The notes below the pieces were generated by a model. It did not search any database. It saw only the letters and a list, made by a program, of their open reading frames with translations, and was not told the origin of the DNA. This document shows positions 1 through 64,000 of a stretch of DNA of 64,000 bases, in pieces. Source of the stretch: a virus; IMG/VR virus record IMGVR_UViG_3300042868_010004, positions 32,001 to 96,000 of that record; one strand, 5' to 3'. Position numbers and translations under genes: made by a program. Position 1 is the first letter of the stretch. Each line of letters starts with the position of its first letter.

Positions 1-110
1 GGATTGGGATGGCAAATGAAACGTTGGTCGAACTTAAGAAATAAAAAACAATCTACAAAAATTATTGAGCGAAGCGAAATAACCGTTTCGCCGCGAAGCA
101 AGAAACAATT

Positions 111-383
111 ATGAATACAAACAGTTCTGAAACCGCCCTCTTTACTCCTATCGGTAATTTTGATAATCTATATTTTACCAAGGGCCAGAAATACCAAGGG
201 CGGAAAGTAAATGATCTTCTCTGGGAGGTTACTTGTGATAAGGGTTGTAAACGAATTATAATGCCGGATTGCCCATCCCCGCATCTCATACAGAGGACGG
301 AGGGGAAGGATATGAAGTATTTCAACTCCTCTCATAAAGTCACTGGGAAATTTGTTTTTGTTAAGACCGAAGACAAACAATAA
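111..383 (+). CDS. hypothetical protein (90 aa), early-region gene
   Basis: ATG-started ORF, co-oriented with neighbouring small plus-strand genes; no recognisable motif. Confidence 0.65.
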   Translation: MNTNSSETALFTPIGNFDNLYFTKGQKYQGRKVNDLLWEVTCDKGCKRIIMPDCPSPHLIQRTEGKDMKYFNSSHKVTGKFVFVKTEDKQ

Positions 384-418
384 AAACGGAAAAACTGTTT
401 AAATTCCGAAAAACAGGG

Positions 419-447
419 TTGACTCTCCCCGGTTTGCCTGTCAGGGT
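419..447 (+). promoter_or_regulatory. sigma70-like promoter (TTGACT-N17-CAGGGT, TG extended -10)
   Basis: -35 TTGACT 419-424, TGT just before a weak -10; same TGTCA pattern as promoters at 1914, 2616 and 33977. Confidence 0.45.
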
Positions 448-486
448 AGGGGAGTAATAAAAAACCAAACACGAAAATCTCCGAAA

Positions 487-678
487 ATGAATCCTACCTT
501 TTACAAAACATTCAAACGCTCCTGCACGAATTTCAAAACCTTCGCCAGCGCGCGAAAGATTACGGTTGATACCGGTTTGACTTATGAGCAGGCGCGGAAG
601 TAATGCGAGGAATTCAATAAAAACCGCTCGGCGGCGCAAATCCGTAAAGGTACGATGATGGAATTCACGGCGGAATAA
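487..678 (+). pseudogene. small phage gene interrupted by one in-frame TAA (601-603)
   Basis: ATG 487 gives MNPTFYKTFKRSCTNFKTFASARKITVDTGLTYEQARK*CEEFNKNRSAAQIRKGTMMEFTAE*; fills the gap between a promoter and the next gene. Confidence 0.55.
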
Positions 679-712
679 CACAAATAATCTAAAAATAAAA
701 AAGGATTGGATT

Positions 713-1072
713 ATGAATATCACAAAAGAAATGCTTCTGGAAACCGTTAAGACTCTTAAGGGATGGGGCTTCCGAGTTTTTATTAATGAGAATAACGATT
801 GTTACTGTTATATATCTGACGGAAAACAAATTGGGTATATCGAGATTGATCGTCTCGGCGGATATAATTTTTCAACCAAACACAAAGAAAATAAACAGAC
901 CGGCACAGGCTTTGCGATTGCTCGGAATGCGGTTTTGACAAAAGAAAATGCGGAAAAATGTTTTGCATTCGCGCCGGATTGGGTGCTTGGGCGTGATTTA
1001 CATACGGTTGAGAAATATACCTTGGACAAATACCTGAAAACCTATTGGGGGAAAAATCTTACAGAGGTTTGA
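713..1072 (+). CDS. hypothetical protein (119 aa)
   Basis: ATG ORF with protein-like composition in co-oriented cluster. Confidence 0.75.
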   Translation: MNITKEMLLETVKTLKGWGFRVFINENNDCYCYISDGKQIGYIEIDRLGGYNFSTKHKENKQTGTGFAIARNAVLTKENAEKCFAFAPDWVLGRDLHTVEKYTLDKYLKTYWGKNLTEV

Positions 1073-1097
1073 AATAAAATTCAAATAAACCCCGACT

Positions 1098-1298
1098 ATG
1101 AAAAGCAATACCTTTGCGTTTGGTTTAATTTCCGGCGCGGCTCCCTCTGGTTTTAATTGGCAAGTGTTATTACATGCGGAGGGCGGCGGACTGGATCAAG
1201 TGATGAATTTTAAGACAACGGAGGGAATGAATGTTGCAATGCTCGGACTCGGATTGAAATTAAGTAAAGGCGGGGCCAGTTATTTGCCCGCGAATTAA
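1098..1298 (+). CDS. hypothetical protein (66 aa)
   Basis: ATG ORF in co-oriented cluster. Confidence 0.6.
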   Translation: MKSNTFAFGLISGAAPSGFNWQVLLHAEGGGLDQVMNFKTTEGMNVAMLGLGLKLSKGGASYLPAN

Positions 1299-1338
1299 AA
1301 AAATCTGAAAATAATTCTAAAATTCAGCTAGAATTGTC

Positions 1339-1366
1339 TTGCAACAGGGCGGGGCTTTGCTATGGT
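1339..1366 (+). promoter_or_regulatory. sigma70-like promoter (TTGCAA-N16-TATGGT, TG extended -10)
   Basis: hexamers read directly, 50 nt upstream of the RadC-like ATG. Confidence 0.5.
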
Positions 1367-1415
1367 TTAGGAGTAACAAGCGAAACCAATCCGAAAACAC
1401 TCGAAAAACTCCGCC

Positions 1416-1877
1416 ATGACAATCTACGAACCAGTTATTTCCTACCGCAAAAAAGAAATTGAAGCGGTTGAATTGATAGATGCGGCCTCCGCTTACAAAC
1501 ATATTAAAGATTTCCTCTGGTCAATCCGCGATTTCAATCCAAATAAAGAATATGCGGTTTTGGTCGGGATGAATACTCGCGGGATTGTTAAATTCACCCG
1601 CATTCTTTCAATCGGGACCGACAATCAATGTTTGGTGACTCCGAGGGAAGTAATAAAGGAAATTCTTCTTTCGAATTGCAATTCTTTTATTCTGGCCCAT
1701 TCCCATCCTACGGGAGATCCCGGCCCTTCCTCCGCTGATAGTCAAATCACTCGGAAAATAAGAGAGGCGGCGGGCATTATGGATATTCAGTTCCGCGATC
1801 ATATTATTATCGGGCTGCCCGAAAATGATCCGGCGGGGCTTGGTTATTATTCTTATCGGGAGGCGGGTTTGATTTAA
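1416..1877 (+). CDS. radC: RadC-like JAB/MPN domain protein
   Basis: NPNKEYAV (catalytic E), FILAHSHPTGDPGPSSAD (HxH-x7-S-x2-D), DHIIIG: RadC/JAB signature, stand-alone domain. Confidence 0.9.
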   Translation: MTIYEPVISYRKKEIEAVELIDAASAYKHIKDFLWSIRDFNPNKEYAVLVGMNTRGIVKFTRILSIGTDNQCLVTPREVIKEILLSNCNSFILAHSHPTGDPGPSSADSQITRKIREAAGIMDIQFRDHIIIGLPENDPAGLGYYSYREAGLI

Positions 1878-1913
1878 ATCGGAAAATAAAATTCAGAATT
1901 CGGAATAAAAGCC

Positions 1914-1942
1914 TTGCAATGAAGCCGGGCGTCTGTCATTAT
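1914..1942 (+). promoter_or_regulatory. sigma70-like promoter (TTGCAA-N17-CATTAT, TG extended -10)
   Basis: hexamers read directly upstream of ORF 1968. Confidence 0.55.
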
Positions 1943-1967
1943 CTGAATTGTAATAACTGAAATACCA

Positions 1968-2234
1968 ATGAAATCCACCGAAATTAAGAAAATCCTGAAA
2001 GAAAAATTTAATCTTTCCGTCCGCGTGCATACAGGCGTGAGCAAAAATCCTTTCATAAGGGCAAGTCTTGGTTATGACAATCCGGTCAAATTCCCTTTGT
2101 CTTTCCGTCAAAAATGTTTGCGGGTTATTTATGGGGAGGATTGCACGTTTGCAGAAAACGGAAATGCCGGAAATGTCGCCCCGCATATGATTGCAATGCA
2201 TAGTCAGCAATGGGAAAAGGCTCTGGCGGACTGA
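1968..2234 (+). CDS. hypothetical protein (88 aa)
   Basis: ATG ORF downstream of a promoter. Confidence 0.75.
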   Translation: MKSTEIKKILKEKFNLSVRVHTGVSKNPFIRASLGYDNPVKFPLSFRQKCLRVIYGEDCTFAENGNAGNVAPHMIAMHSQQWEKALAD

Positions 2235-2343
2235 AAAACAATTCCGAAATAAGCAAAAAATAAATCAGATCCCTGTATGAAAAACACTTCAATCTCTTGG
2301 CATTAAAGAATGTAAAGGCAATTCCGCCTCCATTCTTTAATAT

Positions 2344-2538
2344 ATGCAAAACAAAAAAATCGTTGTCAAAGGTTTGGTCCGCTTGGAAATGACTTGCCCG
2401 CATTGCGAAAAAAAATCTTTCCAAAGCGTTTTGTCGAAAAATTTCACTTGGGATTGCCCTTGGTGTCAGAAGATCAATCACTTTGACTTTTCGCGCGGAT
2501 ATTCCGTGAAGATCGAAGATTTGAAGGGATTGGAATAA
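2344..2538 (+). CDS. small zinc-ribbon protein
   Basis: CPHC and CPWC pairs in a 64-aa ORF, followed by a terminator. Confidence 0.7.
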   Translation: MQNKKIVVKGLVRLEMTCPHCEKKSFQSVLSKNFTWDCPWCQKINHFDFSRGYSVKIEDLKGLE

Positions 2539-2549
2539 AAATCACAGAT

Positions 2550-2583
2550 TGCCCGCTTTATTAATTTGAGGCGGGTATTTTTT
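2550..2583 (+). terminator. intrinsic terminator
   Basis: GCCCGCTT/GAGGCGGGT stem followed by a T-run. Confidence 0.75.
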
Positions 2584-2615
2584 AGAAAAGTATTTTAAAA
2601 ACAGGATAAATTAGC

Positions 2616-2643
2616 TTGATTTCGTCCGGTTTCCTGTCATTGT
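2616..2643 (+). promoter_or_regulatory. sigma70-like promoter (TTGATT-N16-CATTGT, TG extended -10)
   Basis: hexamers upstream of ORF 2668, immediately after a terminator. Confidence 0.45.
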
Positions 2644-2667
2644 CTTAAATGTAACAAGAACACTACC

Positions 2668-3018
2668 ATGAAAAACAAAAAAGATGATCGTAACGGCGAC
2701 TTTTCCGAGTTCGCCTCTTATATTGTTAATTCGTCAGAGCCTCGCTATATGCAACCAAACGAAAAACTCAGCCTGAAATATACAATCGCGCTCAGAGTTC
2801 GATCAATGGGTCCGACCGGCTTTCCCGGAATTAAATATGAGATCCGGCAACAGTATATCGGATCGGAAGGTCTGACTGACGAAATGATTGAAAAGGCAAT
2901 TACGGAAATGGTCCGCGATGGTATTATTGAACAGTATGATGATATGGCCGGGCAATATGTAAGCGGGCCGAATATGGAAAACATGGAACTGCCGGAAAAT
3001 AAGTTTGAATTGCGGTAA
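2668..3018 (+). CDS. hypothetical protein (116 aa)
   Basis: ATG ORF bracketed by promoter and terminator. Confidence 0.75.
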   Translation: MKNKKDDRNGDFSEFASYIVNSSEPRYMQPNEKLSLKYTIALRVRSMGPTGFPGIKYEIRQQYIGSEGLTDEMIEKAITEMVRDGIIEQYDDMAGQYVSGPNMENMELPENKFELR

Positions 3019-3026
3019 AAGTATTC

Positions 3027-3064
3027 TGCCCGCCTCTGGATTTAATTCTGGGGGCGGGTTTTTT
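3027..3064 (+). terminator. intrinsic terminator
   Basis: GCCCGCCTCTGGA/TCTGGGGGCGGGT stem plus T-run. Confidence 0.8.
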
Positions 3065-3725
3065 GTACCAAGACATAAAGATGGATAAATGAGAATTGGT
3101 CTCAATAACGGAATCAATTCGCGTTTTACCTTTCGAGTTTCTGATCGGGGGAATTAAATACAAACCTGCCTTTCGGGGGAATTAAGACGGGCGGCAATAC
3201 CGATAAAACAAATATAGAGGGCGGAAAACCCAAGGGAAAGCCCGACAGAATTGTTTTACTAAGAATGGTTCCTTATTAAGAATGATTCTAAATAACGATC
3301 CGGCTGAATGATTAAAGCCAAGGGTAAAAACATAAGGATTGATCGCCTAAATATAGGGCTGAAAAGGGGCTTGAAATGAGGTCAAAAGTCGGTCGGTTTT
3401 CTGTCAAATAAAAGGGGCGCGGCACCCTCTGAATGCATCGAAGATGCGGTGATTCAAAAGTTACGTAAATAGTTTAATGCAGAGGTGTTTGCGAAAGATT
3501 TGACGCCTCGCGTCAGCTCTTAAAAGTAATCCAGACAAGGCAATAAATAAAACAACCCCATAGAGATTAAACAGTAAAGAAGAACAAAGGAAATAAATAG
3601 ATAGAGAATGAAAGAACGATATAGGAGAGAATGAATGGAAACAAATAAAGAATGACAGAAGGTTTTTTTGTTTTAGGGATGGGGTTTACATGTCCTCTCC
3701 CCCTATCTCTCGCGCTTTTTTACAA

Positions 3726-3818
3726 AAACGAAAGCAAAACGAAAGCTCTTTAGCCTAAAACGAAAGGTTTTCGTAAGTTTTGAAAGGTTTTCGCCTTAAA
3801 ACGAAAGACAAACGAAAG
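3726..3818. repeat. array of AAACGAAAG direct repeats (iteron-like)
   Basis: exact copies start at 3726, 3737, 3758, 3799 and 3810, with a degenerate copy at ~3778; GAAAGGTTTTCG occurs twice. Confidence 0.85.
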
Positions 3819-5137
3819 GTCGGCAAATAAAAACGCGCCGTATTTGAAAGTATATAGACACGAAAAAATTCCCAAAACTGCATGGGATAAATAAAAGTCT
3901 TTCTGAGTATTCCTATAGTTTTTCCTACATGATTCTAAATAAAATTCATTCCGCGTTTCCTTTGTTTCGTTTTGTTTTCAGTGTTTGAACACCCTTGCTT
4001 TTCAGTCGCTAGGCTTGATAGGGAAGGCCGAGGCCTTTAGAGGGAAGCGTCGCGTTAAATACTAGGGAGGTATGTTCGTGAAATGAGTTTACACAGAGCG
4101 GGAATAAAAGGGAAGGCGGGCAGAAAAACAAATGAAAAAGTTTCAAATACTGGGGCGGGCCGCCCAAATAATAAAAATAAAAGTTGCAAATAAGAAAGAC
4201 GGAATGCCCGAAATATTAATGAATGAAGGCCAAATAAATAAAAGGCAAGCCGCTCTGGTTTAATTATTTAGAAAGCCAAAGGCAGAAAAAGCCCGCCGCC
4301 CAATCTGTTTGTCAAGTAGGTAATTCTACGTATGATGGCGGGTAGCATGACAGAGCGGACCACGAAAGCAAGACAAAAATGCGGATCATCACTAAGTAAG
4401 ATTACGTATGAATTCCGTCTTGACTTTTTCTTATAGCAGGCTTGAAATGGTATCGTAGGGGACTGACTTTGAAAAAAGCCCGCTGACTGCCATACGTAGA
4501 ATTACTTAGATGGATTGCCTTGCAAGGTTTGCCGTTTTGGTTATTCGCGCGAGCGCGGGCATGCGTGCGCGTCACACTAAGAGAGACAACGAAAGCCCTA
4601 CCCAATCCCCCGGCCAGCACTCCGTTTTTTACGTTTGTTTTACACAAAAGAGGATTGACACAGTTTTAAGCCGGGCGCGCGTGACAATTTCATTTTCGCT
4701 CTGTTTTTTCTGCTTTCAGAAACTAGGGGTTTCCAACGGTTTACGGGATTGAAAAAACTATTTTTTAGAGAAACAAAACAAAGGCTTGTCAGGAAAACAA
4801 AGAAAGGTTTTTGTCTTCTCATCGAAAGGCAGCAAGCCCAACGGTAAAACAGCTCAAACACTCTTTCCCCTTCCTTCATGTGCAACTCAAACAAAACCGG
4901 CCTTGCAATGTTCCTTTGGCACTTGGCCGCCGCCCTCGCAATTCTGGCAATGTTCGCAATTGCTGGCACTCTGGATTGCCCCCCCCCTTCAAGGTTTAAA
5001 CACCACAGGGTTTTATATTAAACGTATAAACCCCTCTATGTTTCACCCTTGAAACAACCTAGTAAGGTAAACGACTAGTAAAGCCACAAAGGCACGTTTC
5101 CCAGTTCGCAAAACTACTGCATTAGAGCAATCCTACT

Positions 5138-5677
5138 ATGTCCGCCAATATCAAAGCCCTCGTCTCCGCCCTCGCCCTCGCCTCCAAAGCCGTGAAGGCC
5201 CTCCCCCCCGCCCCGTCCTTCGATCATGCCGCCCGACTCGCGATCATGCTCTCCGCCTTTGAGGGTATGCCCGACGCCGAAAAGAAAGCGCGCAATGCAA
5301 CTGACCGACTCAAGGAGCAGTTTGACGCCGCGCATGGTGATTCGTCCGAACGTATCACGCGCACGGTTTTGGCCGAGTTGGCCGAATCCCTCGGGGGGAT
5401 CGAAACTCTCGCCACCGTCGCCGGACGCATGGCCAAGGAAAGTCGGAGCGCGGGCAAGGTCAATGCGACTGCGACCCAGTGGCGCGCCGCCCTGACCGAG
5501 GAAGAGGGTTTTGATAAGAGCCTGCAAGGCTTGGCCGAGAAAGCCTCTGACATGCGCAAGGCTGGCAAGGCGTGGAGTGAGGTCGAAGAGAGTTTGAGCC
5601 TCTCCCCCGCCGCCCGCTCGCAACTCTACCTTGTCGCGAAGGAATTCACCGACCTTTTCCCCGCTAAAGCTGAGTAA
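5138..5677 (+). CDS. GC-rich, Ala-rich helical hypothetical protein (179 aa)
   Basis: long ATG ORF with strong C/G third-position bias, isolated in non-coding DNA, terminator downstream. Confidence 0.8.
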   Translation: MSANIKALVSALALASKAVKALPPAPSFDHAARLAIMLSAFEGMPDAEKKARNATDRLKEQFDAAHGDSSERITRTVLAELAESLGGIETLATVAGRMAKESRSAGKVNATATQWRAALTEEEGFDKSLQGLAEKASDMRKAGKAWSEVEESLSLSPAARSQLYLVAKEFTDLFPAKAE

Positions 5678-5841
5678 GGCACGAAAGGATAAGACACGGC
5701 GCGCGACTCTTCACAAGTTGCGCGCTCCCTCTGTAAACCTTTCGCAATGCCTTACCCGTGGAAATTATCATTTGTGTACTAGCGTTAACGATTTATCTCT
5801 GGCCCTAGTATAAACACTATAGTAAATCCTATATAATTCTT

Positions 5842-5874
5842 GCCCGTCCTTGTATAAAACGAGGGCGGGTTTTT
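5842..5874 (+). terminator. intrinsic terminator
   Basis: GCCCGTCCTTGT/ACGAGGGCGGGT stem plus T-run. Confidence 0.75.
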
Positions 5875-6223
5875 CGTGTCCTTATACTAAGTAGTTATAC
5901 GTATGCCCGACCGTGCGCAGGAAGCGTGCCAACCAAAGGGACACCACCACCCTTTTACAATTCTTTTACACATGTAAAAAAGGTGTTTGGGCGTGGGGGA
6001 CTTCCATTTCAATTTCTAAGCCAATTTCGAAACCGAACCACAAACCACAATCCCCGCGCTCCTTTATCAGCCCCACCTTTTCTTTCCTTACTGTATCCCC
6101 ACCAGAGTTAATCTACACCCACCCCATCCCCCTTTTTTATTTTCCTATATCTTTTCACCCTTTGGTTTTCCGCCTTGATCTGAAAAAATTGGCCGGGCTT
6201 TTTTAATTTTCAAACTTTTTTGT

Positions 6224-6742
6224 TTAATTCCCCCTTCTCTCCTCTCTTAACCACTGCTCCCTCTTAATCCTAATTTTCTTTAAATCGTTATAAATGGTTC
6301 GCGTGGTTGTCTTCATTTTCTTACTTATCAAATCTGGCGCGATCCCGCTTAGACTTAATTTGAAAACCTTCTCCTCTTTATCTGTTAAGGAAGGATAAAA
6401 CCCAATCTTAAAATCCGTTACATAGCTCTCCCAAGGGCTTTCGGCCAAACACCAAGAATCATTTTTTATATTACTAAGGCTGGATAAGTCAGCTTTTCTA
6501 AATTTTGAGCATCTTTGTCTTATGGTGTTTCTCATAAGGTTATAGCACAACCTATGAACCCAAGCGTAGAAATTTTTTGATTTAGATGGATCAAACTTTT
6601 CTTTTTTGTTCCAAATTCTAATCAGACAATCTTGTTTTATCTCTTGTATATCCCAATTAATATATCTCCCAAAAGTAAAGGCCCTAACATAGGTATCAAC
6701 CCTTTTAATTAATTCTGGACCAAAATTAAAAGAAGAACTCAT
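6224..6742 (-). CDS. ECF-type sigma70-family RNA polymerase sigma factor (probable start ATG 6742)
   Basis: region 2-like EIKQDCLIRIWNKKEKFDPSKSKNFYAWVHRLCYNLMRN; region 4-like SLTDKEEKVFKL...ISKKMKTTTRTIYNDLKKIR. Confidence 0.88.
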   Translation of the reverse strand: MSSSFNFGPELIKRVDTYVRAFTFGRYINWDIQEIKQDCLIRIWNKKEKFDPSKSKNFYAWVHRLCYNLMRNTIRQRCSKFRKADLSSLSNIKNDSWCLAESPWESYVTDFKIGFYPSLTDKEEKVFKLSLSGIAPDLISKKMKTTTRTIYNDLKKIRIKREQWLREERRGN

Positions 6743-6747
6743 TTTAT

Positions 6748-7176
6748 TTACAATCGGCCCTTCCGCCCACCACGAGCCGCCCCACCCCTCAGACCTCCAC
6801 TCCGAGTTGTCGCCGCCGGACAGACAGAATAAGACGAACTGAAGACGGGCTTGGAGTCTACTCTCGGATTGAAATCGGATTTGTTCGCCCGATAAGATTT
6901 CTGTAAGCAATTCAGCACAGGCATTGGCTCATTAACCGGATTATTTGAATTAATGCTCACCTGATTGCTCAGTCGGTCAATCTCCGCCCGCATCCGGGCA
7001 TTTTGTCTTTCAAGGGAAGAGGTTGAACGAAAGCTGATTCCACTCATACTTGCCCGCCCAAGCTTCAACCCTCCCGGAGAAAATCCAAGCAGATTGAGTT
7101 TGATTGTATGTGCGAGAGTAGTCCGGAGCGCGTTTCGGATCGGAGTGCGGAAATTTGGTAGACGGAAGAGATACAT
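6748..7176 (-). CDS. hypothetical protein (start may be ATG 7047)
   Basis: ORF abutting the sigma gene; short coiled-coil LERQNARMRAEIDRL and Arg/Gly-rich tail. Confidence 0.45.
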   Translation of the reverse strand: MYLFRLPNFRTPIRNALRTTLAHTIKLNLLGFSPGGLKLGRASMSGISFRSTSSLERQNARMRAEIDRLSNQVSINSNNPVNEPMPVLNCLQKSYRANKSDFNPRVDSKPVFSSSYSVCPAATTRSGGLRGGAARGGRKGRL

Positions 7177-7353
7177 GGGTGAATTCGTTTAAATGTTCAG
7201 GTTACTTAAATGAGATTTTGTCTTTTGCGGCCAAGGTCAAGGGCAATTTTAAGAAAACTTTCAAATAATCCGCCCGTTATTTCCGGTGTCTACCTTCCCT
7301 TTCCCGCCCTACCTTTGTAACCTCTTATTTGTAAAACAATCCGTCAAACAATT

Positions 7354-7800
7354 ATGAGCGCCGAGACAAAATTTACAAACGTGGCGGGACTAGAACTAAA
7401 GTCAGAGTTTTGCGATAAAGTCCTGTATAATACCATCCGCTCTCTGCAATTCTTATTCTTGCATACCTATAAATTCGGGTCAAACCTTGTGATCGAGGAA
7501 ACAGGCCGCGCCGGTCAATTCATGTATTGCATAGAGAATCATGGGCTGAAACTCCGAGGTTATGTCGGGCGGGACGAGAAGACGAAATCGGTCAGATTCT
7601 TGGTGATGGACAACGCAAGAATTTTATGGATGGTCAGGGAAGGGTTTGAGGTTTGCCCGGAGAATTATGATCGAGTCGGCGTGATGATGAATCTCCCGAC
7701 GATGAATGACTTCATTCTGTTCTTAGCGGGCCGCTGTGGTTGGGATTCGGCGGGTTATGTTCGGGCTGAAGAATTTCAAAACAAGAAGAAAAAAAGATAA
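7354..7800 (+). CDS. hypothetical protein (148 aa)
   Basis: ATG ORF preceded by two TTGTAA boxes (7315, 7329). Confidence 0.75.
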   Translation: MSAETKFTNVAGLELKSEFCDKVLYNTIRSLQFLFLHTYKFGSNLVIEETGRAGQFMYCIENHGLKLRGYVGRDEKTKSVRFLVMDNARILWMVREGFEVCPENYDRVGVMMNLPTMNDFILFLAGRCGWDSAGYVRAEEFQNKKKKR

Positions 7801-7908
7801 TCGGAGGAAAGATAGTTAGCAGCCTAACTACTTTCTAGAACGTCAGACCGATTTGTTTTCAGTCCCGAATTCTCGACGGCGCTTCTTAAAATAAACAGGT
7901 TGATTTGA

Positions 7909-8181
7909 TTACCGTCTAATCCCGGCCTGCTGTAAAATTTGCCGAGCATCTTCTACTTTCGACAACGGTCCAGAGGTTACCTGTCGGATTGTCTTATGCA
8001 GAGACCGAACCCCATCCTCGTATTTTTCAACATAGGCTCTCCCCATTTTCTCATAAAATACTTTTAGAAAGCGCTCTACGTCATATCCGAAAATTCCATT
8101 CAGAGCCCGAGCCTCGGATTCATTCAATTCTAAATGGACTTTCAGATCCATGTTTAATTCAATATGTTTTACAGTTGCCAT
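7909..8181 (-). CDS. hypothetical protein (90 aa)
   Basis: ATG ORF in a tightly packed minus-strand run. Confidence 0.75.
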   Translation of the reverse strand: MATVKHIELNMDLKVHLELNESEARALNGIFGYDVERFLKVFYEKMGRAYVEKYEDGVRSLHKTIRQVTSGPLSKVEDARQILQQAGIRR

Positions 8182-8184
8182 AAT

Positions 8185-8553
8185 TTATAATCCTAATTGT
8201 TTTGCCTTTGCCGCAAACTTAGGGACGTTCTCCGTCATCCATAAGTAATATCGCAAATCATTTTCTTTAACCCACTCATACGTTTTATCAGCATACTTTC
8301 CATAACCAATTCCATCGGGCTTTACTTGCTCAGTTTGTTTACCCTCGGAGTTTTTCTTATCCCAAGGTGGAAATTTCAGTTTCTCAATCTGCCCAGTCCC
8401 ATTCAATAAGTCAGACTTGGTGATCGGTTTGATTGCCTTAAACTTCGGATCGTCCCGCCATTTATTCGCATTAACCTTTCTTTGCTCCTCCGAGATTTGT
8501 TCGGCGACATGTTCGTAAGCCTGAATATTTGTCTGATAGTCTTCGTATTCCAT
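8185..8553 (-). CDS. hypothetical protein with a C-terminal GYGKY-type small domain
   Basis: GIGYGKYADKTYEWVKENDLRYYLWM resembles the FGKYKG...Y..W repeat of ExoX C-terminal/DUF3820-like domains. Confidence 0.7.
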   Translation of the reverse strand: MEYEDYQTNIQAYEHVAEQISEEQRKVNANKWRDDPKFKAIKPITKSDLLNGTGQIEKLKFPPWDKKNSEGKQTEQVKPDGIGYGKYADKTYEWVKENDLRYYLWMTENVPKFAAKAKQLGL

Positions 8554-8557
8554 TGGG

Positions 8558-8935
8558 TCAGCGCGCCCCTAATTGATTTAATTTCTTCTCAACCCTCACC
8601 CAATACTTTTCCGTAGATTGTTTCTTCCAGCCATTCGGACCCCCATTCATGATTCTCGCGAAATCCTCATTCGTTGGTTTTCTTCCGAGTCGTCTCATTG
8701 TCCCGTAATGCCCAAGATATTTTCGCGCCATCTCTTTTGACTTTTCCGAATCCCACCGATCTTCATATGTGTAGTATGGCGGGCCGTAAATCCGATTCAA
8801 ATCATCCACGAATATCCGTCGAATTTGCAAAACCCCGGCGGCATCCTCTGCCCGATTGTATGCCCGTGGGTTGCCCGAACTTTCAACCTGAATGAGCGCG
8901 GCGAGAAGAATTGCGGGAATGACTGGATCGGACAT
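8558..8935 (-). CDS. lysozyme-superfamily muralytic enzyme (SLT / i-type-like), candidate endolysin
   Basis: IQVESSG (catalytic Glu), GVLQI and EDFARIMNGGPNG motifs. Confidence 0.85.
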   Translation of the reverse strand: MSDPVIPAILLAALIQVESSGNPRAYNRAEDAAGVLQIRRIFVDDLNRIYGPPYYTYEDRWDSEKSKEMARKYLGHYGTMRRLGRKPTNEDFARIMNGGPNGWKKQSTEKYWVRVEKKLNQLGAR

Positions 8936-9139
8936 TCAGACGCCCTTCCTGATTAATGCAATTTTCTGACGAAACCATTCGCCGATTTCTTTCTGCGGTG
9001 CAACCCCGATTGTTGCCGCCGCCAAGACAAATGGAGCCATTCCAACAAAAACGCAAAAGGCGTAAAGAAGAACTATCAGACTGATTGGCAACATAATAAT
9101 CAAATTTAAAAAAATATCTAGTTGATGTTTTGTTTTCAT
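8936..9139 (-). CDS. small membrane protein, candidate holin
   Basis: long hydrophobic stretch and basic C-terminus; directly upstream of the lysozyme. Confidence 0.6.
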   Translation of the reverse strand: MKTKHQLDIFLNLIIMLPISLIVLLYAFCVFVGMAPFVLAAATIGVAPQKEIGEWFRQKIALIRKGV

Positions 9140-9142
9140 ATT

Positions 9143-9445
9143 TTACTCCTTAGCTCGTTTTTCTAAACTGATTGCATTTTCTTTCCAGTTTACGAACTCC
9201 GAATCATTAAATTCCGGCCACCAATATATAGTATGAAACGGAACGTAAATCCTTCCATCATGAGAGCCTTCTACCAGTTCGCCGACTGGAGACTGGACGA
9301 TAGCGTGGCCATTTACGATTTTGTATTTGATTGGACGGATCTTCCCCTCTTCTTTGAAGAATCCTTTCTTCCAGTCGGATTTAAATAAATTAAACATATA
9401 GCGAGAAAACCATCTTTCCTCGAACTTGTCAAGACAAAGATTCAA
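9143..9445 (-). CDS. hypothetical protein (~100 aa, start uncertain)
   Basis: ORF in the minus-strand run. Confidence 0.6.
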   Translation of the reverse strand: MNLCLDKFEERWFSRYMFNLFKSDWKKGFFKEEGKIRPIKYKIVNGHAIVQSPVGELVEGSHDGRIYVPFHTIYWWPEFNDSEFVNWKENAISLEKRAKE

Positions 9446-9511
9446 GAAAAAGAAAAACCCGCTCGGACTTAACCGAACAGGTTTAGTTTCTTGGTTTTCA
9501 ACCGATCTGGT

Positions 9512-9910
9512 TTAGTCCACCAGAATCTTTTTCACAACCTTCTTCTCCTTCGGCAGATTGACAACCAGTATCCCATCCTGCATCTTTCCAGAAATACCCT
9601 CCGTCTGAATGCCTTGCCAGAGTTCCAAGGTCTTTGTGGTTTCTCCGTATTTCTCATTCTTCGCGCGAACCTCTAGGATTCCGTCTTGGATGCTAACCTC
9701 AATATCTTTATTTGCGTAACCGGGCAACTCCAGAGACAACTCCCATTGAGAATCAGTCTCATTTAATTTCATCCGGGAGGAGAATTGTGCAGAGGAGAAA
9801 GCAAATAAATCCCCGATTGATTTTTCATATCGGTCAAGGACGGTCGGATAATAATTAACGCGACCAAGGATTGGAGTAAGAAGGTTTGATGGATTTGAAT
9901 TGTAAGTCAT
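9512..9910 (-). CDS. small heat-shock protein (Hsp20/alpha-crystallin), probable start ATG 9910
   Basis: WELSLELPGYANKDIEVSIQDGILEVRA and ISGKMQDGILVVNLPK motifs. Confidence 0.92.
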   Translation of the reverse strand: MTYNSNPSNLLTPILGRVNYYPTVLDRYEKSIGDLFAFSSAQFSSRMKLNETDSQWELSLELPGYANKDIEVSIQDGILEVRAKNEKYGETTKTLELWQGIQTEGISGKMQDGILVVNLPKEKKVVKKILVD

Positions 9911-10008
9911 GGCGTCTTTCTGAATTAGCAAGAGGCGGGCCAGCCACGGGCAAACTCTAAACAGTTCTCAACCAAGGAATTACGCTTTCCTTTATCTTTC
10001 CGTCTGTG

Positions 10009-10299
10009 TCACTCTGTCTCAGTCGGCCCAAGATAGCGGGACAGCCCCATATTCAGAACGGCGAAAAGCGGGACGTATAACGGGTCAAACGGTTGGGAAT
10101 TCAGACAGGCGATCAGAAAGTGCCCGAGCCCGGCCCAAAAACCGAAACAAAAAGAACAGCCAAGCGCATAGCGGACCTTCTCGGGTAAATCCAAAATATG
10201 ATAGAACCGGAGATATTCCCCAATCTGATGTCGCCCATTCAGAAGGAAGAAAATAAAATAATTTAGACCGGCGGAAAGAATAAGTATCTCAGCATTCAT
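10009..10299 (-). CDS. small membrane protein with CxxC (DUF1360-like)
   Basis: hydrophobic segments and LGCSFCFGFWAG. Confidence 0.65.
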   Translation of the reverse strand: MNAEILILSAGLNYFIFFLLNGRHQIGEYLRFYHILDLPEKVRYALGCSFCFGFWAGLGHFLIACLNSQPFDPLYVPLFAVLNMGLSRYLGPTETE

Positions 10300-10329
10300 A
10301 AAGGGGAAAATTTATTGTAAACTCGGGAT

Positions 10330-10791
10330 ATGTCTGACTCGCCAAAACTCTCCACTCATTTTGGCTTTTCTTTTCAATCGGAAAAAGATGACAAGACATT
10401 ATTTGAAAGAATTAGAGAAATACAGGATTTCCTGATTAAATGTTGGGGAGGAAAAATCAGGGAATATACTATTCAAGAAATCCCGATTAAAAAAACTTTC
10501 TTTTACGTCTTCCATAATGTTAGTCTGAATCTAAAAGGTTTTGTCGGGCGCTGCAACCACACGGGAAAGATCGTTTATTTAGTCAGAGATCCAAAAAGAA
10601 TTTCTTGGGCTTTTAAGGAAGGGCTGATTGAAGGTAAGAAAGATTCCGACTTGGCTGATATCTTATATTCCAGTGTTGGCGTCTTAATCGCGGTTCCCAC
10701 CCCAGCCGACTTCGCTCTTTTTGTTGCCGGAGGGATGGGTTATCAGACTCGCGGGGATTATATTAGGACTTCTGACCGGAAGGCTTTTTGA
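10330..10791 (+). CDS. hypothetical protein (153 aa)
   Basis: ATG lies 9 nt after a TTGTAA box (10315-10320). Confidence 0.7.
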   Translation: MSDSPKLSTHFGFSFQSEKDDKTLFERIREIQDFLIKCWGGKIREYTIQEIPIKKTFFYVFHNVSLNLKGFVGRCNHTGKIVYLVRDPKRISWAFKEGLIEGKKDSDLADILYSSVGVLIAVPTPADFALFVAGGMGYQTRGDYIRTSDRKAF

Positions 10792-11461
10792 GGAGTTTAG
10801 AGGTTGGCGCAACCGTCTTGCTTTTGGGTTTAGTTGCTGCGATATTCTGGATGTCCCAATTGACTTTGACATCCATGACGAGACGGGGTATTCCGACATG
10901 ATCGACTAGGCCATAGTCCTTACATTGCTCGGCACTAAGGAAGAAGTCGGCATTGTTGTTCTTCTTAATCAGATTTTTGAAAAAAGATTTCGGCTTTCCG
11001 GCGTTCTGCGCAAGGATATCCATCAGTTCGTCGTTCAATTTTTGTGTTTCAAGGGCGTCCGAAATAATATCGGAGGACTTTCCTTCGGAGGCGGTGGCAA
11101 CCTCGTGGATCATCAGCTTAGAATTGGGCGACATCCAGCGGTAGCCCTTTGTGCAAGAGGAGAGTAGGAGAGACGCCGCACTGAATACCATTCCACCGCC
11201 GAACCCCATGACCGGAACGGGCGAATTAATAACTAGATCGCGAATCTGGTTGAGTTCAAACACACTGCCGCCGGGTGAGTTAATACTAAGGCAAACCATC
11301 GGTTGGTGGCTATTAATGATGGCGTTGAATAACATCGCGAAATGAGACGCGGAGTATTCGGAAAATTCGTTAATCGTGATAACCTTTGGTTCAAATGTCC
11401 GAGGGATACCCTCCTCATCATTAATGATTAGACCAGCGGGAATTTTGGTTTGGGTGAGCAT
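10763..11461 (-). CDS. clpP: ClpP-family serine protease
   Basis: INSPGGSV, FSAASLL (Ser), KLMIHE (His), DFFLSAEQCKDYGLVDHV (Asp). Confidence 0.93.
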   Translation of the reverse strand: MLTQTKIPAGLIINDEEGIPRTFEPKVITINEFSEYSASHFAMLFNAIINSHQPMVCLSINSPGGSVFELNQIRDLVINSPVPVMGFGGGMVFSAASLLLSSCTKGYRWMSPNSKLMIHEVATASEGKSSDIISDALETQKLNDELMDILAQNAGKPKSFFKNLIKKNNNADFFLSAEQCKDYGLVDHVGIPRLVMDVKVNWDIQNIAATKPKSKTVAPTSKLLKKPSGQKS

Positions 11462-11511
11462 AAGGATTTAGTTAGAGCGTTATTAGTTTTTGTAGAAAAT
11501 TCTTGAATTAG

Positions 11512-12657
11512 TCAATATTTGTTTCTTTTCTTAGGGATGTAATCAACGGGTTTTTCAATAATTTCTTCGCTTGGAAAATTGAGGCGATTCAGATTCACCG
11601 AATTTACGCGGCAATGATAGTCATGCGCGCGAGCTGCCGACACTTCATCTAAATGAATCTCTCTAATTCTATTTCCATTAAAGGTTAATATCATTTCCCA
11701 TGTTTTTGGACTTCTTTTGTTGACCCCGTTAAATACAGAGGTTTTACCTTTTCTTCTAAAAAGTGGTTTATTGGGGTTTGTCCTTTTTTCATAAATCTCT
11801 TTCCCTTCGGAAATATAAGAGTCTTTAGAAACTAGATTTGGAAAATTCATTACCGCATCTTCGCCGTGAAGATAATAGGTGACTTTATCTCTAACGACAG
11901 CCGCTTCCTCCTCTGTGTTATATCTTCCCAGAAATACTCGGTTGCCCTTTCCTGCGGTTGCCCGGGCATTAAAAGCAGATCCATCATGTAGAACTTCCAG
12001 ATATTTACTTTTAGGTTTGCGGATAACGCAAATTTTATCCAAATATTCTGTTATGTTCATATTCAAATACTCTTCTTTTTTGTCCGGATGAATCAAAACA
12101 GCTTTCTCGCCATATTGAAATATAGAAGCGATGTCTCTTGCCGTTTCAGCATCTTCTTTATTTTCAAACCTCTTGCTCACATTTTTACCATTATAAAACA
12201 TATTGAAACACCATTTATTTCTTTTTTTGTCCCACGAAACGCCGTGGCTTCGGTTTCTTGATTTTATATGGGAGTTTAATCCAATCATCTTTCGAGTTTC
12301 ATCGGAAACAAATTCCTTACCGTCCCCATAGCCATCTATAGTCAGATTATACCCATAATTCGGATCAATCGCGTTATAATATTTGATATAAAAACCCTCT
12401 AAAAATACACAATGTTTAAAACTATTAGCTGAATCAATCTGTTTTATTTCAAAATTTTCTATACCATATTTTCTCATTGTGTGATAAAGATAGGTCATAC
12501 CTACTTTTTTACCAGATTTCAAAGTATATTTTTCTCCATGCTTAGCGTGCGCTTTATGCACTGACCATCTGTGGAACAAAGACTTCTCCGTCTTGCCTAT
12601 ATAGAATTTTCGGGTTATTAGGTTCAGGATACGGTATAAAATATATGTTTTTGGCAT
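11512..12657 (-). CDS. GIY-YIG homing endonuclease with C-terminal AP2 DNA-binding repeats
   Basis: ILYRILNLITRKFYIGKT...R (GIY-YIG); HGVSWDKKRNKW, FLGRYNTEEEAAVVRD...NFP and SVFNGV...SAARAHD (AP2-like); AT-rich. Confidence 0.9.
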   Translation of the reverse strand: MPKTYILYRILNLITRKFYIGKTEKSLFHRWSVHKAHAKHGEKYTLKSGKKVGMTYLYHTMRKYGIENFEIKQIDSANSFKHCVFLEGFYIKYYNAIDPNYGYNLTIDGYGDGKEFVSDETRKMIGLNSHIKSRNRSHGVSWDKKRNKWCFNMFYNGKNVSKRFENKEDAETARDIASIFQYGEKAVLIHPDKKEEYLNMNITEYLDKICVIRKPKSKYLEVLHDGSAFNARATAGKGNRVFLGRYNTEEEAAVVRDKVTYYLHGEDAVMNFPNLVSKDSYISEGKEIYEKRTNPNKPLFRRKGKTSVFNGVNKRSPKTWEMILTFNGNRIREIHLDEVSAARAHDYHCRVNSVNLNRLNFPSEEIIEKPVDYIPKKRNKY

Positions 12658-12714
12658 CTCGCATTAAGAATACACGGAAAACGATCCGCTGGGATTCTTA
12701 AATGGAGAACTATG

Positions 12715-13500
12715 TCATTTTAAAAATCCGAACCTTTCAATCACGAATCCGAGAATCTTATTCCTTTTAATATCTGTATGGTCAAATGAGAAGCAGTGAA
12801 TACCATTATCCTGACATTCCTCGCTGTTGAATAAATCAAAAATATTCATAAAAGCGCTCTTTTTTACATTTGACTGGCATTGATCGCCAATAATGGCCAT
12901 TTTTGAGAATTTACCCAAGCGGCTCATTGACAAGCGGAAATCCGTCCCGTTTAAATCTTCCGCCTCATCCAGAATAATGAAGCTAGCATTGAATGAACGG
13001 CCTTTTAGGAAGCCGATAGGGAGCGATTGAATATATCCCCCTTCAAAGAGTTTTTTAATCTCGTTCTGTGGGAGTAATTCGCTCAATTGGTCGATCATCG
13101 GAAGAGTATATGCTTCCATTTTCTCGTCCAAGCCTCCTCGGAGATAACCAAGACCATAACTGGCGCTTTCAACGGGCATACGGAAAAAATAAATATTCTT
13201 AACGCGACCCTGCTGAAGTAGTTTGAGGCCGATATAGACGGCAACAAGCGTCTTGCCCACCCCCGCCGGAGCTTGGCAAATAATATAATTAGTTTCCTTC
13301 TCTAACGCCCGATCAATCATCTTTTGTTGTTTAGCGGTAAAGGGAAAATCTTTAACAGTAAGGTCGAACGTGAGGGCCTTCCCTTGGAATACGGACTCCG
13401 TATTATCTTTCTTCTGTTCTCCCCCTCCCTCCAATTCATTAGTCCGATCTGCCTTTTTTGCCTTCTCTGCCTGATTTTTTAACCTTTTGGGTTTTGACAT
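12715..13500 (-). CDS. phoH: PhoH-family ATPase
   Basis: APAGVGKT Walker A, FLKGRSF, IILDEAEDL, IIGDQCQS. Confidence 0.93.
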   Translation of the reverse strand: MSKPKRLKNQAEKAKKADRTNELEGGGEQKKDNTESVFQGKALTFDLTVKDFPFTAKQQKMIDRALEKETNYIICQAPAGVGKTLVAVYIGLKLLQQGRVKNIYFFRMPVESASYGLGYLRGGLDEKMEAYTLPMIDQLSELLPQNEIKKLFEGGYIQSLPIGFLKGRSFNASFIILDEAEDLNGTDFRLSMSRLGKFSKMAIIGDQCQSNVKKSAFMNIFDLFNSEECQDNGIHCFSFDHTDIKRNKILGFVIERFGFLK

Positions 13501-13641
13501 AATTTTATTTTTTAATTAAATGAAACGAACAGGTGATGGGTTTTGCCCGTTCGGAGTTTACAAGAAAACCCCTCCGCCAAGAACTGATTCTCCCTGAAAA
13601 CAATAAAGTTCAATCAATCCGTTCTACACCGCCTTAGAACC

Positions 13642-13668
13642 GTGTAAACCCTCTTACAAGGTTTAAGG
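13642..13668 (+). promoter_or_regulatory. putative late promoter GTGTAA plus AGGTTTAAGG leader motif
   Basis: GTGTAA 13642-13647, AGGTTTAAGG 13659-13668; same pairing at 42351 and 54456. Confidence 0.6.
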
Positions 13669-13694
13669 ATTTTTCCCAATTTTATAAGGCTCGT

Positions 13695-14774
13695 ATGGCA
13701 TACAACATTCTAAAAACTCTCCCCGCCGTCATTCAAACGGCCTTGGGTCTGAAACAAAACACTCCCCGAGTCGTCACCTCAAGCACGCAAGCCAGCATTG
13801 ATGAAGTCTTGCATGTAACTGCAACATCGACAATTAGCGATCCCGATTCCCCGACTGAGGGAAAAGGTTTTACGGTTATCGTCAGAAATGGCACTGCAAC
13901 GGTCGGGGGCACGGCATATTCTGTCGCCGGAACGGAAATCAAAAGAATTTATCAGTCTGCCTCATACGTTAATTATGTAAAGTCTGCCGAGACAACCGTT
14001 GGAACTTCATTAGTTCAAGCCTCTGATGCTGCCAGTGTTCGTAATGCGGCGGGGGCAACGGCGGGGGTCTTCCCGGCCAATGTCGTTGCTAGTGCGGGGA
14101 CTTCGGCGGCGGGTGTGGTTCCGGGCATTGGAGGAGTTTTACCAGATAATGCACCCACCGTTCGCCAGCTTTCGCGCATGGTAACTCTGGATATTGGTAA
14201 TGATACCCCGGCTGTTACAGGAAGCGGTAATTCGGCGGTGGCGGCAGGCAGTAATTTGCAGTCCTGCATTGACCAGACTTCAGGCACCACAGCGGGAAGC
14301 ACTGCCGAACGTCTCATAACGATGTTAGGGAATACCGGCGGCGCGCAAACTATCCCCGGCCCTGTGCGTTTTTCTTTTCGTTTTCATTTTGCATCATTTA
14401 CCGCAAACGGAATTACTAGAGTTTTTCTTGGAGGAACCCAAGCAACGGCAGCTTTAGCGGCGGCGGGCTTTGGTTTCGAGGTGCGTAATACTCGTGTTTG
14501 GTTGGTTGCTCATAATGGTACAACACTAACGAGCCTAGATACCGGGTTTGATTGCAATTCCTCGCATCTTTTTGATATTACACTCTCCGCTGGTAGCGTT
14601 GTTTTAACTTCCTTCAATTGGTCAACTCAAGTAACAAGCACTATCGGTACTATAAGCGGGGGTCCGGCAGTTGGCGCGGCATTCACGGGCCTGCTCTGTG
14701 TTGGAAACATTAACGGAGCGGATTCCGCAGCGATGCGCTGGTTTTATGGTCGCAATATTAGTATTCTTTTCTAA
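13695..14774 (+). CDS. putative virion fibre / receptor-binding protein
   Basis: Thr/Ala/Gly-rich beta-type composition, aromatic-rich C-terminal domain, late-type promoter, followed by a chaperone-like ORF. Confidence 0.65.
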   Translation: MAYNILKTLPAVIQTALGLKQNTPRVVTSSTQASIDEVLHVTATSTISDPDSPTEGKGFTVIVRNGTATVGGTAYSVAGTEIKRIYQSASYVNYVKSAETTVGTSLVQASDAASVRNAAGATAGVFPANVVASAGTSAAGVVPGIGGVLPDNAPTVRQLSRMVTLDIGNDTPAVTGSGNSAVAAGSNLQSCIDQTSGTTAGSTAERLITMLGNTGGAQTIPGPVRFSFRFHFASFTANGITRVFLGGTQATAALAAAGFGFEVRNTRVWLVAHNGTTLTSLDTGFDCNSSHLFDITLSAGSVVLTSFNWSTQVTSTIGTISGGPAVGAAFTGLLCVGNINGADSAAMRWFYGRNISILF

Positions 14775-14776
14775 TT

Positions 14777-15223
14777 ATGAACTTATACATCTTAAAACAC
14801 CCCAATCCGTCCACACTTTTAGCTAAAATATATGCTAATGAAGCACCAGACGGATACGAAGAAAGCACAGAGGAAGCCGCTGAAGAATGGGTCGCCGCGC
14901 AACTTGCCGCCGGGTGGGTGCCCGCGCCGCCTCCCGAACCAACCGGACGCCTCACCCTAGCTCAAGCTGAATCCCTATTAGACTCAATCCTAGATGATTG
15001 GGCTCGGGCCAAAGGCTATGTTGATGCCGCCCGCTGTATAACCTACGCGAATGATCCCGATGAGACCTTTCAATCCGAAGGTCAGGCTATGCTCGCCGCT
15101 CGATCCAGTGTTTGGGTCGCCTGCCGCGCGATGATTTCCGCGCCTGACTTCAATGGGGTTATGACCGAGGCCGGAGTTCGATCCTTCGCCGCGCCGTTTG
15201 CGCCTTATTGGATAGAATCATGA
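14777..15223 (+). CDS. putative tail-fibre assembly chaperone-like protein
   Basis: LDDWARAKGYVDAARCITYAND...EGQAMLAARSSVW resembles fibre-associated small proteins; position after a fibre gene. Confidence 0.55.
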   Translation: MNLYILKHPNPSTLLAKIYANEAPDGYEESTEEAAEEWVAAQLAAGWVPAPPPEPTGRLTLAQAESLLDSILDDWARAKGYVDAARCITYANDPDETFQSEGQAMLAARSSVWVACRAMISAPDFNGVMTEAGVRSFAAPFAPYWIES

Positions 15224-16308
15224 AAAATTTTATTAAAAATGTAGGGCGGAATCTCCGGGAGAATTATCGAGCATATCTCTTCGGAATTGCAATGCTCGGA
15301 CTGATTGCCTCGCTGTCATCTTGTAAAACGGTTGACTCCCCCTATGTCAAGCGGACGACTCTTGAAAATAAAATAACAGAACTCGGAATACAGAAAGAAC
15401 AGGCAATCAAAGTCGCGACTCAGGATATTATACAGAAGAAGAACGTCGAAATTTCCTCTATAACCCTGAATTTTCAAAATACGGCTGATTGGCTATATGG
15501 CTCACGGCTTGCCTTGGATTTATTCGAGCCAAAGGGTCGTCTGTGGGATATTACATCAAATCGTCTGAATACCGCCGCGAGTTATGCTCCCCCGCCCTCC
15601 CGCGAGGCATTGATCGAACAGGTCAAGACTCTGAAGGAAGAGTTAGACGAGAGCAAAGTCAGTAATGAAGAACTGAGCGCTCGATATAACAAAGCTCGTG
15701 AAGATGCCGTGATTGCTGTCCAGACACAGGAAGCCGCGAAGATTGAGGCGGAAAATGCAGTTCGGAAATTGACCGAGACGGAGCTGGAGTGGGAAAAGAA
15801 AATTGGCGGGGTTCAACTTGAACTGATCGAAGCGCAGAAGAAAATTCAGGCCGATTCCGATGAGAAAAAGCGTCAGGACGAATGGCGGCGCGCTCAAATT
15901 CAAAAACTCATGTATGTTTCCGGTGGCTTGTCTTTACTGGCTTTGGCGGGAGCCATCTTTATTCCTGTCGCCAAGAGAGAACTAGGCTCGCTTGCGGCAA
16001 TTTTGGGCGGAATAACAGTGCTTCTCCCTTTTGTTACCCCTTTTCAAGCCTCATTGGTCTTTGGAATTGGCTTGGCCCTTGTATTATTTGTCATTCTCCG
16101 CAAGCTTTTCATTAAGGATAAGTCGGAAAAAGCCGTCTATCGCGCGGTTCAAGAATACAAGACGGAAAAGCCGGGGGACTTCAATGTTAATCTAGCTCCA
16201 AAACTAGAAAATTGGACTGGTAAGTATGATAAGGATGGAAAAGTGGTTAAAGACGAAGTAATTGTTAAACACATTGACAGCATTCTGCTGGAAACTGAAG
16301 CGAAATAA
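15220..16308 (+). CDS. lipoprotein with coiled coil and C-terminal TM helices (spanin-like topology); start ATG 15220 overlaps the upstream TGA
   Basis: basic N-terminus, hydrophobic core, lipobox LSSC; long coiled coil; three hydrophobic helices near the C-terminus. Confidence 0.75.
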   Translation: MKNFIKNVGRNLRENYRAYLFGIAMLGLIASLSSCKTVDSPYVKRTTLENKITELGIQKEQAIKVATQDIIQKKNVEISSITLNFQNTADWLYGSRLALDLFEPKGRLWDITSNRLNTAASYAPPPSREALIEQVKTLKEELDESKVSNEELSARYNKAREDAVIAVQTQEAAKIEAENAVRKLTETELEWEKKIGGVQLELIEAQKKIQADSDEKKRQDEWRRAQIQKLMYVSGGLSLLALAGAIFIPVAKRELGSLAAILGGITVLLPFVTPFQASLVFGIGLALVLFVILRKLFIKDKSEKAVYRAVQEYKTEKPGDFNVNLAPKLENWTGKYDKDGKVVKDEVIVKHIDSILLETEAK

Positions 16309-16337
16309 TTCCAGAAACCTTCCCAAAACAACATCTT

Positions 16338-16371
16338 AGGTGTAACCTTTTCTCTGGGTTACACCTTTTTT
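16338..16371 (+). terminator. intrinsic terminator whose 5' arm contains GTGTAACC
   Basis: AGGTGTAACC/GGTTACACCT 10-bp stem plus T-run. Confidence 0.75.
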
Positions 16372-16460
16372 ATTGTTTTAGAGAAAGAATTTTTGCCTTT
16401 TTCGACTTTTCTTCACAAAAGATAATACAACCAATCGTTCAATCCAACAATTATTCCGTC

Positions 16461-16877
16461 ATGGCACAAAAAACCTACTGCGTCAATCCGAAATGCGCCA
16501 AACCTATTGAATACGCTTACGAGAAGCCCAAGTTTTGCCCTTTTTGCGGTAATTCTTTGACGGCAATTCTAGCTCGACCCATTCCCGCCTATAATCCCTA
16601 TACAAGCCCTGCGCCCGCATCCCGCCCGGAACCTTCCCGCGCTTCCCGGCAATTCAGCCAGCCGAGCCCCGGACTGAGTTCGGTTCAGCGACGAATGGAA
16701 GCACGGAGAAATCGAGGGACTGACGATGACGATTCAGAGGATTACGATGACGATGATTATGAAGAATCCTCTGCTTTCATTGACTTTAATAATTTCCAAT
16801 TTAAGGCAACCGTCCGAGTTCCCCAAGAACCCAAAATGACCCTCGGGGATTTCGTAAACAAAGAGGATAAGAAGTAA
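16461..16877 (+). CDS. zinc-ribbon protein with acidic C-terminal tract
   Basis: YCVNPKC...FCPFCG; DDDDSEDYDDDDYEE. Confidence 0.8.
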   Translation: MAQKTYCVNPKCAKPIEYAYEKPKFCPFCGNSLTAILARPIPAYNPYTSPAPASRPEPSRASRQFSQPSPGLSSVQRRMEARRNRGTDDDDSEDYDDDDYEESSAFIDFNNFQFKATVRVPQEPKMTLGDFVNKEDKK

Positions 16878-16892
16878 TTCTGCCTTTCCTGT

Positions 16893-17609
16893 ATGTCAAA
16901 CCTACTTGGTGTTAGAAAGCCTCGGCACGAACGGCAATCAAATGGTCCCCTTCTGTATGAGGACTGTTCGGCGGTCATAGATAAGGAAATCAGAAAGCGC
17001 CGTCATAAATGGCTCTATCACCATATTGAATGGGATGATGTCGCTCAAACCATTCGCGCCAAGATTGCTCTCCGTTGGGGTCATTGGGATCAAACAAGGC
17101 CGCTTGCGCCCTATGTTAACCGTATTATAACCCGACATTTACAAAATTTAGTTCGGGATTCTTACGCCAAACTCGTTAAGCCCTGCGTGAAGTGCGCGGG
17201 CAATGAAGGTGAAAATTTCTGCCGATTCACGGCGTCAAAAACCCAGTGCGCCCAATGCCCCCTGTATGCTGAATGGCAGAAGAGCCGGGAGTCCGCTTTT
17301 AATGTCAGTCTGCCGGTCCCAATTGAGAATCATATTGATGAGGTCGTGAATATTCAGGAAGATTTCGTTGATATTGAAGATGGAAGGCAGAAATTAACCA
17401 AACTGCTAAAAAAGCATCTGACGCCGGTTGAATACAAGATTTATGTCTGGTTCTTTGTTGAGGGCCGCGACGATATGTATGTCTCGCAGAAGATGAATTT
17501 GAAGACAACCGAGGAAAATCGTATTCCGGGCTATCGGACAATTAAGAAATACAAGGTTCTGATCGAACAGAAGACTCGGGCGATCCTGAAAGAGCATGAC
17601 TTATTTTAA
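16893..17609 (+). CDS. sigma70-family sigma factor with a Cys-rich insertion
   Basis: EWDDVAQTIRAKIALRWGHWDQTRPLAPYVNRIITRHLQNLVRD (region 2); KHLTPVEYKIY (region 4-like); CVKC...FC...QCAQC in between. Confidence 0.8.
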   Translation: MSNLLGVRKPRHERQSNGPLLYEDCSAVIDKEIRKRRHKWLYHHIEWDDVAQTIRAKIALRWGHWDQTRPLAPYVNRIITRHLQNLVRDSYAKLVKPCVKCAGNEGENFCRFTASKTQCAQCPLYAEWQKSRESAFNVSLPVPIENHIDEVVNIQEDFVDIEDGRQKLTKLLKKHLTPVEYKIYVWFFVEGRDDMYVSQKMNLKTTEENRIPGYRTIKKYKVLIEQKTRAILKEHDLF

Positions 17610-17670
17610 AGCGCCAAATTTGATATGCTAATCTAGTTTTTCTCACTTAAAATACCAAATATAATCACTT

Positions 17671-18816
17671 ATGGCGCGCAATTATAAGAAAAAAGTCGAT
17701 CAATTACAACTGACAGAAGAGCAAGTTCAGTTCATCGAGGAAAACTGGGATAAGAAGAGCGTGATTGAGGTCGCGCAAGTTGTCTTTGCCGACCCGACCA
17801 TTGATGGGCATCGGGCGGAGGCGCGGAAGATTAAGGAATACATTTTGAAGAGGTTTGGTCAGGAGGTAAGCGCGAAAGCAAATCCCCCGCCTAAGACTGC
17901 GCAGATTGGACTCAGTAAAGAACAAGAGGAGTTAATTCGTAACAATATCGACCAATTCAATAATCCGGAGGAGGCGGCACAACTCTGCTTTCCGGAGAAA
18001 TACAAAGGAAATGCAAAGGTTTTGCCGACAGATAGGGAATTTTTATGGGTTTATGCTTTTATGCAGTCGGTCAATCCGAGTGTAATTTCTCGGGAAGATC
18101 AGTTGGCCGATGAGGTTGAGTATCGTCCGCCGGGTAGTATAGCGAGAATGGTTCCCAGAGTTAATCTCTATGTAACGAAAGGATCAACTGAAGATAATAA
18201 GAAATTTCTTGACCCGATGAATCTAAAACCGCAAGAGCGTCGTTTTGTCGAGGCTCTAATTGGTTACATGAAAACCCACCGCTTTGTCATGGTGATGAAT
18301 GAATACAAAATGAAGATTGATAGGGAGCTGGCCGAGTCCTCTTTTGTTCGTTGGTGCTATGGCAAGGACGATCTTCTTGAAGAAGAGGTTGATCGCTATA
18401 TTTCCCTCGTGGAAGAGGTTGTAGATTCTGCAAAAATTCGCCGACAGATTGAAGATCTTGACCGTGAGGCGAATAGATTAAGAAAGGGAGAAGATCCAGA
18501 GGGAAAAAAAATGAGCATGACCCTTGTGGAATTAATGAATAGCCAGAGAGACAAACTCAAGATGTCAAAAGACCGTGGTGAAAAACTATTGTCAAACCTT
18601 ATTGACTCGCGCGCTGAAAGATTGAAAAAGAGGGTGCAAGAAAATTCATCAATCATTAATTTAGTCGAAGCATGGAAGAACGAAGAAAAAAGACTGGAAT
18701 TGTTGGAATTGGCCGAACTTGAAGCTCAGGCCGACGAACACGAAATAGACAAACTTTCTTCAATGGACGCCGTTGTGGCGCTTATTGCGGGTATTCAAAA
18801 ACAAGAACTTAGATAA
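17671..18816 (+). CDS. hypothetical protein, candidate terminase small subunit / packaging accessory
   Basis: duplicated HTH-like motif (LTEEQVQFIEEN / LSKEQEELIRNN), C-terminal coiled coil, upstream of TerL; function inferred from position. Confidence 0.6.
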   Translation: MARNYKKKVDQLQLTEEQVQFIEENWDKKSVIEVAQVVFADPTIDGHRAEARKIKEYILKRFGQEVSAKANPPPKTAQIGLSKEQEELIRNNIDQFNNPEEAAQLCFPEKYKGNAKVLPTDREFLWVYAFMQSVNPSVISREDQLADEVEYRPPGSIARMVPRVNLYVTKGSTEDNKKFLDPMNLKPQERRFVEALIGYMKTHRFVMVMNEYKMKIDRELAESSFVRWCYGKDDLLEEEVDRYISLVEEVVDSAKIRRQIEDLDREANRLRKGEDPEGKKMSMTLVELMNSQRDKLKMSKDRGEKLLSNLIDSRAERLKKRVQENSSIINLVEAWKNEEKRLELLELAELEAQADEHEIDKLSSMDAVVALIAGIQKQELR

Positions 18817-18839
18817 CAAAAACAAACAAAATAAATATT

Positions 18840-20180
18840 ATGGGTCGCAAAACCAAAACATTTACGGAAGAACAGGAAAATGAAATTATTAAGGATTACC
18901 TCGGGGGTATGTTCCACAAGGAGCTACTAAAAAAGTGGGCTCTGGCCCATTATAAGTGGCGCGAAATCAAAGACCGGCGTGGCGTCGGTGATAGACGACC
19001 TGATTACTCCCATTTACCCAAAGATGAGGTTGCCGCTGATTACTCCGCTGGCATGCGGATTCCGGCCCTGATGGAAAAGTATAAATGCACGAAAGACGCG
19101 ATTTATGACATTACCAAACCTCTTAAGGTGGAAAGTCCGTTCTGGGTGCGGAGGGGATCTTCTGTGGAGAAGAGAATTTTAGAGCTACATGCCCTTGGTT
19201 GGCCCGCTCTTCCGATTGGGCGAGAGGTAGGAAAGAGCCAGTGCTGTGTTATTGGATGCTTGGAGAGGAATGGACTGAAGGCAGATAATCATTTGGCGGT
19301 TCCATTAGACGAGCACGATGTTGTTTGCGCTAGATATTTAGCGGGGGAAAGTTCGGAAGATATTGCTAAAACTTACCAAACCGCCGGATGTGTTATCCGT
19401 AATGTTTTAGAAAAAAATGGAATTGCTCGCCGTGGGATGAGTGAAGCTAGGCAAATTTATTCTATTAATCAAGATTATTTTGACGTAATTGACTCGGTAG
19501 AAAAGGCTTATATTATCGGTTACTTTTATGCGGATGCATGCAACAAAACCTACGACAGAACGGTTTCGATGGGCCTTTCCATTGTTGACGAAGAAATTCT
19601 GCATAAAATCAAAAAATGGATGGGAACAGAAGATAGACCCCTTCGCTATTTTCAACACGAGACAAAAAGCGGAGAAATAAAAGATTACGTTGAGCTAAAT
19701 ATTTATAACAAAAAAATTAGCGAAAAACTAGAAGAGATAGGTATTGTTCGCGCGAAAAGCTATGTTGAAATTCTTGATCTACCCAAGGGGATTCCCTACT
19801 CCCTGATACGCCACTTTCTTCGCGGGTTGATTGACGGTGACGGATGTATTTTCACGGCTAACACGGCAGAGTTTAACTTGGATTGCAGCGTCATGGGTAA
19901 TCCCGTATTGCTCGGAAAGTTGGCCGACCATATTCATAAAGAAATTGGTTATCTCCCAACTATTCGTGAAGCTAATTTGATAGAAAATACGAAATGTCGT
20001 AGCCGAAACATGTATATCGCCGGGAATCGGAATTGCGTTAAATTCCTGCAATGGCTCTACAAGGATCATAATGGTGCTCGGCTTGAAAGAAAATATCAAA
20101 AGTATAAGGGTGTAATTTCTGATTATTTTTCCAGAATTAAGGGTTCAGAAGATTTAGCGGAGTATAACTATGTTCATTAA
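18840..20180 (+). CDS. LAGLIDADG homing endonuclease with N-terminal HTH-like repeats
   Basis: KAYIIGYFYADAC and RHFLRGLIDGDGC motifs; C-terminal LERKYQK. Confidence 0.9.
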   Translation: MGRKTKTFTEEQENEIIKDYLGGMFHKELLKKWALAHYKWREIKDRRGVGDRRPDYSHLPKDEVAADYSAGMRIPALMEKYKCTKDAIYDITKPLKVESPFWVRRGSSVEKRILELHALGWPALPIGREVGKSQCCVIGCLERNGLKADNHLAVPLDEHDVVCARYLAGESSEDIAKTYQTAGCVIRNVLEKNGIARRGMSEARQIYSINQDYFDVIDSVEKAYIIGYFYADACNKTYDRTVSMGLSIVDEEILHKIKKWMGTEDRPLRYFQHETKSGEIKDYVELNIYNKKISEKLEEIGIVRAKSYVEILDLPKGIPYSLIRHFLRGLIDGDGCIFTANTAEFNLDCSVMGNPVLLGKLADHIHKEIGYLPTIREANLIENTKCRSRNMYIAGNRNCVKFLQWLYKDHNGARLERKYQKYKGVISDYFSRIKGSEDLAEYNYVH

Positions 20181-21081
20181 GTCAAAGATTGACGGTAAAG
20201 AATTTAACTCAATAAAAGACTTTAATGTTTATTTGAGGTCGGTTAAACTTACGCAAAAACAGTATTTTACTCAGCACGATCCCAAGTTTTGCAAGAGTTC
20301 CGGCAAGCCAATTGAGTTCAAGACTATTGAACAATACCTTTTGACTGATTTTTTTGATAAGAACGAAATCAAAAAGTGGTATAAAGCCAATCCTACGGAG
20401 GCCAAGCAATACACGATAGATATTCTTAAAAAAAGAAAGGAAATAAAGGGTCTATCCTACCAGATGGGCGAAACTGAATTGCGCAGTCTCGGATTACCTA
20501 GTCCGAAGTATTTTTTGCAAACCTTTGAGGATTATGGATTCTTCTGCGCTGAATTAGGCATCAAGGAAAGGTATAATTACTCTCTCAACATTTCTTGTCG
20601 GCTAGTTCCAGAATCATCCATTATTATTGATACGAGAGAACAATCAAACATATCATTCGCGGGGGCGAAAACCGAGAAGATTGAATATGGCGACTATTGT
20701 TTGGCGTCAAACCCGAAATTATCAATTGAGAGGAAGTCGTTACCCGATCTGATCTCTACATTAGTTACGAATTTTGATAGGTTTGAGCGGGAGGTAATTA
20801 GATGTAAAGAAGATGGCGGCTATCTGGTCGTTTTATGCGAATCTGCCCTGACGGACGCCTTATCTTTCGACTATTTGCCACATATCAAACGATACACCAA
20901 GATAAAACCACAAGTCGTTTTCCACAACATCCGAGATTTATGCCAGAGATATGAAAATATCCAATTTGCCTTTTGCGACGGGCGAAAGCACATGAAAGAT
21001 TGTATAAAGAAAATTCTGACCTGTATCAATGATGTTTCCAAGATGGATTTACAGTATTTAATTAAGGAGAAAAAACTTTAA
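20170..21081 (+). CDS. ERCC4/XPF-family nuclease domain protein
   Basis: IIIDTREQ, GDY, IERKSLPDLISTL...RFERE motifs. Confidence 0.85.
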   Translation: MFIKSKIDGKEFNSIKDFNVYLRSVKLTQKQYFTQHDPKFCKSSGKPIEFKTIEQYLLTDFFDKNEIKKWYKANPTEAKQYTIDILKKRKEIKGLSYQMGETELRSLGLPSPKYFLQTFEDYGFFCAELGIKERYNYSLNISCRLVPESSIIIDTREQSNISFAGAKTEKIEYGDYCLASNPKLSIERKSLPDLISTLVTNFDRFEREVIRCKEDGGYLVVLCESALTDALSFDYLPHIKRYTKIKPQVVFHNIRDLCQRYENIQFAFCDGRKHMKDCIKKILTCINDVSKMDLQYLIKEKKL

Positions 21082-21082
21082 T

Positions 21083-22954
21083 ATGTGGATAGAATCTAAA
21101 AAAGTCGGGCGAGACAATAAAGATTGGAACGCCGAGCTACGTAATATAAAGGACTCTCTGACGGACGAAGAAGCCCGCGTTTCTTTGTGCCAATTTTTGA
21201 GACACAATCTCAAATTTACCACATTCATTCTTACGGGCATTCGTCTCGCTCCGTATCAATCGCTTCTAGTTAAGGCGTGGTTCAAAAAAAACTTTTGTCT
21301 TAATGTCCTTGGGCGCGGATGCGGTAAAACCTTCAGCGCGGGTATCTTTGCTTTGCTGTATGCAATTTTCTTCCCGAATGAGCACATCCTAGTAGTCTCC
21401 GCAACCTTTCGTTCAAGCCGTCGAATATTGGAGGCTATTGACAAGTTAGCTAGGGGACGTGGCGGCGCTTTGTTGATGCAAGCATTCGGAACACAAATGA
21501 AGAAAGGTAACGACATGTATACTATTTCTTTCAAGAACGGATCTAGTATCAGTGCGGTTCCATTGGGTAATTCTGACAAGCTAAGAGGTCTTCGTTGCTC
21601 CGTTCTAATCCTCGACGAGCTATTACTAATTCCGAAAATCGTTGTAGAGACGATACTTATGCCATTCTTAAGTGCTTCCGCGAACATTCCTGAGAAGATG
21701 CGTATTCGCTCTATTGAGGACAGACTCATTAAGAAAGGGGTGATGAAGGAGGAGGAGCGGCGGAAGTTTGAGTCTACAGCCAAACTAATTGGGCTATCTT
21801 CCGCATCTTTCACTTTCGATTATCTGTATGAGATGTATCAGTCTTATTTGGATAAAATCAATAAGGGTGAGTGTGATGGCCGTTATTTCGTCTCTCAGTT
21901 AAGTTACGAAGTGGTTCCGAAAGACCTTCTAGACCCGAGCATTATTGACGAAATGGTTAATGGTAGTATGTCAAAGGCTGTCGTTGATCGAGAGATGCGC
22001 GCTATGTTTACGTCAGGTAGCGAAGGGTATTTCTCAGCGGTTAAAATGAAGGCGTGCTCAATTCCTGATGGAGAAAAACCCTCCGTGGAATTGGTGGGCA
22101 AGCCAGAAGATCAATATGTCTTGGCAATCGACCCCTCTTTCTCAAGTGCGGAACACAGCGATAATTTTGCGATGTGTCTAATGAAAATCGTAGAAAAGAA
22201 GGATGGCCGCAAAATTGGCATGGTTGTCCATCAATACGGGGTGGCTGGTGGCGACCTAAAGAGTCATATTTGTTACCTGCATTATATCCTAACCTGCTTT
22301 AATGTTGTTTATATTGCCATTGACTCCAGCGGCGGTGATTCCAACGAGTTTATTTCTAGTGCAAATAATTCCAAGGTTTTTAAAGACTCGAAAATTGAAA
22401 TTCTTGATATTGAGGCTGACTTCAATAAGGATGATTATGTTAATCTACCTACGCAAATAAAGCGGAGCTACAATAAGGGCGCGGGTCGCATAGTTCAGAA
22501 ACAGGGTTTCAACGCCGTCTTTCAAAGAGCCGCTAACGAACATTTACAAGCATGCTTGGATTTCAAACAAATTCTTTTTGCGAGTAAGGCCGCTTCTCTG
22601 ACAGACGCTGGTTCATTAGTAGAGGGCGTAGAGCACCTTTTAACCCCGCTGAAAAATCATGAAAGTTTTAATAATCCAGAAGAGAACAGCCCTCTAACTT
22701 TCCTAGAAGAGCAAGACCGACTTTTGGATCAGGTTAAAAAAGAATGCGCGCTGATTGAGCCTCGCCTGAGCGCGCTTGGAACGATGACCTTTGATTTGCC
22801 CACATCATTAAAGCGTAGTCGTAGCCCGAATCGCCCGAGAAAGGATAATTATTCCGCCCTCTTTCTTTGCAATTTCGCGCTCAAACTATATTTGGAATCT
22901 CAATCGGTTGAAGTTGAAGAAATCCCCGAGACTTTTACTCCCTTTGCCGTCTAG
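21083..22954 (+). CDS. terL: terminase large subunit
   Basis: LGRGCGKT Walker A, LILDELLL Walker B, LAIDPS RNase H-like nuclease, C-terminal KDNYSAL; upstream of portal. Confidence 0.92.
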   Translation: MWIESKKVGRDNKDWNAELRNIKDSLTDEEARVSLCQFLRHNLKFTTFILTGIRLAPYQSLLVKAWFKKNFCLNVLGRGCGKTFSAGIFALLYAIFFPNEHILVVSATFRSSRRILEAIDKLARGRGGALLMQAFGTQMKKGNDMYTISFKNGSSISAVPLGNSDKLRGLRCSVLILDELLLIPKIVVETILMPFLSASANIPEKMRIRSIEDRLIKKGVMKEEERRKFESTAKLIGLSSASFTFDYLYEMYQSYLDKINKGECDGRYFVSQLSYEVVPKDLLDPSIIDEMVNGSMSKAVVDREMRAMFTSGSEGYFSAVKMKACSIPDGEKPSVELVGKPEDQYVLAIDPSFSSAEHSDNFAMCLMKIVEKKDGRKIGMVVHQYGVAGGDLKSHICYLHYILTCFNVVYIAIDSSGGDSNEFISSANNSKVFKDSKIEILDIEADFNKDDYVNLPTQIKRSYNKGAGRIVQKQGFNAVFQRAANEHLQACLDFKQILFASKAASLTDAGSLVEGVEHLLTPLKNHESFNNPEENSPLTFLEEQDRLLDQVKKECALIEPRLSALGTMTFDLPTSLKRSRSPNRPRKDNYSALFLCNFALKLYLESQSVEVEEIPETFTPFAV

Positions 22955-23018
22955 CTTTTAATTGTCGCAAAAGTAGATTCAATTCTACAATTTCTACTTT
23001 CTCATTCCGTCTTCCGGC

Positions 23019-23027
23019 GTGTAAACC
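23019..23027 (+). promoter_or_regulatory. putative late promoter GTGTAAACC, 9 nt between GTGTAA and the portal ATG
   Basis: pyrimidine tract upstream; same spacing at 10315, 25160, 38966 and 50097. Confidence 0.65.
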
Positions 23028-23033
23028 TCTTTC

Positions 23034-24977
23034 ATGCCTCGGAAATACACTAAAAAGTCGGAGTTTTGGAATCTTAAATCTGCCGCCGCTGGCAATTCTA
23101 CTTCGGCCCCGCTCGCCGAACAAATCGCGGAGTCCCGCCTATCCGAACCCAGCATTCCAAATATTACGTATGATGATATTGCCTTGGCCGACTGCCGAAC
23201 AGAGGGGCGTTCAAGCTATCGGAATCTAGAAGGGCCGGGCACACAGGGCATTTTCGCGCAGACTTCATTTCCAAACATCTCCTCTGGAGTTCTTCCTTAT
23301 TGCAACAAAAACGGGTCAATCAACGTTAGGGAGTCCATTGAACTTTGTCAGCGTGCTTATGCTAACGTCTCTATCTTCCGCTCGACTATTGACATCATGA
23401 CGGAGTTTTCCAACTCCAAACTCCAACTCAGAGGCGGTTCGGCGGCTTCCCGCTCCTTCTTCTCTAAATGGTTCGAGAAGATTAATATACATAATCTGAA
23501 AGAAGAGTTCTTCCGGGAATACTACCGGTCAGGTAATGTTTTTATTTACAAGATTGATGGAAAGTTCAAGTCGGATGATTTCGTTCAACTGATGGGAGTT
23601 CGGAATAAGATCCCCTTGAAGTATCTTCTTTTGAATCCCGCTACGATTGCGGCGACCGGCGGCATTGGGTATGATTATGCCTACATGAAGTTAATGTCAA
23701 AGTATGAGATTGAGAAATATAAGAATCCCAAGACTGATGAGGATCGAGCTGTCTTTAATGCTCTTCCCGAAAATGTAAAAAAGCAGATCAGAGCGTATAC
23801 TACCAGTTATTCCGAATTGTATATGAATATTGAGCCGGAAAAGCTCTTTTATGTCTTCTATAAGAAACAAGGATATGAGCCATTTGCGGTTCCAATGGGG
23901 TTTCCCGTTCTGAATGACATCGAATGGAAACTGTCCCTGAAAAAGATGGATATGGCGCTAGCTCGCACGGTTGATAGTATCATCCTGCTTGTGACCATGG
24001 GTGCTAAGAAGGACGATGGCGGTATTAATTATAAGAATATTGAGGCAATGCAAAAACTACTTGCCAATCAGTCGGCGGGGCGGACAATCGTATCGGATTA
24101 TACTACCAAGGCTGAGTTTGTCATTCCAAAATTGGAAGACATTCTTGGAAAAGAGAAATACGAGGTTGTTAACAAGGACATTGAAGACGGCTTGCAGAAC
24201 ATCCTTCTAGGCGACTCAAAGTTCGCCAATCAGATGATTAAGACAAAGGTGTTCCTTGAACGTCTGAATGAGGGTCGCGATGCCTTTATTGACTTCATCT
24301 ATCCGGAAATGAAAAAAATCGCTGAAGATTTGGGTTTCCGTTATTGCCCCAAACCGGTCTTCGAAAAAATCAATCTGAAAGACGAGGCTCAATTTGCCCG
24401 TGTTGTTACTCGTATGGCCGAACTCGGTATTTTGACGCCTGAACAGGCTTTTGAGACTCTTGAGAGCGGACTGTATCCCGATAATGAATCTCTGGTTCCC
24501 GCGCAAGAAAAATATAAACAAGAGAGAGATAAGGGCCTTTGGACTCCGCTGCTTGGCGGGTCAAACCAAGGGGAAGGCAAAGATGGGCGACCAACCGGGA
24601 CAGGAACCCCGAAAAAGAGTAATCCAATTGGAGCAAAGGGCAAGGGTCTGGCTTCGGAAGAGTATTCTGCCAAGAAAATTGCCTCCGTTTTTGAATTAGC
24701 TACAAGCTTAGAGGGTCGGGCGGTTGCCGAGCTGAAGAAAAAGCATGGGGTTAAGAAACTTAATAAGGCTCAGACGGCGGTTGCCGAGCAAATTACCAAA
24801 ACAATCGTGGAGTCTAATAAAGTCAAAGACTGGGATTTGGCCTTGGATGGATTTATTGAAAAAGGACAGCTCTTGGAGGACAAAGAATTTATTTCTGCCG
24901 CCATGGATTTAGCTGCCGAGAAAGAATTGGATCTTTATCAGGCTTCTGTCATGCTGAACTCAAAGGAGATTGAATAA
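23034..24977 (+). CDS. portal protein
   Basis: 647 aa, between TerL and the protease; AYANVSIFRSTIDIMTEF N-terminal pattern typical of portals. Confidence 0.8.
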   Translation: MPRKYTKKSEFWNLKSAAAGNSTSAPLAEQIAESRLSEPSIPNITYDDIALADCRTEGRSSYRNLEGPGTQGIFAQTSFPNISSGVLPYCNKNGSINVRESIELCQRAYANVSIFRSTIDIMTEFSNSKLQLRGGSAASRSFFSKWFEKINIHNLKEEFFREYYRSGNVFIYKIDGKFKSDDFVQLMGVRNKIPLKYLLLNPATIAATGGIGYDYAYMKLMSKYEIEKYKNPKTDEDRAVFNALPENVKKQIRAYTTSYSELYMNIEPEKLFYVFYKKQGYEPFAVPMGFPVLNDIEWKLSLKKMDMALARTVDSIILLVTMGAKKDDGGINYKNIEAMQKLLANQSAGRTIVSDYTTKAEFVIPKLEDILGKEKYEVVNKDIEDGLQNILLGDSKFANQMIKTKVFLERLNEGRDAFIDFIYPEMKKIAEDLGFRYCPKPVFEKINLKDEAQFARVVTRMAELGILTPEQAFETLESGLYPDNESLVPAQEKYKQERDKGLWTPLLGGSNQGEGKDGRPTGTGTPKKSNPIGAKGKGLASEEYSAKKIASVFELATSLEGRAVAELKKKHGVKKLNKAQTAVAEQITKTIVESNKVKDWDLALDGFIEKGQLLEDKEFISAAMDLAAEKELDLYQASVMLNSKEIE

Positions 24978-25165
24978 TGAAATCTATTTTAAATGGCCTA
25001 CTGTTGCTATTGATTATTCTGTTGGATTTCGTTTTGTTTTTCGGTGCGGTTGTGTTCGGAATCATCTTTACGCTCACATTTCTAGTTTTATATTTCCCAA
25101 TAAGCTTTCTTATTGCCTTTGGAAGCCTTGGCCGAGATATTCTATTTTGTAAAAAAGTAGTGTAA
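24977..25165 (+). CDS. small hydrophobic membrane protein (62 aa)
   Basis: TAATG overlap with the portal stop; ~45 consecutive mostly hydrophobic residues. Confidence 0.6.
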   Translation: MKSILNGLLLLLIILLDFVLFFGAVVFGIIFTLTFLVLYFPISFLIAFGSLGRDILFCKKVV

Positions 25166-25174
25166 TCCTATTTG

Positions 25175-26818
25175 ATGCAAGTTGACGACTCTTTAAAGGA
25201 TTACCCATACTCAGCCTGCTTCCTGAGTGTCGCCAGCGTTATTAAACCAACGGATGAGGATCATGAGGTTGCCAAGGCGTCTCTACAATCCCTTTCCGGC
25301 CTTCTCCCTCCCGACGTTACCCCGGAAGAGAATCCTGATTTAATTTATTTTGCGGCAAATGGAGCCGTGGCAGGTATTTGTAATGAGAATGATGACTGCC
25401 TAGACCCTGCTACGGCATTAGAGATTTACCCGCAATCTAAACACAAATATATCAATGTCGATCACAAACGGGATATTGTAGTCGGCAGCGTTCTGTATCC
25501 CGGGCTGTCTAAATATGGCGAGAACACTCTAATTGATCGTGAAGCGGCGGCGGGCGAAAAGTTTTTCAATCTGTCCGTCGTCGCCATAATGTGGAAGGCA
25601 ATCAACAAAAAACTTGCCGAAATTCTATCTATTGCGGGTGACGAGTCCTCCTCTGAGTTCGGCAAAGTCTCTCTGTCGTGGGAGGTCTTTTTTAAGGGTT
25701 TCGACATTGCTATTGGCTCGCCGATCCTAGCCGAGGCCCGAATCGTAACTGATCCCGCTGAATACGAAAAACTCCTGCCCTATCTTAAACACAACAAAGG
25801 TCGAGGTGAATACGAGGGGCAAAAAGTCTATCGTGTCATTCGAAATACTGCCGACTCAAAAAATGTAATCATCGGCGGCTACTCATTAGTAACAAATCCG
25901 GCGGCTCAGGTTGAAGGTATTCTAAGTATTCTTAGTAACCCTCAGTATGATGTCTCGGATGAACGAGTCGCCGAGATAATTCCGGAGGATAATAAACAAA
26001 AAGAAAAAAATCTTTCAATTTCCGATAATTCTTTTTCCCAAACTCCGAAAACCTTTGTAAACCCCAATATAGCACACTCTGAGACTGTGACTCAAACTCA
26101 CTCAACCCTTACAATCAAAAAGTTCATGGACATTCAAAAAGTAGAAGATATTACCTCCAACTGGAACGAGTTTTCCAAGTTGGAAGAGTCTGTCGCCTCA
26201 ACCAAGATTTCCGAAATCTGGAAGACCGGGCTGAAAGAAGCCTCTGATAAGTTCGTTGCCGAGATTTCCGCCAAGGATGCCGCACTTGCCAAAACTCAGG
26301 AAGAGGCCGCGAAGGCTGTCGCTGAAGTCGAGGTTGTCAAAGCGTCTTACAATAAGGTGATGGCCGAACTTGATGCTATTAAACAGGGCATTAAGGCCCA
26401 GATGGATCAGGAAGCTTATTCCGCCCGCATGTGCGAGATGGAAGATGAGTATGATTTGGATGATGAAGACCGTAAGGTTGTCGCTTCTGAAATTATGGGC
26501 ATGGATGACGAGACCTATGCTGGTTATAAGAACAAGTTCGCTTCTTTCGCCAAGTTCAAGTCCAAGAAATTCAAAGCTCAGATGGAAGAGGAGATGCGCG
26601 CCAAGTGCATGAAAGAGATTCAGGAAAAGGCCGCTGCCGCGACTTCTACCGCTTCCACTAAAACCAAAGAGGAGATCGCCGAAGAGGCTCTAGCTTCCGC
26701 CAAAGCAAATCCCGGTTTCGTTCCCGCTCCCCATACCGACACCCAAGTCAGTCTTCTTGACAAGTATTCCGCTGCTTTCGGTAAAGACGCCGTGAAGGTT
26801 TCTTACAAGACTCGTTAA
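25175..26818 (+). CDS. prohead protease fused to a coiled-coil scaffold domain
   Basis: YINVDH (His) and VSLSWEV (Ser) pattern; acidic/basic coiled-coil C-terminal half; position between portal and capsid. Confidence 0.8.
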   Translation: MQVDDSLKDYPYSACFLSVASVIKPTDEDHEVAKASLQSLSGLLPPDVTPEENPDLIYFAANGAVAGICNENDDCLDPATALEIYPQSKHKYINVDHKRDIVVGSVLYPGLSKYGENTLIDREAAAGEKFFNLSVVAIMWKAINKKLAEILSIAGDESSSEFGKVSLSWEVFFKGFDIAIGSPILAEARIVTDPAEYEKLLPYLKHNKGRGEYEGQKVYRVIRNTADSKNVIIGGYSLVTNPAAQVEGILSILSNPQYDVSDERVAEIIPEDNKQKEKNLSISDNSFSQTPKTFVNPNIAHSETVTQTHSTLTIKKFMDIQKVEDITSNWNEFSKLEESVASTKISEIWKTGLKEASDKFVAEISAKDAALAKTQEEAAKAVAEVEVVKASYNKVMAELDAIKQGIKAQMDQEAYSARMCEMEDEYDLDDEDRKVVASEIMGMDDETYAGYKNKFASFAKFKSKKFKAQMEEEMRAKCMKEIQEKAAAATSTASTKTKEEIAEEALASAKANPGFVPAPHTDTQVSLLDKYSAAFGKDAVKVSYKTR

Positions 26819-26912
26819 TTTCTCCCTATAATCAATCAACCAATTCAGACAGACAATCAGTTCAAACCTAGTTTACTTTAAGCTCTAAAACCCTTTCAAC
26901 CTATAAAACAAT

Positions 26913-27506
26913 ATGGCTACTATCAATACCCGTCTCCTCCCCTTTCGTGACTATGATGAGCACGAAGTTCTTGGCTTTTTCGCGCTGAATCAAACCGGCG
27001 TTGCTGGCCAATTCGTTTCGTTCAGCACTTTCGACCCCGACAATCAAAAGGGCTTTAGCTCTGTTTCTCCGGGCGCTGATTATGATAACGTTTACTCCAA
27101 GCGTTATGAAGTTAAAGCCAAAGTCGCCCCTGCCGCTTCTGGCACCAAGGCTTCTCAAGTCGCTGGCATCACTCTTTATAGCACTCTCGAATTTGACGAG
27201 AATGGCGAAAAGCTGATTTTCCATCCCGAGAAGAAAGACAAGCTCAAAGCCGTGACCTCCGGCGAGGGTGTTCCTATCCTCAAGCGTGGTCTCGTTACCC
27301 TTACTCAGGGCGCTTATCTCGGCACTCCCGCCCCCGGCTCTTACGGTGTTATCAGTCCTTCTGGTGATGGCAAGATTCTCGCCGTTTCTGCCACTGGTCT
27401 CGTTACTACCGGCGTTGGTTACAAACTTGATGATGTTGTCGGTCGCTTCATCAGCTCCGCTGGCACCAAGCAGGGCGGCTATGCTCTATTCGAGGTTTCC
27501 GTCTAA
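26913..27506 (+). CDS. head decoration / capsid auxiliary protein
   Basis: 197 aa, Gly/Ala/Thr-rich, high-expression codon bias, directly upstream of the major capsid gene. Confidence 0.7.
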   Translation: MATINTRLLPFRDYDEHEVLGFFALNQTGVAGQFVSFSTFDPDNQKGFSSVSPGADYDNVYSKRYEVKAKVAPAASGTKASQVAGITLYSTLEFDENGEKLIFHPEKKDKLKAVTSGEGVPILKRGLVTLTQGAYLGTPAPGSYGVISPSGDGKILAVSATGLVTTGVGYKLDDVVGRFISSAGTKQGGYALFEVSV

Positions 27507-27553
27507 TCACTATCGGTCATTTTAACCAACCTCAATTTTAATTTACTAAAATC

Positions 27554-28678
27554 ATGAATTATATCACTCTCAAAAACGACGGCGAGCAGATTGAACTTAT
27601 CAAGGCTCTCGCGTCCAAAGACCCCGCCAAAGCTATGCAAGCCCGCATGGCCTTCGCCGCCGCTGTTGGCCCGCTCATTCAGCAGGTCATCAACTTTGCT
27701 CCCGGTTTCGCCAATATGTATACTCGTCTGGAGTTGAACGAGAACCAGAACCACGAGATCGACCTTGCTCAGTATTACGACATCAAGCAGATGGAGTTCC
27801 TGAAGATCTGGTCCCAGCGCATTGCTGGCGGTCTCCCTTCTAACGAGCTGCCCGGTAGCGAAGTTCTGAAATTCACCACCTACCGCCTTGAGTCCGCTCT
27901 TTCGGTTCTCGTGAAATTCGCTAAACAGGGTCGTATTGACTCCGTTCAGCAGGGTCTTAACTTCCTTGCTCAGAACTTCCTCGTTCAGAAGGATCAGGAT
28001 GCGGCTTTCGTAGCTCTTACCGCCCTTGCTCAGGCCGAAACCAATGACGGTCTCGTTGATAAGAAGCATATCATCCGCACTAAAACCGCTGGTAATATTG
28101 TTCTCGCAGATTTCTTGGCTCTCGGAACCCTGTCTTCGCGTATTCTCTCTTCGTGGAATGGTGGCTCTGCCGTTGGGACCATGGGTAATGGCATTACCGA
28201 TATGGTGTTTTCTGCCGAGGGTATTGAAAAGCTGAAGAGCATTTCCTTTAATCCTGTTAACACTGTTGGAACTCTTACCAACATCCCCGCCCATGAAGAT
28301 CTTCGTAAGAAGTTGTTTGAAGGCGGTGGCGCTCTCAGCTTCTATAATGTCGCCATTCAGCAGAATAACCTCCTCGGTGTTGGTCGCGAGTATAATACTC
28401 TCTTCGACACCGCCGCTGGCTCAATCGCTTATCCCGGCTATAACGCTTCTGGCACTGCCGTCTTCGACGGCTCCACTGAAGAGGTTGCGTTCGGTGCTAA
28501 TCTTGCGGCTCCCGGAATGTTTCAACCTGTTGTGCTGGACGGTGATACGGGCTCGGAAGTTACAATGTCACCCGACGATCAATACGTTGGGAGACAAAAA
28601 AAGATCGGCTTCACTGCCGAAGTTGAGCAGGGCTTTATTCAGACTGACTCGCGCACGACTATTGGATTGGTCTTCTGA
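27554..28678 (+). CDS. major capsid protein (HK97-like)
   Basis: 374 aa, strongest C/T third-position codon bias in the window, canonical position, strong terminator after it. Confidence 0.85.
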   Translation: MNYITLKNDGEQIELIKALASKDPAKAMQARMAFAAAVGPLIQQVINFAPGFANMYTRLELNENQNHEIDLAQYYDIKQMEFLKIWSQRIAGGLPSNELPGSEVLKFTTYRLESALSVLVKFAKQGRIDSVQQGLNFLAQNFLVQKDQDAAFVALTALAQAETNDGLVDKKHIIRTKTAGNIVLADFLALGTLSSRILSSWNGGSAVGTMGNGITDMVFSAEGIEKLKSISFNPVNTVGTLTNIPAHEDLRKKLFEGGGALSFYNVAIQQNNLLGVGREYNTLFDTAAGSIAYPGYNASGTAVFDGSTEEVAFGANLAAPGMFQPVVLDGDTGSEVTMSPDDQYVGRQKKIGFTAEVEQGFIQTDSRTTIGLVF

Positions 28679-28698
28679 TTTGATTAAGAAAATCTCAC

Positions 28699-28730
28699 AA
28701 AAGAACCTGTTAATTCAGGTTCTTTTTTTA
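28699..28730 (+). terminator. intrinsic terminator after the capsid gene
   Basis: AAAAGAACCTG/CAGGTTCTTTT stem plus T-run. Confidence 0.85.
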
Positions 28731-28773
28731 TTGCCTTTTTAACGGATCATCAATAAAATATAAGAACTAACAC

Positions 28774-29658
28774 ATGAGAACGCACAAAAAATTCTGGACA
28801 CAGGAAGAAAAAGATTTGCTTGGCAAAGTATGCAATGGAACGGAAAGTTTCAAAACTATTGCGAAAAAATATTTTCCTAATAGAACGCATATGGCGGTTG
28901 AGTCAGCATGTAGTGTTTTTGGGTTTAAAAACGATTTCGATCATCGGACTTATCCGCCTGATGACAATTTTTGGTCTGTTCCAAATGAAAATAATTCATA
29001 TTGGGCTGGGGTGATGGCGGCAGACGGATGTATTTATAAAGATAAAGGCTTAAAATGTCGATCTTTTCATTGGGCTATTTCAGAGGTTGATTTGCCGTTG
29101 ATGAATATTTTTTATAAAGATGCCAAGTTGACATGTCCCATTATTAGATTTCAAAACACAAGAGATACTGGATACGTTAGTAAATTTATCAGGGTCAGCG
29201 TCTTTTCAAAACAATGGATGGAGGATTTTGAAAAAAATTTTAATCTAGTCCCTCTTAAAACACAAAGGCTCGCGCCCCCGGAACATCTTGAAGAAAAGCT
29301 ACTGTGGTCTTATTTGAAAGGCTACACCGATGGTGACGGATGCGTAAGAATAAGTAGAGGAAAAGAACACAAGACACTGGTTATAGAATATGCTTCTAGT
29401 AGCATAGAAATATTGCACTGGATAAAAAGGATGACTGATTTAAAATTTACATCAAGAAGGAATTACGGAAGAGAGGTTCACTCTAGCGGAAATAAACATA
29501 CTTTTTCTATTGGGGGACAAGCCGCAATTCAAATGTTCTTGTTTTTGTCAAAACTTCCCGTCCCTTGCCTTGACCGAAAATGGAAAAATCCAGAAGTCTT
29601 AGAGCTTGTCGCCAAAGAAGTCGCCGCCCGACCCGAAGCCTACAAAGACTTCGTTTAA
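28774..29658 (+). CDS. LAGLIDADG homing endonuclease
   Basis: SYWAGVMAADGC and SYLKGYTDGDGC motifs; AT-rich. Confidence 0.9.
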   Translation: MRTHKKFWTQEEKDLLGKVCNGTESFKTIAKKYFPNRTHMAVESACSVFGFKNDFDHRTYPPDDNFWSVPNENNSYWAGVMAADGCIYKDKGLKCRSFHWAISEVDLPLMNIFYKDAKLTCPIIRFQNTRDTGYVSKFIRVSVFSKQWMEDFEKNFNLVPLKTQRLAPPEHLEEKLLWSYLKGYTDGDGCVRISRGKEHKTLVIEYASSSIEILHWIKRMTDLKFTSRRNYGREVHSSGNKHTFSIGGQAAIQMFLFLSKLPVPCLDRKWKNPEVLELVAKEVAARPEAYKDFV

Positions 29659-29733
29659 TTCTTTCCCGCCCCAAAATTCTTTTTCCCATCCTTCCATCTT
29701 CTGTGTAGTCTTCATTTATAACCACACTAATTT

Positions 29734-30135
29734 ATGCCCAAAGCTAAAACCAAAATTAAACCGACTGAAAAATTCGAATCTCTGGAGGTCGCCGATGGCC
29801 AAAAAGAGGTTCCTGTCGCCGCGCTCAAAAAACCTAAAAACATTGAAGAAATTCTTCGCGCGAGCAAGAAGCTCCGTATGGAACAAACGCAGGAAGAGTA
29901 TGAAGATCATATCTCGGCTCTGTCTATGGCCGAATTGCAAGACCACGCCTATCAAAAACGCCTTCTCCCTATTGCGAATCGGAAGAAGCTCGAAAGTTTG
30001 CTTGTTCAAGAATTTATTCGTGAGCGAATTTACGCGAAGTCTGCCCGACCGCTGACCGACCCGTTTGCTGACATTCGGAAAAATCCCGATAAGTATAAGG
30101 CTCTGCAAGATATTCTGAATAAGCATAAGAAGTAA
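29734..30135 (+). CDS. hypothetical protein (133 aa), head module
   Basis: ATG ORF after a GTGTAG variant box. Confidence 0.75.
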   Translation: MPKAKTKIKPTEKFESLEVADGQKEVPVAALKKPKNIEEILRASKKLRMEQTQEEYEDHISALSMAELQDHAYQKRLLPIANRKKLESLLVQEFIRERIYAKSARPLTDPFADIRKNPDKYKALQDILNKHKK

Positions 30136-30160
30136 CTCGGTCTTTCTAATCCAAAACCAA

Positions 30161-30196
30161 AAAGTGTAACCTCTAAAGCGGGTTACGCTTTTTTAT
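30161..30196 (+). terminator. terminator hairpin containing GTGTAACC
   Basis: AAAGTGTAACC/GGTTACGCTTT stem (G-U pair) plus T-run. Confidence 0.65.
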
Positions 30197-30223
30197 TTTT
30201 TAATACCAACCATCCTATCCCTC

Positions 30224-30745
30224 ATGTCTTGCAACTATATATATAATCTAGCTTCTGGTATCTGGGAAGACATTGGGCAACCCACAGCGACTTCCATACA
30301 ATATATCTCCGGCTGGCTGGTCGCGGATTCAAACTTAGGTAAGCTGAATAATGCTGTCAATACCTGCTATTCCGGTGTCTCTGGATGTGTCGATCCGGTC
30401 ATTAGCGGGGATGAGCAAGCCATTTACAAAGACCTGTATTTAATTTCTTATTATGGTCGTCAAGCCACCGCCTTTCTTGGAGCCGCCGGGATCGACCAGT
30501 GGTTGGAAATCAAAGACGATGTTAGTTCAATCAAAAGGCAGAATAAGAATGAGCTAAGTAAATCATTTATAGCCCTACAAAAACAGACGCAAGAAGATCT
30601 CCGTGATAAGATCTTCGCTTATGAGCGCAATCGAGCCCAACCCGCCGTTATTGATATGGGTAGCGGTGATGAAATTGTCTATCAAGATTACGTCAATGAG
30701 AGAAATACTCGGGCGAATGGTCCGGGCGGAACCTGTGGCTGTTAA
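30224..30745 (+). CDS. putative head-tail adaptor
   Basis: size and position after the capsid gene; inferred from synteny. Confidence 0.55.
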   Translation: MSCNYIYNLASGIWEDIGQPTATSIQYISGWLVADSNLGKLNNAVNTCYSGVSGCVDPVISGDEQAIYKDLYLISYYGRQATAFLGAAGIDQWLEIKDDVSSIKRQNKNELSKSFIALQKQTQEDLRDKIFAYERNRAQPAVIDMGSGDEIVYQDYVNERNTRANGPGGTCGC

Positions 30746-30771
30746 GACAAACTTCTGACTGAACCTATCTC

Positions 30772-31233
30772 ATGCCCTCTTTAATTTCTCCGACTGAAGA
30801 TGCCTCATACAGAGCAGCAATAACTGACTTGCACGATACTTGGGCCAAGCCGATTGTTATTTTTTCTACTCGGAAGAGGGTGGTTATCTCAACTAATCCG
30901 AATCACAATTTCCTGTATGCTACGGGACCAAATCAAACTCAAACTGCTGACGAAGTAGTTAAAACAGAGGGAGCGGCCCGCATACATTACAAGAGGGAAC
31001 TTCAAACTGCCGACTTGGCAAAAAATACTTCCGGCACGGCCTCCGATCAATTTAATACATCCCGGAAGGATTGGGACGTTAAGTTGATTGTCACAAAAGA
31101 CATCAAAACCCTGATTGAAAAAGCGGAACGGATAGAGTTCAACGATCAGATTTTCCAAGTTCATACTGACCCGCGTCCACACGGAGTTGTTTCATACCAG
31201 TTTTACAACTTCTATCTCAAAGCCCTGAATTAA
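30772..31233 (+). CDS. putative head-closure protein
   Basis: C-terminal RIEFNDQIFQVHTDPRPHG...YNFYLK beta pattern typical of closure proteins; synteny. Confidence 0.6.
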   Translation: MPSLISPTEDASYRAAITDLHDTWAKPIVIFSTRKRVVISTNPNHNFLYATGPNQTQTADEVVKTEGAARIHYKRELQTADLAKNTSGTASDQFNTSRKDWDVKLIVTKDIKTLIEKAERIEFNDQIFQVHTDPRPHGVVSYQFYNFYLKALN

Positions 31234-31281
31234 ACAAAAAAGTTTTCTTAATACAGCCCCCTTTGATTTCCAGTCTCCTTC

Positions 31282-31896
31282 ATGGCCTCCTTTAACCGCA
31301 TTAACTTCCAAAGAGAAGTCTCAGCTCAAATCCGAAATAAGGCATTTCCGGTTATGGCAGCGCGCACGCGGGGCTTCTTCGAGCGGGAAAAAGACCGAAT
31401 GCTTTCTGAATTTGAATCCCATCCGGTCACGAAAGAACTGCAATCACCTTCTGATTCCTCTCAATTTCTGTCCCAAGGCAATCTCGTTGGTTTATTCGGT
31501 TATGAAGATGCGACAGGCGAAGTTGATAAAGTCCGTGAGAATTTAGAGCAAACCAGTATTGTTTTCTTGGATCGTGGTCGCGTTGATAAGGATGGCAGGT
31601 ATGTAATTAGAGTCAAAGCGGAAACCCCTTCGGTTGCCCTGTTGAATGAGGAAACGGAATTACCTTGGCAGAGCAAGGGGCTTGTTGATGCGGTCGAATT
31701 GGGCGTTAGTGGATTCTTCCGGACCTTGTTTGGTGGCGGGTTTGAAGGTTCGCGCTCGGGCGAAGGCATTCAGGTTAAAAACAAAGTCAGGGATGAGTCA
31801 TTTAGTGGTATCGGTCGCGGTGGTTATCTCCGTGGCATTCTCCGGCGTTTCGCCCAAAGGGTTCGTAGCGGGCCTATAACCAGAGGACAATCATAA
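31282..31896 (+). CDS. putative neck / tail-completion protein
   Basis: basic 204-aa ORF in neck position; synteny. Confidence 0.55.
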   Translation: MASFNRINFQREVSAQIRNKAFPVMAARTRGFFEREKDRMLSEFESHPVTKELQSPSDSSQFLSQGNLVGLFGYEDATGEVDKVRENLEQTSIVFLDRGRVDKDGRYVIRVKAETPSVALLNEETELPWQSKGLVDAVELGVSGFFRTLFGGGFEGSRSGEGIQVKNKVRDESFSGIGRGGYLRGILRRFAQRVRSGPITRGQS

Positions 31897-32741
31897 TGAA
31901 AGAAACTTTTAATCATAAGGCAACCTCTTCTTTCTATCTCTGGTTTGATAATTATCTACTAGACAAAGGAGAAGCCTTTATAAATGAAACCGGTATTTTC
32001 TATCCAACCGTAGATGAACAAATTCCGGGCTTTAACGTCCTTTCCTCTTCTTATAAACAATTCGTTTGGGACGATAGCGTTTCCGGCTCTACAGTTATTT
32101 CCGGTGTATATCCAAGCGGAAATCAGACCTTGATTCAAAGGGGGCAGGATGGCCTCAAAGTTGATTATCAGAATGGTCGGATTTTAAGCACGGGCAATCT
32201 CTCCTCTCCGTTATATTCGGGTGTTTTTTCACGAAAAGAATTTAATACCTATCTCACCAATGAGAGGGATCTGCCTTTGGTTTTCGAGAAAGTCATGGGC
32301 AACAACCCGAATCTTGACGCCCCCGCAACGGGCATAGAACCGAATACCTATGCGGCTCCCTGCTGCATCATATCAATGTCGTCCTCTCAGAACGCCCCTT
32401 TTGCTTTCGGTGGAATGGACCAAACAGATGTTACGGCTAGAGTTTTGATTGTATCAAAGGATATGTGGCAAATGGACGGGATACTTTCGATCTTCCGTGA
32501 TTCAAATAACTTAAAAATTCCATTAATTCCAGCCTCTGGTCTTCCGTTGGATTTTTATGGAGACCTCAAGTTTAACTATAACTATCGGGAATTATTCAAT
32601 CAATTTTGCGGAAATGGCTTTTATGTTGATAAAGTTATAGCCTCAAAAGTCTCCGAACGGACAAATAAAAATTCAACCTACTTCGTCTCCTCTTTGGAGT
32701 TTCAATTAGCATCTTTCCGCTACCCCCGCTCAGACCTATAA
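31896..32741 (+). CDS. putative tail terminator protein
   Basis: directly upstream of the major tail gene; synteny. Confidence 0.5.
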   Translation: MKETFNHKATSSFYLWFDNYLLDKGEAFINETGIFYPTVDEQIPGFNVLSSSYKQFVWDDSVSGSTVISGVYPSGNQTLIQRGQDGLKVDYQNGRILSTGNLSSPLYSGVFSRKEFNTYLTNERDLPLVFEKVMGNNPNLDAPATGIEPNTYAAPCCIISMSSSQNAPFAFGGMDQTDVTARVLIVSKDMWQMDGILSIFRDSNNLKIPLIPASGLPLDFYGDLKFNYNYRELFNQFCGNGFYVDKVIASKVSERTNKNSTYFVSSLEFQLASFRYPRSDL

Positions 32742-32855
32742 TTATTTTTCTCTTTCGTTCTGAGAAAGTGTAAACCCTCACTAGGCAATTAGTTTTTATT
32801 CTGTCTGTTTCCCCATTTTTTAAACTCCGTCCAACAATAAGCCCAATCCAATCTT

Positions 32856-33920
32856 ATGTCATTCAATCGTAGAATTTCCCAAACTCAGGGTCTTTTCGTT
32901 TCCCCCACTGGTGTCGCTGGTGTTACTGGTGTCGCTCAAATCTCCCGCGTTCAATCCGTGAATGATGGCTGGGAACTCAATCGTCAGAACGTCAATCAGT
33001 TCGGTCAACTTGCCGCTCTTTCCCGCGAGATTGTTGATGCCCCCACCGTCAATCTTTCCTTCTCTTATTATGTTACCGATGGTGCCGATGAAGAGCGTCT
33101 TGGTTTTGATATTGATGGCGTGAATGGCGCTCTTACTAATATTCTCAATAAGACCCAATCTGAGAAAAATTATTACATTCCCACCGTCCCCGAAGGCGAG
33201 GATCTTGCTGGTGAAGCTGTCGCGAGCATTGTTGATACCCGCGCTATCGGCAACGGTTTCGTATCTTCCTATTCTGTCGAAGGCTCTGTTGGTGGTTTCC
33301 TCACTGCGAATGTCTCTGTTGAAGCCTCTAATGCGGCCTATCACCTTGGCGGCTCTGGCAACCCCAATCCCGCGATTGATCCCCTTGATGGCGACGCCCT
33401 TTCCGGCACTTATACCCTTCCCGTTGGTGTGACTGGTGATGCAGGTCAGCCCATCGTTCTGAAACAAGGCGATCTCAGCCTAAATTTCGGTTCTATTGAT
33501 ACTATCGGTGCGACACTGACCGGTCTTGGTGCCGCCCACATTCAGTCATTCAATCTCAACATCCCGATGGGCCGCGAGCAGCTTCAGCGCCTTGGCAACC
33601 GTTATGCTTATGACCGTCCGCTGACCTTCCCAATTGATGTCACTCTGTCTGTCTCTGCCTTCGTCAATCAGTTGAATACCGGTTCCCTCGCCGAACTGTA
33701 TTGCGGTGACAACAAACATAATATTTCAATCGTTGCTAACAACTCCTGTATTGGTGGCGGGACCGCCGAGATGGTTTACACTCTGAAGGGTGCGACTCTG
33801 GATGCCAAATCCTTCACTTCCTCCATTGGCCCGGCTCAGACTGTCGATCTGACATTTACGGCCTCGGTTGGTGGTCCGAATGATGCAATTAATAACATTC
33901 TGTTCTCTGGCTCCGCCTAA
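32856..33920 (+). CDS. major tail (tube) protein
   Basis: 354 aa, high-expression codon bias, beta-rich pattern (YTLKGATLDAKSFTSSIG), GTGTAA box at 32768, terminator after it. Confidence 0.8.
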   Translation: MSFNRRISQTQGLFVSPTGVAGVTGVAQISRVQSVNDGWELNRQNVNQFGQLAALSREIVDAPTVNLSFSYYVTDGADEERLGFDIDGVNGALTNILNKTQSEKNYYIPTVPEGEDLAGEAVASIVDTRAIGNGFVSSYSVEGSVGGFLTANVSVEASNAAYHLGGSGNPNPAIDPLDGDALSGTYTLPVGVTGDAGQPIVLKQGDLSLNFGSIDTIGATLTGLGAAHIQSFNLNIPMGREQLQRLGNRYAYDRPLTFPIDVTLSVSAFVNQLNTGSLAELYCGDNKHNISIVANNSCIGGGTAEMVYTLKGATLDAKSFTSSIGPAQTVDLTFTASVGGPNDAINNILFSGSA

Positions 33921-33943
33921 TAAGGAAAATAAAATTCATAATT

Positions 33944-33975
33944 AACCCATTCAGGTTTTTCTGAGTGGGTTTTTT
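33944..33975 (+). terminator. intrinsic terminator after the major tail gene
   Basis: AACCCATTCAG/CTGAGTGGGTT stem plus T-run. Confidence 0.85.
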
Positions 33976-33976
33976 A

Positions 33977-34005
33977 TTGACTAAAAAGGAGGAAATTGTC
34001 ATAAT
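33977..34005 (+). promoter_or_regulatory. near-consensus sigma70 promoter (TTGACT-N17-CATAAT, TG extended -10)
   Basis: hexamers read directly; ATG 34012 lies 6 nt after the -10 (leaderless geometry). Confidence 0.75.
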
Positions 34006-34011
34006 CTTTAT

Positions 34012-34266
34012 ATGTCTAATGAATCCAAGCAGTCTATCATTCGTTTTTCCGCCGATGCCGCTAAAGATTATATCTGTCTGACTCTAGCGGATGGCCGGGT
34101 ATTTGAAGGTCGGAAGGCCATGAGGGACGTTCAGGTATCTTGGAAGCGGCACTTTGATTCCTATATGGGGTGGATTTCCGTAGAGGATAAAGTGTGGTTT
34201 GATGAAGGCCGGGCAGAACGACTTTACAACGAGCGGATGATTGCCAAGGGTGTCTTTACTTTTTGA
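34012..34266 (+). CDS. hypothetical protein (84 aa), moron-like
   Basis: has its own sigma70 promoter. Confidence 0.75.
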   Translation: MSNESKQSIIRFSADAAKDYICLTLADGRVFEGRKAMRDVQVSWKRHFDSYMGWISVEDKVWFDEGRAERLYNERMIAKGVFTF

Positions 34267-34443
34267 AACTTTGCTCTTGACTAATCCTTAAAGATTTTAA
34301 ATACTATCTTTGTTAGGCGCTTGGAGCCTAATTGTTCTTTGTCCGTAAAGTTGTTAGTAGAAAACGCTCAGAACTTTACCGCTAATAACGGTCATTTGAA
34401 AGCAACAAGCGCCCCAAAGGTCCAATCCCGATGGGGCTATTTT

Positions 34444-34713
34444 ATGAATCTTAATCGCTTCTCCATTCTAAACAGACTCAATCAGGAACAGATAAAGGAA
34501 TTATCCGAATCTTTCGGGTTTTCCTACTCTGAATTTCGTGAGGCCACAACCGGAAGGTATTTTAATGAAAAAATTTGCGATAAGATATGCAAGATGCTAG
34601 GCTATCGTCAGTGGTATCCGAAGTATTGGCCGAAGAATATGCCATATAACGGTTTAATGAATAAGGAAATGGGTAAAAAAATTCAAAAAAGAAAAGAAAA
34701 AGCAAAAAAGTAA
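34444..34713 (+). CDS. basic hypothetical protein, possibly HTH-like (probable start ATG 34444)
   Basis: LNQEQIKELSESFGFSYSEFREA helical pattern; Lys-rich tail. Confidence 0.6.
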   Translation: MNLNRFSILNRLNQEQIKELSESFGFSYSEFREATTGRYFNEKICDKICKMLGYRQWYPKYWPKNMPYNGLMNKEMGKKIQKRKEKAKK

Positions 34714-34748
34714 TTCTAGAATATCGTTCTTTCGTGTAAAATATTGAT

Positions 34749-35065
34749 AAGGTCCGATAAAAGCGTGAAAAAACGCTACAATTGCGCCAGCCTCTAACGG
34801 GATTTCCCACAATGCAGTTTGTGCCCGGACCAGCGCACTTTTGGTAAAACGGTTTACCGATGGGAGTAAGCAGCCTACTTAATTAAAGGGCGGACGTAAA
34901 AATCCGCGCAGGACCGAAGCAAATGTGGGCGAGACCGGTAGAGATTCAATCTCGCCGCCTTTTTCAGTGGCCCTTTGGGGTAATAGTCTCGCTTTTCGAA
35001 AGAAAGATTGGGCTGATGGGCGTAGTCCTAATTCACCACCCCGCTAGGGTGGATTGTGGACTTTT
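34749..35065 (+). ncRNA. putative structured non-coding RNA (~315 nt), family unrecognised
   Basis: ORF-free; starts ~10 nt after GTGTAA (34734); at least 8 predicted helices including nested multibranch pairings. Confidence 0.45.
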
Positions 35066-35620
35066 GGGACAGTAAAACAAAAGAGGTTCGTCGTTTGTGC
35101 TAACATGAATTAAAAAAAATGTATTTGTTGGCGAAAAAACCTGTTTTTGAGACAATCCGGCAAAGCCGGACAATCACCAAACGGGTAACTTCCAACAGTG
35201 GCAACTTTTTGAGTTAGCCCAATGAAGACCCAGAGCAAAACAAAACTTTTTCCGAGCAAAAAGATTTTCTTTTGATTTTCGCAAAGCCTCAAATTTCAAT
35301 CACCGCAAAAGTCTTTTCCAAAACCCGGCGAAACGAAAACGGCAAGCTCTGTCTAACGTTTAATCTTACCGAATTCGGTATCTTTAACGATCAATAAGAA
35401 AACGATTGTCGTTAAGAACGAATCAAAATCATTTGATAGTTTCTGCCGACCTATCGGTGTGTTTGACTATCATATTTCAACGATTGTATTTAGCCCCACA
35501 CCCCCCTACCCCCCCTCGCCCGTTTTGGCCCGCGCCGCCCGCCGAAATTCGCTCTTGACTTTTTTGCGAAAATCTTGAACAATACCCAAATCATGACAAC
35601 CAATCCAAATTCTAATTCAG

Positions 35621-35719
35621 ATCTAACGTCAAAGATGAGCGAGACGGATGATTGGCACTGGACGTGCGTAAGCACGGACTGTGACAAGCATACGGCTTCG
35701 CTCCATCGCTTTGTTAGGC
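35621..35719 (-). other. attC site 1 (99 bp)
   Basis: minus strand: GCCTAAC-AAAGC-GATGGAGC ... GCTCATC-TTTGAC-GTTAGAT (R''-5-L''(8, extra G) ... L'(7)-6-R'). Confidence 0.9.
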
Positions 35720-35755
35720 TTCTTTTTTTTAATTTTTCTGATAAAACGGAAAAAA

Positions 35756-36046
35756 TTAGCGAGGACCGTTCCGTTTCAATTCAGCTATCTGAGCAAGAAT
35801 ACCATCAAAGATTGGATGCACTGTCTCGCCTTCCTCCTGAACTTTAATGGAAAACACAACGGTAAGAACCGAACCTTTCTTCGGCTGAATATTCTTTTCT
35901 TTTAATGTCTGCTCTATGGCAAGAATCGCACCATCAATTGAAAGATCATGTGGGGCGACGACTCTCCAAACCCCCTCGGTTACTGGGTCGATTAGCTCAA
36001 CCACATTTGGAGCCTTCTTTGTGAACTGAAACTTTAAGTTACTCAT
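35756..36046 (-). CDS. cassette-borne hypothetical protein (96 aa from ATG 36046)
   Basis: stop 36 nt before the attC1 R'' box. Confidence 0.7.
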   Translation of the reverse strand: MSNLKFQFTKKAPNVVELIDPVTEGVWRVVAPHDLSIDGAILAIEQTLKEKNIQPKKGSVLTVVFSIKVQEEGETVHPIFDGILAQIAELKRNGPR

Positions 36047-36197
36047 TTTTCTGATTTTTCTATGATTACTAATACAAACAAAGTAAATTCCGACCAACAA
36101 CCCGACTACTCCGATAACCTAGTTGATACCGGAGTTAGAATGTGCCGGGACGACGAAAATAAATCCCTCACCGTATCCGTGGATGAATCCACTTTCA

Positions 36198-36485
36198 CTA
36201 TTCCCTTTTCCTTTCTTGAATCTGTCGTAACAGGCTTAATTCTTCAGGGCTGGGCAGGCCGTGTGCTGCCACCTGATTATCTGGATCAACTTTTAATATC
36301 ACTACCGGCGGGAGGTAAGGATCTATTCCGTCCCTGATGCGCTTGCTTCTGAAATCGACTACCGCTTTCTTAGCGGACTCAAAAGATAGTTCATGATCAG
36401 AGAATACCCAATATGTGATTTTTAGTCCGGGGTCACGGACACCGATCATGTGTTTTGGTGGAACCTCTTTGATGAAGTCGCTCAT
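36198..36485 (-). CDS. cassette-borne hypothetical protein (95 aa)
   Basis: ATG 77 nt after the attC2 R' box. Confidence 0.7.
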   Translation of the reverse strand: MSDFIKEVPPKHMIGVRDPGLKITYWVFSDHELSFESAKKAVVDFRSKRIRDGIDPYLPPVVILKVDPDNQVAAHGLPSPEELSLLRQIQERKRE

Positions 36486-36562
36486 GGTAATAATTTTTTA
36501 ATTTATGAATAACGCTAACGAAAAACAAATCGGCGCGGAAGCGCCTTCTGATGGCTCGGTGT

Positions 36563-36660
36563 GCCTAACGCCCCAGCCTACCCATGACACTGATTGGCAC
36601 GAATCGTGCGCAGCACGAGGCGTGACAAGCAGGGGCATTGGGTGCGGCGCTTCGTTAGGC
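36563..36660 (-). other. attC site 2 (98 bp)
   Basis: minus strand: GCCTAAC-GAAGC-GCCGCACC ... GGTAGGC-TGGGGC-GTTAGGC; shares TGATTGGCAC, CGTGCG..AGCACG and GTGACAAGCA with attC1. Confidence 0.88.
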
Positions 36661-36706
36661 TCTTTTTTGGCTTCCGGATTCGTTTATCAAGTGCTGCACT
36701 GCCTTT

Positions 36707-37138
36707 TCAGACCTTTTTACTATTTCCGTCTTGTTCGGTGGTTTGTAAGTCTGAATCCGACCATTCATCATTTTCTCCTTTTGTGTCAGGCGTCGGCAAT
36801 ATGTCGGGGTAACTCTCAATCGGCCTTGGCGTGTATAAATAATCCGAATTCTCCGGGCAAGATAGCCTTTTATTCAAATTATACGTTACCGTTGCCATAT
36901 CCAAAGAACGAAAAAATGGATGCCAAGGCTTGGGGGCCTCTGCCATCAATCTCCCACCAAACTCCCACACAAGACAAACTGTGCCCGCAATCCCAGCATT
37001 TGCCGCGCAAATCTGTATAAAAATCTTGGTTTCAAGCATATCTTTCGCGGTGGCATTTTGTGCCCACCGTCCATTCAGAGGAACTATAATCATTTGCTGA
37101 CCACGAACATTCAAATGCGCTATATTGTAATTCTTCAT
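36707..37138 (-). CDS. cassette-borne hypothetical protein (143 aa)
   Basis: AHLNVRGQQMIIVPL...CAANAGIAGTVCLVW...APKPWHPFFRS looks like a conserved small bacterial domain; ends 46 nt before attC2. Confidence 0.75.
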   Translation of the reverse strand: MKNYNIAHLNVRGQQMIIVPLNGRWAQNATAKDMLETKIFIQICAANAGIAGTVCLVWEFGGRLMAEAPKPWHPFFRSLDMATVTYNLNKRLSCPENSDYLYTPRPIESYPDILPTPDTKGENDEWSDSDLQTTEQDGNSKKV

Positions 37139-37205
37139 ATTGTAAGATAGATGAATAAAATTCAGTAAATTAGCAGGATTGCGTCCGAAACCAATAAAAC
37201 TCTGG

Positions 37206-38630
37206 CTATAATCTATCTAGATCAGCTAGAATCTCTCTTGGTGCCGCGCCATTCTCGGGTCCGACAATTCCGTTCTCCTCCAATAAATCCATGATCTGCG
37301 CCGCTCGATTATATCCAATCCTGAGGCGGCGCTGAAGAGTCGAGGTTGATGCCCGCTGAGTAGCCTTAAGAATATTCAGCGCCTTGTTGTATAATAAAAC
37401 ATCATCCAGATCTTCTCCTTCATCATCCACTTCGTCCAAATCATCTTCCTCGGAAGAGTCATCGAACTGTATAGCTCTATTTATTAAATCAGATTTGCTC
37501 TCGGTTTCTGAGCGGACGAGAACCCCCAGAACCATCGCAAGCAAATCATCTACATCGTGAATCTTCGAAACTTGGGAAGAAACCACAGCTTCGTCATCAA
37601 AAAGTCGCGCACTTAGCCGGGAATGAATCCCTTTCGGATGAAGTAGAAAAACATTCGCGGAGGAAGCCAATGCTTGGGCTGATTTCGTGAAAATTCCGGT
37701 GCTAATAACTGCGGCAAAATCAGCCTTCTCAAACTCTCTTCCCGCAATGATTTCTTGAACGGCTGAGTTCCCGACACTGTTAGCGTATCGTTTGCACTGA
37801 ACCACAAGTTTAACTCTCGGCGTCGTCGCAATAACATCAATTCCTTGATCCCCGCTCCCCGATGTGGTTCGTGTAGTCCAACCCGAGCGAGAAAGTTCGT
37901 TAGCGCATTCTCTCTCGAAACTGATGGGATCAAGCTCGGCCCATTCAAACTCCGCGCTTTCTGCCTTACCCCAGCATGACGAAGCAAAGTCAATAATGCG
38001 AAATACTCTATTGTATGTTGATTCTACACTTTTTACTGATCGCAGAGAATCAAATTCCTTACTGCTTCCACCTACTAAAAAATGAAGGATGAAATAATTA
38101 ATCTCTGCGTCCCATTCCTCTCGAATCTGTCTCCCATAATGATCAACGCGCAAAAGCTGGGATCTTCTTAGGCTCAGTGTGGGCAAATGATGAACCAACG
38201 GGGGCCTGATTAAATCAATGATTTTTAGTAACTCGATTTCGGTTCGCTCTTTTTCGGCTTTAGCTCTTTCAAGCAGTTCAATCTTTCTTTCCTTTTCTCT
38301 GCTCAATCTCAAAGACTCAAATTCGATTTTCTTCGCCTCTCGCCTGATAGTATCCAGAGACAATCCATCAAGGAAATGATTCAATTGCTCCGCCGTGAAT
38401 TTAAATTTTGTGAGATCTGCCAGCTCTCGGTTAGCTTCCTCAACAAAATACTCTAACGTTACACCGGGAAGGTCTCGGAATGCTTTTAACGAATCCCGCC
38501 ATACCATCTCTTGCTCCTTGGTGATTACTGTGACGACCGGGGCGGGCTTCTCACTCTTCTTGGTCTGACACTTATGACACGTTTGGGCGTCATCCCAGTT
38601 CTGAACGTTGCAGCATGGACAGTTCCACAT
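37206..38630 (-). CDS. Zn-ribbon + coiled coil + Mrr-like PD-(D/E)xK endonuclease + FtsK gamma domain fusion
   Basis: MWNCPCC...TCHKC; FERECANEL...GDQGIDVIA...VVQCKRY...VGNSAVQEI; RASTSTLQRRLRIGYNRAAQIMDLLEENGIVGP. Confidence 0.9.
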   Translation of the reverse strand: MWNCPCCNVQNWDDAQTCHKCQTKKSEKPAPVVTVITKEQEMVWRDSLKAFRDLPGVTLEYFVEEANRELADLTKFKFTAEQLNHFLDGLSLDTIRREAKKIEFESLRLSREKERKIELLERAKAEKERTEIELLKIIDLIRPPLVHHLPTLSLRRSQLLRVDHYGRQIREEWDAEINYFILHFLVGGSSKEFDSLRSVKSVESTYNRVFRIIDFASSCWGKAESAEFEWAELDPISFERECANELSRSGWTTRTTSGSGDQGIDVIATTPRVKLVVQCKRYANSVGNSAVQEIIAGREFEKADFAAVISTGIFTKSAQALASSANVFLLHPKGIHSRLSARLFDDEAVVSSQVSKIHDVDDLLAMVLGVLVRSETESKSDLINRAIQFDDSSEEDDLDEVDDEGEDLDDVLLYNKALNILKATQRASTSTLQRRLRIGYNRAAQIMDLLEENGIVGPENGAAPREILADLDRL

Positions 38631-38980
38631 GGTGTTGAGCTAGGCAAAATGCCAATTTTTCGTAAAGCGAAAATCTATTTTTCTTTGGCTGCGGTGATGT
38701 GAGCGAGGCGAACGGTAGAATTAAAAAACCTTTGGCTGCGCACTTTTGCGCGGCAGCGCAATCTGGAATTAGATAGCTGGGCTTCGCCCGGCGTCGATTT
38801 CGTGTGTGGTGCCTAGCATGGGTCGTGCGTAGCACGACTGATGCGTAGCACGGTTGTTTGTGGTTTGTTGGCTCGAAAAACGACTTTGTGACCGTTCGGC
38901 GCAAGCCGATTTAAGGGAACAATGTCGTGGATTGGGGGATCGTTTTTCTCTTTTTCCGAAGATCGGTGTAACCCAAGGAA

Positions 38981-39316
38981 ATGGATTCCAAGTATGAGCT
39001 AACTAGAGAAGATTTCGAAAATCATTTCGCTAGATTCTCAGAAGAGGAGCGAAAGCGTATAATTTCCTTTCTGGAAAAGACTCAATATACCCCACCACTT
39101 TCTTCATTCTTTCTTCGTCCGACATCAGCTCCTTGGTCCATTTTCCCTCTAGCTCTCTCGCGATTCTTTCACTATTTATTTTGGCATAAGCTGATTTCAA
39201 CCAATCTCCGAAATCGTCTAGACCAGTGGCAAAAGCGTAGATATGAGCGTATTCATGGTAAACCACCTGAAGGGGACAATTTCCTGAAGACTTTATTAGA
39301 GTGGGGCGCAGACTGA
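38981..39316 (+). CDS. hypothetical protein (111 aa) with late-promoter geometry
   Basis: GTGTAA 38966-38971, 9 nt before the ATG; overlaps a minus-strand ORF. Confidence 0.5.
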   Translation: MDSKYELTREDFENHFARFSEEERKRIISFLEKTQYTPPLSSFFLRPTSAPWSIFPLALSRFFHYLFWHKLISTNLRNRLDQWQKRRYERIHGKPPEGDNFLKTLLEWGAD

Positions 39317-39485
39317 TTGTATCTCCGATTGCTCCCGCGATACTGACCGGCTGATTATCACTGGCGAAAACCTTAATACCTTCGGGATACTTTTGAAGTA
39401 TAGCCGATTGAACCTCGCCCGGCAACGTATCGAATAACTGGCGGGCCAGATTTTCTAGATTGGTGTATTCGTGAGGGGGCGGCAT
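39030..39485 (-). CDS. HExxH zinc-metallopeptidase-like cassette protein (probable start ATG 39485)
   Basis: VVYHEYAHIY; starts 65 nt after the attC half-site R' box at 39551. Confidence 0.6.
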   Translation of the reverse strand: MPPPHEYTNLENLARQLFDTLPGEVQSAILQKYPEGIKVFASDNQPVSIAGAIGDTISLRPTLIKSSGNCPLQVVYHEYAHIYAFATGLDDFGDWLKSAYAKINSERIARELEGKWTKELMSDEERMKKVVGYIESFPERKLYAFAPLLRI

Positions 39486-39550
39486 GGTTTTTGGGGCGAG
39501 TGGCTGGCGCGGAGCATGCGAATAAGGAAATAGATTGGGTGGGTTGGTTT

Positions 39551-39577
39551 GCCTAACGCTCAAGGTGAGCGAGACGG
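39551..39577 (-). other. attC half site (L'/R' arm)
   Basis: plus text GCCTAAC-GCTCAA-GGTGAGC-GAGACGG, nearly the same as the corresponding arm of attC1. Confidence 0.75.
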
Positions 39578-39608
39578 GATAAGTCTTATTTTGTTTTTGT
39601 TTTGGTAT

Positions 39609-39716
39609 GCCTAACGCCCCCTATCAGCCATGCAGCCCCAATCTTTCGGTCCTATGAATAACTCCTCGCGAAAAATTGTAACGGCTATATGCATTGGCTG
39701 CATAGGTTTGTTAGGC
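39609..39716 (-). other. attC site 3 (108 bp)
   Basis: minus strand: GCCTAAC-AAACC-TATGCAGC ... GCTGATA-GGGGGC-GTTAGGC; second unpaired base in CAATGCA/TGCATG. Confidence 0.9.
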
Positions 39717-39785
39717 TCATTTTTTATTTTTCTTCTTTCTTTAGGACTACATCCAGTTCTAGCGGCTTTATTGGCGCTAGGGGGA

Positions 39786-40049
39786 TCAGTAAGTGTGTCT
39801 GGCTTGACGTTTGTGGCGATTGGAATATGGGGGCCACCTGAATGGATGCTCTAGGGAAAACGGTAAACCATGCCTGAATACTTCCAAAAGCCGTGGCAGA
39901 TAAGTAAATATAAAAAGTAATATGTTCGTCCATCTCTGTTCTCTCTGTATCTTTAACTGCATTGAAGCCATTCGCGCCAAAGTTCGCAATATGGCCTGCC
40001 CAGTTCCTCTGCCTTGGAAATTCAGTGATTCATCGTGTGTATCTATCAA
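39786..40049 (-). CDS. possible cassette ORF (ambiguous; competing ORFs 39654-39854 plus and 39724-39933 minus)
   Basis: lies between the 40088 half site and attC3; one hydrophobic stretch; TTG start. Confidence 0.3.
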   Translation of the reverse strand: MIDTHDESLNFQGRGTGQAILRTLARMASMQLKIQREQRWTNILLFIFTYLPRLLEVFRHGLPFSLEHPFRWPPYSNRHKRQARHTY

Positions 40050-40057
40050 TAGATGTT

Positions 40058-40088
40058 CCGGCGTGTTCGCTCCAGCGCTTCGTTAGGT
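40058..40088 (-). other. attC half site (R''/L'' arm)
   Basis: minus strand ACCTAAC-GAAGC-GCTGGAGC-GAA, same family as the attC1 arm. Confidence 0.75.
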
Positions 40089-40191
40089 TCCTGTAATTTC
40101 TCATTTTCTATTTTCCCGTGTAATCCCTTTTTAGGCAAAGGCAGGATTCAGAATTCAGTCAGTAATTGGTTTTTCGGCACACGGTAAAAAT

Positions 40192-40476
40192 ATGCAAGCA
40201 AAAGATTATCTAGGTCTACATACGACCAAAGAAGTAAAATACCTATACAAGCATTTCCTTGAGACTCTTGAGGAAATCCACCGGCAGCACGATTCCAGTT
40301 TGTTCAAACTGATGAACGGGCTACCAAAAGAGTATCAGTCTCAGGTCATTCAGGCCGCGTTTTTTGACGACGAGGGCTATCAGCACTTTCGTAAGCTCGT
40401 GCTCGACCACGGAAACGAATCCATCCGGGCGCTCCTTGATGAGATTGAGAAATATGAAATTGACTTCAAGCGATAG
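40192..40476 (+). CDS. hypothetical protein (94 aa), tail module
   Basis: ATG ORF after a GTGTAA box at 40118. Confidence 0.75.
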   Translation: MQAKDYLGLHTTKEVKYLYKHFLETLEEIHRQHDSSLFKLMNGLPKEYQSQVIQAAFFDDEGYQHFRKLVLDHGNESIRALLDEIEKYEIDFKR

Positions 40477-40520
40477 GGCGGCTAAAATATAAACCACAAA
40501 TAATTTAAATTCCAACTAGC

Positions 40521-41300
40521 ATGTCCACTGATTTCATCAAAAACAAGAAACCCGAGTATTCCTTTACTTCCTACATAACAGGGAAAGTTACTAAAGAGGA
40601 GGTCCGACAGGAGAATGGCTCCGAAGTGATCGTCAAGAAAGAGGTCGAGGAGAAAATTCCCGTTTCAATCTATTTCTATAAGCCGACTCGGAGACAGCGC
40701 GAGGAAGCCGACTTGGTATATTCCAAAAAGATGTTCTCCCTGATGGAAGAGGGCATTATGACCAAGCAGCAGATTGCGAAAGTCTATAATAATGGTGGTG
40801 GCGACCTGAGTAAGCCGGAAGTCGATCTTTATGTTAAGCTCACGACTGAATTGTCCACCAAACTCCGCGATGCCGAATATCTCAATCGAAAAGACCCCTC
40901 GACTTGGACCGAAGAGGAGAAAATCAAGAATGTCTCCGTCATTACCGACATCTCTTTGATTAAGCGCGAACTGATTGAATTTGAAACCCAGCGCGCCGCC
41001 ATCTTTGAGCATTGCGCCGACCAGAAAGCCTTCTACCATGTCTTATCTTGGTATGTCGTGAATCTGACTTTCAAGCAGATTGGTGATAAGATTGAACCGC
41101 TATTTGTCGGGAAGACCTTTGAGGAAAAGCTGGATAATTATGATGAACTGATTGAAAAGGATGATGAATTAATTTCAAATATCCGCCACAAACTCAATTC
41201 TCTGGTCGCTTACTGGTATTCCGCCGGTCCGAAAGAAAAGAAGGATTGGTTGCCGATTGAGGAAGAGCTGGGTATTACCCCCGAGGCAGAAAAATCTTAA
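40521..41300 (+). CDS. putative tail assembly chaperone
   Basis: charged helical protein between major tail and tape measure genes; synteny. Confidence 0.6.
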   Translation: MSTDFIKNKKPEYSFTSYITGKVTKEEVRQENGSEVIVKKEVEEKIPVSIYFYKPTRRQREEADLVYSKKMFSLMEEGIMTKQQIAKVYNNGGGDLSKPEVDLYVKLTTELSTKLRDAEYLNRKDPSTWTEEEKIKNVSVITDISLIKRELIEFETQRAAIFEHCADQKAFYHVLSWYVVNLTFKQIGDKIEPLFVGKTFEEKLDNYDELIEKDDELISNIRHKLNSLVAYWYSAGPKEKKDWLPIEEELGITPEAEKS

Positions 41301-41327
41301 TTAAATCACAGATTAAGCCGGTCTCCT

Positions 41328-42326
41328 ATGTCTAAATTTGACGACCGCGAGCTAAAACGCCTCTTTGTCGAAATTACCAAGGGTTATACTGAGGTTCGTC
41401 GCGGCAAAGAGGTTTTCTATATCAAGCACTTCAATCAGGAAGACCAGTTTGAAATTGATGATTTTTATTTTCAGAAGCTAGAAAGCCTGAAAGATTCCGG
41501 TATTCCGACCGAGGAGCAAGTGCTTGAACAGTTGGCAAAAAAGAAAATCTGGACAACTCAGGATGAGGTTTGGTTAAGTCAGAAGGAATTAGAGATTAAC
41601 CAGTTGATTAAAACACGGGATAAACAAAGCTTGCCTTCCCAGATTGAGTATTTTGATGGGTTAATTCAGGCTGAACGGACGGAGTTATTCCGAAAGAAAT
41701 CGCAGCGGGCGGGCCTGATTGGGGATACGCGGGAGAGATTCGCCAATCAATCCGTGAACTCCTATTTCATCCTACAATCATTCTACAAAGATAAGGAATG
41801 CCGAAATTTATTAGTTTCCCCGGAAGAGTTTGAGGATATGGAGGATGACGCTCTTCTTAGTTTCAGTTTGCTCTATAGTAAGTCCATGCAGATGTATAAC
41901 AATGAGTCGATCAAAAAGGTCGCGGTCTGCTCATTCTTTCAAAATTTATTCTATCTGGCCGAAAATATTCATCAATTTTGGGGGAAGCCAATAAAGGATC
42001 TGACTATCTATCAGACTGAATTGTCGTCTTATGGCCGTTATTTCAAATCGGTCTTGCAGAACTCCGAACATGAGATACCGGAGGAGATTCGCTCAGACCC
42101 GGACAAGCTACTTGGATTCGCCAAAATGGACAATAAGATGAAGGAGAATTTGAGTAAGGGCAGCGGACAGAATGCATCGTTTACCGGCACAAAGGAAGAT
42201 GCGAAGAAGCTTGGTATTAAATTAACTAATGAATATAGTAAACATGCAAAGCGATTGGGCCGGAATCTGACTCGGGATGATATGTTTATGATTGATAAGG
42301 GCGAAGGACATAAGATTAAGGCTTGA
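41328..42326 (+). CDS. putative tail assembly chaperone 2 / pre-tape-measure protein
   Basis: charged helical protein immediately before the tape measure gene; synteny. Confidence 0.6.
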   Translation: MSKFDDRELKRLFVEITKGYTEVRRGKEVFYIKHFNQEDQFEIDDFYFQKLESLKDSGIPTEEQVLEQLAKKKIWTTQDEVWLSQKELEINQLIKTRDKQSLPSQIEYFDGLIQAERTELFRKKSQRAGLIGDTRERFANQSVNSYFILQSFYKDKECRNLLVSPEEFEDMEDDALLSFSLLYSKSMQMYNNESIKKVAVCSFFQNLFYLAENIHQFWGKPIKDLTIYQTELSSYGRYFKSVLQNSEHEIPEEIRSDPDKLLGFAKMDNKMKENLSKGSGQNASFTGTKEDAKKLGIKLTNEYSKHAKRLGRNLTRDDMFMIDKGEGHKIKA

Positions 42327-42350
42327 GGTATTCTATTGGACCTATTTTGG

Positions 42351-42376
42351 GTGTAATCCTTTATATAGGTTTAAGG
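42351..42376 (+). promoter_or_regulatory. GTGTAA box plus AGGTTTAAGG leader motif before the tape measure gene
   Basis: GTGTAA 42351-42356, AGGTTTAAGG 42367-42376. Confidence 0.6.
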
Positions 42377-42394
42377 ATTTAAGATTTTATCATC

Positions 42395-45300
42395 ATGGCT
42401 GACGCACCCTTTGTTTTCTCCTCAAGACTCAGCACCCGTTCTTGGGAGCGGGATGTTAACGCTGGTTTCCGTCGTGCGCAGGCCGGTATCAATCGGCAGA
42501 AGATTGGTTTTAATGTTGATCCCTCTGGTCTGAATAAACTTTCGGCCCCTCTTGGTAAACTCACGACTCAGGCCGGTGAGTTCAATCGCTCCCTTGAAGC
42601 GTCCAATGCCCGCGTTTTGGCCTTCGGTGCCTCCGTTGGTATTATCACGGCGCTTGGCCGTGGTTTTTCAGCCCTTGTTCGTGACGCCGTTGAAGTTCAG
42701 GCCGTCTTGGCTGATATTAATACGATCCTGAAGCAGAGCGCGGATGGTTTGTCCCAGTATGAGGCGCAGATTTTTAGTGTCGCTAGAAATACGGGTCGTT
42801 CTTTTAAAGAAACTGCTACCGCTGCCTTGGAGCTTTCCCGTCAAGGTCTATCGGCAGAGGAATCACTTGAACGACTGAATAATGCACTCATCCTGACTCG
42901 CCTTAGCGGTTTGTCTGCCGAGGATTCCGTTCAAAGCGTCACGGCGGCTATCAACTCTTTCTCGAAAGAAGTCTTAGACTCCTCCATTGTTGTTAATAAA
43001 TTCTCGACTGTCGCCGCGAAATTCTTCGTTTCAGAGAAGGACTTGGCCGAAGCCGTCCGTCGCGTGGGCTCCTCTGCTCAGGATGCCAATGTCAGCTTTG
43101 ATGAACTGATTGCCATCGTAACTGCCGCTCAACAGACTACGGCCCGTGGTGGCGCGGTTATCGGTAATTCATTTAAGACAATTTTCACCCGTCTGCAACG
43201 TTCAAGCACCCTGACGGAGTTGGAAAATTTAGGTGTCGCCGTAAGAGATTTAGAGGGAAATGTTCTCCCCGCTGTTGAAATTCTTAAATCTCTCGCCAGT
43301 CAGATTGACGGATTGAGTCAGCCCCAGCAGGCTTATATTTCCGAATTGACCGCTGGTGTCTTCCAAATCAATCAGTTGAAGGCTATTCTCGGTGACTTGT
43401 CTGGTGAATATTCTTTTTATAAAGCGGCCTTGGAGTCTTCGGTTGGCGCGACAAATGAGGCCATCAAACGTAATGAAGAGCTGAATAAAACTTACGCCGC
43501 TCAATTCAATGCAATTAAGCAGAGTATCACCCAGATTTCTTCTGTTTTGGGTCGCGACCTACTCGGTCCCCTTACTCAATCCTTAACCGCATTTTTTGAG
43601 TCCGCTCAGGATACTTTCGGAATTAAAGAGGGCGAAAAAGTCGGTAGTGAATTTGCTTCTGGTATTGTAAAAGGTATTGGCGGTGTAATCGGCGGGCCGG
43701 GCTTATTGGTTGCCAGCGCGGTCATCCTTGGCCTCTTTGTAAAACTCGGAAAATTTGCCCTTGGCGCGCTTAAAACCGTCTCTGACTTGGCTGGCGTTAT
43801 CGGAAAGAGAAAAGAAATTCAGGCGGAGGTTAATCGTTTGGTCGCCGAGGAACCCAAACTTCTCAGTCAGATTCTAACCGGGGCAAAATCCGTAGAGGAG
43901 GTTGAGAAGAGAATTCTTGCTTTAATCAGGCAGAAGATTATAGCGCAGGAACAATTTAATGCTGTTACTTTGGGCGTTGCGACTAGGGCCACCCCGAGGG
44001 TAGGCCAAGGCACCAATCTGGCTCAGGCGGGCTTAGGTTTCAGCGGAGGGGCTTTTACTAGTCGTCCAGTTGGTGGAACGGGCCGCGTTCCTAATTTTGC
44101 CGATCCAATTAAGGAAGCTTTTGATCGTGAGCGCGCAGCGGGCATTCCAGCCAATCAGATTTATGTGGATTCCGACCCACGAGTAAAGGGACCGGGTAAT
44201 CCTCTTGGTCTTCTAGTGGCGAATCGTCGGGACGAGCCATTAGGCGGTTTTCAAGGTGTCAATCGGGCAATTGCCTTGGGTCAAGATCCGAAGAAATCAG
44301 GAATGAGCGGATCGAATATTCCGAATTTTGCCGCGTTTGATAATCTTCAAATGGGTGGAAATTTTGCCCCATTTAACATCACGTCGGAACAGTCCAGACA
44401 ATTCCGCTCTCTTTTTGGTAAACTAACCAACAGCGTTTCCAAACTGAATCGTCAGCTATCTTTTGAATTAGGCGAGTCTATTCAAAAGTATGGTGAGAGC
44501 ATTAACCTCACAAAAGAATCACAGGAAAAGGTTCGCTCGGTTCTTAATCAGCAATTTAACCGGCTGGTCAGACTAGAAAATCAACCAAGAATTATTCGTT
44601 CTGGTGGTGGGCGTAGAGCTACACTGGAGGAATTTGAAGCCACGAGACAGCAGTTTGCGGGAGTATCTGGACTCGCAGGTCCGAATTTTACCGAAGGTTC
44701 AATCGGGGTGGGTAGAAATAGGGAGATTACAAAAGCTTTTGCTTCTAGATCTATTCAGGAACAGCGCGGGATTAATCTTCAGGCGGCTTCCGAAAGAGTC
44801 CAAAGCGGAAGAAATCTAACATCTTCCCAGTTAAAAGCCATTAGCACCGAATCTTTCATTCAGGCTTTACAAAGTCCTTCTCTCGCCGGTCTTTCCAAAA
44901 GAGAAATCGCAGTAAATCCCGAGGCTAGGAGAGAGTTGCGCCGCTTGGCAAAGGCATATCGTGATGAATTCGGCAAGGCTTTGGATTCGGCTCAAATTAG
45001 TTCCGCTGCTGACCGTGCTTTTACATTTTCAAATTTCAGTCTCGGTTCTGTCTTCGGAACGGAAAAGGGTGATGAGAAAAGATTCCGCCGTGAATTGGGT
45101 GTCAAGCCGGGGCAAAAACTTTCTTCTGAACAGCAAAATACATTCTTCAACCGTAGAATGCAGACTCAGCAACAAAGAAGCTCGAATGTAACAAATCGAG
45201 CTTTCCTTGGTTCAATTGCAGCGTCTTTTATCGCTCCCCAGTTTGCCGATAGTAGTCCGATCACAAGTGGGATTTTTGAGGGCGCGGGGGCGGGGTTGGC

Positions 45301-48300
45301 GGCGGGCGGCTTGGCAAGTATGGGGAATCCTTATATTGCTGCCGGTGCAGGTCTTGCAGGCGCGGGCATAGGCGCGACTAAAGCTATCAGTGGTGGAGAT
45401 GAAAGAGCCTTTAATAAAGCTGCCTCTGATTTCCAAAATCTAACTGCGAAAATTAACGAGAATAGAAACGGCGTTCAGCAATATATTGAAGCGCAGGCGA
45501 AACTTAATGATACGTTGAAAGAAGGTAAGGCTTCAACAGAGGATATTGAAAAACTAAATCAGAATCTCACCAACGTCTTCCGGACGATTGAAGATCAGGG
45601 TCTTCGTCGTGGCATTATTGCCGCCGCCGGAAATCTTGAACAGCTACAAAAAGTTTTTGCCGAATTTGAAAAGAATTCAATCTTCAAGGAAGCTGCTGAG
45701 TCAATCACCTTGCTTTCCACTTCCGCCAAGAATAATAAAACAGGGAGAAACGCCTTCGGTTTTGGTGGAGACTTCCTTACTCGCGATCTCTCTAAGATTG
45801 GAGAAAATCTTCTTACGGCAAATTCAGGCGACGAAAAGACTCGATCTGGCTTCCTGAGTCTGATCCAAGAGATTGATGAATTAGCTGCGTCAGGAAAATC
45901 TGAACAGGCGGCGGAAAAGCTAGCTAGAATTAATCCGGCCCTAGAAGGAATTGATAACTCATTTGATATTCGCACGATTACCGGCGCGGCTCTTGCATTC
46001 AACGATGTTTCTAAAGCCCTGAAATCCACACAGGAGGTCAACACGGAATACCTTGCCCAATTAGGAAAATACCAAAGGGAGTTCCTGAAACTATCTTCCG
46101 AATTAATCGAACAGCAACGCATCATCCAGCTTGAAGGCGAGTTACAAACCCGTCTGACCTTGGCTCGCGTGGGCGCAAATTTGGAGGATTCAACTTTTGG
46201 CACGACTGAGCGCTCGGCAATCGGGGCGCGATCCTCTTTCAGACAAGCCGAACTGGTGGGTCGTTTTAATGAACAGAGGTCCGAACTTGATTCCGGCCTG
46301 CGTGCCAATTTGCAGTCTTTCTTATCCGAGGTTCCGCAAACACTCTCCCGGCAATTTGCCAACCGCATCCAAAGTGGAAGTCCAAGACAGGTCTTGGATG
46401 AGATTCTTCAGGCGACAACCGGCTCGACAAGTGAACTTGGGAAGAAGCCGCAAGAGCAGATTGACAAATTAGAGCAGTTGCAAAAGACTTTTGACGGTCA
46501 ACTAACCGAACTCAACAAATCGACTCGCGAATCCCTTGAATTGGAGAGAATTTCAGCGGAGGCGGAAAAGCGTCGCGTTGACCGGCAGAATCGGATTGGT
46601 TTGCTTGGCGGAGCGAGTTTTAATCCGTTAGATTTTTCAGCAATACGGGCCGGTCGTGGGGCCGCAACTACCAGATTCCGTGGGGAGCAAATTCTTCGCG
46701 GGAATACCGCCGGACTGGATACCAATGCTATCCGCAATACAACGCAGTCTGCCCGTATCCTTGAAACGCAAGGCATTCTCTCTCGCTCTCAACTCTTACC
46801 CGGCCTTCCAACGAGTGACCGCGATATTGATACTGCCAGCAAGGCGTTTGAACAAAATCTTACCGACAATCTCAATCAGCTTGTCGCATCCTCTCTTCGC
46901 GGCCTCCTTTCGGATGAATCTCTTGGGCAGACTGGTTTGGTTTCGGGTCAGGATTTACGCGGGGGTCTGACTTCTCTACTCAGTCGTTCGGCGCGCGGTG
47001 GTCAAACCGACTTTTCTGGTGCCGCTAATTTTGTTCGCGCTCGCCTGCCCGATTTTGGTTCCGGCGGAGAACTTAAACGTCAATTGATTGAATTATTTGA
47101 GGAGGCGGCGAGAGATCAGGGGACATTGGGCGAGGCTGGGCGGGATCAAGCCAGAAGCCTCCTTCAGACGGATAAACAAAAAGAGGATTCCTTTATCCAG
47201 AGGCTTGTTTCGGGCTTCAAGGGTGAGGATATCGCTCGGAATACTTTTGATACGCAGGTCAGAATTGAAGAGCTAAAGAAAGTTTTTGAGGCTCAGGCGG
47301 CATTAACCGTAAAATCGGAAGCAGTATCCGCCAAACAAAGAGAACTGAATGAAATAAACGTTGCAAAAGCGGAAGCGCAGAGAGATATAGAGCGTCGCGT
47401 GGGCGGCAGCAGATTCGACTTTTCAAAAACTAGGGTTTTGACTGGCGGAAATACAATTCCGTTAGACGAACAACTAAAACTTGTCAGAGAAATTGTCTCT
47501 AAATTGGGACTTCCGGAATTTAAACCCGGTGATTCAACAACCCTGCCTGCTATCCGCAGCTTAACAAAAGGTATTGGTGAAAGTTCTACTTTGTCCGAGG
47601 CAAGGGATCGCATTTTGGGATCTCCCGAGTTGGAGCCAGCCGTTAGATTCATTTCCCAAGGGGCTAGAACCGACGAGGAAAGAGTCGCGGCGGTAGATAA
47701 ATTCCTTTTAGAGTTTTCTACCGCTGATGAAACCGTAAAAAATGCAAATTCTAGTCTCAGTCAGTTTAATACGCAAATTGGGGCCGTCACCACAGAGCTA
47801 AACAAATTGCGCGCAAGATTGGATATTGATACAAAAACATTTCAGGGGCAATTCGCCTCCCAACCACCTAATATTGTCAGTAATCGCCTATCTAACAGCG
47901 GCACCCTATCTGATACACAAAAAAGCGATTCCCGTAGGATTATTGGTGGATTTTCCGAAAATCTTCGAGGCGGAGCAAATGCGATTTCGGCTTTGCAATC
48001 TAATCGGGAGCAGCTTGGGAAGGTTAACGAAAGAATTCAAGGCGTGGTTCAGAGAACGGCTCAGTCTGGAACTCTTTCTCGTTCTGACGAGGCCCTTCTC
48101 GACGCTTTGCGACAGGATAGAAATGAATTGGCGGCAGTAATTAATGCACAGGAGGAATCTATAAAGAAAGGTGTTACCGAAATTGCAAATAAAACTGCCG
48201 AAGCAATGAAGGAGGCATTTGTTGACTTGCCGGACGCTCTGAATGCAACACTGACACAGAATTTGACTCTGGCTGGTCAGGTAATCCTCAGAGATGGAAA

Positions 48301-48451
48301 AGTAACAGCGGAAGAGGTTCAAGGCTTGAATGAGGCTTTCTTAAAATTCATTGAAGAGTATTACAGCAAAAAACTAAAAGAAAAAGCTGATGCTCAAACG
48401 AAAGAAAACGGCGGAATACCCACCCCTCCAACCCAGCGCCCAAAAGTCTAA
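42395..48451 (+). CDS. tape measure protein (2018 aa)
   Basis: N-terminal TP901-type core (ALELSRQGLSAEESLERLNNALILTRLSGLSAEDSV), long helical Ala/Gly/Leu-rich body, hydrophobic segments. Confidence 0.93.
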   Translation: MADAPFVFSSRLSTRSWERDVNAGFRRAQAGINRQKIGFNVDPSGLNKLSAPLGKLTTQAGEFNRSLEASNARVLAFGASVGIITALGRGFSALVRDAVEVQAVLADINTILKQSADGLSQYEAQIFSVARNTGRSFKETATAALELSRQGLSAEESLERLNNALILTRLSGLSAEDSVQSVTAAINSFSKEVLDSSIVVNKFSTVAAKFFVSEKDLAEAVRRVGSSAQDANVSFDELIAIVTAAQQTTARGGAVIGNSFKTIFTRLQRSSTLTELENLGVAVRDLEGNVLPAVEILKSLASQIDGLSQPQQAYISELTAGVFQINQLKAILGDLSGEYSFYKAALESSVGATNEAIKRNEELNKTYAAQFNAIKQSITQISSVLGRDLLGPLTQSLTAFFESAQDTFGIKEGEKVGSEFASGIVKGIGGVIGGPGLLVASAVILGLFVKLGKFALGALKTVSDLAGVIGKRKEIQAEVNRLVAEEPKLLSQILTGAKSVEEVEKRILALIRQKIIAQEQFNAVTLGVATRATPRVGQGTNLAQAGLGFSGGAFTSRPVGGTGRVPNFADPIKEAFDRERAAGIPANQIYVDSDPRVKGPGNPLGLLVANRRDEPLGGFQGVNRAIALGQDPKKSGMSGSNIPNFAAFDNLQMGGNFAPFNITSEQSRQFRSLFGKLTNSVSKLNRQLSFELGESIQKYGESINLTKESQEKVRSVLNQQFNRLVRLENQPRIIRSGGGRRATLEEFEATRQQFAGVSGLAGPNFTEGSIGVGRNREITKAFASRSIQEQRGINLQAASERVQSGRNLTSSQLKAISTESFIQALQSPSLAGLSKREIAVNPEARRELRRLAKAYRDEFGKALDSAQISSAADRAFTFSNFSLGSVFGTEKGDEKRFRRELGVKPGQKLSSEQQNTFFNRRMQTQQQRSSNVTNRAFLGSIAASFIAPQFADSSPITSGIFEGAGAGLAAGGLASMGNPYIAAGAGLAGAGIGATKAISGGDERAFNKAASDFQNLTAKINENRNGVQQYIEAQAKLNDTLKEGKASTEDIEKLNQNLTNVFRTIEDQGLRRGIIAAAGNLEQLQKVFAEFEKNSIFKEAAESITLLSTSAKNNKTGRNAFGFGGDFLTRDLSKIGENLLTANSGDEKTRSGFLSLIQEIDELAASGKSEQAAEKLARINPALEGIDNSFDIRTITGAALAFNDVSKALKSTQEVNTEYLAQLGKYQREFLKLSSELIEQQRIIQLEGELQTRLTLARVGANLEDSTFGTTERSAIGARSSFRQAELVGRFNEQRSELDSGLRANLQSFLSEVPQTLSRQFANRIQSGSPRQVLDEILQATTGSTSELGKKPQEQIDKLEQLQKTFDGQLTELNKSTRESLELERISAEAEKRRVDRQNRIGLLGGASFNPLDFSAIRAGRGAATTRFRGEQILRGNTAGLDTNAIRNTTQSARILETQGILSRSQLLPGLPTSDRDIDTASKAFEQNLTDNLNQLVASSLRGLLSDESLGQTGLVSGQDLRGGLTSLLSRSARGGQTDFSGAANFVRARLPDFGSGGELKRQLIELFEEAARDQGTLGEAGRDQARSLLQTDKQKEDSFIQRLVSGFKGEDIARNTFDTQVRIEELKKVFEAQAALTVKSEAVSAKQRELNEINVAKAEAQRDIERRVGGSRFDFSKTRVLTGGNTIPLDEQLKLVREIVSKLGLPEFKPGDSTTLPAIRSLTKGIGESSTLSEARDRILGSPELEPAVRFISQGARTDEERVAAVDKFLLEFSTADETVKNANSSLSQFNTQIGAVTTELNKLRARLDIDTKTFQGQFASQPPNIVSNRLSNSGTLSDTQKSDSRRIIGGFSENLRGGANAISALQSNREQLGKVNERIQGVVQRTAQSGTLSRSDEALLDALRQDRNELAAVINAQEESIKKGVTEIANKTAEAMKEAFVDLPDALNATLTQNLTLAGQVILRDGKVTAEEVQGLNEAFLKFIEEYYSKKLKEKADAQTKENGGIPTPPTQRPKV

Positions 48452-48492
48452 CTTAGACTGAATCAATTCTAATTCCGAAATAGTCTTCATTT

Positions 48493-50094
48493 ATGCTAAA
48501 TTTTCAGAACGCCCAAGTCCTCGCCCTCTCTCAGGAATCACAATTCTTGGGGTCGGTCTTCCGTTATTCAGTTCGGAGGGATCTAACGGTTGAAGGCACG
48601 TTGAATAATCTGGCGAACTTTAGCGGTGTATCTGGTATTCAATCGGAGATTTCCGGCTTTTTTAATTCCGATGAAGATTACCAAGAAATTCTGATTAATG
48701 GGTATTCATTTGGCAGAGGTCGGATTAATTCTATAAGCACGCCAGAAGGAAATGACGTTCAGATTAAACCTTATACGGTCAATTTGACTTGCTGGCTGTC
48801 TGGTGATTATACAACCCTGTTCGGCCCATATTATTCCGGACTGGCGATTTCTGGCATTCCGCCTGCCGATTTCTCCCGCCTGCAATCAATTTCGGAAAAT
48901 TTTGACTATACCCGTTCGGATAACACTTTCGGGTATGAGCACTCGGTTGACTTGCAATTTGTTTCCGGTTTTAACGCTCCCCACCCCATTCAATCCGCGA
49001 AGGCGCTCGCCCGCGTGCTGATTGATTCTAATACTCCTTTTGGCTTTCTAGTCACGGGAAATACCGCAATCGGGCGGAAGTTATACAGGGAGTCCTACGA
49101 CCTGATTTCAAACCAATGCTCTTTCACAGAGTCATACACCCGACCAATCAACGATTCGGGTATTATCTTTACGGCGACAACTTCCTTCAGTCGGGATGAA
49201 GCCGGAATTTCGACCATTACAGAAGATGGCTCTTTTGAATTGGCGACCCCGATTGACAATTACATTGAATTCAATCTTCCCGCACAAGAATTAAATACTT
49301 TTCTTCTGTCTGCCTATGATCGAGCGGAGGAAATGTTTCAGAAATATTCTGGGGAGAATACATATCCGCTATACACTGGCTATACATCCTTATCCCGGAC
49401 TCTAATCCCCCATGAATCAGCGGGGTCTTACAATATAAGTTTTACTAATAGCCCGACTCAGGTTTCCGGCGTCTCTTGGGAATACACGACCGAGATTAAT
49501 AAGAATGGTCGCTTCTATAATGTCGGGGAGAATGGATCAATTGTCGGTCACGGGAATCCTAAGCAGGGCTACCCGAAGGCTCTGAATTTTTACGCCGGGG
49601 TTAAGGCGGATGCGCCCGACAGAGTTGAAAGTTTTTATACGGGAGAAGTTCAAACTGCATACCCACTCTATCGTTTTTCGGAACAAAAGACTCTCTCTGA
49701 ATTTAACGGGCAGATTAATTACTCGCTGGCATTCACGGACGATCCCTCCTATGGGGCGACCAATCCCGTGATTAAGACAGAGGAAATCTCAGTTGAGGAT
49801 AGTTTACCGGTTCGAAAAATTAATACATTCAATATTTTTAACGCGAAAGAGATTGTTCAACCCCTGAATAATTCTACTCTCGGCAATCGCGCGGTTTCAA
49901 TCAATCTGGTCGGGCAGCTCGGAACGAATCTTGATCAATTCAAAGAGTATGCCAAAGAAAAGGCAAATGAATTCATTCCGTCTGGCGACGACACATTTCT
50001 AAATGCCTTGTCTTATTCCTACAATCCGAACGAGAAAAATTTCAGTCTGTCTGCCAGTTGGACTTTCTTCCGGGATGCCCGGCAAGCCCCTTAA
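48493..50094 (+). CDS. distal tail / tail-tip protein
   Basis: directly after the tape measure gene; beta-rich, Ser/Thr/Gly/Tyr-rich. Confidence 0.65.
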   Translation: MLNFQNAQVLALSQESQFLGSVFRYSVRRDLTVEGTLNNLANFSGVSGIQSEISGFFNSDEDYQEILINGYSFGRGRINSISTPEGNDVQIKPYTVNLTCWLSGDYTTLFGPYYSGLAISGIPPADFSRLQSISENFDYTRSDNTFGYEHSVDLQFVSGFNAPHPIQSAKALARVLIDSNTPFGFLVTGNTAIGRKLYRESYDLISNQCSFTESYTRPINDSGIIFTATTSFSRDEAGISTITEDGSFELATPIDNYIEFNLPAQELNTFLLSAYDRAEEMFQKYSGENTYPLYTGYTSLSRTLIPHESAGSYNISFTNSPTQVSGVSWEYTTEINKNGRFYNVGENGSIVGHGNPKQGYPKALNFYAGVKADAPDRVESFYTGEVQTAYPLYRFSEQKTLSEFNGQINYSLAFTDDPSYGATNPVIKTEEISVEDSLPVRKINTFNIFNAKEIVQPLNNSTLGNRAVSINLVGQLGTNLDQFKEYAKEKANEFIPSGDDTFLNALSYSYNPNEKNFSLSASWTFFRDARQAP

Positions 50095-50111
50095 TGGTGT
50101 AACTTCCCTAT

Positions 50112-52034
50112 ATGGCCCGCACCGAGATTAAATACAATGACTCATTTCCCTTCTCTGGCCAGCCTACGCCTTTCGTTGGCCGGGTAAAGAATAATATTGT
50201 TGCCGGAGAGAGATGGGGAGCGGAAGAAAATTGGACTTTGGCGGGGCAGTTAACGGGTTGCGATTTTGAAGATCTGACTGCGGCTCAACTCAATCTTATT
50301 AATTCTTTTGGTGAAGATTTTAAGAAATTAGAAATTTTTGAGCCAGATTTTTCAAAAGAAACCGTGATGGTTTCTGGACTGGAAGGTTTTCCATCTATTC
50401 TAAATGGTCTTTACACCAGGGTATCTTCTTTTAGATTCGAAAAAAATAACAACCCAAATACCGTAATTACACTAGAGTATGGGCCGCTTTGGACGATGGC
50501 CACTTTAGGGATGTTTGATATTGTCTATTACGAAGCAACGGCTATAAGTTCTTCTCCCGTGGGATTAACATATACCGGGGCTACTCTTCTATTGCCATTT
50601 GTAACAGCATATCAATCGTTTAACACAGTTACCAGTTTAGATTTTGTTAAAATTGATTCCATACAGTTCCAATCAAATAAATACGTTAAGATTCTACCTT
50701 ATACAATAAACCTGTCTTGCTATCCATCGGGTTACTTCACGGGGAATTTCGGCGTGCTTGACCCGACAAACCGTTGGGAATTAGTAGAGGGCCGCGACCG
50801 TTCTATCAATCTGACTCACACTCTGAGCGCGCGAGGATTCAACACTTCGGACAGTCAGACCGATGCCCTGCAAAATGCCAAGGATTGGGTTTTGGCGAGA
50901 ACCGGTTTTTCTGACTTTCCGACTCCCGAGTTCATAACAAAATATTCGGCAAGCGGTGTCTTACTGTCGCAAAATGAGACAATCAATCGACTGGAAGGCA
51001 TTTATGGAGTCACTGAAAGTTATGTATTAGATAGTCTGGACTCCTGTAATTACGGTTTCTTACGCTTTACGGTAGAAAATTCCGCCCCACAAGCAGGCTT
51101 CCAAACCGTTTCAATTAACGGATCAATTCAAGGGGGTTTGAATGAGGATTTCAGTCTTCTGAGAAATCGCTTGCAAGAATTTGATTTTTATTCGCAAGCC
51201 CTATACACTCTGGATAGTGGAATTAATCTCAATCCAACACCAATTAACAAGCAAGTTGTTGAGAACGAGTCGGCCCGCACTATTAATTTTTCTTATGCCT
51301 ATGATGACAATCAGAGAGCGGAGATTAATTATGATTATACACTGGTGATCAACTCTGGCGAATCAAACATTACGGTTGCCTTAAATGGGAATGTAAACGG
51401 AAGGGGCGAGCTGAAAAATCGGTATGAAAAGGCGGATTTGTATTTCAATACCTATCTAAAACCTTCAATCTTCGGTCTAGCTTACTCTGGTTACTCTGGC
51501 TATCTGGCGGAAAACGGCTATACGGGCACCCCCGTCTTGGACCACAATGAATTATCCTCTTCCGTCAGCAAGGACAAGTTCAATGGGGTCATCTCTTTTA
51601 ATTATGAATATTCGGACAAACCTACTCCGCCAAATACTGGTTTAGAATCATTTGATTTCTCTCTATCTTGGACCCCGCCAATTCGCCGCGTCTTAGCCGA
51701 GGAGTTAATCCATCAAAGCGGGTCGATCCTAAGTCCGAAATATGAGGTGACGGATTTAGGTTTTGTCAGCCGGGGTATTTTCAGCCTGAATGGTTCCGCC
51801 GTTCCGACTCGTGATTTTGCTATTACAAGCGGGGATGCCCTTCGGAGTGGGGTTGAAAATTCAATCCGGGCGATCTATTTCGGATATTTCACGGGCTTTT
51901 CTGGAGAATATCTGACGGAGTTCAGTATGGGGCAGACCAACCAAGGGTTGTATAACTTTAATATTGGGGCGACCTATGAGGGATTAGATGTGCTGAATGA
52001 CACAGGGAATTATACGGAGATTGTAAATTTATGA
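50112..52034 (+). CDS. tail-tip structural protein
   Basis: beta-rich, similar in character to the preceding ORF; GTGTAA 9 nt before the ATG. Confidence 0.65.
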   Translation: MARTEIKYNDSFPFSGQPTPFVGRVKNNIVAGERWGAEENWTLAGQLTGCDFEDLTAAQLNLINSFGEDFKKLEIFEPDFSKETVMVSGLEGFPSILNGLYTRVSSFRFEKNNNPNTVITLEYGPLWTMATLGMFDIVYYEATAISSSPVGLTYTGATLLLPFVTAYQSFNTVTSLDFVKIDSIQFQSNKYVKILPYTINLSCYPSGYFTGNFGVLDPTNRWELVEGRDRSINLTHTLSARGFNTSDSQTDALQNAKDWVLARTGFSDFPTPEFITKYSASGVLLSQNETINRLEGIYGVTESYVLDSLDSCNYGFLRFTVENSAPQAGFQTVSINGSIQGGLNEDFSLLRNRLQEFDFYSQALYTLDSGINLNPTPINKQVVENESARTINFSYAYDDNQRAEINYDYTLVINSGESNITVALNGNVNGRGELKNRYEKADLYFNTYLKPSIFGLAYSGYSGYLAENGYTGTPVLDHNELSSSVSKDKFNGVISFNYEYSDKPTPPNTGLESFDFSLSWTPPIRRVLAEELIHQSGSILSPKYEVTDLGFVSRGIFSLNGSAVPTRDFAITSGDALRSGVENSIRAIYFGYFTGFSGEYLTEFSMGQTNQGLYNFNIGATYEGLDVLNDTGNYTEIVNL

Positions 52035-52099
52035 GGCTATTAAGTTTCAGGTGTTTCCTGAGATTCTAAGGCTGACCGTTTTAGTGTAAACTTGTTTTT

Positions 52100-53215
52100 A
52101 TGGCAAATATTGTTTTCGCACCTCTTAATATTGGTGGGGCTGGTGGAATAGCGGGACCATTAGATGATAACGCTCAACTACCTTCCGAACAACTCCCTGA
52201 CGAAATCGACGCCCGTATCCAAGTCCTGAGCGGCACCGACGCCGCACTTGCCACAGAGCTTCTGGCCTTGGGCGAACTCGCCGCGCCTACAGATGGCGCA
52301 TGGATTCGCAAGGGCGATGGGGTGACGCCGGGCGGGGCTTTAGTGGGAAGGCCGGACCCGTCTTTTGCTTTTGATTACGCATACCGACGCGATGAGGCAA
52401 CGGCCGGTGATAATCTAGGCGGATCAGGCACGCCCGGATCAATTGGCAGCCTGCTACGTCCACAGCTTCGGATTGAGCGTGGCTCTGGTGGCGACAATTC
52501 GACTTCAGGAACGGGCAACGGTGGAAACCCCGGGACTATTTTGGCCGGGGTTAACCCCCTCGCGGTAATTGGTGGCAGCGGTGGCAATGCTTCCGGTAAT
52601 TTTAGCGGCGGAAACGGCGGCAACCTAACTACCAGCTCGGCCAATTTGGGGTATGTTCGAATTGTCACTGGCAACGGAGGAAACGCCGGAACTGGAGGCA
52701 ATGGCGGTAACGGCGGAGGCGGTGGGACCACAGTGGTCCCAATTAGCATTCGCGGGGGCAATGGCGGTAACGGCGGGACGGGAAGCGCTGGAGGCACGGG
52801 CGGTGCTATGAGAACCGCGTTAAGCTCAAATGGCGGTAACGGCGGTAATGGCGGTGCATCCGGTGAAACGGGCGGAGCCGGGGGTCTTGGCGGTTTCCTT
52901 TCGTTTAATGGAGGCAACGGAGCCACTGGGGCGGGCGGGGTGGCTGGCGGAAATGGCGGCGCGGCAGGGTCCATAAATTTGTCAGGCGCGAACGCTTCTG
53001 GCACGACGGCGGGGATGGATGGTGGTAGCATAGACCTAAGCGCCGGCCAGAACATCCTGACCATTCGCGGCACCGCCGGTCAGTTTGGCCACCGCGTCGC
53101 CGTGCCAGCTAACTCGGCGGCAGCGGGACTCGTCGGGCAGTGGGCGAGTGATGATAACTACATCTATTTCTACGGCGCAACCGGCTGGCGTCGAGTGGCG
53201 GGGGCGACCTTCTAA
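52100..53215 (+). CDS. Gly-rich fibre protein with an Mtd-N-like motif
   Basis: LALGELAAPTDGAWIRKGDGVT (Mtd-N-like), GGNGGNGG repeats, C-terminal PANSAAAGLVGQWASDDNYIYFY...WRRVA fibre motif; GC-rich. Confidence 0.8.
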   Translation: MANIVFAPLNIGGAGGIAGPLDDNAQLPSEQLPDEIDARIQVLSGTDAALATELLALGELAAPTDGAWIRKGDGVTPGGALVGRPDPSFAFDYAYRRDEATAGDNLGGSGTPGSIGSLLRPQLRIERGSGGDNSTSGTGNGGNPGTILAGVNPLAVIGGSGGNASGNFSGGNGGNLTTSSANLGYVRIVTGNGGNAGTGGNGGNGGGGGTTVVPISIRGGNGGNGGTGSAGGTGGAMRTALSSNGGNGGNGGASGETGGAGGLGGFLSFNGGNGATGAGGVAGGNGGAAGSINLSGANASGTTAGMDGGSIDLSAGQNILTIRGTAGQFGHRVAVPANSAAAGLVGQWASDDNYIYFYGATGWRRVAGATF

Positions 53216-53217
53216 CC

Positions 53218-54411
53218 ATGCGCTTTAACGCAGGCACAGTCGCAGACCCGGCCACGCGCCGAATCCGGTTCACCCAGCCGCTTTCGCTGACGAGCCTAAC
53301 CGCCGTTTTGGTTAACCGCGCAACGGGCGGGACGACGGAGAATGTTACTGATCGCGACGCGAATCTCCTTCGCACTACCGGCGGACGTGTGACGGATTAT
53401 CAGATGCGCCTTGAGTCATTTGGCGGCGTCGTGACCACGCCGGAGTGGGCAAGCAGCAACACCGACATAGCGACCGTCGATTCTGATGGCTACGTTTCCC
53501 ATGTTTCAAATGGCGACGTAACCATAACGGCATCGGCAGCAGGCCAGTCGGTGTCTGCCAGTTTAACTCTCAGCAGCACGACCGGCGCAACCACCGACGA
53601 CCTTATAAGCTATGTCTCCGGCTCTATGGCATTCAGCGTGTCGGACGCCGTTGACTCGCGCATCGCCGGAAGGTCGCCGAGCAACGCGCTGCGTATCTTC
53701 ACCACGCAGGACCACGTGGGCGGCGTCTATGTGCGCAATACGTCGTGTTGGGCGGCTGACTTGGACCTCACGCCGATTAGTCCTTGGAACAGTGTCGGAG
53801 CCAATACGCGGGCTGGAACACTCATCAGCCCGCGCCACGTCATTTTCGCCGCTCACTACCCGGCTGTTGCAGGCATGACGATTCGTTTCGTGCAGGCAGA
53901 TAACACGGTCGTTACTCGCACGGTTACTGCGGTTCGCACGCACCCCGATTACGTCCCCTACTTCCCCGACATTCAGGTTGGGGTGCTTAACTCCGACGTC
54001 CCGGCGGGAATCACGTTTGCGAAGGTGCTGCCCGTGTCGTGGGAGGACAAGATCGCGGCGCTTGGGTTTTCGCGCTCGCTCCCTGCGCTATGCCTCGATC
54101 AGGAGGAAAAGGCGCTAATTTCTGATTGGGGATACGGCGTCAGTCTGGCGAACTTCACATCACGCGGCTCATTGAACACCGCACAGCGCGCCCTTTTCTA
54201 CGAATCCAAGATCGGCGGCGACTCAGGCAACCCCGCGTTCCTGATCGTAAACGACCAACTGGTTTTGCTCACCGTCTGGACATACGGTGGCGCGGGCTCC
54301 GGCACGTTCACCACGCCGCAAATCGCCGCGATCAACGCCATGATGACCACTCTCGGCGGTGGATACCAACTCACCGAAATTGACTTATCTGGATTCCCTA
54401 CATACACCTAA
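53218..54411 (+). CDS. Big_2 Ig-like domain + trypsin-like serine protease, putative virion protein
   Basis: WASSNTDIATVDSDGYVSHVSNGDVTITAS (Big_2); GTLISPRHVIFAAHY (His), PDIQVGVL (Asp), GGDSGNP (Ser). Confidence 0.88.
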   Translation: MRFNAGTVADPATRRIRFTQPLSLTSLTAVLVNRATGGTTENVTDRDANLLRTTGGRVTDYQMRLESFGGVVTTPEWASSNTDIATVDSDGYVSHVSNGDVTITASAAGQSVSASLTLSSTTGATTDDLISYVSGSMAFSVSDAVDSRIAGRSPSNALRIFTTQDHVGGVYVRNTSCWAADLDLTPISPWNSVGANTRAGTLISPRHVIFAAHYPAVAGMTIRFVQADNTVVTRTVTAVRTHPDYVPYFPDIQVGVLNSDVPAGITFAKVLPVSWEDKIAALGFSRSLPALCLDQEEKALISDWGYGVSLANFTSRGSLNTAQRALFYESKIGGDSGNPAFLIVNDQLVLLTVWTYGGAGSGTFTTPQIAAINAMMTTLGGGYQLTEIDLSGFPTYT

Positions 54412-54455
54412 AACGGATTTCCACTCGGTTCCGTATTCCATTAAAACCCAAAAAA

Positions 54456-54482
54456 GTGTAAACTCCTAACTAAGGTTTAAGG
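54456..54482 (+). promoter_or_regulatory. GTGTAA box plus AGGTTTAAGG leader motif
   Basis: GTGTAA 54456-54461, AGGTTTAAGG 54473-54482. Confidence 0.6.
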
Positions 54483-54492
54483 GGTTTTACTA

Positions 54493-56457
54493 ATGGCTTT
54501 TAACAATTTCGGCTACTTCTACGATTTTTTAGGTTTATCCGACCTAAAGGTAGTCTATGATTTCTCAGGTTCGTCCGGCGGGTTCATCCCCAGCGTCAGC
54601 CCGGCCCTGCCGATACATTCCGGGCAGTTAAATTCAGTCAATCTCCTGAATGATTCCGGCATTTTTGAATCTAATTCCTCCATTAGAATCTCTAATATTG
54701 ACTCCTCATTTAACACTCTTGGCACTCACATATTCTCCTACGAACGAACAGGCTTGGCATCCCCCTCCGGCCTTCTATTCTCCTGTCTTCAAACCGGCGC
54801 GCTGAACTCCGGCTATAACATCGGACTGACCGACTCAAACTTACTCTTTTTTGAATATATCGGGGCGAATGGTCCCACAGTAGTAAATTCCGACCTGATT
54901 CTCGCGGAGAAAAATGCCATCGCTGTCTTAATTGGGAACAATTCTGTCTCATTCAATCTATACAACTTTAATACTCGGGCTTTTGAAACGAATACAATAT
55001 CCATCATATCCAATCAGCTATTATTTTCGGATCGCTGGGAAATCCGAGGGCTAGGAAATACACTAGGGAATTACTTGTATTTCAACAAGAATGTCACCAC
55101 GAGCAATCTCACCCGTTTATTCTCCGGCTTGTATGCAACCCCGACAGGCTTTCCTGCGGTAAGTGGTTCAGAAATCTATACTGAGACTATCGGTTATACT
55201 CAGGTCGGCAGTTTCGGAGAAGACTCGTTCAATGTTCAATTCAGTGGCTTCGACTCCGAATTCTTCCAACTTCTCAACGGGCAATTTGGTGATCCGGTCA
55301 TTTGGGGAGAGGCGTCCGATTTATTCCTGTTTAGCGGCGGGTCGCCCTCTGGTGTCGATTCCTTCCCCTCTGGCATTTACGGAGCCTTCATAACGGGCGC
55401 AAGCGGCAATCTAACCGGCGATTTCGATCCCTTCTATTACGCAAGTTCTTTCAATTCATATATTTACTCGGGCGGGCAAAATTACCCATATAGCGGAGAC
55501 ATTTCGGGCATTTTCATAATGTTTGATTCTGAATTATCAACATGCCCCAAAAATCCGGTATTCGATCTCAATCTTCAGAATTTCACGGGTGACCCACTGA
55601 CCCTCACCCCGATAGTCATAGAGAAGACCGGCTTCTTCCAGATTTCTGCCCCATACTCCGGTTACATTGAAGACTCGGGCGTTCTGTCGTCCTATGGCAT
55701 GAGTCAAGTTTCCTACTTGTGGAGTCGTGGCGATGACCAGATCGGTCAGGATTCAACCGAGATTCTGACTTTTACCGGTGGCATACAAACACAAACACTT
55801 CGGAAGAATGCCGTCTTTGACCTTGTGAAAGGTGAATTTTCAGCGGGCGGATTCTACCCCTCGGGAAATTCAAATTTCTTTCTGAATGGTCTATTCCAAC
55901 TAGAGAGCGGGTATACAACCGGGGGCAATGTATTCGAACCGACTCAGACTAAGATTGCCGATTACTTCACTGATGGGCAATACTTTAATACGAATCAGTT
56001 CGCCCAGTCCGATGACTTTTCCGTCTATGATTTCGCCCAACAGCAGAATCGAGTGGTCATTCCGAGCGTATATTCTGGACAAACCCTAATTTCCGGGAAT
56101 ACATATAATTTCTCAAACAAATCCGTCTTCCTGAATGGCCAAAGATTGATTTCCGGTTCGGATTATACACTGAGTGGATTGAATTTTATTGGAAATTCTG
56201 GCATTACAGGTGTTGACGGTTTTCTGTATTTAGTTAATAATTATACCGGACAATACCAATACACGGGCGGATATAACTACACAGGATTGTCTTTACCCAA
56301 ATTCTCTCGCGGTTCCTCAATCTACTATCTGAACGGGGTCCGCATCAACCCAAGTCTCCGCATCGAACATTCCCGATATGATAAGATTGCCGGGGAATAC
56401 ATTTTTGATGACACCTCAGAATCTCTGTTAACCTCGTCCAGCTCCGTCCTATTATGA
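54493..56457 (+). CDS. tail structural protein with a possible N-terminal LamG/ConA-like domain
   Basis: LKVVYDF start, beta-sandwich pattern, YLYFNKNVTTSNLTRLF; strongly SG/TG-rich. Confidence 0.6.
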   Translation: MAFNNFGYFYDFLGLSDLKVVYDFSGSSGGFIPSVSPALPIHSGQLNSVNLLNDSGIFESNSSIRISNIDSSFNTLGTHIFSYERTGLASPSGLLFSCLQTGALNSGYNIGLTDSNLLFFEYIGANGPTVVNSDLILAEKNAIAVLIGNNSVSFNLYNFNTRAFETNTISIISNQLLFSDRWEIRGLGNTLGNYLYFNKNVTTSNLTRLFSGLYATPTGFPAVSGSEIYTETIGYTQVGSFGEDSFNVQFSGFDSEFFQLLNGQFGDPVIWGEASDLFLFSGGSPSGVDSFPSGIYGAFITGASGNLTGDFDPFYYASSFNSYIYSGGQNYPYSGDISGIFIMFDSELSTCPKNPVFDLNLQNFTGDPLTLTPIVIEKTGFFQISAPYSGYIEDSGVLSSYGMSQVSYLWSRGDDQIGQDSTEILTFTGGIQTQTLRKNAVFDLVKGEFSAGGFYPSGNSNFFLNGLFQLESGYTTGGNVFEPTQTKIADYFTDGQYFNTNQFAQSDDFSVYDFAQQQNRVVIPSVYSGQTLISGNTYNFSNKSVFLNGQRLISGSDYTLSGLNFIGNSGITGVDGFLYLVNNYTGQYQYTGGYNYTGLSLPKFSRGSSIYYLNGVRINPSLRIEHSRYDKIAGEYIFDDTSESLLTSSSSVLL

Positions 56458-58652
56458 GTATCCGCCATATTGAAAATGTTACCATTGACGGGGCGAATCG
56501 CGCCTTCGGCGGTTATATCTATTCGGTTGATTACGAGGCAAACTTCGCCGAACAGCCCTCCGTTCTGAAAATCTATATTGTGAATGAAACCGGCTCATAC
56601 AATATCTCAAAAGAAGACCTGACGACAATTGGTTCTCCTGTTCAAATCAAAATTGGAACAAAGATGACTCTTTTCATGTATCCCATGAGTTATTCTTATG
56701 AGGATTCGCCCGCCGGGAAACTTCTTCAAGTGGAATATCTGGATGAGTCAATCGTATTTCTAGACAAAGTAGTTGTGAAATTGTCCGAGCCTTCCCGATT
56801 GGTCGGCCAGAATATGGAGCCTTTAGTTGAATCCTATGAGAATACAATCGTTCTCGGCTCCGAAGATTATTCCGAGGTTGAATTGAGTGACACGGAGCGG
56901 GATTTGATTGCCCGTGGCTTCCCGTCTGCCAATCCAGATGTTTTCTTGGTCCACGCGCCAATCACCTATACATTCGGCGAACTGATTGCTCAAATTTCCG
57001 ACTTCATCAATGTCATACCGGTTTTGGATGGTCCGGGGGCAAAATACCGGAAAGATTTTACCGGAAGACTCCGAGAGGTTCTATCGGCATGGTGCAATGA
57101 TCTCGGCTTAGGCTTCTATTGGGAAAATCGCAAGCTGAATTTCATTGACCTGAGAAACCCAGCCAATCTTTCGGCGGTTAAGAGCCTTTCGGATTCGATC
57201 AAAGAACAGAATCGGGTTGTAAATTTTAATGAGTCCTTCTCTCTCCGAGATACTTTTACTCGGGCTATTCACGGAACTAATTATGAAAATGGTCGGACCG
57301 ATTTCATGACCACGATTGGCACGGGGCCGGATACGAATTATTACCTTCGGAATATCCGTATAACCTCCATTCCTTGGGAATCCCCAATAAACGGTTATCT
57401 TTCTGATTCGGGCGGGCGGGCCGCAAAAAGAATTAAAGCGGCAAAATATGGGCTGCCCTTTTTTATCGCAACTCAATTCATCGCGACAGATTTTATCGGA
57501 GAGGACATTCAAGATGTATTTGATGCCAGTAAGATTATCATGAAGAGGGTCGGGTCGGAAACTGACACCACTAAGCTCGCCGCTATCACGGAAAATACTG
57601 GAATAACGCCGGGTGATTTTGATTGGTTTGCTTATTCATTTGTTGCGGAATCAAATCTTCAAGACACCTTCACTGCATATAAAGCTTTGGCGGATTTTTA
57701 TGGGCGTTTTTATACCATTGCAATTCCGTCCGAGGAGCGCGGGAAGAAGTTGTTTGGAGATGATGTTCGGTGGTATCCTCAAAGAAAAGCGGTGAAAGAC
57801 ATTGCTCAAATCATGGCTGTCTTAGAGCCGGTCGCCGAAAAAATTGCCAACCTGCAAACACTAAGCCTTCAACAATTTCTTAATAATGGATTTGGCAACC
57901 CCGCCTTGTCTGATTCTCAGATTAAGGAATTGACGGCGAATAATAATTTAGGATCGGATGGTTATATTATTAAAGAGGTCGATCCCGTTTGGAATCCACC
58001 CAAGAGTGACGGAGTTGTGAATTTCGGTGATTATGTTATTATCGAGGGTGACTCTCAGCAGTCTGCTTTTTCCAAGGACAGTTTCACCGTATTTTATTTT
58101 GGACAAAGAAAAGGTGTGCCACAACCTCTTAACCCGGACAATATTCAAATTCCCTCGGTCGATCTCCTACTAATCACATCGACTAATCTCGATTTCATTC
58201 AGGCTGACAATCCTGACGTAACAGCCAAGTCATCAAAATTCCTATATCGTCCGCCGGAAACCGCAAATGTCAACTATTGTGACCTGAATCGCATTGATAT
58301 AACGGAGGAAATTATAGACCAGTTCGGTAGTTTTGATGAGGCCGTAACAAACGAAGCGGCGGGCATCCCCCAGCAGATCGAACCGTTCTTCTCCTCCGCT
58401 ATTACGGTTCCGAATATTGATTTGGCCGGGTCAGTCACTCCGACTTTAGGGACTGGCCTGCAAGGTTTCTCCATTTCCTATTCCGACAACGGAGTGAAAT
58501 CTACCTATACAATCGGAACGGAAAAAATGAGATTGAGAAATCCTGATGTTTTTTACAGATATGTCTATGACCCGAGAAAGAAAAAACAAGATATTGTCGC
58601 CGTCCCGACTATCTCAATAAAGAGTCGCCGGACATATAATACCCTCCGATAA
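56454..58652 (+). CDS. putative baseplate hub / central tail protein
   Basis: 732 aa; LREVLSAWCNDLGLGFYWENRKLNFIDL resembles hub proteins; ATGA overlap with the upstream gene. Confidence 0.55.
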   Translation: MSIRHIENVTIDGANRAFGGYIYSVDYEANFAEQPSVLKIYIVNETGSYNISKEDLTTIGSPVQIKIGTKMTLFMYPMSYSYEDSPAGKLLQVEYLDESIVFLDKVVVKLSEPSRLVGQNMEPLVESYENTIVLGSEDYSEVELSDTERDLIARGFPSANPDVFLVHAPITYTFGELIAQISDFINVIPVLDGPGAKYRKDFTGRLREVLSAWCNDLGLGFYWENRKLNFIDLRNPANLSAVKSLSDSIKEQNRVVNFNESFSLRDTFTRAIHGTNYENGRTDFMTTIGTGPDTNYYLRNIRITSIPWESPINGYLSDSGGRAAKRIKAAKYGLPFFIATQFIATDFIGEDIQDVFDASKIIMKRVGSETDTTKLAAITENTGITPGDFDWFAYSFVAESNLQDTFTAYKALADFYGRFYTIAIPSEERGKKLFGDDVRWYPQRKAVKDIAQIMAVLEPVAEKIANLQTLSLQQFLNNGFGNPALSDSQIKELTANNNLGSDGYIIKEVDPVWNPPKSDGVVNFGDYVIIEGDSQQSAFSKDSFTVFYFGQRKGVPQPLNPDNIQIPSVDLLLITSTNLDFIQADNPDVTAKSSKFLYRPPETANVNYCDLNRIDITEEIIDQFGSFDEAVTNEAAGIPQQIEPFFSSAITVPNIDLAGSVTPTLGTGLQGFSISYSDNGVKSTYTIGTEKMRLRNPDVFYRYVYDPRKKKQDIVAVPTISIKSRRTYNTLR

Positions 58653-58662
58653 AAGGTTTGTC

Positions 58663-59736
58663 ATGATTTTCAACGCCCCTCGCCGCATCTCAATCAGCTC
58701 TCAACCGGAAAAATTTTCCTATGAGGTCGGCATTTCCGCGCTTAATCAGTCGGGCAGGCTCATTCTTGGGTTTTCCGGAGAGAGCGGAAATTTCCTGAAC
58801 TACACCCTGCAATCAGGCCGCGTTTTTGACTTCGATGGGGATTTCGTTTATTCCTACGGGACAGCGAGTTCAATCGCAATTAGCGCGAATGTAGAAGACG
58901 ATCAGCAATCATATTTCATCAACGGCTTGCCGATTAAACTCTCGCAAACCCTGAATACGGGTGCGGGTCAAATTGATGCATTTTATGTTCAACCTCTAAA
59001 TATCAGTCCGAATATCACTTTTTCTTTCTTCGGGGAAAAGCCCGCATACAGTCTCGGTCAGATAAATTTCAGTGAATTAGACCCAACTGGCACCGGTTAT
59101 ATCATAAATACCGATCCGACCCGTTATTTCCAATTTGGTTCCGGTCTATCCGCGACTACCGACTTCTCTTATGTCTCCGGCTTTACTGGAGTATTGAATC
59201 CCGGACAGTCTGGGGCCATACTTATCAAGAAGAATTTCATCCCGTCATCCTCCGAAGATTTCTCTGATTCGGCCTTTGCTATACCGGTCCAACTTTATAC
59301 AAATTTTGGAGAATTTTCGGTCGATCTCTCCGGTCAGAACAATTTCTCCCCGTCTCAAAATCTGACCACGGATTTCTCTACCACTGTCTCCGGCTCGGGC
59401 AATTTCAATAATTTCTTCAATTGGCAAAATCTCAGAGGACTATCTAGTTTCACCGCTTCCGGACTGCCTTTGACTTTCACTCTTTCAAGAATTTCAGGCG
59501 CAGGAATTTTCACTGGTATTTGGAATTTGCAGACCGGAACGCAGACCTTTCCCTATGTCTACTCGGATGTTCCTTACAATGCGGGCATTCAGGCATACTC
59601 GGGCGACTTGAATACATTCGGGGCGAGCGGCATCTCAGTGAATATCCAGAGATTAACACCCTCCGGGCAGCAGGTTTTGGAATTCGACATTTACGGATAT
59701 TCCCAAAATATAACTATTTCTTATACGGGTAACTAA
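58663..59736 (+). CDS. tail structural protein (SG-rich)
   Basis: beta-rich 357-aa ORF in the tail-tip run. Confidence 0.6.
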   Translation: MIFNAPRRISISSQPEKFSYEVGISALNQSGRLILGFSGESGNFLNYTLQSGRVFDFDGDFVYSYGTASSIAISANVEDDQQSYFINGLPIKLSQTLNTGAGQIDAFYVQPLNISPNITFSFFGEKPAYSLGQINFSELDPTGTGYIINTDPTRYFQFGSGLSATTDFSYVSGFTGVLNPGQSGAILIKKNFIPSSSEDFSDSAFAIPVQLYTNFGEFSVDLSGQNNFSPSQNLTTDFSTTVSGSGNFNNFFNWQNLRGLSSFTASGLPLTFTLSRISGAGIFTGIWNLQTGTQTFPYVYSDVPYNAGIQAYSGDLNTFGASGISVNIQRLTPSGQQVLEFDIYGYSQNITISYTGN

Positions 59737-59751
59737 AAACGGATTGACTTT

Positions 59752-60225
59752 ATGGCTATTCTATTTGGAAGTAAAGGTTTAGGTGACTTCCCAACCTTCA
59801 TTAAGGCGGGGGAAAGTCAGTCATGCCCATTCACCGTCTCCGTCAATTCAACCACGGGAGCAATAGTTATTGGATACGGCCTCGTCAACGGAGTGATTCC
59901 GTCCGGACTAACAGGCTTAAACGTTGCGGAAACCGGAACATTTTTTTTGGTTTTGACCGTAACTCTTGGGTCCGGAGCTGTAACCGGTGCCGTTTTCTCT
60001 GTTGAATCATCAATACCAAATGTTTATTCCGCAACACAGGGATCTCCCCCTTTGCAGGTCAAAATAACAACGCACGCCATTGTTGATAGGTCTGTTAAGA
60101 AAATTATAGGATGTAATAATATAAGCTTAAACGCTATTGAGTTATTCAGAACGGACAAACCCGATCCAACCGTGATTGGAATAACCCCTTATAATTCTTG
60201 GTATGGATATGAAATAATTTCATGA
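59752..60225 (+). CDS. hypothetical tail-associated protein (157 aa)
   Basis: ATG ORF, co-oriented, AT-rich. Confidence 0.6.
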   Translation: MAILFGSKGLGDFPTFIKAGESQSCPFTVSVNSTTGAIVIGYGLVNGVIPSGLTGLNVAETGTFFLVLTVTLGSGAVTGAVFSVESSIPNVYSATQGSPPLQVKITTHAIVDRSVKKIIGCNNISLNAIELFRTDKPDPTVIGITPYNSWYGYEIIS

Positions 60226-60226
60226 A

Positions 60227-62074
60227 ATGATTTATTATTCAACAAGATCGCGACCAGTTGATACTTTTGGGGATGGGTTTACCTCTCAAGAAACAAATCT
60301 TATATTGGGCGGAGCATTAACGGCGGAAACTACTTTTACTCCGTTTTCTGTTATTGCATCATCAACAGCCGATTTTGCTCCGGGGAATGAATGGTGGTCT
60401 TCTGATACAAGATCAACTCTTAAATTAAGTGACGGGGAGAATTCAACAAGATATTTTCTGATTAGAAATTCATCTTCAGCTACATCGCAGTATACCTTTA
60501 CAAATACTGCTGATTTTTTTTCGGCAAATGAGGAGAGTGGTAATAGTGCTTCATATACTTTGTCTCGGTTATTTTTTACCTCTTATACGATTAGAAGTTT
60601 TAGTAACGGACAAAGTTTTTCAAGTATAGGTGAAACCCAAAGTTTTTTTAGTAGCACTGGTTACACTAGTAGCTCTTTCTTTTTTTCGCAAACGGATACA
60701 GATGCATCTACTAGCACATCCGAATCTTCCTCCTTTTCCACGGGGATTTCTAATTCTAGTTCTAGTTCGTCGCAGCAAACAAACAGTGGCTTTACTTCGG
60801 CAAATAATGTAATCACTTACGGCTCCTCTACTATTCTATCTACTGTTGATGTATATAACTATTGCTTGACGACGAGTGAAACCTACGCGACAAATTACGT
60901 GGGCAATTCCACTACAACATTTTCAACGACGCTTACTAGAACAACTACTTACGAAACAGAATCCACTCAAAATATAAAAGGTTTGGCTACGGCAACCGCA
61001 TTAGGATTTGCTGTTATTTTAGAGCCTATTTATGAGGCGGAAAACTTTATAAATAAATATTACGGAGGAGGGCGGAATATAATAGGTTATTATAATTATT
61101 CAATAAGCAAAACAGAAACAGTCACAAGCGGGCCTTTTCTTTTGACGGGAAGTTTATTTACAAAAAAGTCTTTTGAAGCAAGTCAATTCTTCCCTAGGAT
61201 CACTGTTGAAGCGGTCCCGGCCAGCACATATACTTTAACGAGTTCATTTATTAATACCTCTAAAGTAACGGAAACCGCTACAAATAGCTCCGCTTCCTTT
61301 ATTTTTAGTGAGGGTCTTTTGATTACAACTAGGACGCAGGCTTTTATTTACGATCAGACCTCTGAATCCACTTTTACGCTCACTAATCCAAATTCTGATT
61401 TTTCGACATATCAAGAGTGGATAAATTTTATACAAAAAACAACCAGAAGAATAATTTGTAAAACTACTGGCGATGTAACGGCAGAAAATATAATATCCCA
61501 TCTTTTTACAAGTTATACGTCATATTCTAGGCGTAATTTAATCAATTTTACCAAACCCAGAGACACCACTTTCGTTGATGGGTTTGGGATTTCGATTACT
61601 AGAAATTATTCTCGCAAATATGAGTTTGTAACCAGAACCGATATTAATTATTTTGCTGGACTAGGAAGTCAGTTATCAGGAACCTCTTTTTCTATTTCTT
61701 ACGGGAATACCTATACTTCTGATACCGGTGCGGGAGCCTTTACCTCTCAATTATCTACTAGAGTGCTTGATATTGATTTTGAATCAATTTTCTTTGGCGG
61801 GAAACTACCTACCTCAACCGATGGGCCGTCTAGCGTTTTTGGGGAAAATATGGCATGCCAGATAACTTATCTGGACGACAGTGGCGGCAGCACATTGGTT
61901 CCGGCTGGATTTTATACAGAAATAAGCGAAAATATTTCGAACAAGCAAATTGCAATTGATATTATTGGCTCTCTTGGGCTGAATCTGATTACCTATTTAC
62001 AATCTACGGCTGGTTTACCCCCAATTATAGAAAGTTCTATTTTATACGACGGGGGAGAATCTTTTAGTCCTTAG
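60227..62074 (+). CDS. Ser/Thr-rich (mucin-like) protein (615 aa)
   Basis: tracts such as STSTSESSSFSTGISNSSSSSSQQTNS and STTTFSTTLTRTTTYET; last gene of the late run; AT-rich. Confidence 0.75.
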   Translation: MIYYSTRSRPVDTFGDGFTSQETNLILGGALTAETTFTPFSVIASSTADFAPGNEWWSSDTRSTLKLSDGENSTRYFLIRNSSSATSQYTFTNTADFFSANEESGNSASYTLSRLFFTSYTIRSFSNGQSFSSIGETQSFFSSTGYTSSSFFFSQTDTDASTSTSESSSFSTGISNSSSSSSQQTNSGFTSANNVITYGSSTILSTVDVYNYCLTTSETYATNYVGNSTTTFSTTLTRTTTYETESTQNIKGLATATALGFAVILEPIYEAENFINKYYGGGRNIIGYYNYSISKTETVTSGPFLLTGSLFTKKSFEASQFFPRITVEAVPASTYTLTSSFINTSKVTETATNSSASFIFSEGLLITTRTQAFIYDQTSESTFTLTNPNSDFSTYQEWINFIQKTTRRIICKTTGDVTAENIISHLFTSYTSYSRRNLINFTKPRDTTFVDGFGISITRNYSRKYEFVTRTDINYFAGLGSQLSGTSFSISYGNTYTSDTGAGAFTSQLSTRVLDIDFESIFFGGKLPTSTDGPSSVFGENMACQITYLDDSGGSTLVPAGFYTEISENISNKQIAIDIIGSLGLNLITYLQSTAGLPPIIESSILYDGGESFSP

Positions 62075-63108
62075 TTTCCAAGCCATTTTACCACGCGAGT
62101 TCGTGGATGGCCCCTATATTCCCCTTCTTTTTCGTGATAGGAAATTATATGCTGATATTCATTTTTTTCAGCTCCCTTTTTCCGTGTGGCGATAACATGG
62201 TCGCATAAACAATGGGGAACGGTGTTCATTTTTATTCCATTTGGATGAAAGTAATTCCACATCATGTATAAATCTTCTGTTCCCTTGCCTTCGTATCCAT
62301 CAAAAATAGCATAAGAAAGAGCGGTTCTTCCCATCAAAAGGCATCCACAACCATGCCAGTCAACAGGGACGCAGCTCGTGCCGAGCCCTATTGCTGGATA
62401 TGCACTCGACATCCATCCTCTGCGTCTCCATCCGTATTTCGCAATAACCTCCCAAATATTACCGTCAGGAGGGCATTCTTTAATTTTTTTTCTAGTGTTT
62501 TCCCATTTATCCAACTGTTCCTTGGAAGGCTCTTTTTTTTCTTTACTTAGAGCCGCCATCTCTTCCTCGTCTTTTTTAATCTCCTCTTTTAGATCTTCTG
62601 GTAACTTTCTTTCGCTGGGTAAAAAATCTTCCGCAATTTGATTTTGATAAGTTCCGAATCCGCCCAAAAACTCCGTATTCGGATATGGACAACTAGAAAC
62701 CTGATAATACCCACCATCAAACTCCAACGTATTCAACATACAGCGAAGCGCGTTCGGGGGCGGTAGCGTATCGCTGTCCAAGCTCCAGCAAAAATCCGCG
62801 TTCAGTCGTCTTGCTTCTGTAAAAGCCGCGTCTCTTAATTTAGAAATTGTTAATTGGGCCGTTTCCTTATAGTTTTTCGCTGTCTCGTCTTCAGTTAGAA
62901 CATTTAGGTGGATAACTTCTGAAAAAAGGGTTTTCCAATAGGAGACAGCAGATAGGCATTCCGATGAGTTATCCCCCGAGATAACAACAAACTCCTCCAC
63001 CATCCCCCTATCTTTTAAAAGACTTATATTGGAATGAACTCTTCTTGCCAGCGTTTTCATCGCGTAGCAATAGTTTTTTGTCGCGCAAACCGTAATGACT
63101 AATTTCAA
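62071..63108 (-). CDS. GT-A fold glycosyltransferase
   Basis: N-terminal LVITVCAT strand, WSLDSDTLPPPNAL (DxD), HGCGCLLM, late DH motif. Confidence 0.75.
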   Translation of the reverse strand: MKLVITVCATKNYCYAMKTLARRVHSNISLLKDRGMVEEFVVISGDNSSECLSAVSYWKTLFSEVIHLNVLTEDETAKNYKETAQLTISKLRDAAFTEARRLNADFCWSLDSDTLPPPNALRCMLNTLEFDGGYYQVSSCPYPNTEFLGGFGTYQNQIAEDFLPSERKLPEDLKEEIKKDEEEMAALSKEKKEPSKEQLDKWENTRKKIKECPPDGNIWEVIAKYGWRRRGWMSSAYPAIGLGTSCVPVDWHGCGCLLMGRTALSYAIFDGYEGKGTEDLYMMWNYFHPNGIKMNTVPHCLCDHVIATRKKGAEKNEYQHIISYHEKEGEYRGHPRTRVVKWLGN

Positions 63109-63117
63109 AAGGATGAG

Positions 63118-63960
63118 TTAGAGGTTGTTAATCTTGCCAAGCAGGATGTAAATATCCTTTGCCGGGATATCTTTATAAGTCTTCCATTCGAGATAATCCG
63201 AGGATAGACTTTCTTTACATTCCGAGGCAATTTCTGTCAGTTTGAGCCAAGTCAATCCCTTTTGCTTGGCTTTGGAAATCAGGGAGTCGATTGGTTTTGT
63301 GCCGAGAACCGCATTTGAATTTTCATCGGACTTTGGGGCCGTGTGTTTTGCTTCTTTAACTTCCTCGTAACCAAGAACTTGTATTTGCAAGAAATTCTTT
63401 ACACTTCTGATGAAACTGCGATTCTCGGCGAATGCGGTCAGGTAATAAACATCGAAGATGGGCTTTGCATTATTGGTTGTGGCATCGCCCAATCCAGTGA
63501 ATACCACCTCCCGATTTTCTGTCTCATAATTAGGAATCCAAGTGATCTTACAAGCTACGGAGACCTCCCCGTGTGAACCAATAGACGGTTGTGAATACTC
63601 AACTTTGGAAAAGCCACGGAGGGCTGCAATGTATTTAATACCGGAAAGTAGAAGGAGGAGGTGTTTGTCTTCAACTTCATCAACCGTAACCTCCACAATC
63701 GGTTTGCCGGTCAGCTCTTGAATTTCCTTTTCTTTCTGGCTATTCAAAACAAAATGCTTTTTCGGAATCATTGCCTTCCAATCAACTCGACCATCCTCCG
63801 TGAAGATGTAATTCACCCCATGAATGAGGCCGTATTCATTCCGCGTAATGAGTTTAGGTGGAATGTTTGTCGCGGGCGGGCTAACCTCCGCAAACATTTC
63901 AAGCTGAGTAGAGGCCGCGTCTTGCGGGGTTGCGTCTGAATTTTTCTTAGGGCGTCCCAT
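63118..63960 (-). CDS. putative ssDNA annealing protein (Rad52/Sak-like)
   Basis: LLLLSGIKYIAALRGF...VACKITW...FTGLGDAT...YLTAFAENRSFIRSV pattern resembling phage annealases. Confidence 0.5.
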   Translation of the reverse strand: MGRPKKNSDATPQDAASTQLEMFAEVSPPATNIPPKLITRNEYGLIHGVNYIFTEDGRVDWKAMIPKKHFVLNSQKEKEIQELTGKPIVEVTVDEVEDKHLLLLLSGIKYIAALRGFSKVEYSQPSIGSHGEVSVACKITWIPNYETENREVVFTGLGDATTNNAKPIFDVYYLTAFAENRSFIRSVKNFLQIQVLGYEEVKEAKHTAPKSDENSNAVLGTKPIDSLISKAKQKGLTWLKLTEIASECKESLSSDYLEWKTYKDIPAKDIYILLGKINNL

Positions 63961-64000
63961 AATGATGAATTATATTTGAGTTTGAATTGGTTTGATTAGT

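Follow-up and report, generated by a model that had tools for sequence, protein, structure and literature searches.

An integrase-less array of integron cassettes in the tail operon of a complete 191-kb lake phage

The tail operon of a 191-kb lake phage is interrupted by an array of integron-type gene cassettes. Three repeats in this array are true attC sites of integrons; their top strand is the minus strand. The highly probable explanation is a CALIN in a complete siphophage-type genome, with cassettes that would have been captured from a host integron and any later change relying on a host integron integrase (IntI) in trans. The window, that is, the whole stretch of DNA analysed, comprises 64,000 nucleotides (positions 32,001 to 96,000 of IMG/VR record IMGVR_UViG_3300042868_010004). 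All phage coordinates refer to it. The attC sites, their relics and the flanking tail genes are listed here; bit scores are those of the attC covariance model R1 described below.

32856-33920, plus strand: major tail (tube) protein, upstream flank, 354 aa; AF2 model with pLDDT 77 and pTM 0.80
33944-33971: terminator-like hairpin directly after the tube gene
33937-35313: left part of the insertion, with 84-aa and 89-aa plus-strand ORFs, an ORF-poor stretch and attC relics
34312-34318: R'' relic within the left part of the insertion, only 8.4 bits
35351-35357: R' relic just past the left part, only 7.6 bits
35621-35719, minus strand: attC1, intact; 90.3 bits, E 2e-24; DNA hairpin of -26 kcal/mol
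36563-36660, minus strand: attC2, intact; 69.5 bits, E 3e-18; DNA hairpin of -31.5 kcal/mol
38786-38873, minus strand: degenerate attC, central hairpin kept and R boxes decayed; 10.6 bits, E 1.2, not significant
39551-39600, minus strand: truncated 3' half of an attC (L', spacer, R'), aligning with the L'-R' arm of attC1
39609-39716, minus strand: attC3, R and L boxes intact, centre divergent; 27.9 bits, E 8e-6; DNA hairpin of -19 kcal/mol
Ending at 40088, minus strand: truncated R''-L'' relic, aligning with R''-spacer-L'' of attC1 and attC2
40118-40123: conserved GTGTAA motif upstream of the 94-aa tail gene
40192-48451, plus strand: downstream flank with conserved tail genes of 94, 259 and 332 aa and then the tape measure protein
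42395-48451, plus strand: tape measure protein, PHROG tape measure matches at E 3e-40

The three attC sites share one anatomy and lie on the minus strand, at the positions and with the layout reported in a first-pass annotation of the sequence. Each consists, in minus-strand order, of RYYYAAC (GCCTAAC), a 5-nt spacer, the L'' box, a variable centre, the L' box, a 6-nt spacer and GTTRRRY. The R-box pairs on this strand are GCCTAAC...GTTAGAT, GCCTAAC...GTTAGGC and GCCTAAC...GTTAGGC. Position 4 of L'' holds one extra base, a G on the top strand, in all three. On the bottom strand, the extrahelical base is C in all three phage sites versus mostly T in the bacterial family, some members of which match the phage. 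The classical aadA attC has a G as extrahelical base on the bottom strand. The 191-kb genome contains only 22 pairs of RYYYAAC...GTTRRRY spaced 50-160 nt apart; folding predictions (DNA minimum free energy) gave long hairpins closed by R boxes for attC1 to attC3 only. The array also holds most GTTAGGC heptamers of the genome (four of five, within 34312-39710).

The covariance model R1 was trained on 23 bacterial attC sites alone, with no phage sites, and its alignment shows compensatory changes at 16 of 25 pairs. Used as a surrogate for the attC model proposed as a check in the annotation, it accepted all three sites. The attC3 score was obtained with a local end spanning the centre of the site. 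Plus-strand scores of attC1 and attC2 are about 30 bits and are exceeded by the minus strand by 40-60 bits. Across the whole 191-kb genome, R1 found no significant match besides the three sites. An earlier MAFFT alignment (A2) of 11 heterogeneous attC-like sites adjoining IntI genes was left out of model building because it recovered the R''/R' helix only. An Rfam search at gathering thresholds gave no match, with no attC family among the Rfam matches, and a tRNA scan of the window found none.

Beside the three intact sites, three or more decayed ones are present in the array; truncation or degeneration affects about half of all sites. The degenerate site at 38786-38873 retains a central motif common to attC1 and attC2. 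The two half sites of the first-pass annotation were both recovered, one as the L'-R' half site, which places GCCTAAC on the plus strand at 39551, and one as the R''-L'' relic ending at 40088. As several sites have since decayed, part of the cargo seems to be becoming fixed. The junctions of the array are decayed as well, with the R''-L'' relic at 40088 on one side and relics at 34312 and 35351 on the other; the entry event is therefore unreadable from the sequence.

The phage genome has a 127-bp direct terminal repeat (DTR), is rated 100% complete by CheckV and encodes TerL, a tail tube fold and a tape measure protein. The gene ending at 33920 had been called the major tail gene, and its predicted fold is that of a tail tube. 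The best Foldseek PDB matches of the AF2 model were 8xan, P74-26 8ed0 and T5 pb6 (E 1e-12 to 1e-11), all of them major tail or tube proteins. PHROG matches bore out the tape measure gene downstream of the array. In five more distant relatives (L001-L003, L035 and L036), about 130 nt lie between the tube gene and the 94-aa gene, which agrees with the initial view that the array interrupts normally contiguous tail genes. Here the two genes are separated by an insertion of about 6.3 kb, most of which is the array. The array lies in the intergenic stretch bounded by the tube gene terminator on one side and the conserved motif before the next tail gene on the other. The 84-aa ORF in the left part is 51% identical to the ORF in the same place of the relative L038.

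A search for IntI elsewhere in the genome had been advised. No tyrosine recombinase (PF00589, TIGR02249) was found across the complete, DTR-bounded 191-kb genome. No attI was recognised in the phage, and the locus lacks the combination of intI, attI and Pc that makes a complete integron. By definition, a CALIN has two or more attC sites separated by less than 4 kb and lacks an integron integrase in its vicinity (Cury et al. 2016, as in IntegronFinder). Successive attC sites of the phage are 843 and 2948 nt apart, and the locus is a CALIN because the genome is complete and has no tyrosine recombinase.

The sites bound about five cassettes. Their genes and the attC top strand are all on the minus strand, antisense to the tail operon. 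The following ORFs were distinguished.

35756-36485, minus strand: two-gene cassette of c36198 and c35756 (ORF list), no assigned function
35756-36046, minus strand: c35756, 96 aa
36198-36485, minus strand: c36198, 95 aa
36707-38630, minus strand: two-gene cassette of c37206 and c36707, Pfam domains in c37206
36707-37138, minus strand: c36707, 143 aa, no assigned function
37206-38630, minus strand: c37206, 474 aa, with zinc ribbon, Mrr-type nuclease and FtsK gamma domain
39030-39488, minus strand: c39030, 152 aa, small HExxH metallopeptidase-like protein
39724-39933, minus strand: doubtful 69-aa ORF in the distal array end (39724-40088), no homologue support

The spacing of genes and sites is as first described: the stop codons precede attC1 and attC2 by 36 and 46 nt, and 77 nt separate attC2 from the start of c36198. 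Two cargo genes, c36198 and c37206, have homologues behind attC sites of the same family in contigs that are not of phage origin. For c36198, only seven homologues were found among 1.8 billion representatives; one of them, 84% identical (L121), lies 80 nt behind a same-family attC of 96.8 bits. The large protein c37206 matches the Pfam families Mrr_cat (E 3e-22) and FtsK_gamma (E 5e-25). Its 62% identical homologue P0123 is part of a cassette of two genes found in arrays with 7-8 attC sites of the same family, and the second gene of this bacterial cassette has no similarity to c36707. The metallopeptidase-like protein c39030 has a HEYAH motif, weak Pfam matches to SprT-like and M91 families and an SprT/M48-like fold in its Atlas model. 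The small cargo proteins gave nothing significant against Pfam, NCBIfam and PADLOC. The cargo, comprising the Mrr-type nuclease fused to an FtsK gamma domain that reads DNA, the small metallopeptidase and small proteins, probably has a role in conflicts with the host or with competing phages. No antibiotic resistance gene is involved. The GC content is 0.454 in the array, 0.429 in the phage and 0.44-0.49 in bacterial arrays and sets the array apart from neither. Promoter-like sites are no commoner in the array than in shuffled sequences.

The attC sites point to a group of bacteria. A pattern scan of genomes gave a single match, an Opitutus MAG (Verrucomicrobiota). Of 401 genomes from the order of this MAG, at least 10 contained full-length matches to attC1 with 70-84% identity. 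The highest value, 84%, was shared by the attC of the Opitutus MAG and an attC beside IntI in genome G329. In G329 and two further genomes (G297 and G234), full-length sites with 78-84% identity are located 1-4.5 kb from a full-length IntI on the opposite strand. These integrases score 376-383 bits against a cut-off of 265, and the layout is the canonical divergent one. Among 201 genomes of the order, 40 encode an IntI that exceeds the curated cut-off, and four copies of the attC family are found within 1.5 kb in contig L091. Judged by their sequences, the phage sites are members of a homogeneous chromosomal-integron attC family of this order. The host is likely a member of the Verrucomicrobiota, an assignment based on two similarities, those of attC and FtsK gamma. 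Since the attC family links the phage to a bacterial order, attC families may be used as a host marker. The origin in host integrons suggested by the first-pass annotation is supported by homologous attC sites beside IntI in this order and by homologues of the cassettes behind same-family sites elsewhere.

The following course of events is proposed. During infection, the phage would capture cassettes from the host integron. These, once excised and folded into single-stranded hairpins, would be recombined by the host IntI. The first entry may have used a GTT-type secondary site or an existing attC; afterwards, recombination would take place between attC sites. Later gain, loss and reshuffling would rely on host IntI acting in trans. 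An exchange through the host integrase that is still ongoing may be inferred from comparisons with related phages.

Phage L019, with a tube protein 69% identical, has one different cassette and two attC sites (63.9 and 29 bits), and its insertion ends at the same point. G402, a 172-kb relative, carries, at a different locus, a HindIII-type restriction-modification pair with three attC sites (86-90 bits) and encodes no recombinase. A 14,216-bp contig of JGI 3300059473 has an identical tube protein followed by just 963 nt to the 94-aa gene according to its gene table, and appears to represent a near-identical strain without the array. The left part of the insertion is swapped for an unrelated 967-bp segment in the 99%-identical contigs L017 and L018 and in the lake runs X3, X4 and X9. 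Assembled contigs of four lake runs showed no cassette-skipping joints; their sole joint was a strain-specific replacement of 33907-35352. Run X11 has a 40-nt match to the R''-L'' arm of attC1 that is flanked by loose ends at 35681 and 35720. It probably stems from a further attC belonging to this family in the sample and is not evidence of exchange. Scans of metagenome and viral collections with the tube protein retrieved relatives at 34-39% identity only. Five contigs (L005-L009) from a first viral pattern scan based on phage-specific letters were not attC sites.

The main competing explanation is a static relic. A piece of a host array would have entered once by illegitimate or homologous recombination, a case of mosaicism, and would now be a fixed island in which decaying attC sites are passengers without use of an integrase. 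This is rather unlikely, though it has real points in its favour. The cassette content is the same in all contigs of about 99% identity that were examined, from different samples and years, three or more sites have been truncated or have degenerated, an integrase is missing from the phage, and off-target or illegitimate recombination was also considered for phage CALINs (Qi et al. 2023, PMC9892861). A single entry does not fit well with three sites that retain full R and L boxes at 28-90 bits. It also does not account for the insertion of L019, which ends at this point too and holds a different cassette between two intact attC sites, for the independent array elsewhere in G402 or for the strain seemingly without an array. 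Integrase action fits better than one accident because the differences are repeated and bounded by sites. The tube-to-tape-measure interval, suggested for comparison in the annotation, does vary in content among relatives, from the different cassette of L019 to the empty interval of five others. The suggestion that exchange of cassettes may continue in the phage gains from this comparative variation; the constant content of near-identical contigs and the decay of about half of the sites count against it, and no exchange event was observed.

Two further explanations concern the repeats and the assembly. The repeats could be phage hairpins of the terminator or REP-like type, or a repeated coding motif in small membrane proteins that are read through them on the plus strand (for example, 39630-39854; 11203-11514 in L019). 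Plus-strand ORFs do traverse every site, GTTAGGC encodes Leu-Gly in them, and one gene caller picked a 171-aa plus-strand ORF in contig L031. This reading is very improbable. The same family of elements occurs beside full-length IntI in bacteria and has 16 pairs with compensatory changes, R1 clearly prefers the minus strand, and Pfam domains or homologues are found for the minus-strand genes but not for the plus-strand ORFs. A chimeric join of the phage contig to a bacterial integron contig has a negligible probability; the bacterial character of the sites speaks for it, and nothing else does. The array with both tail flanks recurs in L017, a JGI contig of 48 kb that comes from another sample and has differences elsewhere, in L031, a 92-kb Logan contig, and in Logan contigs from four further lake runs that overlap one another; L019 has attC at the same locus. 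Continuity of the assembly, a concern raised at the outset, is confirmed by these independent contigs.

CALIN formation with host-derived cassettes remains the preferred explanation, and it may have a wider scope. Tentatively, a clade of large freshwater phages with Opitutales-type hosts could keep integrase-less attC platforms at safe intergenic points, in the present phage between the tube gene terminator and the next tail gene, and swap cassettes by means of the abundant IntI of their hosts. Such phages would regularly use and carry cassettes of the host pool and would draw nucleases and restriction-modification systems from it for conflicts with hosts and rival phages. The Mrr nuclease with its host-like FtsK gamma domain would then be directed at KOPS motifs of the host chromosome. 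In addition, an added route for defence-type genes would exist between Verrucomicrobiota strains. With three related phages in three cassette configurations, cassette exchange with hosts via a trans-acting host integrase becomes testable.

CALINs in virulent and temperate phages have been published, IntI1 activity was shown on five phage attC sites, and capture from and return to host integrons was proposed (Qi, Rajabal, Ghaly, Tetu, Gillings 2023, Front Microbiol, PMC9892861). The known picture is unchanged, because phage CALINs with functional attC were already part of it. Like those CALINs, the present one is an integrase-less set of co-oriented, attC-bounded cassettes in a tailed phage, and the cargo in both studies includes restriction- or methylation-type genes. 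Unlike them, it belongs to an uncultivated 191-kb lake phage with a likely verrucomicrobial host, and its attC sites are known from sequence alone. Its attC sites are assignable to a specific chromosomal family with IntI-adjacent members, and, among related phages, one differs in the cassette at this insertion point and one bears a second array elsewhere.

Sedentary chromosomal integrons, such as those with the Vibrio cholerae repeats, are similar in that the phage sites belong to a homogeneous attC family of about 99 nt, which forms dense arrays beside IntI in Opitutales-type genomes. The phage differs from them by the lack of intI and of a recognised attI or Pc, by having three intact sites only and by the antisense position of the array in a structural operon. 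A preprint describes IntI-catalysed insertion of cassettes at secondary genomic sites (10.1101/2022.09.11.507474). Such insertion is a possible route of a first cassette into an intergenic GTT site of a genome without attI. The array also resembles phage morons and accessory islands: it is an antisense, self-contained and non-essential block that extends from a terminator to the next conserved motif and is absent from relatives. Unlike morons, the block has integron recombination sites as its internal boundaries, and homologues of its genes occur in bacterial integron arrays.

The three attC-layout sites proposed by the first-pass annotation are real. Re-reading of the minus strand gave the same order for each. 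GCCTAAC is separated by 5 nt from an L'' box that carries one additional base at position 4; beyond a variable centre, the L' box is separated by 6 nt from the closing GTTAGAT or GTTAGGC. The classical aadA attC has the same layout on its top strand. The 191-kb phage genome has 22 RYYYAAC...GTTRRRY pairs spaced 50-160 nt; on folding, only three of these, attC1, attC2 and attC3, formed long hairpins with the R boxes as the closing helix. GTTAGGC occurs five times genome-wide, and four of these heptamers are located within 34312-39710. The two matching half sites are present as well.

Array and tail flanks, with the minus-strand cassettes in order of falling coordinates from 40088
42395-48451: tape measure protein, 2018 aa
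Ending at 40088: attC 5' half site, decayed
Minus strand, first: doubtful ORF of 69 aa, followed by attC3 and a half site
39609-39716, minus strand: attC3
39551-39600: attC 3' half site, decayed
Minus strand: HExxH metallopeptidase-like protein of 152 aa, followed by a degenerate site
38786-38873: degenerate attC, central hairpin retained
37206-38630, minus strand: 474-aa protein with zinc ribbon, Mrr-type nuclease and FtsK gamma domain, paired with a 143-aa protein of no assigned function and followed by attC2
36563-36660, minus strand: attC2
Minus strand: 95-aa and 96-aa proteins of no assigned function, followed by attC1
35621-35719, minus strand: attC1
34312 and 35351: bare R-box relics
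32856-33920: major tail tube protein, 354 aa

A pattern taken from the centre common to attC1 and attC2 was scanned over genomes and matched a single one, an Opitutus sp. MAG, in which the site is preceded by a truncated integron integrase (IntI) fragment and followed by more attC-like sites. In this integron (contig L016, 4201-9421), the IntI gene is cut to the N-terminal 60 residues; the first cassette encodes an adenine DNA methylase and a 169-aa ORF, and a GNAT acetyltransferase cassette follows. IntI scored above the NCBIfam curated cut-off in 40 of 201 sampled genomes of the MAG's order. When 401 genomes of this order were searched with attC1 by blastn, at least 10 had full-length copies with 70-84% identity, often several per locus. 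Three genomes (G329, G297 and G234) show the canonical integron layout, with attC1-like copies on the strand opposite a full-length IntI and 1-4.5 kb away from it. A good alignment was obtained for 23 of these bacterial sites; RNAalifold predicted 25 pairs, and compensatory changes were seen in 16. A covariance model (R1) of the 23 bacterial sequences alone, run with filters off, identified all three phage sites on the minus strand: attC1 with 90.3 bits (E 2e-24), attC2 with 69.5 bits (E 3e-18) and attC3 with 27.9 bits (E 8e-6). The plus strand of the sites gave about 30 bits at most. The degenerate site at 38786-38873 reached a non-significant 10.6 bits, and R1 had no further match in the window or the whole 191-kb genome. 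The proposed search for an IntI elsewhere in the phage found neither an integron integrase nor a tyrosine recombinase of any kind in the whole genome, so the array is integrase-less. The polarity of genes and sites is that of bacterial arrays, and the locus is therefore a CALIN by definition. In run X11, a short Logan contig aligns with attC1 solely over the R''-L'' arm (35681-35720) and continues into unlike sequence on both sides, which points to a further site of the attC family in that lake sample, either of the host or of a different phage.

Two cargo genes also have non-phage relatives. The 474-aa protein consists of a RanBP2-like zinc ribbon, a coiled coil, the Mrr-type nuclease, an acidic linker and the FtsK gamma domain; the latter shares 75-78% identity with the gamma domain of true FtsK proteins, one of which a source labels Opituta. 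Outside phages, the nearest homologue of the nuclease (62% identity) occurs on metagenome scaffolds, within arrays of 7-8 attC of the same family (62-104 bits), where it opens a two-gene cassette, as in the phage. These arrays differ between samples by whole cassettes. Mrr-gamma fusions of smaller size (about 340 aa, 46-52% identity) were seen after gyrA, in strings of small genes that share one orientation (L111-L113). The 95-aa protein has a homologue with 84% identity, located 80 nt behind a 96.8-bit attC.

The virus record is a single sequence of 191,122 bp, of which the window covers 32001-96000. It has a direct terminal repeat of 127 bp and a CheckV completeness of 100%, and it encodes a large terminase. 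All public runs holding the stretch are lake-water metagenomes. The predicted structure of the tube protein (pLDDT 77, pTM 0.80) matched the siphophage tube proteins 8xan, P74-26 8ed0 and T5 pb6 (E about 1e-12, TM 0.6-0.7). Insertion between normally contiguous tail genes was confirmed: the tube gene and the homologue of the next tail gene (at 40192 in the window, coding for 94 aa) are separated by about 130 nt in five relatives (L001-L003, L035 and L036; 37-59% tube protein identity) and by 6.27 kb in the window. All relatives have a conserved GTGTAA motif, placed 60-80 nt ahead of the 94-aa gene. By direct count, the array ends 29 nt before this motif; in the related phage L019 the array also stops a few tens of nt short of it. 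CGTGTAAW may be a phage promoter element. It occurs at 13641, 23018, 34733 and 40117, always on the plus strand, a count of 4 against 2.7 expected and not above chance; 34733 is the start of an ORF-poor stretch and the others are directly upstream of plus-strand genes, with the copy ahead of the 94-aa gene shared by all relatives. Two homing endonuclease-like ORFs are located in the packaging and structural region (18840-20180 and 28774-29658, plus strand), one with a LAGLIDADG_3 match and the other with a PHROG endonuclease/HNH family match.

The content of the tail interval varies among relatives. In L019 (69% tube protein identity), two intact attC (63.9 and 29 bits) flank just one minus-strand gene of 111 aa, and L038 (68%) has an 81-aa gene alone at the insertion point. 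A complete relative of 172,181 bp (L131, identical to L036; CheckV 100%; 57% tube and 45% terminase identity) has no recombinase, and its tube gene is adjacent to the next tail gene. Its three attC (86-90 bits) form an independent array at a separate locus (9678-13493) beside ClpP and PhoH genes, no more than 640 nt from the contig end; the genes between them encode a HindIII-type endonuclease and an N6/N4 methylase. In a contig of 14.2 kb whose tube protein is identical, the gene positions put the 94-aa gene only 963 nt after the 81-aa gene, about 4.56 kb less, which is roughly the array size. Four viral-class records have attC sites of the same family, including L127 (IMG/VR, 70,354 bp; at least 10 sites in 3.7 kb) and L129 (5 sites), both without a detected IntI. 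Together with L132 and L133, they lack protein similarity to the phage and may be other phages or bacterial fragments.

A chimeric assembly was ruled out, since near-identical contigs from other samples (L017/L030, L029, L031 and L118) contain the same array with 99.7% identity, and Logan contigs tile it in four further lake runs. The sole difference in the near-identical contigs is the replacement of 33937-35313, directly after the tube gene, by an unrelated 967-bp segment. This is a second variable module beside the array, not bounded by attC. The segment carries an 81-aa ORF; the swap was seen in the otherwise 99%-identical L017 and L018 and in runs X3, X4 and X9.

A genuine phage-borne CALIN of host origin is very probable. 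The first-pass annotation held that the phage captured host cassettes and may still exchange them; the host-type attC family backs an origin in host integrons, and for the events themselves we infer a course. Host IntI would capture cassettes during infection, the array would continue to depend on host IntI acting in trans, and decay of sites would partly fix the cargo. Whether cassettes still move is close to an even question, leaning slightly towards no. Against ongoing exchange, every near-identical strain that was read has the same content, half of the sites have decayed, and the bottom strand has an unusual C as its extrahelical base.

The array is not the first of its type, because CALINs in phages have been reported: integron components were detected in 21 of 10,705 phage genomes, 17 CALINs among them, and five attC sites of virulent phages recombined with attI1 under IntI1 (Qi et al. 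2023, PMC9892861). The present analysis adds a family-level tie of phage sites to IntI-adjacent host attC sites and evidence that differing arrays recur within one phage clade.

What the first reader, a model, noticed from the sequence alone, without database searches (positions are those of the whole stretch)
37206..38630. Mrr-like nuclease fused to the FtsK gamma (KOPS-reading) domain
Seen: an N-terminal Cys4 Zn ribbon, a coiled coil, a complete Mrr-type catalytic domain (~37635-37920; DQGID...QCKRY) and, after an acidic linker, a C-terminal ~65 aa matching the FtsK gamma winged helix (LQRRLRIGYNRAAQIMDLLEENGIVGP..PREIL). There is no FtsK motor domain. Established: FtsK gamma binds oriented KOPS octamers (GGGNAGGG in E. 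coli), and Mrr-family domains act in restriction and other defence. Inference: a nuclease steered to chromosome-polarity motifs or competing with host FtsK at the terminus. It could degrade host DNA, or be a cassette-borne defence module used against competing phages.
Basis: partly seen in the sequence, partly recalled or inferred. Interest (0 to 1): 0.78.

Follow-up and report, generated by a model that had tools for sequence, protein, structure and literature searches.

The report
Integron-cassette Mrr nuclease with borrowed FtsK reader
A 191-kb lake phage carries, inside a small integron-type gene-cassette array, an intact DNA-cutting enzyme whose DNA-binding tail was copied from the chromosome pump FtsK of its probable verrucomicrobial hosts; it is most likely a stand-alone defence-type nuclease of a recurrent but unstudied design.

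Summary
Window 37206-38630 (minus strand) is one 474-aa ORF with four parts: a RanBP2-pattern Cys4 finger, long helices, an intact Mrr-type PD-(D/E)xK nuclease (Pfam E 2.6e-22; E239, D265, Q278, K280 conserved), and an FtsK-gamma winged helix (E 4.8e-25). There is no FtsK motor domain and no methylase.

New here:
- The gamma domain is 77-79% identical to the C-terminal end of FtsK in Opitutaceae/Verrucomicrobiota.
- The gene lies in a ~3-kb cassette between two of three attC sites. A model built only from attC sites of verrucomicrobial arrays (two beside an IntI gene) hits all three (E 5e-21, 1e-19, 6e-8). The phage has no integrase, so this is an integrase-less array.
- Mrr-gamma fusions recur in several domain orders. 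In temperate phage contigs they sit between the repressor and the integrase.
- Base-reading positions of gamma vary in the fusions (R1300 is Q here) but are invariant in 82 FtsKs. Canonical KOPS is not depleted in the phage.

Best reading (~0.5): a cassette-borne, single-gene defence-type nuclease that uses gamma as its DNA-binding module. KOPS steering and host-DNA degradation are untested. This scan has noted similar fusions in other genomes. No paper describing them was found.

The parts
37206..38630 (-). Whole ORF, 474 aa including the stop codon (P0001). A possible alternative start is M42 at 38507.
38565..38630 (-). N-terminal Cys4 finger, aa 1-22, RanBP2-type pattern W-x-C-x2-C-x3-N-x6-C-x2-C
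   Evidence: The pattern matches aa 2-21 and is conserved in P0005. Pfam E is only 0.66 and model confidence here is low.
38154..38519 (-). Helical region aa 38-159, including one 68-residue helix (aa 92-159). Candidate oligomerisation stalk.
   Evidence: AF2 model, pLDDT 86-98. The oligomerisation role is inferred.
37938..38213 (-). Conserved helical N-domain aa 140-231 that precedes Mrr_cat. It is shared with many gamma-less 'restriction endonuclease' proteins.
   Evidence: Near-invariant H148, L152, Y165, G166, E176, F180 in 110 sequences. 165 of 259 fetched proteins have N-domain plus Mrr.
37617..37937 (-). Mrr-type PD-(D/E)xK nuclease domain aa 232-338, with candidate catalytic residues E239, D265, Q278, K280
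   Evidence: Pfam E 2.6e-22. D261, Q262, D265, Q278 and K280 are invariant in 110 sequences. Fold Z 12.5 to AF1548 and Z 9-9.5 to MspJI/AspBHI.
37407..37553 (-). Linker: helix aa 360-390, then a disordered acidic stretch (15 D/E of 25 residues)
37215..37406 (-). FtsK-gamma winged helix aa 409-472, ending at the protein's C-terminus as in cellular FtsK
   Evidence: Pfam E 4.8e-25. PDB 2ve8 E 5.4e-11. 77% identity to verrucomicrobial FtsK C-termini. Fold rmsd 1.6 A over 62 residues.
36563..36660 (+). attC site closing the cassette that holds the nuclease gene (downstream of it on the minus strand)
   Evidence: Covariance model built from chromosomal verrucomicrobial attC sites only: 77.7 bits, E 1.4e-19. 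Fold.
39609..39716 (+). attC site at the upstream boundary of the cassette
   Evidence: 37.4 bits, E 5.9e-8. Fold z -4.1.
35621..35719 (+). Third attC site, closing the neighbouring two-ORF cassette
   Evidence: 82.6 bits, E 5.2e-21
39030..39563 (-). Co-cassette gene orf177, a small HExxH zincin-like protein (SprT / DUF2201 / M48-like fold). Any link to the nuclease is unknown.
   Evidence: HEYAH motif. Atlas structural neighbours. No Pfam hit.
36707..37138 (-). Co-cassette gene orf143, 68 nt downstream of the nuclease. Unknown small alpha/beta protein with an acidic tail.
   Evidence: No homologue was found beside other Mrr homologues.

Best explanation
The gene is a mobile, single-gene nuclease of the defence type, carried as an integron gene cassette that a probably virulent 191-kb phage has picked up.

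Shown:
- The protein joins an intact Mrr/MspJI-like PD-(D/E)xK DNA-cleavage domain to a winged helix taken from the C-terminal end of the FtsK of an Opitutaceae-like verrucomicrobium.
- The gene lies between attC sites of the type found in cassette arrays of those bacteria, all three of which encode an integron integrase.
- The same two-domain combination recurs in several domain orders. In temperate phages it sits in the lysogeny module.

Inferred mechanism:
- The long helices and the nuclease core make the protein an oligomer, as Mrr and MspJI-type enzymes are. This brings several gamma domains together; FtsK needs three to read one KOPS.
- The gamma domains anchor the enzyme on double-stranded DNA at short G-rich KOPS-like words, or with relaxed specificity.
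- The Mrr domain then cuts nearby, using E239, D265, Q278 and K280 with Mg2+.
- The biological target is most likely invading or competing DNA (superinfection exclusion, inter-element conflict). In this phage the cassette may serve against co-infecting phages or be a recent passenger.
- How the carrier's own DNA is spared is not known.
For: Domains and active site.

Gamma is host-derived:
- 77-79% identity to the extreme C-termini of 840-860-aa FtsKs of Opitutaceae/Verrucomicrobiota.
- It groups with them in a tree (SH-aLRT 88-90, 65 columns).
- M1305L is shared by 7 of the 8 closest fusions, which suggests one capture for this subfamily.

Cassette status:
- Three ~100-nt hairpins with RYYYAAC/GTTRRRY ends occur only in this island of the genome.
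- Homologous sites form a tandem array in genome G267 directly beside a TIGR02249 integron integrase (382.7 bits, cut-off 265). One site lies near an integron integrase on the same contig in G174. Two sites lie on a different contig from the integron integrase in G002.
- These three genomes are also the three best FtsK-gamma matches of 401 searched.
- The model R1, built from chromosomal sites only, scores the phage sites at E 5e-21, 1e-19 and 6e-8, in the same orientation relative to the ORFs as in the G267 array.

Family context:
- 27 of 259 fetched proteins combine Mrr and gamma, with gamma at the C-terminus, at the N-terminus or in tandem.
- In viral contigs L031, L049/L050 (and, by near-identical ORF layout, L053), L066 and L076 the fusion lies directly upstream of a serine or tyrosine integrase. 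The gene before it is a CI-like repressor in L031 and an ImmA-like M78 peptidase in L049; the other contigs were not checked for it.
- One gamma-less homologue, L183, is followed by an attC site.

Precedent: Mrr_cat fusion cassettes (Epona, Divona) from Vibrio chromosomal integrons protect against phages (bioRxiv 10.1101/2024.07.02.601686). Integrase-less attC arrays (CALINs) are known in virulent phages (PMC9892861).

Stand-alone status: no methylase in the phage and no conserved neighbour gene.
Against: - No experiment on any Mrr-gamma fusion was found.
- PADLOC matches (ZorD, PDC-S02, LmuA, type IV REase) cover only the nuclease domain.
- None of 401 Verrucomicrobiota genomes holds the fusion, so a cellular defence role in that phylum has not been seen directly.
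- A nuclease with no methylase in a phage whose DNA looks unmodified leaves self-protection unexplained.
- The cassette holds two further genes of unknown role.
Confidence: 0.5

Rival explanations
1. Host-takeover nuclease. During lytic infection the gamma domains read the host's own KOPS-like polarity words, which are dense on a GC-rich verrucomicrobial chromosome. They direct the Mrr domain to shred host DNA, for shut-off and nucleotide supply. The 43%-GC phage is largely spared by low motif density.
For: The gamma domain is a near-copy of the FtsK gamma of the probable host lineage. The phage has no integrase and looks virulent. Candidate host genomes are far more GC-rich than the phage: 0.67 in the chromosome flanking the G267 array against 0.43 in the phage.
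Against: R1300, needed for full KOPS reading in E. coli, is Q here, and the base-reading positions vary among the fusions. Canonical KOPS is at the expected frequency in the phage. The gene arrived as an integron cassette, and relatives sit in lysogeny modules, where killing the host chromosome would be suicidal unless tightly controlled. The host's real KOPS is unknown.
Confidence: 0.2
2. Silent passenger. The cassette was inserted into the phage by a host integron integrase and is not expressed or not useful there. Whatever the nuclease does, it does in bacteria.
For: The array has no integrase and no recognisable cassette promoter in the phage. It interrupts the plus-strand structural genes and is transcribed in the opposite direction. 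Most cassettes in arrays are described as non-expressed or silent in the abstracts of PMC11023631 and PMC13108822.
Against: The ORF is intact with all conserved residues. There is a 400-nt non-coding leader upstream that could hold its own promoter. The identical protein is seen on 4 contigs.
Confidence: 0.15
3. Xer/FtsK interference. Gamma acts as a protein-binding module. It docks on host XerD, as FtsK gamma does, bringing the nuclease to XerCD-dif or blocking dimer resolution.
For: All FtsK residues that contact XerD in structure 5DCF (Q1288, R1289, R1292, I1293, G1294, N1296; PMC5052618 Table 1) are kept in this protein.
Against: The same surface binds DNA, so its conservation is not specific. 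N1296 and R1292 vary across the fusions. Gamma domains in tandem or at the N-terminus in relatives fit a DNA-binding module better.
Confidence: 0.07
4. Free-standing homing-type endonuclease. The winged helix recognises a site in related phages so that the gene can spread.
For: The window is rich in homing-type endonuclease genes. The architecture is a modular nuclease plus a DNA-binding domain.
Against: Mobility is already explained by the attC sites. Relatives lie next to integrases and repressors, not inside conserved phage genes.
Confidence: 0.05

Closest known systems
E. coli Mrr (EcoKMrr) and MspJI/AspBHI, type IV modification-dependent restriction enzymes
   Same: Same catalytic domain family (Pfam Mrr_cat; D...QxK motif). 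Fold Z 9-9.5 to MspJI/AspBHI. No cognate methylase.
   Different: Those enzymes read modified bases with an N-terminal Mrr_N winged helix or an SRA-like domain.
FtsK gamma subdomain (E. coli aa 1261-1329; P. aeruginosa 2VE8/2VE9)
   Same: Same fold and family. 77-79% identical to verrucomicrobial FtsK gamma. The XerD/DNA-contact residues Q1288, R1289, R1292, I1293, G1294 and N1296 are kept.
   Different: No alpha/beta motor domains. R1300 is Q. The fusion copies evolve several-fold to tens of times faster than the FtsK copies (terminal branches mostly 0.26-1.2 against about 0.02-0.1 for most FtsK copies) and vary at the base-reading positions.
Epona and Divona, anti-phage integron cassettes of Vibrio chromosomal integrons (bioRxiv 10.1101/2024.07.02.601686)
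   Same: Single-gene integron cassettes built on an Mrr-type nuclease fused to an unrelated accessory domain. Those have experimentally shown anti-phage activity.
   Different: Epona's partner is a two-TM holin domain, and Divona's are DUF4365 and crr6. This protein has no TM segment (maximum hydropathy 1.35). Its partner is FtsK gamma, and it lies in a phage, not in a chromosomal integron.
CALINs (attC clusters lacking an integrase) in virulent phages (PMC9892861)
   Same: An attC array without IntI inside a phage genome, among structural genes.
   Different: The reported phage arrays mostly carry methyltransferases or unknown ORFs. A nuclease cassette was not among the passages shown by my term search of that paper.
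Other phage proteins with a lone FtsK gamma domain (Vibrio phage 'FtsK gamma domain protein'; Gordonia phage Bowser gp53, RusA-like plus gamma)
   Same: The gamma winged helix is reused outside FtsK, sometimes on a nuclease.
   Different: Different partner domains, and none has been characterised for DNA specificity.

Membership tests
Mrr_cat (PF04471) PD-(D/E)xK nucleases | Profile match above the curated cut-off | tested here: met
   79.5 bits against cut-off 21, E 2.6e-22
Mrr_cat (PF04471) PD-(D/E)xK nucleases | Catalytic acidic residue(s) and Q/E-x-K motif intact | tested here: met
   D261, Q262, D265, Q278 and K280 invariant and E239 near-invariant in 110 aligned homologues. The match to the inactive variant NA-iREase1 is much weaker (33 bits).
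Mrr_cat (PF04471) PD-(D/E)xK nucleases | Restriction-endonuclease-like alpha/beta fold | tested here: met
   AF2 pLDDT above 90 in the core. Z 12.5 to AF1548, 10.4 to the FokI cleavage domain, 9-9.5 to MspJI/AspBHI.
Type IV restriction enzyme of the E. coli Mrr kind | N-terminal Mrr_N-type winged helix, or another reader of modified bases | tested here: not met
   No Mrr_N or SRA hit at E<=1 in Pfam. The N-terminus is a zinc finger plus helices.
Type IV restriction enzyme of the E. coli Mrr kind | Cleavage depends on DNA modification | not testable with these tools
   Needs enzymology.
Type II restriction-modification system | Cognate DNA methyltransferase | tested here: not met
   No N6_N4_Mtase or C5 methylase anywhere in the 191-kb genome.
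FtsK/SpoIIIE DNA translocase | FtsK_SpoIIIE motor (alpha/beta) domain | tested here: not met
   No PF01580 hit. The NCBIfam FtsK model is matched only at positions 1285-1350 of 1355.
FtsK gamma domain (PF09397) | Profile match and winged-helix fold | tested here: met
   87.5 bits against cut-off 30.6. rmsd 1.6 A over 62 residues to 2ve8, Z 10.7.
FtsK gamma domain (PF09397) | KOPS-reading residues (E. coli R1300, E1303, E1306; PMC2680272) | tested here: not met
   Q, D and E here. The 82 nearest FtsKs have R, D/E and E. Binding specificity itself is untested.
FtsK gamma domain (PF09397) | XerD-contact residues (Q1288, R1289, R1292, I1293, G1294, N1296; PMC5052618) | tested here: met
   All six are identical. 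The same surface also binds DNA.
Integron gene cassette | Bounded by attC sites (R''/R' boxes, bulged hairpin) in the canonical orientation to the ORF | tested here: met
   Model R1, built from chromosomal attC sites only, hits 36563-36660 (E 1.4e-19) and 39609-39716 (E 5.9e-8). The strand relation to the ORFs is the same as in the G267 array.
Integron gene cassette | The same attC type occurs in arrays next to an integron integrase | tested here: met
   G267: seven sites in tandem beside a TIGR02249 match (382.7 bits, cut-off 265). G174: one site near an integron integrase on the same contig. G002: two sites on a different contig from its integron integrase.
Integron gene cassette | Integron integrase in the same replicon | tested here: not met
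   No tyrosine recombinase in the phage. The array is therefore a CALIN.
Known PADLOC defence systems (Zorya ZorD, Lamassu LmuA, PDC-S02, type IV REase) | Full-length match or partner genes | tested here: not met
   Matches cover only the ~100-aa nuclease domain (aa 229-354). No helicase or SMC partner is nearby.

The most novel reading that the evidence does not exclude
FtsK gamma domains have been repeatedly taken over by nucleases as readers of the host chromosome's polarity words. The enzyme would tell host chromosome from foreign DNA by KOPS-like motifs. It would either cut KOPS-rich DNA (abortive infection or host shut-off) or be held off by it, a Chi-like self mark. The variation at N1296 and R1300 would be an arms-race retuning of the word that is read.
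Probability: 0.2. Interest if true: 0.85.

Novelty: new variant of a known kind. Interest (0 to 1): 0.6.

Why it matters
Mrr-type nuclease domains are common effectors of bacterial immunity, but what aims them is mostly unknown. Here the aiming module is a recognisable copy of the domain that reads chromosome-polarity words, taken from the FtsK of the probable host lineage. That gives a concrete, testable hypothesis: which DNA word does the domain bind, and is that word a host signature?

The context also links three things seldom seen together: a verrucomicrobial integron type, an integrase-less cassette array inside a large virulent phage, and a nuclease cassette. This is direct evidence that phages sample the integron cassette pool for conflict genes, and it gives a host assignment for an uncultured lake phage.

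Tried and rejected
- Literature searches for the fusion found nothing. One search found only general Xer/FtsK papers.
- The type II R-M idea is rejected: no methylase.
- The temperate-phage idea is rejected for this genome: no tyrosine or serine recombinase.
- DNA hypermodification as self-protection has no support. There is no ThyA-like enzyme, and extreme avoidance of 6-bp palindromes points to unmodified DNA.
- KOPS avoidance has no support. GGGNAGGG, the B. subtilis word GAGAAGGG and the L. lactis word GAAGAAG (PMC3384302) are all near expectation, and no asymmetric word stands out among the words frequent enough to score.
- A conserved partner gene is rejected for now. Island ORFs have no homologues beside other Mrr homologues in 240 loci, and orf177 is unrelated in sequence to the ImmA-like gene beside the fusion in L049.
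- I first took the cassettes to be inverted, going by the R''/R' boxes. That was wrong, because the boxes are symmetric under reverse complement. Orientation was settled by model score (82.6 against 34.4 bits) and by comparison with the G267 array.
- The apparent homology of aa 361-408 to the FtsK linker is compositional only.
- No Mrr or gamma genes were found in 80 other attC-bearing IMG/VR loci.
- Rfam has no family for the hairpins.
Full report
**What is there.** The window is bases 32001-96000 of a 191,122-bp IMG/VR virus record with direct terminal repeats, rated complete. It carries a large terminase, a candidate portal and a 2018-aa tape measure gene on the plus strand. Between the head and tail modules lies a 4-kb island whose credible genes are on the minus strand.

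One of those genes is the flagged ORF, 37206-38630, 474 aa. Pfam gives FtsK_gamma (E 4.8e-25, aa 413-469) and Mrr_cat (E 2.6e-22, aa 232-332). There is no FtsK motor and no Mrr_N reader. NCBIfam's FtsK model is matched only at its last 66 positions.

Residues 2-21 fit the RanBP2 finger pattern exactly, and the pattern is kept in the 42-47%-identical P0005, although Pfam alone does not call it (E 0.66). The public gene call starts at M42 behind an AAGGAG. However, 27 of 31 genes here have no Shine-Dalgarno, so I favour the long form.

An AF2 model from a 110-sequence alignment (pLDDT 87.5) shows, in order:
- a poorly defined finger;
- helices, including one of 68 residues (aa 92-159);
- a helical N-domain;
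- the alpha/beta nuclease core;
- a helix at aa 360-390;
- a disordered acidic stretch (15 D/E of 25 residues);
- the winged helix.

VIA-align gives Z 12.5 to the Mrr-like AF1548, Z 9-9.5 to MspJI/AspBHI, and Z 10.7 (rmsd 1.6 A) to P. aeruginosa FtsK gamma (Foldseek). D261, Q262, D265, Q278 and K280 are invariant, and E239 nearly so, in 110 homologues. The nuclease therefore looks active. There is no TM segment.

**Where the gamma domain came from.** The last 62 residues are 77-79% identical to the extreme C-terminus of 840-860-aa FtsK proteins of Opitutaceae/Verrucomicrobiota MAGs. The next-best phyla reach 52-63%. In 401 Verrucomicrobiota genomes every strong hit but one is the cell's own FtsK; the exception is a single gamma-less Mrr-domain match. 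No fusion was found.

A 65-column tree, weak but consistent, puts this gamma and those of the seven closest fusions with the Opitutaceae and Lentisphaerota FtsKs (SH-aLRT 88-90). Most fusion branches are several-fold to tens of times longer than most of the FtsK branches. M1305L is shared by 7 of the 8 fusions, which suggests one capture for this subfamily.

Other fusions carry proteobacterial-looking or Firmicutes-looking gammas, at the N-terminus, at the C-terminus or in tandem, so the combination has arisen more than once.

**Does it still read KOPS?** In E. coli, R1300A, E1303A and E1306A together make FtsK KOPS-blind (PMC2680272). The 82 nearest FtsKs have R, D/E and E at these positions; this protein has Q, D and E.

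Across the eight closest fusions, 58 of 272 cells differ at the 34 positions that are invariant in those FtsKs. The most variable positions are 1305 (7 of 8), 1275 (6 of 8) and 1296 (5 of 8). Recognition-helix positions 1297 and 1300 change in 3 of 8. The six residues that contact XerD in 5DCF are all kept, but the same surface binds DNA (PMC5052618), so this does not discriminate between the two roles.

In the phage, GGGNAGGG occurs 13 times against 13.1 expected. No asymmetric G-rich word stands out as avoided, but only words with an expected count of 8 or more were scored, so most 8-mers were not tested. Specific KOPS steering is therefore unproven and somewhat weakened. An altered or relaxed specificity is as likely.

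**The cassette.** Repeat and folding analysis found three ~100-nt imperfect hairpins with GCCTAAC...GTTAGGC ends, a 5x4-nt internal loop and a bulged inner stem. They lie at 35621-35719, 36563-36660 and 39609-39716, and occur nowhere else in the 191 kb. Notes from other first readers called this an attC array, and I tested that.

- The pattern GCCTAACG-N68-98-GTTAGGCT hits 10 of 401 Verrucomicrobiota genomes. There are five tandem hits in G267, two each in G002, G261 and G303, and one in G174. The G267, G002, G261 and G174 hits are visibly homologous to the phage hairpins; the G303 hits are not. The reversed control pattern gives only scattered hits.
- G174, G002 and G267 are, in that order, the three best FtsK-gamma matches.
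- In G267, seven sites spaced about 500-650 bp apart (one larger gap) separate single ORFs on the opposite strand (GC 0.49 against 0.67 outside). They abut a divergently oriented integron integrase (TIGR02249, 382.7 bits, cut-off 265; none of 14 control genomes passes). G174 and G002 also have an integron integrase, near the attC site on the same contig in G174 and on a different contig in G002.
- A covariance model built only from 12 chromosomal sites finds exactly the three phage hairpins in the 64-kb window. E-values are 5.2e-21, 1.4e-19 and 5.9e-8, with the strand relation to the ORFs the same as in G267.

The phage has no integrase, so the array is a CALIN, a thing already reported in virulent phages (PMC9892861).

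The nuclease shares its ~3-kb cassette with two other genes:
- orf177, a small HExxH zincin-like protein;
- orf143, an unknown small protein.

Neither recurs beside other Mrr homologues.

**Family context.** The N-domain plus Mrr core is very common (29,412 library hits at E<=0.001, though that count includes gamma-only matches). One gamma-less member, L183, is followed by an attC site.

In temperate viral contigs the Mrr/gamma fusion lies directly upstream of a serine or tyrosine integrase (L031, L049 and the identically organised L050, L066, L076; L053 has the same layout but was not scanned). The gene before it is a CI-like repressor in L031 and an ImmA-like M78 peptidase in L049. That is the classic place for prophage genes expressed in the lysogen.

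PADLOC and PHROGs give only domain-level matches. GenBank phages carry lone gamma-domain proteins and a RusA-gamma fusion. Mrr_cat fusion cassettes from Vibrio chromosomal integrons (Epona, Divona) are proven anti-phage genes. This scan had noted Mrr-gamma fusions in other genomes before. I found no paper on them.

**Verdict.** The most likely reading (about 0.5) is a cassette-borne, single-gene, defence-type nuclease whose DNA-binding module was taken from the host lineage's FtsK.

Shown: the domains, the intact active site, the origin of gamma, the cassette status and the recurrent architecture.

Inferred: oligomerisation, the mode of targeting, the biological target, and use by the phage.

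Rivals, with confidence:
- host-DNA degradation steered by KOPS-like words (0.2);
- a silent passenger cassette (0.15);
- XerD/FtsK interference (0.07);
- a homing-type endonuclease (0.05).

Self-protection of an apparently unmodified phage genome remains unexplained.

Noticed in passing
window 35621-39716; G267:C1:1299848-1306498 (L264, L267): The three-site attC array in the phage is homologous to attC sites of complete integrons (IntI plus tandem cassettes) in Verrucomicrobiota genomes. This gives both a host-lineage assignment for the phage and evidence that a virulent phage sampled a chromosomal integron's cassette pool.
   Followed up: yes
window 39540-39577 and 40066-40099: Two half-sites resemble the left and right arms of attC1. 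They lie about 490 bp apart and enclose attC3 and a 74-aa plus-strand ORF, like a split attC. The covariance model does not call them.
   Followed up: partly
whole 191-kb genome (G000): Extreme avoidance of 6-bp palindromes: CGATCG 0 against 96 expected, CCGCGG 0 against 83, GGATCC 0 against 48, and GTCGAC and GAGCTC both 0. This indicates heavy type II restriction pressure on unmodified DNA. No methylase genes were found.
   Followed up: partly
whole genome: The word ACGTGAGA(A) is over-represented (22-24 copies against about 11 expected, z about 6). It may be a phage promoter or regulatory motif.
   Followed up: no
window 39030-39563 (-): orf177, in the same cassette as the nuclease, has an HEYAH motif and a predicted zincin fold (neighbours SprT-like, DUF2201, M48). 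It has no Pfam hit.
   Followed up: partly
window 35756-36485 (-): The neighbouring cassette holds two small ORFs (114 and 95 aa) with no family hits. The layout is reminiscent of two-gene toxin-antitoxin cassettes.
   Followed up: no
window 11512-12657 (-), 18840-20180 (+), 28774-29658 (+): Several homing-type endonuclease genes (GIY-YIG/HNH; phrog_4645) are scattered through the packaging and head region.
   Followed up: no
protein P0182 (639 aa, from the representative library): A natural protein with three tandem FtsK-gamma domains and no Mrr or motor domain. It parallels the engineered covalent 3-gamma trimers that bind KOPS tightly (PMC3384302).
   Followed up: no
L031, L049, L050, L053, L066, L076 (IMG/VR contigs): Mrr/gamma fusions of 378-435 aa (split into 135- and 284-aa frames in L053) sit directly upstream of a serine or tyrosine integrase. 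A CI-like repressor precedes the fusion in L031 and an ImmA-like peptidase in L049. L050 and L053 are assigned by matching ORF layout only.
   Followed up: partly
L183:78-880: A gamma-less N-domain plus Mrr_cat homologue from a soil metagenome is followed 125 nt later by an attC site of the same model (E 3.6e-12). Nucleases of this family therefore occur as cassettes elsewhere.
   Followed up: partly
L337, L305, L283, L285, L332, L287, L343, L309 (IMG/VR contigs): Many contigs classed as viral carry arrays of 4-10 attC sites scored by the same model. Some may be integron fragments misclassed as viral.
   Followed up: no
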